Shown here: one piece after another, positions 1 through 32,000 of the stretch
Layout of the letters: every line of letters starts with the position of its first letter
Position numbering within the stretch: position 1 is the first letter of the stretch
Assembly (NCBI GenBank): GCA_035400625.1
Contig: DAOMZT010000001.1
Span: forward strand, 90,001-122,000
DNA: 32,000 nucleotides
Direction: 5' to 3'
Origin: an archaeon
GTDB taxonomy: Archaea; Iainarchaeota; Iainarchaeia; Iainarchaeales; CSSED10-239
Position numbers and translations under genes: made by a program
The notes under the pieces: model-generated
Told to the model about the DNA's origin: nothing
Seen by the model: the letters and a program-made list of their open reading frames with translations, nothing else
The model's database searches: none

Positions 1-147
1 TTTTTCTTTTAGTTGATCTTCACTAGTATTTTCGTGATGAAGGTCCATGTTTTGCCCACAGCACACAAGTGTTCCGCCACCTGCATCAATTACCTCTACA
101 ACATTTCCACAGATTGTACATCTGTATATTTCTCCTTTCTTTACCAT
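1..147 (-). CDS. dfx: desulfoferrodoxin (2Fe superoxide reductase), N-terminal desulforedoxin domain; gene continues past the window edge
   Basis: Own minus-strand translation from the ATG at 147 gives [49 protein letters not shown]. It has the CxxC...CC centre-I cysteines and the ENT...KEK linker typical of Dfx. It is absent from the ORF track because there is no stop in the window. Confidence 0.8.
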
Positions 148-161
148 ATTTTATACCCCCT

Positions 162-746
162 TTAATAATTTTCATCTTGAACTTTAAAATAATTTGTTTC
201 ATGCCCACAAGATGGACAGATCTTTGGTGGCTCTTTGCCTTTGTGCACATATCCACATTTCATACAAAGCCACACTACCTCTTTGTCTTTTTTGAACAGT
301 TTATTTTCATTTAAATTTTTAAGTAATTTCTTGTATCTTTCCTCATGATGTTTTTCTGCAATTGCAATCGCTCTGAGTTTTTTTGCAATTTCTATCAGGC
401 CTTCTTTTTTTGCAATATCTGCAAACTCTGGATACATCTTAGTATATTCGTGGTTTTCTCCAGCAATTGCTGCTTTTAAATGATCTTTTGTATTCCCATA
501 AACTGTTGGAACATCTGTTTCAATAATAATCTCTGTATTTATATTGTACTTCTTCTTTAATTCCTTAATTAAAACAAATAATTGCTTAGCATGTTCTCTT
601 TCCTGTTCTGCGGTCTCTAGAAAAACATCAGATATCTGATTAAATCCTTCTTTTAAAGCAACCTTTGCATAAAAAGTATATCTGTTTCTAGCCTGGCATT
701 CTCCAACATATGCTTTTGCTAAATTCTCAATTGTCTTTATTTCCAT
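162..746 (-). CDS. rbr: rubrerythrin (diiron four-helix-bundle domain plus C-terminal rubredoxin-like CxxC...CxxC domain)
   Basis: 194 aa. N-terminus [23 protein letters not shown], with EQEREHA and GENHEYT diiron ligand motifs. C-terminus [24 protein letters not shown]. Confidence 0.92.
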
Positions 747-839
747 AAAATAAACCCCCTAAAATATCGCTTACCTGTAAATATATATAAAAGCATAAAT
801 ATTAAATATATTGTTATAATATATTTATTGTAAAAACAT

Positions 840-1676
840 GTGAAAAATATGACAGATAAAATAATAGAAGCACTAAGCCAAATAAAATTCAAAGCAACAA
901 ACATTTATGAATCCTTTACTTGTCCACTACACCGCACAACCAAAACACAAAGAGTACCAACACTAAAAACATTAAAGGCAAACATTGATGAACTAACCAG
1001 ATTATTAAATGGCCTTTTAGGTTATTCTGCTATACAGTTTAATAAAGAAATAGAGCCAGAAAAAATAAGACTGTTCCAAAACAAGTTTATGGAAATTTCA
1101 GGTAAATTACAACAATCTATTTTCTTAGAAGAACACACAACAATTGTAGAAAACAATCTAGTAAATATCAAAAATGAAATTGCAACACCTGAAAAATATT
1201 TTGGAATCGAACAATCTGTGAAAAACAATATAAATAATTTAATTATCTTTATTGATTATGCAAAGAAACAAATAGATCACAAATATGTTAGCCTAGCAAA
1301 TCAAAAAAAATCAGTAGAAGAATTATTAAAAACACTTGAAAGAAAAGAACAAACAATTCTTGAACTTAATAAAAAGATCGATGAACTTAACTGGATTGAT
1401 GCAAAGGAAAAAGCAAAAGATTCTAGGCTTGCCAATCTAGAAGAAGAATTACTTAAATCCCATAAAGCAAACGAACAGGATCTTACTATTTTAAAATTAC
1501 ATATTATACAAATTGAAAAAGCACTAGATAATATTTTAAGAGAATCAAAATCATTAACTCAAGATATAAATCATCTAGAAGCAAAAAACATGCAAAAAGA
1601 ACAAGCATCATTAGAGCTGATTAAAGAATTAAAAAAAGAATTGATTGCTGCAAAATATAATTTAAGAAATAAGTGA
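840..1676 (+). CDS. hypothetical coiled-coil protein; first gene of the surface-machine cluster
   Basis: 278-aa ORF (GTG at 840, alternative ATG at 849). It is K/E/L-rich with heptad-like stretches (LEEELLKSHKANEQDLTILKLHIIQIEKALDNILRE) and has no TM segment. The stop lies 6 nt before the next start. Confidence 0.6.
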   Translation: MKNMTDKIIEALSQIKFKATNIYESFTCPLHRTTKTQRVPTLKTLKANIDELTRLLNGLLGYSAIQFNKEIEPEKIRLFQNKFMEISGKLQQSIFLEEHTTIVENNLVNIKNEIATPEKYFGIEQSVKNNINNLIIFIDYAKKQIDHKYVSLANQKKSVEELLKTLERKEQTILELNKKIDELNWIDAKEKAKDSRLANLEEELLKSHKANEQDLTILKLHIIQIEKALDNILRESKSLTQDINHLEAKNMQKEQASLELIKELKKELIAAKYNLRNK

Positions 1677-1682
1677 TAAATA

Positions 1683-3200
1683 ATGTCAGAATTTGACCCT
1701 TTTGGAGGGTATTCACCTCAAGGAAATGAAAAACCAAAATCTAATTTTAAATTGGATAAAAAAACAACGGAATTGATTAAGAAAGTAATTATTTTAATTG
1801 TAGTCCTAGGTGTTGTTGGCGGAATTGTTTATTATTTCTTTTTTAATAACATTACAATTTATTTTTCAGTAATAGATACCGAAGGAAAAAGTTTAAATTC
1901 TGCAGAAATAAAAATCTCAACAGGGAAACAAAATAAATCAGTCATATATTCTCCAGGAGATGACATAAAATTAAATAAAAATAAAAAATACAAATATTCT
2001 ATAAATCAAAAAGGGTATAAATTAATTAATGACCAATTGAACCCAAAAGACATAGAAAACACCAATATAACTATTAAATTAGAAAAAAACATAAGGCTAG
2101 ATGTCCTTTCTTTTATTTGCCCAGATGAGGTGTTTGTTGGGCAAACCGTTAAATGTGAATTACAATTAAATAATATTAGTGAAAATGAAGACTATAATCT
2201 AGAAAATTTAATTTTTGAATACAACCAGCAAAATAAATGGATTGATTTAAATGATGATTCTCTAAGATTTGTAGATGGGTTTAATCAAGACATTCCAATT
2301 TCAAAAACAATTGGGCGAAAAACAAAAGACACAGTTTTTGTTTTGTTTAGGTTGCCTGAAAATTTTAGTGTCGGAACTACAAAAAAAATAATGGCAAGAG
2401 TCAAGTATACAGACAATAAAAAGAGTTGTGATATAAAAATATCTCAACCACCAAATATTACCTTTTCCTCAGAACTGAGTGGTTCTTTAGCCCTTGAAAG
2501 CGGAAATGAAATCACTAAAACTTATACGATTGATAATACTAAAAATAAAACAGACATATCCGGATTAGAACTAGAAATAGATGCAAATTATGAGCCCTCA
2601 ACTGGTGAACCACCTTCTAATTTCAATGTTAATGACATTTTTATAACAGATTATACATCGCTAAGTGTCAATGCATCCTCGCGTTCAGTGGGGCAAATTT
2701 CAATTAAGTTACCTGCTAATTTAAGAGCAGGAAAAATTAACGGAACATTAACATTAAACAGCCCAATTTTTTCTGACCCAAAAAAAGTTTCATTTATCAT
2801 TAATGTAAAAGAACCAGAAAATAAATTTACAATTAGCTTAACAAAAAATTCAGAAACATTAACATATGATGCAAATAAAAACATCACAACAATTAAACAG
2901 GTTACATTAAATTTAGATAATAAAAACAAAATTCCTGTCCACATAAATTCTATCTATGTTGAAAACTCAACAGGAACAACCGATTGTAATAATTGGATTG
3001 TCCTGCCAGTAGAGTATAATGGCTATGACATCCAACCAAATAATAATCCTGCCCCAATTATTTTATTACAAGGATCAAACTTTGACTCTTTTACAACAAT
3101 AACCGGATTAAAGATTTGTAACATAAATGTGGATTACAAGCACCCTTATTTAGATGAAGATATAATTATCAAAAACAAGATACAAATAAGTGTAAATTAA
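1683..3200 (+). CDS. hypothetical N-terminally membrane-anchored extracellular protein, probably tandem beta-sandwich (CARDB/Ig-like) domains
   Basis: 505 aa. A ~30-aa cytoplasmic head is followed by a single TM (VIILIVVLGVVGGIVYYFFF) and then an Asn/Thr-rich body with about ten N-x-S/T sequons. Segments such as VFVGQTVKCELQLNNISENEDY resemble CARDB-type strands. Confidence 0.6.
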   Translation: MSEFDPFGGYSPQGNEKPKSNFKLDKKTTELIKKVIILIVVLGVVGGIVYYFFFNNITIYFSVIDTEGKSLNSAEIKISTGKQNKSVIYSPGDDIKLNKNKKYKYSINQKGYKLINDQLNPKDIENTNITIKLEKNIRLDVLSFICPDEVFVGQTVKCELQLNNISENEDYNLENLIFEYNQQNKWIDLNDDSLRFVDGFNQDIPISKTIGRKTKDTVFVLFRLPENFSVGTTKKIMARVKYTDNKKSCDIKISQPPNITFSSELSGSLALESGNEITKTYTIDNTKNKTDISGLELEIDANYEPSTGEPPSNFNVNDIFITDYTSLSVNASSRSVGQISIKLPANLRAGKINGTLTLNSPIFSDPKKVSFIINVKEPENKFTISLTKNSETLTYDANKNITTIKQVTLNLDNKNKIPVHINSIYVENSTGTTDCNNWIVLPVEYNGYDIQPNNNPAPIILLQGSNFDSFTTITGLKICNINVDYKHPYLDEDIIIKNKIQISVN

Positions 3201-3201
3201 A

Positions 3202-5220
3202 ATGGACTATATTGATTGGATAATTTCTAGTGTTTTATATGTAACAGTTATTGCACTAGTGCTTATTAGCTTATTTAATGTCATGCCTAAATCAAACAAT
3301 GATAATACAATAAGCGATTCACTCTACAAATCAACAATTTCACAAATTATCCCAATTTATAATGTTTCTATAAATACAAATGATTCAGAAATATACCCTT
3401 ATGTTATTTCAGACATTAATTTTGGCAGAGCAGGAAATATGTTTACAATAGATACAAACAATAATTTGCAATTTGGATTGATTTACGATAAAGATAGATT
3501 TTATAATTATGAAACTGACATTAATGCTTTATCATGCTTAGGAGTACAATTGCTATTAGAAAATTTTAATGATTATAATTATCAAGATACTTTTGATTTA
3601 AATTCAGGAACTGCTACGATAAAGTCAGGAATATTAGAACTTAATTCAGGAACAATTATTGATTCTACAATTGAACCAACTAGATATCTTGGCTCTTTTT
3701 TAACTAATGCAGAAGACATAAATGTGTATATTAATTTTGGTGATACAAGCGATATCTTTTATTGTAGTTTTAATGCAACAGGAGCGCAACTTTTTAAAAT
3801 TAGAGAAGAAGTAATTACAGAAAACAACACAACCCCTAAAATCACAAACTGGAGAAGACTAAATTTTGGATATTACAGAGATTTCAATGGATTGTCTTGG
3901 TTTTTCTGTGGGATAGACAATAACGCCAACCTCATAGAAACAAGTAGTGTGACTGCTCCAAAAAATGCCAAAATAAGAATAGAAGCAATTGAAGATCAAA
4001 CATATATTGATGATTTTATAATTTATAAAAGTTTGATAAATGCAATAGACTACAATGGCACAACCCTAAAAACCGATTCTTTAAAAACAACAATAACAAC
4101 TAACGAAGATATGAATGTGGATTTTTTTGTATTTACTGAAAATCAAGCAACAGAAGTATTAGAATATTCTCTGTCTTTTTCCAATCTGGGAGAACGCCTA
4201 AACAACCATAATGAAGAACCAATTAAAATTTTCTCAAATGATTTAAATCAAAACAAATTGGTTTTCTTTCCTATGGCTAAAGAATTTTGGATATATAAAT
4301 ATACAGGCGAAAACTCATTGACTATTAATTATAAACTTGTAGATTCATATCCTTCTAATTTCGGCTCTACTGCAGGAAATTGGCAATTTGCAGATTTAAA
4401 CAAATTATCTGGAAACTATGCTGTGCCAATATCTTTTGTTTCAGAAAGTTCTTTTGCTACAACAGATATTGTCTCTTTTGATATGAATTTTAATAAAGTC
4501 TTTTCAGAGATTACACCTGTTAGTGGTTCTGAAGCACCAACCATAAACTTTTGTAATTTTGATATTTGTACAGATATTACTAACGATTCTAATTTTGTAT
4601 ATAATATTGACACAAATATTGCAAACGTAATTTTTAAGTTCCCTGAAGAAATAGTTGCTAACCAACCATTTAATATCATAATTAATTTTAATTATTTAGG
4701 TTTAGAAAATATAGAAAATGTGGCAGGAGATATAATTCCTCTTGAAGGCACCCAACTTACAGCAAGAGAAACTTCTGAAGATATAAATATTAATGCTAGT
4801 AAATTATATCTGTATAATATCTTTAATCCAACTTACCCAGAAATCAAACAAACAATAATCTTTGATGTGTTTGACAACACAGGATTATATTCTCAAGATT
4901 GTAATTTTTCTATAGATTACAATTCTCACAACATAATCCTAAATTGCGATAAAAATTATCTGCTTAAAGTAAGATATAGATTTGCTGATTTAAATAACAC
5001 CATTCTAGAATATCCAAAACTTAATATTACAAAAACAAACGAAAGAATTGTAACTCAAGAACATTTTGAGAGCTTGTCTTGTGATTCTTATTTTGTAAAT
5101 ATTAAAAATAAAACACTAGATGTTAACTGTGGTATGGGAGTTAATCCAAATTACAAAACGCTAACAAAATATCTTCACAATAATGGATTACTAGAAAATG
5201 CAAACATATATATAAAATAA
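3202..5220 (+). CDS. hypothetical large N-anchored extracellular protein with a possible LamG/concanavalin-like lectin domain
   Basis: 672 aa. The start lies 1 nt after the previous stop. N-terminal hydrophobic segment IISSVLYVTVIALVLISLF. Residues ~115-277 end in QTYIDDFIIYKSL, resembling the terminal strand of LamG_3 domains. The protein is very Asn-rich. Confidence 0.6.
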   Translation: MDYIDWIISSVLYVTVIALVLISLFNVMPKSNNDNTISDSLYKSTISQIIPIYNVSINTNDSEIYPYVISDINFGRAGNMFTIDTNNNLQFGLIYDKDRFYNYETDINALSCLGVQLLLENFNDYNYQDTFDLNSGTATIKSGILELNSGTIIDSTIEPTRYLGSFLTNAEDINVYINFGDTSDIFYCSFNATGAQLFKIREEVITENNTTPKITNWRRLNFGYYRDFNGLSWFFCGIDNNANLIETSSVTAPKNAKIRIEAIEDQTYIDDFIIYKSLINAIDYNGTTLKTDSLKTTITTNEDMNVDFFVFTENQATEVLEYSLSFSNLGERLNNHNEEPIKIFSNDLNQNKLVFFPMAKEFWIYKYTGENSLTINYKLVDSYPSNFGSTAGNWQFADLNKLSGNYAVPISFVSESSFATTDIVSFDMNFNKVFSEITPVSGSEAPTINFCNFDICTDITNDSNFVYNIDTNIANVIFKFPEEIVANQPFNIIINFNYLGLENIENVAGDIIPLEGTQLTARETSEDININASKLYLYNIFNPTYPEIKQTIIFDVFDNTGLYSQDCNFSIDYNSHNIILNCDKNYLLKVRYRFADLNNTILEYPKLNITKTNERIVTQEHFESLSCDSYFVNIKNKTLDVNCGMGVNPNYKTLTKYLHNNGLLENANIYIK

Positions 5221-5227
5221 AACCTAA

Positions 5228-5392
5228 TCACATTATTGCCCTAAGAACAAGAACAAGAATTGCAATACCCAAAGACAAACCAATAACTGCCTCAGGAGTC
5301 AATTGTGGACCGGCCACAGATTCCTTGAATTTCATTATGCCTATAGCTGAACTTGGACCTTGATTTGTATTTTTAGAATATTTCATTTTCAT
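5228..5392 (-). CDS. secG: preprotein translocase subunit Sec61beta (archaeal SecG), 54 aa
   Basis: Own translation gives MKMKYSKNTNQGPSSAIGIMKFKESVAGPQLTPEAVIGLSLGIAILVLVLRAIM. It has the conserved G(L/I)M(R/K)F motif, a short linker and a single C-terminal TM tail-anchor. It falls below the ORF-track size cut-off. Confidence 0.8.
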   Translation of the reverse strand: MKMKYSKNTNQGPSSAIGIMKFKESVAGPQLTPEAVIGLSLGIAILVLVLRAIM

Positions 5393-5486
5393 AAATTTAT
5401 CACAATTTAAATAGAGCTATATATAATTAAAGAAACCAAAACCTTTTATATTAATCTATTTTATATTTTATTAGAGTTGAATTGGT

Positions 5487-6419
5487 ATGGCTGAGCAGAA
5501 AAAGCAATCAGAATATAAGTGGCTTGTAAGAATATTATTTCTATTAGTAATTATAATTGCAGCATTATTTGTATTTATATGGACAGGGACAATGAGATGC
5601 AGATCAATTCCTGGTGGCTGTAACATATATTGGAGCGTTATGACCTTAGTTACTGGTAAACAACAACCAAGTGTTCTTATATTATATGACCCAACTGATC
5701 AAAAAGGGCTGGGCAACCCTGAACTATTAAAAGATCTACTAACAGATAGAAAAGGGGTGGCAATACACCCAACTCTAGCAGATATTCGCTATCTTAATTC
5801 TGAACAATTAAAGAACGTAAGTCTTGTAATTGTAGAAAAATCCAGAAAGATTTCAACACTTCAATTAATGACTATGCTCAACTATATCTCACAAGGCGGA
5901 AGATTAGTTTGGATTGGAGATGCAGGAGTAGAGGCTGACACAGATAGAGGAGATATGCTATATGTTGGCCCAGAAAATGATAGAAACAATGGATGGGTAA
6001 GATTAACAGACACAAATAGAGTTATATTTTTTAACAGGGCTCTAGGGGTTAATTTTGTTACAAATTTCTGTGATGTAAGAGATTGCCATGTTGGAGATAA
6101 ATATACAGGTAAATTAATGCCAAGCTCTGATACCCACCCATTAGTTTATGGTTTAAAATCAAATCTCCCAATCTATGACAATTATTCTATAGTAACTTTG
6201 ATTGAACCAAATCCTGTTCCATTAAAGATAGATTTTGGATCGAATCTTAGAGATACTAAAAATCGTGCTTATGGAGACATATTTGATGCTATAGTTACAA
6301 GCAATTCAAATAGAGTTGCTTACTATGCTATTCCCCCAGAATATCTTGCAGAAGAAAGAGATGGAGATAACAAATATTATTCTATTGTTTATAACATGTT
6401 TGAAGGAATGGTAAATTGA
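5487..6419 (+). CDS. hypothetical N-anchored extracellular protein (possible GATase1/DJ-1-like fold)
   Basis: 310 aa with TM WLVRILFLLVIIIAALFVFIW. The stretch SVLILYDP...VSLVIVEK...ISQGGRLVWIGDAG is reminiscent of flavodoxin-like/GATase1-like membrane proteins, which is a weak call. Confidence 0.55.
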   Translation: MAEQKKQSEYKWLVRILFLLVIIIAALFVFIWTGTMRCRSIPGGCNIYWSVMTLVTGKQQPSVLILYDPTDQKGLGNPELLKDLLTDRKGVAIHPTLADIRYLNSEQLKNVSLVIVEKSRKISTLQLMTMLNYISQGGRLVWIGDAGVEADTDRGDMLYVGPENDRNNGWVRLTDTNRVIFFNRALGVNFVTNFCDVRDCHVGDKYTGKLMPSSDTHPLVYGLKSNLPIYDNYSIVTLIEPNPVPLKIDFGSNLRDTKNRAYGDIFDAIVTSNSNRVAYYAIPPEYLAEERDGDNKYYSIVYNMFEGMVN

Positions 6420-6420
6420 C

Positions 6421-6774
6421 ATGACAAAATCTTTTGAAGTCGCAATTTCTATAATCTTGCTTTTATTTTTTGTTTTTTTTTTATTTGAGGCAATAAATCA
6501 AAATAATTTTGAAAAACCAATACCTGATGAAATAAAAACCATAATCTTATTAGAAGCAAGAGACCCTGGATTTAGGGAGCTTGTCTCAAATTCAGAAGTT
6601 GATAATGTCTATTCTCTGCTTTATCCACAAATTGACTATAGATTTAATGTAAGCATTTGTGATTGGCTAAATAGTAATTGTGAAAATAAAGAATTAGATA
6701 ATTTCAAAAAGAAAAGAGAATATGTATATTTCTTTTCTGATACTAATAAAACCCTTCATATTGAATTAGATTAA
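6421..6774 (+). CDS. small pilin-like protein (non-canonical N-terminus)
   Basis: 117 aa. The start lies 1 nt after the previous stop. N-terminus MTKSFEVAISIILLLFFVFFLFEA is a short polar head plus a ~20-aa hydrophobic helix, like a type IV pilin, but it has Ser rather than Gly/Ala at the putative -1 position. Confidence 0.55.
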   Translation: MTKSFEVAISIILLLFFVFFLFEAINQNNFEKPIPDEIKTIILLEARDPGFRELVSNSEVDNVYSLLYPQIDYRFNVSICDWLNSNCENKELDNFKKKREYVYFFSDTNKTLHIELD

Positions 6775-6783
6775 AGGAGTTAG

Positions 6784-7269
6784 ATGATTTTGAATAAAGG
6801 ATTTACATATATTATAACTACAATGCTACTTATAATACTTATCAGTGGGGTTGTTATTGTTTCTAATTATAACAGCAACAAAAATAAAACAAATCCTGTA
6901 GCGACACTTGCAAAAAACTATGAAAACGAGTTCTTAAATATTTTAGAAACTGGTTCAACTGTTGAAGACATTAATTTGTTAAACTACAGATTTAAGAAAT
7001 TTATTAACAGCAACAACTATGATGCGAAAATCTGCAATCTTATTACTACAGAAAACGGCCTTATAGCAAGTAATTTTATGGACCAAAATTGCGATTTAAT
7101 AATAAATGGAGAAAAACGACAAACAATTACAGAAAACGACACAATTCTAACAGATATATTTATAAATGATACGAATATATATTTATGTAGCTGTCATTAC
7201 AAGGCAGGCGAGAATATCTATTATATAGATATCTATAATGAAAATTCAAAAACCATATTTAAAAACTAG
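6784..7269 (+). CDS. pilin-like protein with class III (prepilin) signal peptide
   Basis: 161 aa. N-terminus MILNKG|FTYIITTMLLIILISGVVIV fits the archaeal prepilin-peptidase pattern [KR][GA]|[hydrophobic][T/S/I...] followed by an uninterrupted hydrophobic helix. Confidence 0.6.
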   Translation: MILNKGFTYIITTMLLIILISGVVIVSNYNSNKNKTNPVATLAKNYENEFLNILETGSTVEDINLLNYRFKKFINSNNYDAKICNLITTENGLIASNFMDQNCDLIINGEKRQTITENDTILTDIFINDTNIYLCSCHYKAGENIYYIDIYNENSKTIFKN

Positions 7270-7278
7270 AGGAGATAT

Positions 7279-7630
7279 TATGAAAAACGTTACTGAACTT
7301 TTAAATAAAATAGAAGAAAAAACACACATAATTGTAGCAAAATTAGAAATATTAAGATTTGCAGAAGAAGATGTTCAAACCATTAAAAAATCATTAGAAT
7401 CAATTAAAAAGAAGCTTGAAGGTGGAGAAATAAGTAAATTTTCGTATGCTACTATGTTAGAATTAAACAAGAAAAGAGCAACAGAAAACACCAATTCTAA
7501 AAAGAAAACCTGGGATGAAATTGCAGAATCAATAAACGAAATAAGCGATTTATTAAATGAATTAAAAGATACATTCAATAGTAAAACTGAATTTGAAGGA
7601 ATTGATGAGATTAAAATAGACAAATCATAA
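7279..7630 (+). CDS. small coiled-coil protein
   Basis: The ORF-track frame 7238..7630 overlaps the previous gene. I prefer the internal ATG at 7279, which is preceded by GGAG (ctagaGGAGatattATG). The protein MKNVTELLNKIEEK... is K/E-rich and alpha-helical with no TM. Confidence 0.55.
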
Positions 7631-7660
7631 ATTATTTAAAAATAGAACATAAGATGGGCC

Positions 7661-9640
7661 ATGAAAATACCAAATCGAAAAGATACATCGAAACTTTATG
7701 ACCTAATTCTTAATCTTAAAAATATCGAAAACCAAAGAACTGCAAAAGAAAAAGAAATATTAGATAAATTTTATAATCAAGAAATAGATTCTAAAAAACT
7801 AGTTTTAAAATTAAAAAAAGAAAAACTATTTTCTAATTCTAAAAAGTTAGATTTAAAATTTATTAATGCGTTTCTGGAATATAGCAAACACTTAGAACAT
7901 ATATCAAAAAACATAAATGTAACTACAGTTAACAAATATAAATTAAGTAAAAGACCAGCTCCTTTTATTTTAGGGCTAAAAAAATTATTATCTCCTGGAA
8001 ACGCCAAAGAAATCAAAAAAAAGAAATCTGCAAAAACAAAAATAGTAGAAGTAAACCCAAGTGAGAAAAAACAACACAAAAATATATTACAGAGTTTTTT
8101 TAGAGATCGTAAGCATAAAGAAACAATCAAAATTACAGAAAATTTAAATCCTTTGCCTTCTTTTGAAGAACCAAAAGAACTGTTGCCTGAAAACTACCAA
8201 ATATTAATTGAAGGCTATGCATATGCATTTATTGAAGAAAAAGACGGAGTAAAAAGATATGTTGTTGCAGAACCAGAATTAACAGCAGCAGAAGAAAAAA
8301 TACTTACTGAGACAAAACAAGAGCTAATAAATAAAATATCGCTTATTGAAATAAAAGATGAATCAGAATTACTAAAAAGAATTGATAAAATATTTACTAA
8401 AAAAAAACTTACACCTCAACAGAAATCAAAAATAATGTATTATGTAGGCAGACAAATTAAAGGATTAGACATTATAGAACCACTAATGCACGACCCATTA
8501 ATTGAAGATATAGAATGTGATGGAACAGGCATCCCTATATTTATTGTTCATAGAAAATATGGGCATCTTGAAACCAATATATTATTTAAAGACGAGAAAG
8601 AATTACAACAGTTTGTAATTAAGATGGCACACTTAAGTAAAAGCTATGTATCCTATGCTAGCCCATTACTTGATTCTATTCTTCCTGATGGTTCTCGTGT
8701 TAATGCCATATTGACAAGTAATGTTTCAACTAGAGGACCAACATTTACAATCAGAAAATTCCCACAAAAGCCATTAACTGCAATTGATTTAATTAATAGT
8801 GGCACATTAAACCCTATGCTTGTTGCTTATATTTGGACAATTATGGAATACCAAAAAAATGCATTAATTATTGGTCCAACTGCTGGTGGTAAAACAACAT
8901 TATTAAATGTCATTACTTCTTTTATCCCACCAGGAAAAAGAGTTGTTTCAATTGAAGATACTAGAGAAATAAATTTGCTTTTAGATAACTGGGTTCCACA
9001 AATTACTAGGCCTGGATTTGGACCACCAGATGGCACAGGTAAAAAATACGGGGAAGTTACGATGCTTGATCTTATTAAAGAATCTTTCAGACAAAGACCA
9101 GATTATTTAATTGTAGGAGAAGTTAGAGGAGAAGAGATGTCTGTCATGTTTCAAGGTATGGCATCTGGTCACTGTTGTTTATCTACAGTTCACGCAAAAA
9201 GCTTAACAGACCTTGTAAACAGGCTTATAACGCCTCCAATTTCTCTTGAACCAGCACTATTAACTTCTCTTGACCTTGTTATTATTACTGGCTTTGAAGG
9301 TAGTAGCGATATAAAAAGAACAATTAAAGAATTAGATGAGATTAAAGGATTTAATACTAAAGATAATAAAATAGAATATACAGCAATTTACAATGTTTAT
9401 GATAAACCTCAAAAAAAGGAAGGAGATTTATTCACGCACGAACTACCAATAACCTACAAAAGTGAAATTTTACAATCTATTGCAAAAGAATATAATATAA
9501 ATATCAATAGTTTATTAGATATGATAAACAAAAGAATCAAATTTATAGAAGAATTAACAAAGAATCCACCAAAGGATTATGTTGAATTTAAAATAGCAAT
9601 CAATAAATACAAATCACAAGAAAAAACAATTACTAATTAA
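7661..9640 (+). CDS. type II/IV secretion-system ATPase of the archaeal FlaI/ArlI-PilB-VirB11 family, with a ~175-aa Lys-rich N-terminal extension
   Basis: 659 aa. Walker A is GPTAGGKTTLLN, followed by IEDTREI, Walker B/Asp box RPDYLIVGEVRGEE and His box GHCCLSTVHA. The family-typical N-domain motif RYVVAEPELTAAEEKIL begins near residue 198. Confidence 0.9.
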   Translation: MKIPNRKDTSKLYDLILNLKNIENQRTAKEKEILDKFYNQEIDSKKLVLKLKKEKLFSNSKKLDLKFINAFLEYSKHLEHISKNINVTTVNKYKLSKRPAPFILGLKKLLSPGNAKEIKKKKSAKTKIVEVNPSEKKQHKNILQSFFRDRKHKETIKITENLNPLPSFEEPKELLPENYQILIEGYAYAFIEEKDGVKRYVVAEPELTAAEEKILTETKQELINKISLIEIKDESELLKRIDKIFTKKKLTPQQKSKIMYYVGRQIKGLDIIEPLMHDPLIEDIECDGTGIPIFIVHRKYGHLETNILFKDEKELQQFVIKMAHLSKSYVSYASPLLDSILPDGSRVNAILTSNVSTRGPTFTIRKFPQKPLTAIDLINSGTLNPMLVAYIWTIMEYQKNALIIGPTAGGKTTLLNVITSFIPPGKRVVSIEDTREINLLLDNWVPQITRPGFGPPDGTGKKYGEVTMLDLIKESFRQRPDYLIVGEVRGEEMSVMFQGMASGHCCLSTVHAKSLTDLVNRLITPPISLEPALLTSLDLVIITGFEGSSDIKRTIKELDEIKGFNTKDNKIEYTAIYNVYDKPQKKEGDLFTHELPITYKSEILQSIAKEYNININSLLDMINKRIKFIEELTKNPPKDYVEFKIAINKYKSQEKTITN

Positions 9641-9642
9641 AT

Positions 9643-10947
9643 TTACTTAAAGGGGTCTCTTCTATTAAACAGATATTCTGGATCTATCTCTTTTGATTTT
9701 GTATTTTGTTTTGGTTTCTTTTTTATTTTGATTTTCTTTGCTAAGGTAATGCCAACAAGAATTACAATAGTTGCAACAATGATATAAATAAAATATTTTG
9801 TGAAGTCGTGTGTTTCTATCTCTTTAACTCCTGTTTCTTTTATTTTTTTAACTTGGGTTTTAGCAAGTTTTATCTTGCTAATGCTTTCTTCATATCTGCC
9901 CTTGTTATATAGTTCCTTTATTTGAGAATAATTTTGACTTAGTTCTGATACTGTTTTTGCATCTTTCCATAAATTTAAATTTTCTGAACTTAATATTTGG
10001 TTTATTGAATTATCCAAGGTTCCTTTTAAGTCAGCACTATAGTTATATAGCAAAGATTTTGCAATATAATAATTTTGTCTGGTCTCCAGAGTTTGTTGTA
10101 AGATCTCTAATGGGCTATTTGGTCCTGCTTTTTCAAAGTCAGCAATCACCAGAGAATAGAACTGATTTGTTGATGCGAGGCTATCTGTTATTGTAGCAAT
10201 ACTACTATTTAAGTTGCTTGGTGCTTCGATATAGCTCATTATTATCTTTTTTGTGGTTTCATCTAATTTTTTATCAGCAACTACTACTTCTACAATCTCA
10301 TTTGTCGAATCGCGGTAATTTACTGAAGAAGAAACAATGTCGTTATAGCCTTTAAATGTGTTTTTATATGATAATATCAAACTATCTGTTTTTGTACAGT
10401 CAGTAGTGTCTAAAAATACAGATTGTTCTTTTTGTAATTTACTAAGCTTTGTTTTCATATCTTGTAATTGATTGATTAATAATTCTAATTTGTCTTTTGT
10501 ATTTTGACATTTTGCAGTTATTGAAGAAGAGTAATTTGACTTGATTATTCCTTCTATTTTTGCAGATTTTGATTGCAAAATAATATTTAAATTATCTATC
10601 TTATCAATTAATTGCTGAGATAAATAGTTATTCCCGCTTTTGGTTTTTATGTTTCTATTAAGTAAAGCAGTTTTAATGATATTTTGGGTGCTGGTATTTC
10701 TCTCGTAGCTTACAGAGCCGTCATTGGATTCTATAGGCAAAAACAGCACAATGTTTGATTCTGAATCAACAATATTTAGTGTATAATACTCGTGATTATC
10801 GCAATTAATATAATAAACACTGCCAGGATCTAAATATTCGTTTTGCAACATATATTCTTTTGCAATATCCTGTGCAGAATATAAAGAAATGGCATGCGCC
10901 AAAGGAATAATTAACAATAAAAATATAATTGCTATAATTTTTTTCAT
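9643..10947 (-). CDS. hypothetical secreted type-I membrane protein (signal peptide, PepSY-like head, long helical region, C-terminal TM plus basic tail)
   Basis: 434 aa. Signal peptide MKKIIAIIFLLLIIPLAHA|IS. The head is AQDIAKEYML...YYTLNIVD. The middle is coiled-coil-like (LELLINQLQDMKTKLSKLQKEQ). The C-terminus is YFIYIIVATIVILVGITLAKKIKIKKKPK. There is a 4-nt overlap with the upstream gene. Confidence 0.6.
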   Translation of the reverse strand: MKKIIAIIFLLLIIPLAHAISLYSAQDIAKEYMLQNEYLDPGSVYYINCDNHEYYTLNIVDSESNIVLFLPIESNDGSVSYERNTSTQNIIKTALLNRNIKTKSGNNYLSQQLIDKIDNLNIILQSKSAKIEGIIKSNYSSSITAKCQNTKDKLELLINQLQDMKTKLSKLQKEQSVFLDTTDCTKTDSLILSYKNTFKGYNDIVSSSVNYRDSTNEIVEVVVADKKLDETTKKIIMSYIEAPSNLNSSIATITDSLASTNQFYSLVIADFEKAGPNSPLEILQQTLETRQNYYIAKSLLYNYSADLKGTLDNSINQILSSENLNLWKDAKTVSELSQNYSQIKELYNKGRYEESISKIKLAKTQVKKIKETGVKEIETHDFTKYFIYIIVATIVILVGITLAKKIKIKKKPKQNTKSKEIDPEYLFNRRDPFK

Positions 10948-11918
10948 TCTTCCTCTTTTTTAAATATTTTATCAAACAGATATATTGTTACAGCAAATAT
11001 TAAAAAAACTATTGATAAGCTTGTATAAGCCAAAGATGAAATCACTAATGCAAAGAAAAACGCAAAGTTGCTTTCTATAAACCCAATAAACGGAATTGAT
11101 TTTATAGCATCGATTATTTTAACTTTAATAACTGGCGCATCAAGCTCAGGCATTAGTTCTTTTATTTCTTCGGGTGTTTTATTTGCTGCTGCAGAGTATT
11201 TTATGTTTTCCATAAAATCCGTAAAGTCAGAAGATGTTTCGTCTGTTTTTGATCTTAATGCAGAATACTCTTTAGATTCCATAATAAATTTTAAATTGGA
11301 CAAGGTACATTGCTGGTTAATTGTGTAAGATGCACTAATCCAAGGATCCAAATCATCAGCAACAAACAAATTTACTAGACCTGCTTCAAATTCCTCAACT
11401 TTTTTACTTTGTTCTGGAAGAATATACAATACAGAAGAGATAAACAATCCAATAACTAAAAAAATAGTTAATTTAGATAGGTAATTTGTTGTTTGGTTAA
11501 ACATGTTTTTTTCTGATGTTTTTTTAGCTATCAAACACAAGATAATGTGTGCTAAGATATACAATATTAAAAACAAAACAAAATAAATTTTAATTTTTAA
11601 AAAAATGATTGCAAAAATCAAAGACAAAAACAAACTAATACCAACTACAATTAAACTTTCTTCTTTTATAGAGTTGTAAATGATTGCTAAAATAATTATT
11701 GAGGTTATTGGGAAAAAAATTGCAAAAAGCAGGAAATTTAGAGAAAATATAGAGTTAAGTATTGTCGCCAAATCAAATACTCTAAATGCATAAACTGTTA
11801 GTTTGGAAGATATCAAAAAATAAATCCAAAAAAAAGAAGACATAGCTACAATTAATATTTTTAAAAGCAATTTCGAATTAAATCCAACTGCTCCTTTCTT
11901 ATTTATCATAAATCCCAC
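10944..11918 (-). CDS. hypothetical polytopic membrane protein with a ~100-aa soluble loop
   Basis: 324 aa (GTG at 11918, alternative ATG at 11909). About five N-terminal TMs are followed by an acidic soluble segment (EEFEAGLVNLFVADDLDPW...TPEEIKELMPELD) and C-terminal TM(s). No family was recognised. Confidence 0.55.
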   Translation of the reverse strand: MGFMINKKGAVGFNSKLLLKILIVAMSSFFWIYFLISSKLTVYAFRVFDLATILNSIFSLNFLLFAIFFPITSIIILAIIYNSIKEESLIVVGISLFLSLIFAIIFLKIKIYFVLFLILYILAHIILCLIAKKTSEKNMFNQTTNYLSKLTIFLVIGLFISSVLYILPEQSKKVEEFEAGLVNLFVADDLDPWISASYTINQQCTLSNLKFIMESKEYSALRSKTDETSSDFTDFMENIKYSAAANKTPEEIKELMPELDAPVIKVKIIDAIKSIPFIGFIESNFAFFFALVISSLAYTSLSIVFLIFAVTIYLFDKIFKKEEE

Positions 11919-12844
11919 TATTCAATTATTTCATTTATGTTAATTAGATCTATTATTTCTTTATTTTCTTTATCATAAACAAATGTTGTTTCTGCCTGAG
12001 AAACAAAAGAGTCTTTTTTATCTATTAACACTGGATATGCAGATATTGCCCGTGCTTTTAATAATTCTCTAAATGCGACTTTTCTATCAAAGCTTGAAAG
12101 CTCTTTGCCAACCCAAAACTCTGAGAATGCCATGCCATTAAAGCTTTTTATTTCCTCTAGTATCTTTCGAGCATTAGGGTTTCTAACAGAAACATCTTCT
12201 TCAAAAATAAAGATATATACATTATTTCCTTCTGTTACAAATCCTTTGCCAGTACTAGAGAATGGCTCTATTGCAAACCAGGATTCTATGTCTGATAATT
12301 TTATATTAATGTTATTTTTTATGTTTGGTATTGATGGTTGATTGTGAGTTGTATATCTTGTAATGGTATGACCTGTTAGATTACTTACTGGCTTATAGCC
12401 ATAACTTGTTATGGTCTCTTCTATAATTTCTCCGATTTTTGAAATAGTTACTGTGTGCGGATTATTAAAGATATAGTCTTTGGATTTTAATAATGCCTTG
12501 TCACTTGACTCTTTTAATTTTTCGTGAGCTTTAGAGAAAATGAAAGTTTGAGAAGAATCAGTAATGTAGCCATCAATTGAGACGCCAACATCGACTTTTA
12601 GAACATCTGTTTCTTTAAGAATTACTTGCTCTTCAGGGCTATAAGAGTTGTGAGCAGCCTCATGGTTTATTGAAAGATTAACTGGCCAAGCAGGCACAGC
12701 ATCTTGCTCTTTTATGTAATTTTCTATTTGTGTTCCTATCTCTAGAAAAGAAATGCCTGGTTTAATTATTTTTTTTGCAAGTTTCTGTGCTCTATTATTT
12801 ATATTTCCTGATTTTTTTAAAATGTCTATTTCTGTTTTGTTCAT
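11918..12844 (-). CDS. map: methionine aminopeptidase, type 2 (archaeal/eukaryotic M24A)
   Basis: 308 aa. It has the pita-bread metal-ligand context DVLKVDVGVSIDGYITDSSQTF, HTITRY..H and FAIEPFSSTGKG, plus the type-2 helical insert. Confidence 0.85.
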   Translation of the reverse strand: MNKTEIDILKKSGNINNRAQKLAKKIIKPGISFLEIGTQIENYIKEQDAVPAWPVNLSINHEAAHNSYSPEEQVILKETDVLKVDVGVSIDGYITDSSQTFIFSKAHEKLKESSDKALLKSKDYIFNNPHTVTISKIGEIIEETITSYGYKPVSNLTGHTITRYTTHNQPSIPNIKNNINIKLSDIESWFAIEPFSSTGKGFVTEGNNVYIFIFEEDVSVRNPNARKILEEIKSFNGMAFSEFWVGKELSSFDRKVAFRELLKARAISAYPVLIDKKDSFVSQAETTFVYDKENKEIIDLININEIIE

Positions 12845-13341
12845 TTTTTTTCTTCTCTATTTGTTAAAAAAACTATAGCAATAAATGCAATAATAAACCC
12901 AAAATATATTGGCATATCAGGAACAGGAACATTCTTTTGTGCTTGTTTGATCATGAACCACACTTGCCCACTATTGTTTGTAGGTCTTTCATCAGGTGTT
13001 AATACTGTTGCTCTAATAAGATGTTGAGCAGTAGAGGCGTTAGTGTCTGAAATTGTAATATTTACTAAAATATTATTGGAATCGTTTGCTCCAATATGTA
13101 TTGGGTTGCCGTCTTCTGTATTATAATTTACATCAAAAAGACGATCTGATTTAGGATTATATACTTCTACTCTTAGATTTACATCTGTAGACACACTAGA
13201 ATTATTAACAACAACAACATTTACATCAAAATTAGTGTCTTCAAGCACTACTTTTGGTGCGATAATTTCACCTACATAAAAGTCAGCAAAAACTGCACCA
13301 CACATTAATACTAAAAATGCAAATATGAATATTTTTCTCAT
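12841..13341 (-). CDS. hypothetical secreted beta-sandwich (CARDB-like) protein with C-terminal membrane anchor
   Basis: 166 aa. Signal peptide MRKIFIFAFLVLMCGAVFA. Body FDVNVVVVNNSSVSTDVNLRVEVYNP. C-terminus PIYFGFIIAFIAIVFLTNREEKK. There is a 4-nt overlap with map. Confidence 0.55.
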   Translation of the reverse strand: MRKIFIFAFLVLMCGAVFADFYVGEIIAPKVVLEDTNFDVNVVVVNNSSVSTDVNLRVEVYNPKSDRLFDVNYNTEDGNPIHIGANDSNNILVNITISDTNASTAQHLIRATVLTPDERPTNNSGQVWFMIKQAQKNVPVPDMPIYFGFIIAFIAIVFLTNREEKK

Positions 13342-13422
13342 ATATTTATTCCCCTAAATATATTATAGTAAATATAAAGATAATAAGGTTTATAAAATTA
13401 GCTAAAAAAGAAAAAAAGAGAA

Positions 13423-13893
13423 TTAGTTGATCTTGGAATCGTAATTTCCTGCATTTAAATCCTTTAAAGCCTCTGCTGGTGTTTTTCCATCAATATTAAC
13501 TCCAAGAGATCTACAGGTTCCAAAAACTTCTTTAATTCCTGCTTTTAAACATCTTGCACTTAATTGGCCATACTTTGCTTTTGTTATTTTCAGGACCTTA
13601 TCAAAAGTTAAGTTCCCAGCAGTTTCAGTTCCTGCTTTTCCTGAGCCTTTTTTAATATTTAATTCTTTTTTTATTAATGCACTTGTTAATGGAGCACCGA
13701 CTTCAACAGAATAGCTTTTATCTGAATTAATATGGACTTTAACAGGCACTTGCATACCCTCTAATTCCTTTGTTACTCTGTTTATTTCTTTAACAACTTC
13801 CATTGTGTTAACACCCATTGGCCCTAAAGCTGGACCAAGTGGTGGACCTGCACTTGCTTTTCCTGCATCTACTAAAACTTTTATTGTTGGCAT
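13423..13893 (-). CDS. rpl11: 50S ribosomal protein L11 (uL11)
   Basis: 156 aa. The motif KASAGPPLGPALGPMGVNTMEVVKEIN is the uL11 signature. Confidence 0.95.
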   Translation of the reverse strand: MPTIKVLVDAGKASAGPPLGPALGPMGVNTMEVVKEINRVTKELEGMQVPVKVHINSDKSYSVEVGAPLTSALIKKELNIKKGSGKAGTETAGNLTFDKVLKITKAKYGQLSARCLKAGIKEVFGTCRSLGVNIDGKTPAEALKDLNAGNYDSKIN

Positions 13894-13912
13894 ATATTTT
13901 TCACATCCCTCT

Positions 13913-14350
13913 TTAGTTTAATAATTTAATATTTTCTGCTTTCATAGTTATTGGAACTTTTACTGTTGCATCAAACAACTCAATAACCACTTCTTCTTTT
14001 GCAACATTTACTCTTGTTACTTTTGCTCTTGAGCCTTTAAAAGGACCAAGTATTATCTCTACTGTCTGGCCAGGCTTAATAGAACTCATTAATGGTCTGG
14101 ATTCTAGGATTCCAGCTATTTCTTTAATATCAATATTTCCTGTAACCATTTGCCCACCCTTAATGTGTGGCACATTATGAATCAATAGCTCTACTGTCTT
14201 TTCTTCTTGTGCTTCTATCAAGATATAGCCTTTAAGATCTGCCATCTCCACTAAAGAATAAACAGGAAGCCCTTCTTCTTTTATTCTATGGTGAAGAATA
14301 TCAATAACAACTCTTTCTTGACCAACCGTTGTTCTAACTGTAAATATCAT
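13913..14350 (-). CDS. spt5: transcription elongation factor Spt5 (archaeal NusG)
   Basis: The product starts at MIFTVRTTVGQERVVIDIL (NGN domain). The KOW domain is PGQTVEIILGPFKGSRAKVTRV. The 32-codon N-terminal extension in the ORF track (to 14446) is rejected because it overlaps secE. The ATG overlaps the secE stop (ATGA). Confidence 0.9.
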   Translation of the reverse strand: MIFTVRTTVGQERVVIDILHHRIKEEGLPVYSLVEMADLKGYILIEAQEEKTVELLIHNVPHIKGGQMVTGNIDIKEIAGILESRPLMSSIKPGQTVEIILGPFKGSRAKVTRVNVAKEEVVIELFDATVKVPITMKAENIKLLN

Positions 14351-14526
14351 ACTTTCCCGCCTATTATGTTCATAATTATTCTTACTATAAAACCAATAAC
14401 TCCAATAACAATCATTCCAATACCTACAATCTTTGCCATTAACCAAAATTCTTTCCTGCTTGGTTTCTTGGAAATTAATAAAATTCTTTTTGAAGATTCA
14501 AAAAATTCTTTTATCTTATTTGCCAT
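14347..14526 (-). CDS. secE: preprotein translocase subunit SecE (Sec61gamma), 59 aa
   Basis: Own translation gives MANKIKEFFESSKRILLISKKPSRKEFWLMAKIVGIGMIVIGVIGFIVRIIMNIIGGKV. It has the canonical amphipathic head, KP(S/T)R.E(F/Y) motif and single TM, and sits in the conserved ftsZ-secE-spt5-L11 position. Confidence 0.85.
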   Translation of the reverse strand: MANKIKEFFESSKRILLISKKPSRKEFWLMAKIVGIGMIVIGVIGFIVRIIMNIIGGKV

Positions 14527-14539
14527 TTTTTATTCACTT

Positions 14540-15652
14540 TTAAATTTTTTCAATATCTAGATCTAAATTTTCTTTTTTATTTGTGTTGTTGCCTACAATA
14601 TCACTTAAGTATGGAATATCAGCACCTGCAATTACTGCCATAACTTTAATTGAATTTCTTGGTATGTCTTCATCTATCATTGCCCCCCAGATTATGTGGG
14701 CATCTTGGCTAATCTTTGATGCTACTGTTTCAACTATCAGCTCTGCTTCTTTAAGAGTCATGTCTTGGCCACCCAAAACGTTTACTAAAGCTTTTTTTGC
14801 ATTATTGATCTCTATATCAAGCAATGGAGAGGTTAATGCATCTTCTACAGCTTCCATTGCTCTTGAATCATTGTTGTTTTTATTTACTGAGCTTTCACCC
14901 ACGCCAATCATTGCAAGACCGCCATTTGAAAGTATGGTTTTTAGATCTGCAAAGTCAAGATTAATTATTCCTGCTTTTGTTACTAGTTCAATTATTCCTT
15001 TAACTGATTGTGTTAAGATCTTGTCAACCTCTTGAAAAGCAATCTGTAATGGCAAATCAGGTGCAATCTCTAAAATTTTGTCATTTGGTATAATAATCAA
15101 AGTATCGACTTCTTTCTTTAATCTTTCAAGACCAGTTAATGCATTTTCAATTCTTTGCTTTCCTTCAACAGCAAATGGCAAGGTTACAACACCTATACAA
15201 AGTGCTTTCTTTTCTTTAACAATTTTAGCAACCTCTGAAATTGCCCCTGTTCCTGTTCCACCACCAAGGCCACAAGTTACAAAAACCATGTCAGCATCTT
15301 TTAATACATTTTTAATTTCTTCTTTTGATTCTTCTGCTGCTACTCTTCCAACTTCAGGGTTTGATCCTGCACCAAGGCCTCTTGTGGTTTTTTTGCCAAT
15401 TAACATTTTCTTGTCTGCTCTAATCTTTAATAATGCCTGGGCATCGGTATTCATAGCAATCATTATTGCTCCTTCAATACCTGTCTGATTCATTCTGTCA
15501 AGGCTATTGCCACCAGAACCTCCAACACCTACAACATAGATGTTTGGAAGTGATGCTTTTAAAAACTCCTCTAGTTCTTCATCATCGCTTCTTTGTACTT
15601 TTTCGCTGTTAGCATCTTGTGCAACAACCCTACTGCTTTGCATTCCTGACAA
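14540..15652 (-). CDS. ftsZ: cell division GTPase FtsZ
   Basis: 370 aa. It has GVGGSGGNSLDRM and the tubulin signature GLGGGTGTGA, plus NTDAQAL. Confidence 0.95.
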   Translation of the reverse strand: MSGMQSSRVVAQDANSEKVQRSDDEELEEFLKASLPNIYVVGVGGSGGNSLDRMNQTGIEGAIMIAMNTDAQALLKIRADKKMLIGKKTTRGLGAGSNPEVGRVAAEESKEEIKNVLKDADMVFVTCGLGGGTGTGAISEVAKIVKEKKALCIGVVTLPFAVEGKQRIENALTGLERLKKEVDTLIIIPNDKILEIAPDLPLQIAFQEVDKILTQSVKGIIELVTKAGIINLDFADLKTILSNGGLAMIGVGESSVNKNNNDSRAMEAVEDALTSPLLDIEINNAKKALVNVLGGQDMTLKEAELIVETVASKISQDAHIIWGAMIDEDIPRNSIKVMAVIAGADIPYLSDIVGNNTNKKENLDLDIEKI

Positions 15653-15793
15653 AATTCATTCCCCCTGGCTTGTTATCTTATCTTTAAACATAAAATATAA
15701 ATATTATATAAAAAGAGATATATTATTTATAGATAAGAAACCTTTAAATATAAATCTATTTTATGATATATAGAGAATAATAACAAAAATTAT

Positions 15794-16711
15794 GTGAAAT
15801 ATATGATAGATAGAGAAATTCAAAGAATTGCAAAAGATATAAAAGATATAAAAATACAGGGTGCTAGTAAGATTGAACTTGCAGCAGTAAATGGCATAAA
15901 AGAACACATATCTAAAAGCAAACTAGAAGGAAACGACTTTTTGGGAGATGTAGTAAAAAACATAAACCATTTGATTTCTCAAAGACCAAATGAGCCAAAA
16001 CTTAGAAATTCTCTTTCTTATATTTGGCACATGGCAAACAAATATCCTAGCATGACAAATAGAGACATATTGATAGACTATATTGAACACTATGAAAGAA
16101 ACACAAAAAAAGGCAATGATCTTATTGCTGAATATTCTGCGCAGTTAATAACAAACGGCTCAAGAATACTTACTCATTGCCATTCTAATCTTGTAGAAAT
16201 GGCATTTAAAAAGGCTTATGATAATGGTATTGACTTTGAAGTCATATGCACAGAGACCAGACCAAAATATCAGGGAAGGATTACTGCCAAAGCTTTATGT
16301 GAATATGGCATAAAGACCACACAAATTGTAGATTCCTCTGTTGCATCATATCTTAAAAAAACAGATTTGTTTTTGACAGGCGCTGATGTTGTTCTTCATA
16401 ATGGTTCTATCATGAACAAGATTGGAACACACACAATTAGCATTGCCGCCAAGCATTTTAAGACACCACATATTGTTCTAACTTCAACTCATTGTATAGA
16501 AACAGATATTTTTGTTTCTTTAAATGAAACTGTAGAAGAAAGAGATACTGATGAGGTTTGGAAAGCAGAAGACGGCAGGCCAAAAAATCTTGTGCTTAAA
16601 AATCCATCTTTTGATATCACTCCAAGCGAATTAATTGATAAATTTATAACAGAAGAAGGGGTGTTCTCTCCAGAGACTCTTGCTATCTGGAACAGAAAAA
16701 ACCAGAAGTGA
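15794..16711 (+). CDS. eIF-2B alpha/beta/delta-family protein (aIF-2BII or ribose-1,5-bisphosphate isomerase)
   Basis: 305 aa (GTG at 15794, alternative ATG at 15803). Motifs are ILTHCHSN, VICTETRPKYQGR, LTGADVVLHNGSIMNKIGT and HIVLTS. The two family functions cannot be separated by eye. Confidence 0.8.
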   Translation: MKYMIDREIQRIAKDIKDIKIQGASKIELAAVNGIKEHISKSKLEGNDFLGDVVKNINHLISQRPNEPKLRNSLSYIWHMANKYPSMTNRDILIDYIEHYERNTKKGNDLIAEYSAQLITNGSRILTHCHSNLVEMAFKKAYDNGIDFEVICTETRPKYQGRITAKALCEYGIKTTQIVDSSVASYLKKTDLFLTGADVVLHNGSIMNKIGTHTISIAAKHFKTPHIVLTSTHCIETDIFVSLNETVEERDTDEVWKAEDGRPKNLVLKNPSFDITPSELIDKFITEEGVFSPETLAIWNRKNQK

Positions 16712-16713
16712 TG

Positions 16714-16974
16714 TTATTCCTCATACCAATTTTCATATTGTTTGTGATTCCCTACAAAATGAATTGATTTGGTTTTTGTTGCTTCTTCAACAACAAAACA
16801 AATACGATATTGTCCAACTTCTTCTACGCAGTATTTTGATTGATGTAATCGTCTATGATTTGACATCGTCATAAGTTGAAAAATTTTCTTCAAAATGCGA
16901 ATTTGAACTTTTTTATCAAATTTACGAAAATATCTATCCCAATTTGGTATAGTATCAATCTTCCATTCAGTCAT
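16714..16974 (-). CDS. RelE/ParE-superfamily type II toxin
   Basis: 86 aa. It has the W.I....D...RKFDKKVQIRILKKI head and the GQYRICFVVEE....SIHFVGNHKQY tail typical of RelE-like mRNA interferases. There is a 4-nt (ATGA) overlap with the upstream small gene. Confidence 0.65.
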   Translation of the reverse strand: MTEWKIDTIPNWDRYFRKFDKKVQIRILKKIFQLMTMSNHRRLHQSKYCVEEVGQYRICFVVEEATKTKSIHFVGNHKQYENWYEE

Positions 16975-17237
16975 AGTTTATCCAAGAGGTGCTTATATTT
17001 TTTCATGGCTTTATCATAAGGGATATATTTTTGATTTTTCTTTTTCATTAGTTCTTGTTCTTTTTGCATTTTTTTTGCAACCAATTCAAGTTCTATATCT
17101 TTTACAATTCCATATTCTTTGTTAAAAGACAACATACCCATCCTTAGAGCTTCGTTTTTTGTTTTTGCAATACCTAACTCTACTGCTTTATTTAAAACCA
17201 AGTCCATAAAACCATCTGTTGAAACACTCATTCTCAT
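16971..17237 (-). CDS. putative antitoxin of the RelE-like toxin
   Basis: 88 aa. It lies upstream of and is translationally coupled to the toxin. A GGAG sits 6-7 nt before the ATG. The protein is helical and K/E-rich, and the family was not recognised by eye. Confidence 0.5.
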   Translation of the reverse strand: MRMSVSTDGFMDLVLNKAVELGIAKTKNEALRMGMLSFNKEYGIVKDIELELVAKKMQKEQELMKKKNQKYIPYDKAMKKYKHLLDKL

Positions 17238-17258
17238 GTTAAACTCCTTGCATCATTT

Positions 17259-17277
17259 TGGTGTAATTTTTACACCA
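17259..17277. promoter_or_regulatory. perfect inverted repeat (tGGTGTAA-ttt-TTACACCa); candidate antitoxin operator
   Basis: 8-bp arms with a 3-nt spacer. It sits 22-40 nt upstream of the antitoxin ATG (17237), inside the TA promoter/leader region. Confidence 0.4.
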
Positions 17278-17412
17278 CACATATTTTAAGAACAAAACAA
17301 TTTAAATGAGTTTCTTTTAATATATTTTGGAATTTTTACTTAATAAAACCAATAGTTGACTTTTTTTGTAATATTTAAGAAATAACCTAAAAAAATAGCA
17401 AAAATACAAACT

Positions 17413-19866
17413 TTAAAAATCCATTAGGCCTGTTTGCTTGGTGTTTGTGATTAGCTCGTCTTTTGAGATGTCTAACTCCCCAAGTATTGGAAGTATTGCA
17501 GGAACTAACTGGTTGTTAATGTAATAATCAGAATCATAATCTTTTTCCTTAACAAATTCAGCAATCTGGGACTTGTCAGAAATTGTCTTTCCTGATTTGT
17601 CAGTAATAATATATTCTACAAGATCCCCAACCTTAAATTTCTTACCAGCTTTTTTAGCGTTCTTTACTGCTGCCATTGCAGGATTAAGGGTCTTGTAGCT
17701 TTCTAAGGACTTGTGAACAAAAGTCTGAATAATCAATTTAGAATTTGGAATTTCTTTTTTCTTTAAATCCTCAATTATTAACTGCACATACTTTAGTGCT
17801 TTCTTTGAGTCCTGCTCTTTTAAAACAAGTTTTAAAATTTCTTTTTGTGTTTCCTTAACAAGAGGACACCAATCATGCCTTACATACTCAAAGCCTTTTA
17901 TCTTGAGGTTTCCATTATAATCAAGAAGAGCATATTTCTTCTTTGCTGCTCTTTCCTTGTCTCTTGCACGCACAAACAATCCTGACAAATATATGTCTTC
18001 TAGTTCTAGATGCATAGCTTTAGGAATAATAGAATTAACATAATTTATGTCTTCCTTTAGTTTTTCAACATTTCTAAAATCAATAAAACAAGAATCTGTG
18101 TCTCCATAAATTACTAGATAACCAAGCTTTTCAAATTCTTTAATAACTTCTTGAATCTTGGATCTCACTAGATGATACATGATTTCAAGAGATGGCTTAG
18201 AATACCAGCGAGCACCAGCAAAGCCCATATAGCCATAGGTTGATGCTAAAAATATCTTTAAGGCATATTGTTTAGCATACATGTTTCTGTATTCTTGTGT
18301 GTCTTTAGATAGCTGTTTTGCTTTTTCTTTATAGCCTGCTCTTAAAGCCAATAATTCTTCTAATATCTCTGGAACAAAGCCTCTTTTATTCTTGCATATG
18401 TAGTGGCCAGCAATAACATTTGTTTTTTCACAACAAGAACAATCAACAGTTTCTGGAGAAATGTTATAGGACATCATAATTGATATGTGATAGCTTCTAA
18501 AATCCAGAACTGCTATGTTCTTGTGAAGGCCAGGAATTGGGGCTTTAACAAATGCTCCAATAAAGGTGTGTTTCTGTCTTTCTGCAATTTCTTCTCCTCT
18601 TGGCTTGTTTGGAATAATCTTGTTTTTATTATAATAATATTTGAAAAATAATCTTTCAACCATTGCTCCTGCAGAAGAAAAAACAATGTCATTAACAGGG
18701 TAGTTAATAAAATCAGAAATTTCAAAAGCAATTGGAGTGTAGTTGTTTGCAAGTTCTAAAGTTGCTAAAATATCATCAAGATTATAATCTATGATCTTGT
18801 AATATTTATCTGAAAGATAATATTCTCTCATTTCTTTTGGAGTAAGTGTAAGCTTTGGATTTCCTGTCAGTTTTGAATACAAGGAATTTAAATCTAGCTT
18901 AGGGTAATTAAAAACTTGCAGATATCTTAATAATCTCATTAAGGCATAGATGTCTATATGAACAGTTCCTTCAAGATTTACTTTTTTGTGTTGTGATCTT
19001 GAAAAGACCAACCGACTATTTGAGAATTTTAAGTTTTTTCCTGTTCGTGCCTTGTAGGTTTTTTCTAAATATTCAAAATCAAATATGCCATTGTAGGTGT
19101 AAACAATATCTGGGTTTTTAGAATTTACATATTCTGTAAAACCATCTATTAACTTTGCTTCATCATTAAAAAGCCTAATGTCTAAAAACTGATAATGTTT
19201 TTTTAGCTCTTCTTTTCTTTTTTCAAGATCGTCTTTTTTATCTATTAAAAAGAATACTGCTTTGTCTTTGTTTGTATCAGCATAAGAAATTGAAATGATT
19301 TTGTCAACGCCAGGTTTTGGAAAAGATAAATTTTCTGGAACTAGCACTTCTATGTCAAAGACACAGGACAATAAACCATCTAAACTCATATCTGATTTTG
19401 GGATAATATCTGTTATCTTTCCTTGATCATCTAAAGTGTAATCTACGAGTTTAAAATTACTTAGGCCTTTATCCATTAAGAACCTATAGACAAAAGGAAT
19501 GTCATATTCAAACAACTTATATTTCTTATCTGGGAAAGCATTATTTTCAAGAATATGATTTCTGGTCTTTACTAAATCCTCTACTGTTTCAAAAACCAGC
19601 TTGTAGGTGTTTTCTTCTTTTTGAATAATTCCTAGAACATTTTCCTGGGTTTTTAGATTTTCAATATCTTCAGAATTAAGTTTTTGGTTTAAAGAAAGAT
19701 AGAAGTAGGGTTGATAGTCTACTGGATAGGTTTCTTTTTTTTGATCTTTTTTAATAGTTACAAAAAGTTGGCTTTCTTTGTAGTAGGCATCAATAAAAAT
19801 TCCTGTGTTTTTTTTTAATTCTTGATTATTTTCTTGTTTTGGTGTTTTTTTAAATATATTGAACAT
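17413..19866 (-). CDS. polB: DNA polymerase, family B
   Basis: 817 aa. Motifs are Exo I CVFDIEV, SYHISIMMSYNISPET (SLYPSII-type), KIFLASTYGYMG (motif B region) and VIYGDTDSCFI (motif C). The C-terminus QTGLMDF is PIP-like. There is no intein. Confidence 0.95.
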   Translation of the reverse strand: MFNIFKKTPKQENNQELKKNTGIFIDAYYKESQLFVTIKKDQKKETYPVDYQPYFYLSLNQKLNSEDIENLKTQENVLGIIQKEENTYKLVFETVEDLVKTRNHILENNAFPDKKYKLFEYDIPFVYRFLMDKGLSNFKLVDYTLDDQGKITDIIPKSDMSLDGLLSCVFDIEVLVPENLSFPKPGVDKIISISYADTNKDKAVFFLIDKKDDLEKRKEELKKHYQFLDIRLFNDEAKLIDGFTEYVNSKNPDIVYTYNGIFDFEYLEKTYKARTGKNLKFSNSRLVFSRSQHKKVNLEGTVHIDIYALMRLLRYLQVFNYPKLDLNSLYSKLTGNPKLTLTPKEMREYYLSDKYYKIIDYNLDDILATLELANNYTPIAFEISDFINYPVNDIVFSSAGAMVERLFFKYYYNKNKIIPNKPRGEEIAERQKHTFIGAFVKAPIPGLHKNIAVLDFRSYHISIMMSYNISPETVDCSCCEKTNVIAGHYICKNKRGFVPEILEELLALRAGYKEKAKQLSKDTQEYRNMYAKQYALKIFLASTYGYMGFAGARWYSKPSLEIMYHLVRSKIQEVIKEFEKLGYLVIYGDTDSCFIDFRNVEKLKEDINYVNSIIPKAMHLELEDIYLSGLFVRARDKERAAKKKYALLDYNGNLKIKGFEYVRHDWCPLVKETQKEILKLVLKEQDSKKALKYVQLIIEDLKKKEIPNSKLIIQTFVHKSLESYKTLNPAMAAVKNAKKAGKKFKVGDLVEYIITDKSGKTISDKSQIAEFVKEKDYDSDYYINNQLVPAILPILGELDISKDELITNTKQTGLMDF

Positions 19867-19893
19867 AATTAAAAACTATTTAAAAATAAGAAA

Positions 19894-20541
19894 TTATATA
19901 AGGCTTATAAAGAAAATTAAAGCCATTAACAATAAAGTTAATGCAATCTTGTAGATTGGTTTTTTAACTTTAAATCCAATTTCTGTAAACTCGTAAAGCA
20001 TTATTATCCAATAAACAATCATGAATATTGTTAATAAAAATAATAATATTAAGCCAATTGTGTTTGCGAATGTTAATTCTGGGAATAGTGTTGTGCTATT
20101 TATTAAATTTGGGTTAACTGCAAGCATTTGAAGAGAAGAAATCAATGATGGAAATAATATAAAGACAATCAATGTGCAAAGAATTGTGTAGATGATTGAT
20201 GTTGCTCTAAATGCAGCAATTGTAGAAAGAACTTTTTCATAAGGTCTTTTTGGAAGATCTTTTTGCCCTCTTATAAAGTACATTATTAGAAAGATTGCTA
20301 AGCCTAAGAGTAGCCATGTTAGAATAACTCCTGTTAGAAACTGATTAAGTATATAAAAGCCTATATCTTGGCCTTTTAATAGCAAATAAATCAAGATATT
20401 AACAATAATTGCAAAAAGAACAATCAATATGCTTTCTCTTATATTTATTTTATTATAGAAATAATCAATTATTGCTTTTGGTCCTCTTTTAGGCTTATAG
20501 ACCTCTGGTAAGTTAGTTTCAGTTTTTCTAGCTACAGACAT
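19894..20541 (-). CDS. hypothetical 5-TM membrane protein (possibly Yip1-like)
   Basis: 215 aa. A polar N-terminal head is followed by about five hydrophobic helices. The family assignment is a guess based on size and topology only. Confidence 0.5.
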   Translation of the reverse strand: MSVARKTETNLPEVYKPKRGPKAIIDYFYNKINIRESILIVLFAIIVNILIYLLLKGQDIGFYILNQFLTGVILTWLLLGLAIFLIMYFIRGQKDLPKRPYEKVLSTIAAFRATSIIYTILCTLIVFILFPSLISSLQMLAVNPNLINSTTLFPELTFANTIGLILLFLLTIFMIVYWIIMLYEFTEIGFKVKKPIYKIALTLLLMALIFFISLI

Positions 20542-20562
20542 TATTTCACCAAATTTAATATA

Positions 20563-20588
20563 TTTTATCTAAATATATTTAGATAAAA
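20563..20588. promoter_or_regulatory. 26-bp perfect palindrome overlapping the probable TATA region of the 19894..20541 gene
   Basis: The sequence ttttatctaaatatatttagataaaa reads identically on both strands. Its centre is ~34 nt upstream of the ATG at 20541. Confidence 0.4.
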
Positions 20589-20627
20589 GAATATATAAAT
20601 GTTATGAAAAAGAAGAAAAAGAGATTT

Positions 20628-20655
20628 AAAAAATAATGAAGCAAGAAATGCTTGC
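20628..20655 (-). terminator. weak hairpin plus oligo-T downstream of the pilin-like gene pair
   Basis: On the minus strand, GCAAG-cattt-CTTGC is followed by ttcattaTTTTTT, ~30 nt after the stop at 20686. The stem is only 5 bp. Confidence 0.3.
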
Positions 20656-20685
20656 CTCATCTAGATCTTGGAGAATAGATTTTAT

Positions 20686-21489
20686 CTATGGTCTTGGGGT
20701 TGGGGGTCTTACTGACCCACCACCTATATCTTCTTCTCTGCCTATTGGATCTATTGGGTCTGCTGATACCTTATTTTTTATATAGTTTCCAACAAAGATA
20801 TCGCTATCTTCATATCCTTCTTTAACAGCTATTGCTTTGAGAGTGGTGGTTTGGGTAATTTGTATTGCTTTTCCCCCTCCTTTAAATTCTGAACTTGCTG
20901 TTGTTGGTGTAGACCCATTTGTAGTATAATAGATTGTTGCACCTTTTGTTGCACAACTTAATGAAACAGATATAGAGCTATTAAACAACCCTGGTGCAGG
21001 GTCTGCTGTCGGGGTTTCTACTTTTAATCTTTTTGCGTTTGTGTTTGAGATGTTTTCCAAATTTATATATTTATTATCTGAAGTTATTAGAACAACAGTT
21101 ACTTTTGAATCTGCAACACCAAGATCAAAAAAATTTTCTAAATCAAAAGTATTAACTCCTTCTTCTAAAATTAGTGGTGTGTTAAATGTTTTTTCTTCAC
21201 TTTCTTTATTTTCTGAAATAATTTTGTATTTTGTAATTTCTATGTTTTGTGATTCTAAATCTGCTGGTGGGCTATACCTAAATTTAACAACCCCAGCATC
21301 TATTTTTTCTGGATAAACAAAATCGCTTGCATTATATTTTGTTTCAGTTACTGTTTGGGCTTGGTTTACTCCTTTGTCTGTGTAGCCACGACCCCAACTT
21401 AGTAATATTCCTCCTAAAATTACAGCAACAAAAACTAAAAGTACAGTTATGATTATTGCTGATACTCCTTTATTATTTAATTTTTTCAT
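20686..21489 (-). CDS. archaeal type IV pilin-like protein (class III signal peptide) fused to a chitobiase/beta-hexosaminidase C-terminal-like domain
   Basis: 267 aa. N-terminus MKKLNNKG|VSAIIITVLLVFVAVILGGILLSWG matches the archaeal pilin/archaellin N-terminal domain. Residues ~160-237, PGLFNSSISVSLSCATKGATIYYTTNGSTPTTASS...TTTLKAIAVKEGYEDSDI, match the CHB_HEX_C-type pattern. The tail is Pro-rich. Confidence 0.75.
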   Translation of the reverse strand: MKKLNNKGVSAIIITVLLVFVAVILGGILLSWGRGYTDKGVNQAQTVTETKYNASDFVYPEKIDAGVVKFRYSPPADLESQNIEITKYKIISENKESEEKTFNTPLILEEGVNTFDLENFFDLGVADSKVTVVLITSDNKYINLENISNTNAKRLKVETPTADPAPGLFNSSISVSLSCATKGATIYYTTNGSTPTTASSEFKGGGKAIQITQTTTLKAIAVKEGYEDSDIFVGNYIKNKVSADPIDPIGREEDIGGGSVRPPTPRP

Positions 21490-21496
21490 ATTTTAT

Positions 21497-23107
21497 CTAA
21501 TCTCCTGTATTAAATATTAAATAAGGATAACCATTATTTTTGTTTGGATCAATTGCCCAAACATTTGTAAAATCCCAACCAACATAAGTTTGTTGTTGTT
21601 TCATTTCTTCTGTTGTTTTTGGGGCTCCTTTGCCAGTATCTGATTGCTCAGAAGTATTTGTATCATATACTGAATAATAAATATCGCTTGCATTACCACC
21701 TCCAACAAACCCCCCGACATTTGAAACACCAGTCACCCTGCCAGCTGAGAAAGAATAATAAATATAGCCACTAGGAGTAGGTGGAAAACCCATACCACTT
21801 CCAATTTTGTTCATACCCACTAATCCACCAACATAATCATTTCCTGAAACCTCACATAAAGAATAGGAATTATAAATTTTTCCTCCATTTATTCCAATTG
21901 TACCACCAACATAGTTTCCAGAACTAGTAATTGATCCTTTTGAGTGTACTTTGCTTATAATGCCTTTATTGTCGCCAACAATGCCTCCAACATTGTCTCC
22001 ATTTGAATTAATAATTATATTTGAATTACTATTTTCAATATTGCCAAAATTTCTTCCAATTAATCCACCAGCATAAGCTCCACTAGAATTTATCTGCCCA
22101 GTGAAACTTGAAAAATTTAAATCTCCACCAATTGAATTAAAACCGCCATAAGTGTTTTTTCCAACTAATCCTCCCACGTAACTTTCTCCATTAATTGTGC
22201 CTGAAGAATGAACATTAGAAATTATAGCATACATTGCAAAATTTGCAGCAATACTTCCTACATTTTGATTGCCAGTAATATTTACATCTTTTAAAATTAA
22301 ATTTTTTATTTCTATAGTTTTTCCTTCATTATATGCTACAAATCCAAAAAGCCCAATATTATCGTTATCTGTATTTATATATAGATTACTTATTGTGTGA
22401 TTTTGACCATCAAAAATGCCATTAAAACCATTTTCAAAATCAGTGCCGATTGGCTCCCAGCCCTCTTCTTCTCTTCTTGAATAACATTTAAGATCTATGT
22501 CTTTTCCAAGAACGTAATTTGCATCAAGATTTAACCTTACTGCATTTAAGTCATCTGCATTACATACTACTATCGGGTCTTCTTCTGTACCAGTACCACC
22601 AGAAGAACAAACCATGTCTGGATCTCTAACACTAATATCTATGTATTTGTAATCAGCTGTTATTAGCTTTAAATCTACCTTGTCTTTAACACTATGCTCA
22701 TATAAACAATCAAGCACCAAAACATTTTGAGAATTTGCAGAAAAAGTAAATGGCGTCTCAAGTTGTATTGGTTCCATGCCTGAAACATTTGCAATCTTAT
22801 AACCAGTAATTGTTATTTCTTTATCTTCAATATCTGCAGGAGGATTATAATTAAATAACAATACTCCATTTTGCATCTCTTTTGGATAAATAAAGCTTTC
22901 AGCATCTGAAACAGTAAAATTGTCTATATCATTAGTTCTTTCAAGGCTCTTGTTTGTGTGTTCCCGACCAAAAGATAATATCAATAGAACTAAAATTGTA
23001 GAAATTACAATTAGAATTATTACTGTAACAATCGGTGTTATACCTCGTTGTTTGATATTTTTAGAAATATTAGTCATATTAATCGAATTATTATAAGCTA
23101 AAAACAT
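21497..23107 (-). CDS. archaeal type IV pilin-like protein (class III signal peptide) fused to a GLUG-repeat adhesin-type domain
   Basis: 536 aa; the true start is probably the ATG at 23077 (MTNISKNIKQRG|ITPIVTVIILIVISTILVLL). The middle is PIVVCNADDLNAV...YVLGKDIDL...WEPIG..FNGIFDGQNHTISNL...GLFG. Repeated (Y/N)VGG(L/I)VG units follow. The C-terminus is YVGWDFTNVWAIDPNKNNGYPYL. Confidence 0.75.
   Translation of the reverse strand: MFLAYNNSINMTNISKNIKQRGITPIVTVIILIVISTILVLLILSFGREHTNKSLERTNDIDNFTVSDAESFIYPKEMQNGVLLFNYNPPADIEDKEITITGYKIANVSGMEPIQLETPFTFSANSQNVLVLDCLYEHSVKDKVDLKLITADYKYIDISVRDPDMVCSSGGTGTEEDPIVVCNADDLNAVRLNLDANYVLGKDIDLKCYSRREEEGWEPIGTDFENGFNGIFDGQNHTISNLYINTDNDNIGLFGFVAYNEGKTIEIKNLILKDVNITGNQNVGSIAANFAMYAIISNVHSSGTINGESYVGGLVGKNTYGGFNSIGGDLNFSSFTGQINSSGAYAGGLIGRNFGNIENSNSNIIINSNGDNVGGIVGDNKGIISKVHSKGSITSSGNYVGGTIGINGGKIYNSYSLCEVSGNDYVGGLVGMNKIGSGMGFPPTPSGYIYYSFSAGRVTGVSNVGGFVGGGNASDIYYSVYDTNTSEQSDTGKGAPKTTEEMKQQQTYVGWDFTNVWAIDPNKNNGYPYLIFNTGD
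21685..22360 (-). repeat. about seven tandem GLUG-type peptide repeats (protein level)
   Basis: Repeats are GLFGFV, NVGSIAANF, YVGGLVGKN, YAGGLIGRN, NVGGIVGDN, YVGGTIGIN, YVGGLVGMN and NVGGFVGGG, spaced ~20-30 aa apart. Confidence 0.65.
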
Positions 23108-23167
23108 ATTTAAATATTACTTATTTTTAAAAGCTTTTATAAATTTTTATAACACTATATTCTATTA

Positions 23168-24253
23168 ATGAAAACTAAAAAACAGGTCTTTTCCAAACCA
23201 TTTAATCTAGTTTATGAAAATAACTATCCTGATCTACTTGTAGGACCTGGTTTTTTTACAGAACAAACTATAGCAACATCTTCTGACCCTAAGGCCTGGG
23301 TTAAACAAAAACCAGAAGAAATAGAAAAAGAAAGAGCAAAGCAAGTCTTTACTTTCAAGAGCTTTAAAAAAACAGATGCCACAAAGTTTGATAAAAATCT
23401 TTCAGAAATACAATTGTTATCTCAATCAGAAAAAACAACAGAGATTGAGGTTGGGCTAGATGAAAAGAAAAGCAAACTTGTCAATGAAAACTATTCTGGA
23501 ATAAATAATTTTTCATATAATCTTGAGGATCTTAAGATTATTGATAATGTCAAGATACCACAAAGTATTGACAAGGTTGTTAATGATACTGACCTTAAGG
23601 CAAAAGAAGGGATATTACAACTGAATAATAAACTTGATGATGTTTATAAGATAGAACAAATATTATCCATGGGTCTTCTAGGAATAGGCAAGAACAGAGT
23701 GCTGGTTCCAACAAGATGGGCAATAACTTCAACTGATGATGTTATTTCTAAAGACATAATTGAAAATGCTCTTCTGGATTTTGGAACAATTGACAAATAT
23801 GAGGTGTTTTCTTTTATGTTCTATCAAAACATCTTTTATGTGTTGTTCATTCCAAGAATCTGGGGCTTTGAGCAGATAGAGATGCAAGGAGAAAATATTT
23901 GGAAGGATTTTGAACTTAACGGCCCAAGAAAGAAATATGCAAGTAGTGTGACTGGCGGGTATTATGCAGCAAGAATTGAAGTTGCTAAGTATCTCTATAA
24001 AAGAAAGAGACAAGCATCAGTTATTGTCTTTAGAGATATCTCTCCAAGCTATAATTCTAAGGGCGTTTGGGTGATAAGAGAGACAGTAAAAGAAGCATTA
24101 ACAAAAGAGCCATATGTCTTTGATTCTTTAGAGCAAGCAACAGAATTTATTAATCAAAGAATAAGGAACGGGATAAACCATTGGCTAAAACACTCAGAGC
24201 TTTACAAAGAAATAAAGACGCAAAAAAGAATAACTGATTTTTTTAAATATTAA
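23168..24253 (+). CDS. Nre-family archaeal DNA repair protein (DUF650/DUF651) with C-terminal PIP box
   Basis: 361 aa. It has VLVPTRWAITSTDDVISK (the family PTRW.IT..DD motif) and GGYYAARIEV. The C-terminus QKRITDFFKY fits Qxx[ILM]xx[FY][FY]. Confidence 0.75.
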   Translation: MKTKKQVFSKPFNLVYENNYPDLLVGPGFFTEQTIATSSDPKAWVKQKPEEIEKERAKQVFTFKSFKKTDATKFDKNLSEIQLLSQSEKTTEIEVGLDEKKSKLVNENYSGINNFSYNLEDLKIIDNVKIPQSIDKVVNDTDLKAKEGILQLNNKLDDVYKIEQILSMGLLGIGKNRVLVPTRWAITSTDDVISKDIIENALLDFGTIDKYEVFSFMFYQNIFYVLFIPRIWGFEQIEMQGENIWKDFELNGPRKKYASSVTGGYYAARIEVAKYLYKRKRQASVIVFRDISPSYNSKGVWVIRETVKEALTKEPYVFDSLEQATEFINQRIRNGINHWLKHSELYKEIKTQKRITDFFKY

Positions 24254-24609
24254 GCTAGATTTATAATCTCTTTTATTGTAACAACAACTGCGCCTTTGGC
24301 AGGAAGCCCTTTGTTTTCCTTTAGTGCTTTTACTTGCTTTGTCCATTTTCCTGAAGAAAAATACCTTGCTGTGCCTTTAAGTTGATAACCGCAATCCTGT
24401 TTAGAATCAGTAATTGCAATTGAACAATTTTTGTTATCAAGAATATTTCTTTTTGTTTTGTTCATATAGTTGTCTGTTATTAGAATTTGATATTTAGAAA
24501 CTACTTTTACACAAGAAACAAAAACAACATTTGGCTTATTGCTTTTGTCTATTGTTGCCAATGCCAAGTTATTTCTTTCAATCATTGTTTTTAGTTTTTT
24601 GTCAATCAT
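24250..24609 (-). CDS. pyridoxamine 5'-phosphate oxidase-like FMN-binding split-barrel protein
   Basis: 119 aa. The pattern NNLALATIDKSNKPNVVFVSCVKVV...ILITDNYMNKTKRNILDN...AI is typical of small PNPOx-family proteins. Its stop overlaps the Nre stop (TTAA). Confidence 0.6.
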   Translation of the reverse strand: MIDKKLKTMIERNNLALATIDKSNKPNVVFVSCVKVVSKYQILITDNYMNKTKRNILDNKNCSIAITDSKQDCGYQLKGTARYFSSGKWTKQVKALKENKGLPAKGAVVVTIKEIINLA

Positions 24610-24618
24610 ATCTATAAC

Positions 24619-25647
24619 CTATAAAAACAAAATAAAGCCTAAAATACAAACTGCGACCTCTACAAGGAGAATGCCACAAGTGACTTGCTTTTCTGTAAAG
24701 CGTTTTTTAAATAAAGTAGGGAGAAACATCATTATGTGTGTCCAAGAATAAATGCGTTTATAAGGCATCTTTAGTGTCCCGTCCTCTTGGAGATCACCAA
24801 GGCTTCTGACCTTTAATTTCCCTCGTAGTTTCAGAATTATTTCAATACCCCAAGGAATAAAAATAAATAAAGCAAAACTCTCAATATTTCCAATTATAGC
24901 AATGCTTGCAAAAGTTGCACCAAAAAGATAAGTCAATGAATCTCCAGGAAGCATCTTTGCAGGATACCAGTTATTTAGAAGATAAGGAATTAATGCAAAC
25001 AAAGCAACAAACGAGATAATTGCAGCTTCTGTTCTGCCATTAATAATTGAAAAGATGCCTAGAGAGATCATGACTATTGCCATTAGCCCCCCCTCTAAAC
25101 CATTAGCACCTGCAAGCATATTTGTTGAGTTTGTTATAACCACAAAAAGGATTGGAACTATTAAAAGAGCATAAAACACTCCAAAATTAACAGTGCCAAT
25201 AAAAGGGATACCCATTGTAGAGTCCCCTGCCATTATTGCAATCAAAGGGGTTGCTGCAAGAATAGTTAAAAGAGGCTTTAGCCATTGTGGAAGCCCAACC
25301 CTAATCTCTAAGTCCCCATAAATGTTCTTTACTGGTTCTTTACTAATATTTATATCATCAAAAAAGCCAATTAATGTTGCAATTAAAATTGAAAGAGTTG
25401 TTGCAATTATCAAAACTACGTCTGTATGAAAATAAAAAGTAGAAAGCAAAACAAAGAACATAATGCCAATTAGAAAGCCAAAAAATACTGGCATACCACC
25501 TGATTGTGGCAAAGTTGGCTTTTCTTTCTTTTGCTGATCAACAGCAATTATTCCCCTAGTCACAAAGAATTTTTTAAATTGCGTTATCGCAAAAAAAGAC
25601 GCAATAAATGAAACTAAACAACTTAATATCAAGATTAGATAGTTCAT
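24619..25647 (-). CDS. aglH: UDP-GlcNAc:dolichyl-phosphate GlcNAc-1-phosphate transferase-like (glycosyltransferase family 4, MraY/WecA/AglH type)
   Basis: 342 aa, polytopic. It has GFFDDINIS (DD Mg site) and NSTNMLAGANGLEGG (archaeal N.NMLAG.NGLE motif). Confidence 0.85.
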   Translation of the reverse strand: MNYLILILSCLVSFIASFFAITQFKKFFVTRGIIAVDQQKKEKPTLPQSGGMPVFFGFLIGIMFFVLLSTFYFHTDVVLIIATTLSILIATLIGFFDDINISKEPVKNIYGDLEIRVGLPQWLKPLLTILAATPLIAIMAGDSTMGIPFIGTVNFGVFYALLIVPILFVVITNSTNMLAGANGLEGGLMAIVMISLGIFSIINGRTEAAIISFVALFALIPYLLNNWYPAKMLPGDSLTYLFGATFASIAIIGNIESFALFIFIPWGIEIILKLRGKLKVRSLGDLQEDGTLKMPYKRIYSWTHIMMFLPTLFKKRFTEKQVTCGILLVEVAVCILGFILFL

Positions 25648-25656
25648 TTTATTTTC

Positions 25657-27624
25657 CTAGTTTAATTTGTCCTTATTAACTTTGTAAACTCTTACATCTC
25701 CAGATGAATAGACAAGCTCCATAAAAGGCTCAATTGTCGTATCATTAAACCAAACTCTTGCAAATATTGTTTTATTTATCGCAGCATTTATTAAATAAAT
25801 CCTTGAGTTGTCTTTTTCTTTATAAAGATATACAGGCAACCCCTGCATTATTTGGTCAGGCACTGTGTGATACTCAGTTTTTATTTTTACCATCTCTTCT
25901 TCAGGTAATACATTTCCTTGACAGTTATAGCTTACAGCTCCTGATATTGGTGTAACAACTTTAGAACAGCCAAGACCTATGCCTGTATATTTTGTAACTC
26001 TAGGATCACTAAAGTTAGTAGTCCAATAACCATAAACTGCAAAAGAAGACATTCTGGTTAGATAAGATGATTCTGTCATTACAAAATCAGCATCATATTC
26101 CTTTAACATCTCTTTTGAAAAATTAAGATCTTCAGAAATCAAAAACATACCAAAATCTTTTGTGCCTTCAGCATATGCGTTTGTGTTATCTGTGCTTACT
26201 TTTCGTTCAGTAAAATATGCTATCCAGTGTCCAGAATCCCACCAATTAAAGATTTTAGCATTCTCTGAAGAATTATCTTTTACCCAAAACATTGCATTTT
26301 GCCAATTCTTTTCTTCAACAATTGGAGGGACCTTGCTCATGACAAAGAAACTACCAGCAGCAATTGCACCTATTAAGAAAATTGCAGAGATAATTGTTAA
26401 TGTTCTTTTATAAGCTAAAGATTTATTTTGTATCGTTTCTGTTGCTAAGAAAAACAAGAAACCAAATCCTGCAGCAATTGGCAATCCTAAAGTATAAGTA
26501 AACTTTAGTTTTGTCCAAGCCATAAACCCTGTAATTAATATCCAGAAGAAAATTATCAAAACAAAATAATCAATATTGTCATGTTTATGATCATTGTCTT
26601 CTTTTTCTTTGTTTTTGTATTTTCCAAATATCAAATATAACGGAATTACTAGTAAAGCCAAAAACGGAATAACCACTAAAAGACTATACTTTTCCAAAAA
26701 GAATTGCTTACCAGTATTTTCTTCACCAACTGTTGCTCCAATCACATCTTCTTGAGCAACATTTACTTTGTTTATTCTGTCTATGTTGTCTGTAGAGATT
26801 GGCAAATAATTTGTAACATACTCTGATGTTCTCTTTATCCACCTTGTTCCACTATACATAGTAGTAACAATTGTGAACAACAAAAAACAAGTCAAAAATA
26901 CTTTTGAAAAAGCAAGTATTTCTTTTTTGTCTATTTTCTTTATGGCCATGTATACTAACATGGTTCCAAAATAAGAAACCAGCACCAAAGGAATTAACAA
27001 AAACATATCCCAGGTTATTGCCATCAAGAAAAAGAAAAACGCACCTACTATTGAATATATTAACCAGTTCTTTAATTTATGTCTGTTTTGTATAGCCATT
27101 ACTAAGAATATAAAACCTAAGACTAGCCACAAGAAACCTAAAGAATCTTCTTCAAAAAAACCACCCATTGTTCTATAAACAAAAGCAGGAACTGTTGCTG
27201 CCATTACTCCCATAGCAACACCTGTTCTTGTGTTATACATTTTCTTACCTAAGAAAAACATGGCTACAGAAATTAAGGCACCAAATATTGCAGGAAGCCA
27301 TCTTGCATATTCCATCAATAACCATTTATTATAGGGCGCTCCAAAAGTAGTTATTGTATAGATTGCTGCTGTAAAATACCACAAGAAATTTGGCCAGCCA
27401 CTATATTTTGTCCCGCCTTGCTGATAGAAACCTAATGGATCATTTGCTGGGAGATCTCCTTGAACAACATAGCCTGTTGCTCTAAGATGCCAATAAGGGT
27501 CATATTCAAACATATACTCGTATCTTAGAATATGCGCTCTTATTGCAAGTCCCAACACAAAAATCAAAACCGCAATCAAAATTACTAACCAATATTTGGA
27601 AAAAAAATTCTTAATCTTCTTCAT
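25657..27624 (-). CDS. aglB: dolichyl-(mono/pyro)phosphooligosaccharide-protein glycotransferase AglB (STT3 family)
   Basis: 655 aa. About 13 N-terminal TMs are followed by a soluble C-domain. The WWDxG motif is present as NWWDSGHWIAY, and there is an early acidic loop YEYMFEYDPYWHLR. Confidence 0.9.
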   Translation of the reverse strand: MKKIKNFFSKYWLVILIAVLIFVLGLAIRAHILRYEYMFEYDPYWHLRATGYVVQGDLPANDPLGFYQQGGTKYSGWPNFLWYFTAAIYTITTFGAPYNKWLLMEYARWLPAIFGALISVAMFFLGKKMYNTRTGVAMGVMAATVPAFVYRTMGGFFEEDSLGFLWLVLGFIFLVMAIQNRHKLKNWLIYSIVGAFFFFLMAITWDMFLLIPLVLVSYFGTMLVYMAIKKIDKKEILAFSKVFLTCFLLFTIVTTMYSGTRWIKRTSEYVTNYLPISTDNIDRINKVNVAQEDVIGATVGEENTGKQFFLEKYSLLVVIPFLALLVIPLYLIFGKYKNKEKEDNDHKHDNIDYFVLIIFFWILITGFMAWTKLKFTYTLGLPIAAGFGFLFFLATETIQNKSLAYKRTLTIISAIFLIGAIAAGSFFVMSKVPPIVEEKNWQNAMFWVKDNSSENAKIFNWWDSGHWIAYFTERKVSTDNTNAYAEGTKDFGMFLISEDLNFSKEMLKEYDADFVMTESSYLTRMSSFAVYGYWTTNFSDPRVTKYTGIGLGCSKVVTPISGAVSYNCQGNVLPEEEMVKIKTEYHTVPDQIMQGLPVYLYKEKDNSRIYLINAAINKTIFARVWFNDTTIEPFMELVYSSGDVRVYKVNKDKLN

Positions 27625-27711
27625 TGAAAGTCAACTCTTATTAAAATATGCATAAATAATTAGAGCCATTATGTTTTTAAAAGAAATATATTTTAGAAAA
27701 AAAAACATTTT

Positions 27712-27733
27712 AAAAAAAGATTAAAATTTTTAA
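27712..27733 (-). terminator. oligo-T tract downstream of the 5S rRNA
   Basis: The minus strand immediately 3' of the 5S gene reads uuaaaaauuuuaaucUUUUUUUaaaa. Archaeal termination at T-runs is well known. Confidence 0.35.
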
Positions 27734-27849
27734 GTTAGCAACTAACTTGCCGCTCCAAGAAAGAACTTAGTGCAAACAAAATCGGAAATGAACTTTACTT
27801 CTGGGTTCGGAAAGGGTCCAGGTGTTTCTCCATTCCTATGGTCGCTAAC
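27734..27849 (-). rRNA. rrf: 5S ribosomal RNA, solitary (no 16S/23S in the window)
   Basis: The minus strand reads GUUAGCGACCAUAGGAAUGGAGAAACACCUGGACCCUUUCCGAACCCAGAAGUAAAGUU...GGAGCGGCAAGUUAGUUGCUAAC. It has the conserved CCGAACCC-GAAGU-AAG loop C/helix III core. A 9-bp terminal helix I forms between GUUAGCGAC and GUUGCUAAC. A TTTAAAAA box lies ~28 nt upstream. Confidence 0.9.
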
Positions 27850-27903
27850 AAATAATATATATTAGATAAGGTTTTTAAATGGTTGGTTTTTCTTTATTCC
27901 AAA

Positions 27904-28605
27904 CTAGTTATTTGGGAGGCAAGCATACAATCTTTGTAATTTAGAAATATATTCATTAGTCAATCTCTGCCTTGTGTTTCTATCAACTTTATCAGGAAGA
28001 CTTACTTCTTGTTGTATAACATGATATTTATTTTTAACTTTCTTTATTGAAACTAAAATAATAGGGATTTTAATACCAAGCTCTTGTTGTGCTTTGTTTG
28101 CTATATATAGTGCCCCGGAATGCCCAAAACCAGCTGTGCTTTCAGTATACGCTGTTGGGAAGGCACCAAGTACTTTTCCTTCTTTTAAAATATTTATTCC
28201 TTCTGAAACCATTCGCCTAGTTTCTGCAACCGTAAGATTTCTTCTGTCTATTTCTATATTTTCTAGGCCTTTAGTTAATTTATTTAAAACTGGTGTTTTT
28301 GAAATAACTATTCTTTTACCAAAAGGCCTTATTGCCAAACTGGATATCCAATGTATGTGTTTTTTTGACATTGTTTGTATTAGAAAAGGCTCTATCCTTA
28401 ATGGCTTTAAGTCGTGTGTTCCAAGAACTATGGCAGGACCTTGTGCTGCTCTTTTATTTAAAAGATTTTCACTGAACAGTTTTATTTTCTTTTTATAAAG
28501 TAGATTTGAAAATCCAGAATAAAGTTTTTTAGTTGTTTTGCCTTTAGGTTTGAGTTTAGGGTTTGTAGGCCTATTTTTGGCATTTGTTCTTTTATATTTT
28601 AGCAT
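27904..28605 (-). CDS. lysophospholipid/glycerol-phosphate acyltransferase (PlsC/LPLAT)-like protein with a variant motif I and a basic N-terminal tail
   Basis: 233 aa. The series GPAIVLGTHDLKPL (motif I position), IEIDRRN (motif II-like), ILKEGKVLGAFPTAYTES (FPEGT-like motif III) and IKIPIILVSI (motif IV-like) runs in the same order and spacing as PlsC. The first 30 aa are K/R/P-rich. Confidence 0.45.
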   Translation of the reverse strand: MLKYKRTNAKNRPTNPKLKPKGKTTKKLYSGFSNLLYKKKIKLFSENLLNKRAAQGPAIVLGTHDLKPLRIEPFLIQTMSKKHIHWISSLAIRPFGKRIVISKTPVLNKLTKGLENIEIDRRNLTVAETRRMVSEGINILKEGKVLGAFPTAYTESTAGFGHSGALYIANKAQQELGIKIPIILVSIKKVKNKYHVIQQEVSLPDKVDRNTRQRLTNEYISKLQRLYACLPNN

Positions 28606-28612
28606 AGTTTAT

Positions 28613-29500
28613 CTAAATATTAATATTTGTAGTTCTTTGAAGAAAGAAAAAAACCTTGGTATAAAGGCTATCTTTTGCAAGCCAAGGATCAAAAAAATAA
28701 AGTTGTCTTGTCTTTAAATCAATAAAAACATTTTTAGGCAAAAAATCCTTAATTACAACTTTATCTTTTGTAAGTTCAAGTCTTAGATTTGGAAGTTCTC
28801 TATTTATATTTCTATCAATTTCTTTAACTTTTTTTAAAAAATCTTTGTATTCTTGTTTAGAGATTAGCCCTTGTTTTTTAGCCTTTCTAAATTCTATAAG
28901 ATCAGTAAAATCTGAAACAAAAAAGCCAGTTGTTGATTTTTTTCCAATTTCAGTATATGCAAGATGAGCATCTATGGTGCTAAGGCCAAAAATCTTTTGT
29001 ATCTGGGTTCCAAAATATTGACTATAAGTGTTATGATTTAAATTTTCTGAATTTTCTTCAGCTTTAATAAAAAGCCTTCGTGTTTTTCCATCAACCTTAA
29101 CATCCATTACAAAACCTTCACTAATATTAAAACCATGTTCTCCTTTTTCAATATTACTCATCTTCGGTTTTCTCTTGTAAGTTCTTCTTATAATGTAGTT
29201 GCCATTGAGATCTTTAATCTCTGTTGCTGTTTTATCTTTAAAAAGAGTAAAGAAAGATTTCATCATTCCTGGATTTTTTCTAACTACCTCTTTAGCAAAC
29301 GGGTTATAAACTAGACCTTTTTTTACACTACCGCGTTTATTATCACGAACCAAAGATTTAGAAAAAGAAACAAGTGGTTTTAATGATGCTTCTATAGATT
29401 GTCCTTTCTTTATAGAACCAGTAAATCTATCTTTTAATCGCCTAGAAGCATTAGTCGCCTTTTTTGAGGCATAAAAATTAAATTTTCTTGCTGCTTTCAT
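28613..29500 (-). CDS. hypothetical protein with protein-kinase-like fold motifs and a basic N-terminal tail
   Basis: The ORF-track start at 29524 overlaps tbp. I prefer Met-9 (29500). It has KGEHGFNISEGFV (Gly-rich-loop-like), RLFIKAEE (VAIK-like), IKDFLPKNVFID (DxxxxN catalytic-loop-like, compare HRDLKPxN) and LYFFDPW (DFG/IDW-like). Confidence 0.45.
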   Translation of the reverse strand: MKAARKFNFYASKKATNASRRLKDRFTGSIKKGQSIEASLKPLVSFSKSLVRDNKRGSVKKGLVYNPFAKEVVRKNPGMMKSFFTLFKDKTATEIKDLNGNYIIRRTYKRKPKMSNIEKGEHGFNISEGFVMDVKVDGKTRRLFIKAEENSENLNHNTYSQYFGTQIQKIFGLSTIDAHLAYTEIGKKSTTGFFVSDFTDLIEFRKAKKQGLISKQEYKDFLKKVKEIDRNINRELPNLRLELTKDKVVIKDFLPKNVFIDLKTRQLYFFDPWLAKDSLYTKVFFFLQRTTNINI

Positions 29501-29501
29501 A

Positions 29502-30044
29502 CTATTTCTTTTTGGCACTAGCAAGTACTTTCTTTAGCTTGTTAAGACCCTTAACAATATCTTCTTCTGACTTAGCACCAGCACATATTAGTTTGCCGTT
29601 CTTGAAAAGAAGCATTGTTAGCTTTGGATTGAATAGTCTTACTATTGCACCAGGAAATTGCTCTGGCTCATATTCTATGTTATCTAAAGTTACTGCTGCA
29701 TTAAAAAGATCTATCTGTTTATTAAGGTTTGATGTTGCAACAAGATTAACAATCTTATAGCTTACTCTTTCCTTTAGAACAACGCCTTTTTGTACTTCGC
29801 CAATTATCTTTGTAGCTTTTTTTATTGCTGTCTTTATGTCTTTTTCTGATGATGCACCTGAAATAATTATGTTTCCGTTCTTGAAAAGAAGTAAAGAAAC
29901 TCTTGGCTCATCCATTTTTAGGATAGCACCAGGAAACTGCTCTGGCTCATATTCGACTTCTGGTATCGCTGTTGCTAGATTATACAAATCAAGACCAGCG
30001 CCTAGAGAACTAGAAGCAACTAGATTAACAATTTTATATTCCAT
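29502..30044 (-). CDS. tbp: TATA-box-binding protein
   Basis: 180 aa. It contains two direct repeats, YKIVNLVASSSLG..LDL..LA....VEYEPEQFPGAILKM..P.VSLLLFKNGNIIISGA and YKIVNLVATSNL...IDL......L.NIEYEPEQFPGAIVRL.NPKLTMLLFKNGKLICAGA. Confidence 0.97.
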   Translation of the reverse strand: MEYKIVNLVASSSLGAGLDLYNLATAIPEVEYEPEQFPGAILKMDEPRVSLLLFKNGNIIISGASSEKDIKTAIKKATKIIGEVQKGVVLKERVSYKIVNLVATSNLNKQIDLFNAAVTLDNIEYEPEQFPGAIVRLFNPKLTMLLFKNGKLICAGAKSEEDIVKGLNKLKKVLASAKKK

Positions 30045-30289
30045 GTTATTTTCTCCTTTATATTATAGTAAAAAGCAAATATTTATATATATAATTTATA
30101 TACCCAAGCATTTATAAACTGCTTTTTTGGTGTTTTTCATTAACCTTTTGTGCAGTTTTGGTTAATATTGCTAATTTTTGTGATTGGTTTTGTTAGGGTT
30201 TTATTTCGTATGTAGTGCCTTATAAAAGCTTTTTGCCTCAATAATTATATATTAAATTTTAAAAAAATAAAAAAAGGAATGAGATAAAA

Positions 30290-30604
30290 ATGGCAAACAA
30301 AAAGGCAAAAGGAAAAAGATCTTTAACACGAAGAAGATTTAAAAGAAATGTAAGAGACAAGACAACAGTTAATCAATTGATTAAACCAATAAAAGTTGAT
30401 GATGTTGTTCAAGTAAATGTAAATAGTTCAGTTCATTCTGGTATTCCACACAGAAGAGTAGACGGGATTACTGGAAAAGTTATTGGCTTTCAAGGGGATT
30501 GCCCAATAGTTCAATTAAAAGAAGGAAACAAAACAAAAAAGATAATAACACACAGAGTGCATCTTAAAATAATCAAACAAATAGCAAAAGGTGAAAAAAA
30601 ATGA
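30290..30604 (+). CDS. rpl21e: 50S ribosomal protein L21e (eL21)
   Basis: 104 aa. It has KGKRSLTRRRFKR... and VNVNSSVHSGIPHRRVDGITGKVIG. There is a 4-nt overlap with the next gene. Confidence 0.9.
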   Translation: MANKKAKGKRSLTRRRFKRNVRDKTTVNQLIKPIKVDDVVQVNVNSSVHSGIPHRRVDGITGKVIGFQGDCPIVQLKEGNKTKKIITHRVHLKIIKQIAKGEKK

Positions 30605-30933
30605 TAAATAACCCAACCTATGTTGATGATTTAAGTCTTGCAGAAATTAAGAAAATCTTAACTGAAAAAGGAAAAGACAAAGAACTTAATTATGAGCAGA
30701 AGATGGCACTAGAACATGCAAAGCAATTTGCAAAATTAACACCATTAAAAGCAGAAAAACTGAAAAAGGAATTGCAAGACATGGAATTGCCTAATGAGGT
30801 GGCAACTAAAATTGTAGATATCTTGCCTAATGCAGTAGAGTTGGATTTGATTGCAGAAAAAAACAAGGCAATAACAGACGATAACAAAGAGAAAATATTA
30901 ACTCTTGTAAACAAATACAAAAAGGAAGAATAA
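30601..30933 (+). CDS. rpoF: DNA-directed RNA polymerase subunit Rpo4 (RpoF, Rpb4 homologue)
   Basis: 110 aa. It has LSLAEIKKILTEKGKDKELNYEQKMALEHAKQFAKL and ATKIVDILP, and sits in the conserved archaeal L21e-rpoF-DUF655-ksgA order. Confidence 0.8.
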   Translation: MINNPTYVDDLSLAEIKKILTEKGKDKELNYEQKMALEHAKQFAKLTPLKAEKLKKELQDMELPNEVATKIVDILPNAVELDLIAEKNKAITDDNKEKILTLVNKYKKEE

Positions 30934-30941
30934 GTAAAATT

Positions 30942-31472
30942 ATGATAGAAATAAAAAAAGAAGCAATTGTTCTTGACAGAGCAACAAAAGAAGTGCAATT
31001 CAAGCACACGCCAGTAATTCAGTGTATTGGTGTCTCTAATTTTTCCTTACTTGAAATGTATAGTGATGACACGCCAAAATTACAAGAAGTTATAAGCACA
31101 GAAGACAAGCCAATAAAAAGAATACCTTATGATAGGCTTACAACAATAGCAAAAAAAGAACTAGAAAAGGCAGTAGAGACAATTGTTAATAATAACCAAG
31201 AAAGATTTGTTGCTTTCTTTAATAATGCTAGGCCAATAAATGCCAGAAGACATCAGCTTGATTTGCTTCCAATGATTGGGAAAAAACACAGAATGGCATT
31301 AATGAGCTATTTAGAGAAGAACGGACCAATAACTTCCCTTGATGATCTTAAAAAGATAGATTTGTTTCCAGATCCAATAAAAGTAATTGTAAATAGGGTA
31401 ATTACAGAAATAGAAAACAAAGAAGATGAGAAATTCTTTTTGTTTACTGTTCCTATTGTTAAAAAATTCTGA
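30942..31472 (+). CDS. DUF655-family putative RNA/nucleotide-binding protein (OB fold plus helix-hairpin-helix)
   Basis: 176 aa. FFNNARPINARRHQLDLLPMIGKKHRMALM...SLDDLKK...PDPIKVIVNRVITEI matches the DUF655 pattern, and synteny is conserved. Confidence 0.75.
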   Translation: MIEIKKEAIVLDRATKEVQFKHTPVIQCIGVSNFSLLEMYSDDTPKLQEVISTEDKPIKRIPYDRLTTIAKKELEKAVETIVNNNQERFVAFFNNARPINARRHQLDLLPMIGKKHRMALMSYLEKNGPITSLDDLKKIDLFPDPIKVIVNRVITEIENKEDEKFFLFTVPIVKKF

Positions 31473-31483
31473 ATTCTTAAAAT

Positions 31484-32000
31484 ATGATCAAAGAACTTTA
31501 TTCTCAAATGCTAAAATATAATTTTAAACCTAGTCATAACTTGGATCAAAATTATATTGTTGATGACAAAGTGATTGAAAAGGTTATAGATTTACTAGAT
31601 ATCAAGAAAACAGATGTAATCTTAGAAGTCGGACCAGGAACTGGCTTTCTTACAAAACAAATACTATTAAAGGCAAAGCAAGTAATTGCTATAGAAAAAG
31701 ACAAAAAGATGTTTGAGATTTTAATGCAAGAATTTAAATCAGAAATTGAAAACAAAAAACTGCTTTTAATAAATTCTGATATTCTAAAAATAAACTTTTC
31801 AGATTATAAGTTTAATAAGATTGCAACCTTCTTGCCATATTCAATATCTCTTCTTTTTACTGAAAAAATACTTGATTGTAATTGCTTGATTGTTGAGATT
31901 GTTCAAAGGGAATTTGCAGAAAAGCTAGTTTCAATCCCTGGTTTTATTAATTACAATGCAATTTCTGTTCTTGCTCAAAGCTATTATGATATAGAAATTA
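31484..32000 (+). CDS. ksgA: 16S rRNA (adenine-N6,N6)-dimethyltransferase KsgA/RsmA (Dim1), 5' part; runs off the window
   Basis: Own translation gives MIKELYSQMLKYNFKPSHNLDQNYIVDDKVIEKVIDLLDIKKTDVILEVGPGTGFLTKQIL...VIAIEKDKKM. It has the LGQNFL-type and E.G.G.G SAM motifs. There is no stop in the window. Confidence 0.88.
   Translation, partial: MIKELYSQMLKYNFKPSHNLDQNYIVDDKVIEKVIDLLDIKKTDVILEVGPGTGFLTKQILLKAKQVIAIEKDKKMFEILMQEFKSEIENKKLLLINSDILKINFSDYKFNKIATFLPYSISLLFTEKILDCNCLIVEIVQREFAEKLVSIPGFINYNAISVLAQSYYDIEI

What the first reader, a model, noticed from the sequence alone, without database searches (positions are those of the whole stretch)
840..9640. Orphan type-IV-filament-like surface machine: ATPase plus pilin-like and giant extracellular proteins, with no platform protein or prepilin peptidase
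SEEN: nine same-strand ORFs are packed almost without gaps (junctions 1676/1683, 3200/3202, 6419/6421, 6774/6784, 7269/7279, 7630/7661). They are interrupted only by an antisense Sec61beta gene at 5228-5392. The last gene is an unmistakable FlaI/PilB/VirB11-family ATPase with Walker A, Asp box and His box. It is preceded by two small proteins with pilin-type N-termini, one of which fits the class III cleavage pattern KG|FT. Further upstream lie three large single-pass, Asn-rich, sequon-rich extracellular proteins (505, 672 and 310 aa) and two soluble coiled-coil proteins (278 and 117 aa). KNOWN: every characterised archaeal type IV filament system (archaellum, Aap, Ups, Epd pili, bindosome) pairs this ATPase with a polytopic FlaJ/PilC/TadC platform protein, usually the adjacent gene, and needs a PibD/FlaK/EppA peptidase. 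Neither is recognisable anywhere in these 32 kb, and the gene after the ATPase is convergent. None of the eight partner proteins matches a family I can name with confidence. INFERENCE: this looks like a divergent, possibly lineage-specific surface-filament or host-attachment apparatus of a reduced-genome archaeon. The coiled-coil proteins could act as scaffolds (analogy: crenarchaeal ArlX) and the large proteins as displayed adhesins or a sheath.
Basis: partly seen in the sequence, partly recalled or inferred. Interest (0 to 1): 0.85.

Follow-up and report, generated by a model that had tools for sequence, protein, structure and literature searches.

The report
Split type IV pilus gene cluster
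This is the motor-ATPase and minor-pilin half of an ordinary archaeal type IV pilus system in a small-genome (DPANN) archaeon; the "missing" membrane platform genes lie about 230 kb away in a sister genome, so the machine is split between two loci, not orphan.

Summary
The ORFs, junctions, antisense Sec61beta gene and FlaI/GspE-type ATPase are real. No T2SSF platform or A24 peptidase is encoded in the 32 kb. The "orphan machine" reading does not hold.

- **Shared ancestry.** The 117-aa and 161-aa pilin-like genes and the 116-aa coiled-coil gene are homologous, in the same order, to genes in related Diapherotrites loci. There the orthologous ATPase is followed directly by two T2SSF genes.
- **Platform found elsewhere.** In a clade member with the same "orphan" layout, a T2SSF pair plus three canonical pilin genes sits on the same 687,569-bp contig, about 230 kb from the ATPase. 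Fourteen AT-rich loci show this ATPase-less platform-pilin cluster.
- **The nine genes are not one unit.**
  - The 310-aa protein has a ThuA/GIFT-like fold. It travels with Sec61beta even where no ATPase is nearby.
  - The 278/505 pair is missing from some relatives.
  - The 672-aa protein has swappable lectin-like C-termini.
- **Other checks.** Sequons are not enriched. The 324-aa polytopic neighbour is not T2SSF-like.

Verdict: a new member of the two-platform (Epd/Tad-like) archaeal type IV pili with an unusual split layout. The platform in the window's own genome is inferred, not seen. Interest is low to moderate.

The parts
7661..9640 (+). FlaI/GspE2/PilB-type assembly ATPase, 659 aa. It has an N-terminal Lys-rich extension of about 160-190 aa. 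Motifs: Walker A at nt 8873-8896, Asp box 8951-8968, Walker B 9098-9130, His box 9167-9196.
   Evidence: PF00437 E 3.7e-32. NCBIfam FlaI model 337 bits, below its 550 cut-off. PDB 2oap 1.5e-92 over residues 160-650, and FlaI 4ii7 1.3e-73. Motif positions. Identity is 55-87% across 12 clade genomes.
7280..7630 (+). Small soluble protein of 116 aa, coiled-coil by composition, no TM. It is the conserved gene directly upstream of the ATPase and probably a cytoplasmic accessory or scaffold.
   Evidence: 32% Lys+Glu and no TM. Identity is 46-90% in the clade. hhalign probability 97.1%, E 5.7e-11 to the 146-aa gene directly upstream of the ATPase in L027, a locus that carries ATPase plus two T2SSF genes. 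The start ATG is at 7280 with GGAG upstream.
6784..7269 (+). Pilin-like protein, 161 aa. It has a short basic leader, the conserved KG|FTYII motif, a hydrophobic helix and a Cys-containing globular part. It is a candidate minor pilin.
   Evidence: N-termini of 12 orthologues. hhalign probability 94.7%, E 6e-8 over 147 columns to the 176-aa gene of L008, the T2SSF-linked locus. No Pfam family.
6421..6774 (+). Pilin-like protein, 117 aa. It has the N-terminus MTKS|FEV, a hydrophobic helix and two invariant Cys. It is a candidate minor pilin with an atypical -1 residue (Ser/Thr).
   Evidence: Alignment. hhalign probability 94.9%, E 4e-8 to L008's 120-aa gene and 82% to L027's 129-aa gene, in the same position in each locus. 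No Pfam family.
5487..6419 (+). Membrane-anchored 310-aa protein (N-terminal TM, 4 invariant Cys). Its extracellular domain has a class I glutamine-amidotransferase-like (ThuA/GIFT) fold. It is genomically tied to Sec61beta rather than to the ATPase.
   Evidence: AF2 pLDDT 92.3. Foldseek: ThuA-like 4pxy E 5.5e-8 (TM 0.65 on target), GATase1-like 3rht, IFT52 GIFT 5fms. Weak ABC_transp_aux hits in 10/12 members and IFT52_GIFT in 4/12. 133 representative clusters. In L019 and L020 it again lies divergent from Sec61beta, with a paralogue and no T2SSE ATPase in the DNA held downstream (about 6 kb in L019, only 1.3 kb in L020).
5228..5392 (-). Sec61beta (translocon subunit), divergently transcribed from the 310-aa gene.
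   Evidence: PF03911 E 3.4e-7. It holds the same position in every relative examined. The 94-bp spacer carries a TATA-like TTTATATT about 35-40 nt before the ATG at 5487 (promoter inferred).
3202..5220 (+). 672-aa protein with a hydrophobic N-terminus MDYIDWIISS... and no basic leader. About 370 N-terminal residues are conserved and the C-terminus is variable. It is a candidate surface adhesin; a link to the pilus is not shown.
   Evidence: Orthologues share the N-terminal ~370 aa but carry DUF2341 (L007, L016) or Laminin_G_3 (L005, L012) C-terminal domains. Sequons are not enriched.
1683..3200 (+). 505-aa single-pass (type II) membrane protein with no family assigned. It is present only in part of the clade.
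   Evidence: TM at about 27-59. It is found together with the 278-aa gene in window, L003, L010, L012, L014, L015 and L017. It is absent from L005, L007 and L016. A flippase gene separates it from the 672-aa homologue in L017.
840..1676 (+). 278-aa (275 aa from ATG 849) soluble protein, coiled-coil by composition. It always co-occurs with the 505-aa gene.
   Evidence: No TM, 25% Lys+Glu. Only weak SMC-like or PspA-like hits. Distribution as for the 505-aa gene.
9643..10947 (-). 434-aa protein with a signal peptide and a C-terminal TM anchor. It is a conserved convergent neighbour and no role in the pilus is shown.
   Evidence: TM segments 1-26 and 380-408. Identity is 31-88% in the clade. No family.
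10944..11918 (-). 324-aa polytopic membrane protein. It was tested as a possible divergent platform and is not T2SSF-like.
   Evidence: 23 homologue clusters, none with Pfam. AF2 pLDDT 87, with no structural match (best E 0.03, TM about 0.2). hhalign against a T2SSF profile gives probability 0.5%, while that profile does find PilC and GspF in the PDB.
20686..23107 (-). Two canonical archaeal type IV pilin genes. One is 267 aa (N-terminus NNKGVSAIIITVLL, with CHB_HEX_C/Fn3_assoc domains). The other is 536 aa (N-terminus QRGITPIVTVIILIV, with M26_N/GLUG domains). They are likely substrates of the same machinery.
   Evidence: Pfam. The N-terminal 50 aa of the 267-aa protein are 44-49% identical to the pilins next to the T2SSF pair in L101.

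Best explanation
Window 6421-9640, possibly starting at 5487, is one half of a conventional archaeal type IV pilus system of the two-platform-gene (Epd/Tad-like) kind. The system has been split between two chromosomal loci in this clade of AT-rich DPANN (Diapherotrites/Iainarchaeota-labelled) archaea.

**What this locus encodes.** It encodes the hexameric FlaI/GspE2-type assembly ATPase, a small coiled-coil cytoplasmic partner and two fast-evolving minor-pilin-like proteins.

**What the second locus encodes.** It was seen about 230 kb away on the same contig in a clade member. It encodes two single-domain T2SSF (TadB/TadC-like) platform proteins followed by three PilA-type major pilins.

**Proposed working (inferred from the established mechanism of this superfamily).**
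1. An unlinked prepilin peptidase trims the class III leaders.
2. The ATPase docks on the cytoplasmic domains of the T2SSF pair.
3. ATP hydrolysis lifts pilins out of the membrane into a growing filament.
4. The 117/161-aa proteins prime or cap the filament.
5. Pilins with adhesin domains (window 20686-23107) decorate it.

**Genes not shown to be part of the pilus.**
- The 310-aa ThuA/GIFT-fold protein is genomically tied to Sec61beta.
- The 278/505-aa pair and the 672-aa lectin-type protein are variable surface-protein genes that happen to lie upstream. The 672-aa protein could serve as an adhesin, but there is no evidence that it is displayed by the pilus.
For: 1. **Conserved layout.** All seven clade loci with called genes have ~310, ~120, ~160, ~116, ATPase, and no T2SSF within 10 kb. 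BLAST on six further GTDB loci agrees.
2. **Outgroup loci still carry the platform.**
   - L008 (ATPase 53% identical): 120, 176, 245, 113, ATPase, T2SSF, T2SSF.
   - L027 (ATPase 55% identical): 129, 232, 244, 146, ATPase, T2SSF, T2SSF.
3. **Profile matches to those outgroup genes**:
   - the 117-aa family to L008's 120-aa gene, probability 94.9%;
   - the 161-aa family to L008's 176-aa gene, 94.7%;
   - the 116-aa family to L027's 146-aa gene, 97.1%.
4. **Platform-pilin loci without an ATPase.** A T2SSF profile scan of metagenomes returned 14 AT-rich loci (23-30% GC) with T2SSF_a, T2SSF_b and up to three pilin genes (short contigs hold fewer), and no ATPase in the DNA held around them (up to 6 kb each side).
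5. **Same contig as the ATPase.**
   - One of these T2SSF proteins (P0365) has the same longest contig, 977,747 bp, as ATPase P0044.
   - It lies on the same JGI contig Ga0209340_1000002 at about 270.8-272.6 kb. The ATPase is at about 502.4-504.6 kb.
   - Both T2SSF genes pass the Pfam threshold (46.6 and 56.7 bits).
   - They are 37% and 38% identical to L008's pair, in the same order.
   - No ATPase lies within 10 kb of them.
6. **Parallel similarity ranking.** T2SSF similarity to L008 ranks L008 clade (45-66%), then this group (36-42%), then others (29-35%). ATPase similarity ranks the same way.
7. **Substrates are present.** Canonical class III pilins occur in the window and beside the platform pair.
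8. **Literature.** Two contiguous single-domain platform genes define Epd-like and Tad systems. Archaeal T4P loci are 'sometimes scattered', and peptidases are shared between systems (Denise et al. 2019).
Against: - The platform pair was placed on the same contig as the ATPase in one clade member only (ATPase 67% identical to the window's over 79% of its length). The window organism's own T2SSF was not seen.
- None of the ten T2SSF proteins looked up shares the 813,239-bp contig length of the window organism.
- No prepilin peptidase was identified anywhere.
- A second T2SSE ATPase elsewhere in these genomes cannot be excluded, so the ATPase-platform pairing is inferred.
- The pilin status of the 117/161-aa proteins rests on N-terminal motifs and position, not on a solved or predicted pilin fold. 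The 117-aa family has Ser/Thr rather than Gly/Ala at -1.
- No experiment exists for any component.
Confidence: 0.78

Rival explanations
1. Truly platform-less (orphan) machine. In the window's lineage the T2SSF genes have been lost. The ATPase works with lineage-specific partners, either alone or through a non-homologous membrane protein such as the convergent 324-aa polytopic protein.
For: - No T2SSF lies within 32 kb, or within 10 kb of the ATPase in any clade genome.
- The 324-aa and 434-aa membrane proteins are conserved next to the ATPase.
- There is a precedent: Thermoproteales clade 4D ATPases are paired with unrecognisable 4-5 TM proteins (Makarova 2016).
- The window organism's own T2SSF was not observed.
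Against: - A clade member with the same layout has a bona fide T2SSF pair on the same contig.
- Fourteen ATPase-less T2SSF-pilin loci of matching composition exist.
- The 324-aa family shows no sequence similarity to T2SSF (hhalign probability 0.5%) and no structural similarity.
- By the positive-inside rule its helical domain is predicted to be extracellular (inference).
- The whole flank (MetAP, L11, Spt5, SecE, FtsZ) is syntenic, so conservation of the neighbours carries no functional weight.
Confidence: 0.06
2. All nine genes form one surface apparatus. The giant proteins (505 and 672 aa) are adhesins or a sheath displayed by the filament. The 278-aa and 116-aa coiled coils are scaffolds, and the 310-aa protein is a structural part.
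For: - The genes share a strand and are tightly spaced.
- The 672-aa family always lies just upstream, has a hydrophobic N-terminus and carries lectin-type domains in orthologues.
- L008 also has a 1093-aa surface protein upstream of its pilin-like genes, and its homologue sits beside the 310-family gene in L019.
Against: - The 278/505 pair is absent from L005, L007 and L016, where glycosylation genes occupy the site. A flippase gene interrupts the array in L017.
- Antisense Sec61beta and a promoter-like spacer split the array.
- The 310-aa family pairs with Sec61beta without an ATPase in two distant genomes.
- The 505-aa and 672-aa proteins have no class III leader.
Confidence: 0.12
3. Degenerate archaellum remnant: the ATPase is ArlI/FlaI and the small proteins are relics of archaellum accessory genes.
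For: The best NCBIfam model is the archaellum motor ATPase FlaI (E 1.9e-100). JGI labels homologues 'FlaI'.
Against: - The score of 337 bits is far below the FlaI equivalog cut-off of 550.
- The best solved relative is the non-archaellar afGspE2.
- No FlaH, FlaJ, FlaF/G or archaellin genes occur here or in the related loci examined.
- Outgroup loci carry two single-domain T2SSF genes plus PilA-type pilins, not a FlaJ.
Confidence: 0.02

Closest known systems
Epd-like archaeal type IV pili (Methanococcus maripaludis EpdJ/K/L) and the bacterial Tad/Flp pilus (CpaF/TadA, TadB, TadC)
   Same: - A FlaI/TadA-family ATPase: CpaF structures match at 3e-38 and the NCBIfam TadA model at 3e-43.
- The platform is split into two single-T2SSF-domain proteins encoded side by side. 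This is the feature Denise et al. 2019 use to unite Epd-like and Tad systems.
- Class III signal-peptide pilins.
- An unlinked peptidase.
   Different: - The ATPase is not contiguous with the platform pair (about 230 kb apart).
- No TadZ/FlaH-type second ATPase was seen in either locus.
- The pilins next to the platform are 147-161 aa, not the very short Flp/Epd type.
- The partner families (117, 161 and 116 aa) have no named counterparts.
- Whether the ATPase falls inside the Epd-like clade was not tested phylogenetically.
Euryarchaeal adhesion pili such as Haloferax volcanii PilB3-PilC3 with dispersed PilA1-6 (clade 2 / 4C / 4F systems of Makarova et al. 2016)
   Same: - The components are dispersed over several loci.
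- There is a set of PilA-type major pilins plus lineage-specific minor pilins.
- An intracellular coiled-coil accessory is seen in some loci (arCOG07564).
- Large S-layer-like or adhesin genes are often nearby.
   Different: In those systems the ATPase and the TadC/PilC gene stay together and the pilins are dispersed. Here the ATPase stays with minor pilin-like genes, and the platform pair travels with the major pilins.
Thermoproteales clade 4D/4E T4P-like loci lacking a recognisable TadC (Makarova et al. 2016)
   Same: The ATPase locus has no identifiable T2SSF gene, and uncharacterised membrane and cytoplasmic proteins lie next to the ATPase.
   Different: Here a bona fide T2SSF pair exists elsewhere in a sister genome. 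The neighbouring polytopic protein was tested and is not T2SSF-like.
Archaellum motor (ArlI/FlaI with ArlJ, ArlH)
   Same: The ATPase has the same fold and motifs, and FlaI structures match at 1e-73.
   Different: It scores below the FlaI equivalog cut-off, and no ArlH, ArlJ, ArlF/G or archaellins are present.

Membership tests
Type IV filament superfamily (archaeal T4P) | PilB/FlaI/GspE-family hexameric ATPase with Walker A, Asp box, Walker B and His box | tested here: met
   PF00437 E 3.7e-32. Motifs located. 2oap and 4ii7 matches.
Type IV filament superfamily (archaeal T4P) | Polytopic T2SSF (PilC/TadB/TadC/FlaJ) platform protein encoded next to the ATPase or within the window | tested here: not met
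   No PF00482 hit in any window ORF. None lies within 10 kb of the ATPase in seven clade loci. The 324-aa polytopic neighbour is not T2SSF-like.
Type IV filament superfamily (archaeal T4P) | T2SSF platform protein present somewhere in the genome | tested here: inconclusive
   Met in a clade member. Two PF00482 genes lie on the same 687,569-bp contig as the orthologous ATPase, about 230 kb away. The same T2SSF-pilin locus occurs in 14 AT-rich metagenome loci. It was not observed for the window's own genome because no tool gave access to its 813-kb contig.
Type IV filament superfamily (archaeal T4P) | Pilins with a class III signal peptide (short basic leader, G/A/S at -1, hydrophobic helix) | tested here: met
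   161-aa family: KG|FTYII in 12/12 orthologues. 117-aa family: K[ST]|hEh. Canonical pilins occur at 20686-23107 (weak Pilin_N hit) and next to the T2SSF pair. This is a motif-level test only; cleavage is not shown.
Type IV filament superfamily (archaeal T4P) | Prepilin peptidase (Peptidase_A24: PibD/FlaK/EppA) | not testable with these tools
   None occurs in the window. These genes are commonly unlinked and shared.
Epd-like / Tad-like subclass | Platform split into two contiguous single-T2SSF-domain genes | tested here: met
   Sister genome L101: 293 and 287 aa, one PF00482 domain each. Outgroups L008 (290 and 284 aa) and L027 (294 and 275 aa) show the same. The criterion comes from Denise et al. 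2019.
Epd-like / Tad-like subclass | Platform genes contiguous with the ATPase and with a secondary ATPase (TadZ/FlaH) | tested here: not met
   ATPase and platform are about 230 kb apart. No TadZ, FlaH or KaiC-like gene occurs in the window, L016 or L101.
Epd-like / Tad-like subclass | ATPase and platform branch inside the Epd-like/Tad clade in phylogenies | not tested
   No phylogeny with reference EpdL or CpaF sequences was built. Only HMM and PDB similarity scores are available.
Archaellum | ArlI equivalog score plus ArlH, ArlJ, ArlF/G and archaellin genes | tested here: not met
   NF058587 scores 337 bits against a cut-off of 550. None of the partner genes is present.
Class I glutamine-amidotransferase-like / ThuA / GIFT fold (310-aa protein) | Flavodoxin-like alpha/beta domain matching ThuA-like, GH42 domain B or the IFT52 GIFT domain | tested here: met
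   AF2 pLDDT 92.3. Foldseek 4pxy E 5.5e-8, 3rht 7e-6, 5fms 8e-6. Sequence hits to PF09822 and PF23355 are all below threshold, so this is fold-level membership only. A catalytic triad was not examined.

The most novel reading that the evidence does not exclude
In this DPANN clade the uncoupling of the ATPase from the platform genes could reflect a functional re-wiring rather than mere gene shuffling. On this reading, several parts form a lineage-specific host-attachment module that works with a non-T2SSF membrane partner such as the conserved 324-aa/434-aa pair. The parts would be the ATPase, its coiled-coil partner, the two unnamed pilin-like proteins, the ThuA/GIFT-fold membrane protein and the 672-aa protein with swappable lectin C-termini. 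The T2SSF pair elsewhere would serve a different, unseen ATPase.
Probability: 0.05. Interest if true: 0.75.

Novelty: new member of a known kind. Interest (0 to 1): 0.25.

Why it matters
- DPANN archaea depend on contact with host cells, and type IV pili are prime candidates for that contact.
- In this clade the pilus genes are split into an ATPase/minor-pilin locus and a platform/major-pilin locus. Automated 'system finders' that require an adjacent ATPase and platform will therefore miss or mis-call such systems.
- Three unnamed families (117, 161 and 116 aa) can now be annotated as pilus-associated.
- The result removes an apparent exception to the rule that PilB/FlaI-type ATPases need a T2SSF platform.
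- The conserved pairing of Sec61beta with a ThuA/GIFT-fold membrane protein is a small separate lead in archaeal secretion or surface biogenesis.

Tried and rejected
1. **The 324-aa polytopic neighbour as a divergent platform: rejected.**
   - It has only 23 homologue clusters and no Pfam family.
   - The confident AF2 model has no structural match to PilC or GspF.
   - hhalign against a T2SSF profile gives probability 0.5%, while that profile does find PilC and GspF.
2. **Word-indexed homologue search with L008's T2SSF.** It gave only 50 hits, all from L008's own clade, and missed even L009's T2SSF. It was too insensitive to decide. The metagenome profile scan succeeded instead.
3. **GTDB genome scan with the ATPase.** It returned only six close loci with no taxonomy beyond 'archaeon', so it helped only with family alignments.
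4. **Pfam and NCBIfam on the partners, singly and family-wide.** Nothing passed threshold. PDB sequence profiles for the 310-aa and 324-aa families also found nothing.
5. **Sequon enrichment: rejected**.
6. **Archaellum reading: rejected**.
7. **hhalign of the 116-aa family against L008's 113-aa and L009's 91-aa coiled coils.** There was no signal. Homology was detectable only to L027's 146-aa protein.
8. **Matching contig lengths to tie a T2SSF to the window organism's 813,239-bp contig.** No match was found among the ten T2SSF proteins looked up.
9. **First look-up of a distant 310-family member (P0226).** It landed on a 1.3-kb contig and was uninformative.
10. **Literature searches.** They found no description of this clade's pilus genes.

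Full report
**1. What is in the sequence**

The window is AT-rich (25-33% GC) and archaeal. It encodes FtsZ, family B DNA polymerase, L11, Spt5, SecE, TBP, Nre, an STT3/AglB oligosaccharyltransferase and Sec61beta. Near-identical copies of its proteins are deposited as 'archaeon' or 'Candidatus Diapherotrites archaeon', on contigs of up to 813,239 bp.

Two details differ. The 116-aa gene starts at 7280, not 7279, behind a GGAG. Gene callers start the first gene at ATG 849.

The antisense 54-aa gene is Sec61beta. The last gene is a FlaI/GspE2-type ATPase with all four motifs. It scores well below the archaellum FlaI equivalog threshold (337 against 550 bits). None of the seven partners reaches any Pfam or NCBIfam threshold. 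No ORF in the 32 kb matches T2SSF or Peptidase_A24. Sequon counts equal what the Asn-rich composition predicts.

**2. Is the nine-gene array one unit?**

The ATPase has about 60 full-length relatives at 55-100% identity. Gene maps were obtained for seven such loci, and six GTDB loci were added.

All share a core. A 672-type protein comes first, then antisense Sec61beta, then genes of about 310, 120, 160 and 116 aa, then the ATPase. Convergent genes of about 440 and 325 aa follow, and then MetAP, L11, Spt5, SecE, FtsZ, eIF2B and PolB.

Because the entire flank is syntenic, neighbour conservation inside this clade says little on its own. The informative differences are these:
- The 278/505 pair is missing from L005, L007 and L016, where glycosylation genes take its place.
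- A flippase gene interrupts the array in L017.
- The 672-aa family keeps its first ~370 residues but swaps its C-terminus between DUF2341, Laminin_G_3 and other sequences.
- A 94-bp spacer with a TATA-like box precedes the 310-aa gene (promoter inferred).

**3. The 310-aa protein**

A phmmer scan of 1.84 billion representatives found 133 clusters. In two distant genomes (L019, L020; about 36% identity) the homologue is again divergently paired with Sec61beta. It is followed there by a paralogue (hhalign probability 91% for L020's 287-aa gene; only a weak BLAST hit for L019's 277-aa gene). No T2SSE ATPase appears in the DNA held downstream, which is about 6 kb in L019 and only 1.3 kb in L020.

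An AlphaFold model built on 43 sequences (pLDDT 92.3) shows an N-terminal TM helix and a class I glutamine-amidotransferase-like domain. It matches ThuA-like proteins, GH42 domain B and the IFT52 GIFT domain (E down to 3e-8). This agrees with weak ABC_transp_aux and GIFT hits in most members.

The protein is therefore a Sec61beta-linked surface protein. It is not a demonstrated pilus part.

**4. The core module is shared with canonical loci**

More distant ATPase relatives sit in standard operons:
- L008: pilins, then 1093, 120, 176, 245 and 113 aa, ATPase, T2SSF, T2SSF.
- L009: ATPase, a 91-aa coiled coil, T2SSF, T2SSF, then pilin-like genes.
- L027: 129, 232, 244 and 146 aa, ATPase, T2SSF, T2SSF.

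Profile comparisons link the window's families to these genes in the same order:
- the 117-aa family to L008's 120-aa gene (94.9%, E 4e-8) and to L027's 129-aa gene (82%);
- the 161-aa family to L008's 176-aa gene (94.7%, E 6e-8, 147 columns);
- the 116-aa coiled coil to L027's 146-aa gene (97.1%, E 5.7e-11).

The N-termini are the most conserved parts of the two small membrane proteins. The 161-aa family reads M(x)0-6-[KEN][KN]G|FTYII in 12/12 orthologues. The 117-aa family reads M[TI]K[ST]|hE. Each motif is followed by a hydrophobic helix and conserved cysteines. This is the pattern of class III (prepilin) signal peptides. Cleavage itself is inferred.

**5. Where is the platform?**

The convergent 324-aa polytopic protein was tested and rejected. 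It has no relatives with Pfam domains. Its confident model has no structural match. hhalign against a T2SSF profile gives probability 0.5%, while the same profile finds PilC and GspF.

A word-indexed search with L008's T2SSF was too insensitive. A profile-derived scan of JGI metagenomes succeeded. It returned three groups:
- L008-type loci;
- 14 loci (L030-L043) at 36-42% identity to L008's T2SSF, with 23-30% GC;
- more distant T2SSF loci.

The first and third groups have a T2SSE ATPase next to the T2SSF. The 14 do not. Their order is T2SSF_a, T2SSF_b and then up to three pilin genes; the shortest contigs hold fewer.

The T2SSF of L042 (P0365) shares its longest contig, 977,747 bp, with ATPase P0044. 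P0044 is a clade member whose locus L016 has exactly the window's 'orphan' layout.

A look-up then placed P0365 on JGI contig Ga0209340_1000002 (687,569 bp) at range 260,822-281,685. L016 lies on the same contig at range 492,365-514,587. The ATPase and the platform pair are therefore about 230 kb apart and on the same strand.
- Both platform genes pass the Pfam threshold.
- They are 37% and 38% identical to L008's two T2SSF genes, in the same order.
- No ATPase lies within 10 kb of them.
- The three downstream genes have textbook archaeal pilin N-termini (…LSPLIATILLIAV, …VSALIATILLIVV, …ISGLIATILLIVV). They resemble the N-terminus of the window's pilin at 20686-21489.

**6. Interpretation**

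The ancestral operon of minor pilins, coiled coil, ATPase and two T2SSF genes is still intact in L008 and L027. In the window's clade it was split. The ATPase kept the minor-pilin-like genes and the coiled-coil gene. The platform pair moved, or stayed, with the major pilins.

Two single-domain platform genes are the hallmark of Epd-like and Tad systems. Archaeal T4P loci are known to be 'sometimes scattered', with shared and unlinked peptidases (Denise et al. 2019). Makarova et al. 2016 describe coiled-coil accessories, nearby large surface proteins and even ATPase loci without a recognisable TadC.

The mechanism proposed is the established one for this superfamily. The ATPase docks on the T2SSF pair and drives polymerisation of peptidase-processed pilins. 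That step is inference from family knowledge, not shown here.

**7. Limits**
- The same-contig proof comes from one clade member. For the window's own genome the platform is inferred by phylogenetic bracketing.
- No prepilin peptidase was found.
- A second ATPase elsewhere cannot be excluded.
- The roles of the 310-, 434-, 324-, 278-, 505- and 672-aa proteins in piliation remain open.

**8. Verdict**

Its striking element, an ATPase with no platform, is an artefact of looking at 32 kb. This is a new, split-locus member of a known kind of archaeal type IV pilus with unnamed minor components. Interest is 0.25. The residual novel reading is a genuinely platform-independent, lineage-specific attachment module. 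It keeps about 5% probability.

Noticed in passing
window 5228-6419; L019 9772-11870; L020 9753-11978: Sec61beta and the 310-aa ThuA/GIFT-fold membrane protein form a divergently transcribed pair. The pair is conserved well beyond this clade (about 36% identity). In L019 and L020 it comes with a tandem paralogue of the 310-aa gene and without any pilus ATPase. This suggests a role in secretion or surface biogenesis rather than in piliation.
   Followed up: partly
window 20686-21489 and 21497-23107 (- strand): These are two canonical archaeal type IV pilin genes whose C-terminal parts carry adhesin or enzyme-type domains. One has CHB_HEX_C_1 plus Fn3_assoc. The other has the M26 IgA1-protease N-terminal region plus a GLUG motif. 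They are candidate adhesive pilins for host or surface contact.
   Followed up: partly
window 3202-3290 (N-terminus of the 672-aa protein) and orthologues in L003-L017: The 672-aa family starts directly with M-[DEQ]-Y-I-D-W-I-[IV]-S-S and a hydrophobic helix, with no basic leader. The acidic residue at position 5 recalls the Glu5 of mature bacterial type IV pilins. Whether this is a leaderless pilin-like anchor or just a signal anchor is unexplained.
   Followed up: no
window 16714-17237 (- strand): Two small overlapping ORFs (86 and 88 aa, no Pfam family) lie between the eIF2B-family gene and PolB. In relatives (L003, L005, L007, L016, L017) those two genes are directly adjacent, so this is a lineage-specific insertion. 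Its layout is that of a toxin-antitoxin pair.
   Followed up: no
window 13913-14526 (- strand): The mechanical 177-aa Spt5 ORF (TTG start) is over-extended. The real Spt5 starts at Met33. A 59-aa SecE gene (14347-14526) occupies the overlap, as in relatives. The pilus locus is thus flanked by two translocon subunit genes, Sec61beta and SecE.
   Followed up: partly
L101 17979-19105 (sister genome, about 8 kb from the T2SSF pair): A 62-aa gene has a weak Class_IIIsignal hit (…SKAQISAEMIILLAAII). An adjacent 143-aa gene reads …NKGQISLEYILVLASIV. This hints at short Flp/Epd-like pilins in the clade.
   Followed up: no
window 24619-27624 (- strand): A GT4-family glycosyltransferase and an STT3/AglB oligosaccharyltransferase lie in the same window. 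N-glycosylation of the surface proteins is therefore plausible, even though sequons are not enriched.
   Followed up: no
window 27904-29524 (- strand): Two basic (Lys/Arg-rich) ORFs of 233 and 303 aa have no family hit in Pfam.
   Followed up: no

Follow-up and report, generated by a model that had tools for sequence, protein, structure and literature searches.

Tandem genes of a DPANN archaeon encode proteins with a shared pilin-type module and divergent, strain-variable heads

Most DPANN archaea, which are ultrasmall, depend on a host, and their partner recognition and attachment are poorly understood. The window analysed here, a 32-kb stretch of an Iainarchaeota genome, contains two neighbouring genes on the minus strand that raise the question what kind of proteins begin with the same pilin-type module and then continue into entirely different domains. 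Both open reading frames were recovered where the original prediction, made from the bare sequence, had placed them. Gene B (21497..23107) encodes a protein of 536 aa in which a class III signal and a pilin module precede a GLUG/IgA1-protease-NTD-like beta-helix head, and gene A (20686..21489, 267 aa) combines a class III signal and a pilin module with a CHB_HEX_C_1/Fn3_assoc head and a Pro-rich tail. Translation of gene B probably starts at M11 (nt 23077), as in the JGI gene call, which would shorten the protein to 526 aa. The stop of B and the start of A are separated by 7 nt, and directly past the stop codon of A a hairpin with a T-run can be read from the sequence (20628..20660, minus strand), which looks like the terminator of a bicistronic B-A unit. 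The two genes are probably co-transcribed.

The N-terminal modules of A and B align in BLASTP with 48/145 identities (33%) and an E-value of 7e-17 (residues 2-144 of A, 16-158 of B), and no significant similarity is found by BLASTP beyond this region. The significant alignment on which the predicted paralogy depended is thus present, as is the complete divergence past the module. The predicted module size of about 120 aa has to be corrected: it spans about 150 aa with the helix, about 95 aa of which form the beta-sandwich. On the minus strand, the module occupies 21025..21489 in gene A (aa 1-155) and 22598..23077 in gene B (aa 11-170), comprising in the latter the leader, a hydrophobic helix and the beta-sandwich.

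Both proteins carry the archaeal type IV pilin signal, in which a short, basic leader (K/R at position -2, G/A/S at -1) leads into a hydrophobic helix of some 20 residues or more. Protein A starts with MKKLNNKG/VSAIIITVLLVFVAVILGG, where the slash marks the predicted cleavage site behind G8, after which the chain begins with VSAII. In protein B (...KQRG/ITPIVTVIILIVISTILVLL), cleavage of the leader MTNISKNIKQRG is predicted between G22 and ITPIV. The two signals proposed originally, NKG/VSAII and QRG/ITPIV, match the motif of the whole family described below, in which K/R occupies -2 in 90%, A/S/G -1 in 97%, I/L/V +1 in 99%, S +2 in 82% and P +3 in 86% of the sequences. Curated profile cut-offs were missed by A on Pilin_N (PF07790; 15.5 vs 25.2 bits) and by B on TIGR02537 (15.3 vs 20 bits), and Pilin_N is matched at E<=1e-3 by 12 of 97 family members. 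An NCBIfam scan (E<=1) gave no match of A or B to the bacterial prepilin cleavage/methylation motif (IPR012902/TIGR02532). A prepilin peptidase, likewise a premise of the original prediction, is encoded in the genome: the Peptidase_A24 protein P0379 shares the contig of gene A (JGI Ga0116249_10000002, 813,239 bp), and a Peptidase_A24 gene directly adjoins a family member in the relative L005/L007. P0379 was reached through cluster members; the first peptidase candidate, P0319, belongs to another organism and was dropped.

An AlphaFold model of the A module (pLDDT 84.8) shows a helix at residues 7-48 and a seven-strand beta-sandwich at 58-149. Its sole Foldseek match at E<=1e-3 is the archaeal pilus subunit 8fk7 of Pyrobaculum calidifontis (E=1.2e-5 over 148 columns), with modest TM-scores of 0.42/0.47. 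The same subunit is also the best match by sequence, and all seven PDB sequence matches to the module are archaeal pilins or archaellins. Stand-alone complete pilins of 147-159 aa furthermore align across most of the module. Judged by sequence comparison and the predicted fold, the module constitutes an entire type IV pilin of the archaeal kind, and A and B both show the arrangement by which Raynaud et al. (2021) define modular pilins, with a pilin module at the N-terminus and a non-T4P domain at the C-terminus.

Domain searches support the head assignments made from the sequence, a CHB_HEX_C-like domain with a Pro-rich tail in A and a GLUG-repeat domain in B. The head of A (20794..21000, minus strand, aa 164-232) is an Ig-like domain matching CHB_HEX_C_1 with an E-value of 2e-22 as well as Fn3_assoc, and is putatively carbohydrate-associated. 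An AlphaFold single-sequence model of full-length A drops below a pLDDT of 50 after residue 151, so that its head is unusable. The head of B (21500..22597, minus strand, aa 171-536) is a GLUG-repeat beta-helix with Glug matches in three stretches (E=9e-7) and a Peptidase_M26_N match (E=2e-7); it shares homology with the N-terminal domain of IgA1 proteases from streptococci, a domain without catalytic function.

The combination of one module with alternative heads extends far beyond this locus. A word-index homologue search with the N-module of B alone returned as its single match a frameshifted copy of the same locus, so that an exhaustive HMMER search was needed, and a profile scan of contigs built on a 10-sequence sub-alignment is biased by its pattern PLIATILLI and misses A/B-like N-termini. 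The exhaustive HMMER search yielded 222 representatives with total lengths of 56-1271 aa, all with the module at the extreme N-terminus, in a family centred on Iainarchaeota. Their heads, the largest of which reach 1129 aa, fall into 41 Pfam families, with lectin, propeller, beta-helix and Ig types in the majority. The genes often stand in tandem arrays, the largest comprising 6 genes, and within these arrays the modules share 32-54% identity and the heads 3-27%. The original view of one pilin-type N-module with alternative C-terminal heads therefore holds for the locus and across the family of 222 representatives, and the survey of related genomes that it suggested does turn up paralogues with other heads.

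Comparison with the near-identical strain L002 places the variability within the heads. In a hypervariable island of gene B (21612..22486, minus strand), DNA identity to this otherwise 100%-identical strain falls to 10-80%, with indels; the island has the conserved module on one side and the last ~45 aa, likewise conserved, on the other. In an island covering head and tail of gene A (20664..21131, minus strand), identity falls to 55-92%. At the protein level, the B module is identical in 160/160 positions and the A module in 147/153, compared with 76/109 for the A head. The flanks retain 98.6-100% protein identity, the collapse being confined to 22486-21612 and 21131-20664. Both B alleles are present in several samples.

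In four relatives (L005/L007, L012, L013 and L021), family members were verified as targets of diversity-generating retroelements (DGRs). These DGR-linked members carry Lcl_C or FGE-sulfatase heads with a variable region (VR) at the 3' end and are accompanied by a template repeat (TR), bAvd and a reverse transcriptase (RT). Mismatches between TR and VR lie at template adenines in 17/19-20, 20/20, 18/18 and 12/14 cases. Locus L023 contains RT fragments, yet no TR/VR pair was detectable there. For A and B themselves, neither RT nor Avd occurs in the window, and no internal repeat of their head regions was found. A local DGR or pilS-like mechanism was considered for the pair and rejected, as no silent donor cassettes or template repeat for their heads were found in the window and the substitutions are not adenine-specific.

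The pilin fold, the class III motif, the 41 head families, the tandem arrays and the head-restricted strain replacement together support reading A and B as modular type IV pilins of a DPANN (Diapherotrites/Iainarchaeota) archaeon with swappable heads for attachment, and we hold this reading with moderate confidence. An A24 prepilin peptidase is predicted to remove the short basic leader ending in K/R-G, which would expose the hydrophobic N-terminal helix followed by the Ig-like beta-sandwich of the complete pilin module. The module would then act as carrier, anchored in the membrane and most likely inserted into a type IV pilus-like filament, either at its tip or at scattered positions along it, with the GLUG beta-helix of B and the CHB_HEX_C Ig-like domain of A displayed outward. 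The ~370-aa beta-helix head may be hard to fit inside a filament body. The heads would be both the ligand-recognition and the fast-evolving parts. Across the family, their variation would arise by domain shuffling among paralogues, by tandem gene amplification, by inter-strain allelic replacement, for which the conserved module and C-terminal cap would serve as recombination anchors, and by DGR hypermutation where the heads have the C-type-lectin fold. The proteins are likely to provide variable attachment, be it to host cells, to other microbes or to surfaces of polysaccharide. For A and B, signal cleavage, polymerisation, filament position, ligands and the ATPase used are what we infer in this proposal, as is direct adhesion by the heads, which is deduced from domain types and head-restricted diversification.

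The machinery assembling such a filament was sought in the same window. The ATPase 11 kb away that the original prediction named as a possible assembly factor is real: encoded at 7661..9640 on the plus strand, it is of FlaI/PilB type and a candidate assembly motor, scoring 337 bits to the FlaI model (equivalog cut-off 550). Its link to the assembly of A and B is weak. Housekeeping genes separate it from the pair, and none of the other full-module loci has an ATPase of this type within 10 kb. What support there is comes from other DPANN phyla, where orthologous ATPases adjoin T2SSF platform proteins and short pilins of the same N-terminal type. Upstream of the ATPase, two small plus-strand genes encode proteins with pilin-like N-termini, MTKS/FEVAISIILLL (6421-6774) and MILNKG/FTYIITTMLL (6784-7269), which on their sequence are possible minor pilins or accessory proteins. 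Candidates for a platform protein or peptidase at 10944-11918, 19894-20541 and 5487-6419 were tested and found unsupported. An ATPase of L045 that lies 3.4 kb from three paralogues was rejected as evidence of linkage, being of a divergent type (E=8e-31) with opposite-strand genes in between.

This genomic setting feeds the strongest alternative, namely that A and B do not polymerise at all but work as membrane-anchored adhesins, with the helix, cleaved or not, as tether in the cytoplasmic membrane and the beta-sandwich as stalk of a head kept at the cell surface. Neither a T2SSF platform protein nor a short major pilin was found in the 32-kb window, A and B sit among housekeeping genes far from any T4P locus, heads of up to 1129 aa are bulky, and most cellular DGR targets are membrane-anchored binders (Roux 2021, PMC8144416). 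The isolation of the pair is, however, what is normally seen for archaeal stand-alone pilin genes, which lie distant from their machinery (PMC4858521). A complete pilin module homologous to short stand-alone pilins, a class III motif far stricter than a simple anchor requires, and a prepilin peptidase that is present in the genome and adjoins a family member elsewhere likewise speak against it, and we regard a purely anchored adhesin as unlikely, if worth serious consideration.

A second alternative takes A and B as parts of a bindosome-like short pseudopilus, built by a FlaI/BasE-like ATPase for substrate capture rather than cell adhesion. The ATPase at 7661-9640 does score 226 bits to the model of the bindosome ATPase BasE, and class III proteins with diverse C-terminal domains have been proposed in a TFF structure (10.64898/2026.04.22.720090), but this score is far under the cut-off and exceeded by that to the FlaI model. 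Neither head is a substrate-binding domain of the ABC type, the window shows no ABC transporter linked to the pair, and DGR hypermutation and strain head swapping better suit changing macromolecular targets than nutrient capture, which makes a bindosome quite improbable here.

Public annotation suggests secreted or surface enzymes instead, as NCBI lists A as 'chitobiase/beta-hexosaminidase C-terminal domain-containing protein' and B as 'ZmpA/ZmpB/ZmpC family metallo-endopeptidase-related protein', implying a chitobiase-related glycosidase and a ZmpA/B/C-related metalloprotease. The matches behind these names are confined to the non-catalytic CHB_HEX_C_1 domain and the Peptidase_M26_N/IgA1-protease N-terminal beta-helix, and neither a glycoside hydrolase (GH20) nor an M26 catalytic domain was detected in A or B, the head of B included, so that we give an enzymatic role very little credence. 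An identity of A and B with FlaF/FlaG of the archaellum, which the JGI name of A ('FlaG/FlaF family flagellin (archaellin)') and the FlaI-like ATPase might suggest, can practically be discarded, given no archaellin or FlaG match in Pfam for either protein, an ATPase short of the FlaI equivalog cut-off, a window lacking FlaH, FlaJ and other archaellum genes, and an architecture with 41 different heads that is unlike FlaF/FlaG.

Taken as modular pilins, A and B point to a concrete and testable attachment apparatus for DPANN archaea, a conserved pilin carrier that can present dozens of binding domains, with variability located exactly where ligand recognition is expected. That heads are reshuffled, swapped between strains or hypermutated in related genomes suggests a variable toolkit for holding on to other cells or to surfaces. 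The chitobiase-related, metalloprotease-related and FlaF/FlaG names in public databases obscure the true nature of these proteins, and a profile of the module would open the way to a systematic catalogue of DPANN adhesin repertoires, with targets for cryo-ET, glycan-array and co-culture experiments. The module family also ties archaeal DGRs to a defined cell-surface structure. A wider claim, which we put forward tentatively and at slightly less than an even chance, is that the family forms a general display scaffold of Iainarchaeota-type DPANN, made of T4P tip or minor subunits whose interchangeable heads are renewed by paralogue shuffling, inter-strain cassette replacement and, for C-type-lectin heads, DGRs. 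If true, this would be the archaeal counterpart to the diversification of phage tail fibres or the antigenic variation of pili, used to track host-cell surfaces, and would reveal what the N-terminal part of archaeal DGR targets is, an open question in Roux et al. (2021).

The closest bacterial counterparts are the modular pilins of Streptococcus sanguinis, of which PilB bears a vWA module and PilC a lectin module (Raynaud et al. 2021, PMC8179133). Bacterial modular pilins occur in many architectures, commonly with concanavalin-like lectin heads, and their proposed role is to have these modules displayed by the filament, probably at its tip (PMC8179133). The A/B family shares with them the small N-terminal pilin module with class III signal and the C-terminal functional or adhesive module. 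Unlike them, it is archaeal, its signal follows the archaeal pattern [KR][GAS]/hydrophobic-S-P and not the N-methylation motif of bacteria, and its module consists of a helix plus an Ig-like sandwich. The survey of Raynaud et al. relied on IPR012902, never mentions archaea and describes neither tandem arrays nor strain swapping confined to the heads nor a coupling to DGRs (PMC8179133). Solved archaeal pilins such as 8fk7, 6w8u of P. arsenaticum and 6nav of Sulfolobus islandicus share the N-terminal helix and globular beta-sandwich, but they are single-module proteins of ~130-145 aa with 10-17% identity and TM-scores of 0.35-0.47 to the module.

Episymbiotic CPR Saccharibacteria, likewise ultrasmall and host-dependent, have been shown experimentally to use T4P for host recognition and attachment, according to the abstracts of PMC9894109 and PMC11623550. 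These pili are a functional analogue for DPANN within a bacterial system, and the two abstracts report no modular head repertoire like that of the A/B family. DGR variable proteins whose variable regions have the C-type-lectin fold, such as Mtd of Bordetella phage, TvpA of Treponema and archaeal AvpA (PMC5006420, PMC8144416), resemble the relatives with Lcl_C/FGE-sulfatase heads; A and B themselves differ, as the window contains no DGR. A recognisable transmembrane or conserved domain is typically absent from the targets of archaeal DGRs (Roux 2021, PMC8144416), whereas the N-terminal part of the targets within the A/B family is identified here as a type IV pilin module. A 2026 survey of archaeal TFF describes class III display proteins, proposes their insertion into TFF and notes beta-helical heads (10.64898/2026.04.22.720090). 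The A/B proteins agree with these and with the Sulfolobus bindosome proteins in placing a class III signal and hydrophobic helix before an extracellular functional domain. They depart from both in having a complete globular pilin domain between helix and head, in belonging to DPANN, in bearing heads of adhesin, lectin or propeller types rather than ABC substrate-binding domains, and in concentrating their variability in these heads. The A/B family is classed here as a variant of known proteins, the modular pilins of bacteria and the class III display proteins of archaea.

The two genes predicted to encode pilin-adhesins were confirmed on the minus strand, where ORF B (23107-21497, 536 aa) precedes ORF A (21489-20686, 267 aa) with a gap of 7 nt. 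BLASTP of A against B revealed a common N-terminal module in which 33 % of 145 aligned residues are identical (E=7e-17), confined to the N-terminal ~155 residues. As proposed, the C-terminal heads differ: A carries CHB_HEX_C_1 (E=2e-22) and Fn3_assoc domains followed by a Pro-rich tail, while B carries Glug repeats and a Peptidase_M26_N region. By sequence, the B head matches the beta-helix that forms the non-catalytic N-terminal domain in streptococcal IgA1 proteases (7uvl, 7uvk, 6xja). Domain-model scans of both proteins detected no catalytic domain. Public names are chitobiase-domain protein or FlaF/FlaG for A, and ZmpA/B/C-related or GLUG-containing for B.

The surrounding window is low in GC (~30 %) and encodes FtsZ, Spt5, L11, family B DNA polymerase, Nre, TBP, AglB and 5S rRNA. 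A hairpin and T-run lie directly 3' of the A stop codon and the TATA-like box found there belongs to the next gene, which together with the short intergenic gap makes B-A look like a bicistronic unit. The JGI annotation starts B at M11, giving 526 aa and a 12-residue leader. Directly downstream of A, a polytopic 215-aa membrane protein without family match (19894-20541) is conserved in all syntenic contigs, with a promoter-like box of its own. The region 24619-27624, 1.5 kb from the pair, encodes an AglB/STT3 oligosaccharyltransferase as well as a GT4 glycosyltransferase. Archaeal pilins are usually N-glycosylated, and A and B, with 4 and 12 N-X-S/T sequons respectively, may be modified likewise. 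A low-coverage copy of the locus (L001, ENA ERZ2647878, coverage 0.42) has its genes broken by frameshifts, and the sole word-index match, P0001, is an artefact of that assembly.

Several lines of evidence identify the shared module as a complete archaeal type IV pilin. A PDB sequence search with a two-sequence profile returned archaeal pilins or archaellin-like proteins in 7/7 matches, aligned via the N-terminal helix. AlphaFold prediction from a 36-sequence alignment gave a confident model (pLDDT 84.8) in which residues 7-48 form a helix and residues 58-149 a beta-sandwich of seven strands, and for which the sole Foldseek match in the PDB at E≤1e-3 was 8fk7, the archaeal type IV pilus subunit of Pyrobaculum calidifontis (E=1.2e-5, 148 aligned columns). 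The next matches at E~1e-2 were again archaeal pilins or archaellins (6w8u, 9eq7, 6nav, 8tib); Foldseek TM-scores were modest at 0.42-0.47. Neither A nor B reaches the curated cut-off of Pilin_N or TIGR02537; the class III signal motif is canonical throughout the 104 family members (K/R at -2 in 90 %, A/S/G at -1 in 97 %, I/L/V at +1 in 99 %, S at +2 in 82 %, P at +3 in 86 %; median leader of 10 residues). Stand-alone pilins of 147-159 aa from short-pilin triplets of Iainarchaeota match the module over most of its length (HMM positions 7-134, E 1e-17 to 1e-20), showing that it is a pilin that has acquired heads. A conserved Cys in an 'L.C.P' strand and a Cys at the module end (alignment columns ~140 and ~175) occur in many family members, among them B (cysteines C134, C167, C182 and C208) and not A, a pattern that suggests disulfide stapling of the module in one family subgroup.

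An exhaustive HMMER search of 1.84 billion representatives yielded 222 family proteins at E≤1e-3, of which 21 reach E≤1e-30, with the module at the extreme N-terminus of proteins of 56-1271 aa. A Pfam scan of 97 members distinguished 41 head families, including Glug (24), CHB_HEX_C_1 (11), Lcl_C (11), Laminin_G_3 (10), RCC1 propellers (9), DUF5122 (6), DUF5018 (5) and FGE-sulfatase (4) besides HINT, pentaxin and Kelch. In a scan of species-representative genomes, full-module genes came predominantly from Iainarchaeota/Diapherotrites, among them the complete Ca. Forterrea multitransposorum genome; Woese-, Nano- and Aenigmatarchaeota gave helix-only matches. The module HMM, run against every ORF of the 86 sources retrieved (1.09 Mb), picked out 60 full-module ORFs, frequently in tandem arrays of six (L036, L008), three (L020, L037, L043, L045) or two genes (several loci including the window). 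Within arrays, modules share 32-54 % identity and heads 3-27 %, many heads being concanavalin-like lectin domains. The six-gene array at L036:1531-6937 contains an exactly duplicated gene pair (432+467 aa, then 431+467 aa; maximum pairwise identity 1.00), indicating a very recent tandem duplication. On a 671-kb Iainarchaeum contig, one family gene (L009:10001-11010) is split into ORFs of 100 and 233 aa (module positions 4-95 and 101-146) either by pseudogenisation or by a frameshift in the assembly. Contigs binned as 'Methanosarcinales' (L053, L054, L059, L063, L067, L074, L076, L078, L080, L081, L083) also encode pilin N-termini with a PLIATILLI helix of the DPANN type, reflecting either mis-binned DPANN or pilin sharing between DPANN and putative methanogen hosts.

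Heads are also replaced between close strains, as seen in L002, a syntenic contig from a different sample whose flanking proteins are 98.6-100 % identical to those of the window (PolB 99.6 %, Nre 100 %, AglB 100 %). In B the module is unchanged (160/160) while the head retains 201/349 identities in an alignment with 82 gap columns. The orthologue in L002 measures 584 aa. The final ~45 residues of B are identical, so the replaced part is the central GLUG region. In A, the module matches at 147/153 and the head at 76/109 positions. At the DNA level, identity to L002 is 100 % from the upstream flank through the B module into the first part of the B head (24286-22487), drops to 10-80 % with indels in the B head (22486-21612), returns to 95-100 % over the last part of B and the bulk of the A module (21611-21132), falls to 55-92 % in the A head and tail (21131-20664) and is 98-100 % in the downstream flank below 20664. 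Both B alleles were found in multiple independent assemblies. The window contains no donor cassette or template repeat for the heads, and an adenine bias is absent among the substitutions between window and L002. Heads are likely swapped via homologous recombination, for which the conserved module and the C-terminal cap would serve as anchors.

In relatives, heads are targeted by complete diversity-generating retroelements (DGRs) comprising bAvd, reverse transcriptase and template/variable repeats (TR/VR). P0151, consisting of the module and an Lcl_C head, is followed in L005 (2719-6678) and L007 (711-4670) by bAvd, reverse transcriptase and Peptidase_A24 in that order, the inserted cassette separating SRP54 from the A24 prepilin peptidase. 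The 104-bp VR lies at the 3' end of the gene with the TR downstream, and 17/20 and 17/19 mismatches, respectively, fall on template adenines. The corresponding values are 20/20 over 118 bp for a Ca. Forterrea gene with an FGE-sulfatase head (L012:9974-13821), 18/18 over 118 bp for L013:177-3397 and 12/14 over 121 bp for a second Forterrea locus (L021:9959-13835). This targeting is strong, independent evidence that the family heads are ligand-binding surfaces.

A genome devoid of prepilin peptidase, leaving the N-terminal helices as uncleaved anchors, would have spoken against the original prediction. None is encoded within the 32-kb window, so we queried with the Peptidase_A24 adjoining the family member in L005 and listed the cluster members. 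P0379 (Peptidase_A24) lies within 716,270-733,106 of the JGI contig Ga0116249_10000002 (813,239 bp), in a conserved SRP54-A24-TGT order, and gene A within 268,779-271,582 of the same contig, so the processing enzyme is encoded in the genome and the prediction is not refuted on this count. P0376 (HNW05824.1, HPV66503.1) stems from the same two MAG series as protein A (HNW05761.1, HPV65932.1). A related organism encodes an Lcl_C-domain protein that starts ~5.4 kb downstream of the gene for the A24 peptidase (L094:12237-12828, L095:12393-12828), a possible further modular pilin or DGR target. Two Peripla_BP_6 substrate-binding proteins with N-terminal hydrophobic anchors (MKTKNKNWLIAIVAIVIIALILVIA...), which may be class III signals of the bindosome type, are encoded near the peptidase in L097 (1137-2252, 3167-4384).

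The FlaI/PilB-like ATPase at 7661-9640 (T2SSE E=4e-32; 337 bits with the FlaI model, whose cut-off is 550 bits), proposed to assemble A and B from 11 kb away, is separated from them by housekeeping genes. The operon also encodes two small proteins whose N-termini resemble those of pilins. True orthologues of the ATPase (E~1e-115) reside in compact T4P loci of Aenigmatarchaeota, Woesearchaeota and other DPANN, together with 2-3 short pilins whose N-termini are of the KGISPLIATILLIA type, two T2SSF platform proteins and accessory proteins like the 6421-6774 product. This ATPase type thus serves pilins of that N-terminal class. No T2SSF platform protein was found in the window, whereas the orthologous loci always carry two, and among the 60 full-module ORFs from 86 sources no further full-module locus lies ≤10 kb from this ATPase type. 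Archaeal pilin genes often stand alone, and ATPase/TadC pairs can serve differing pilin sets (Makarova et al. 2016, PMC4858521), so the distance is no evidence against a link, and the ATPase is a plausible candidate motor for A and B. Across its operon (840-9640), unannotated proteins with an N-terminal hydrophobic helix are encoded at 1683-3200, 3202-5220, 5487-6419, 6421-6774 and 6784-7269, for which the other fetched loci contain no detectable homologues.

The original prediction is confirmed in its observation and supported in its modular-pilin interpretation. The best explanation is that A and B belong to a family of pilin carriers displaying variable binding heads on the DPANN surface, and we infer filament incorporation, tip location, ligand identity and ATPase assignment for both. 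In the literature searched, we found no description of such a DPANN family, its head repertoire, strain-level head replacement or DGR coupling, nor any paper combining 'diversity-generating retroelement' with 'type IV pilin' (Paul et al. 2017 lying outside it). DPANN attachment and archaeal DGR targeting hereby become concrete, testable questions. DPANN pilus components have been described as too diverged for recognition (Makarova et al. 2019), and archaeal DGR targets as typically lacking a recognisable transmembrane or conserved domain, a question left open by Roux et al. (2021, PMC8144416). Proteins that couple an archaeal class III signal to a functional domain have a precedent in the bindosome, an idea generalised in a 2026 preprint (10.64898/2026.04.22.720090). 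Modular pilins are established in bacteria (Raynaud et al. 2021, PMC8179133); that survey, however, was limited to the bacterial IPR012902 signature and does not mention archaea, whereas the family of A and B is archaeal.
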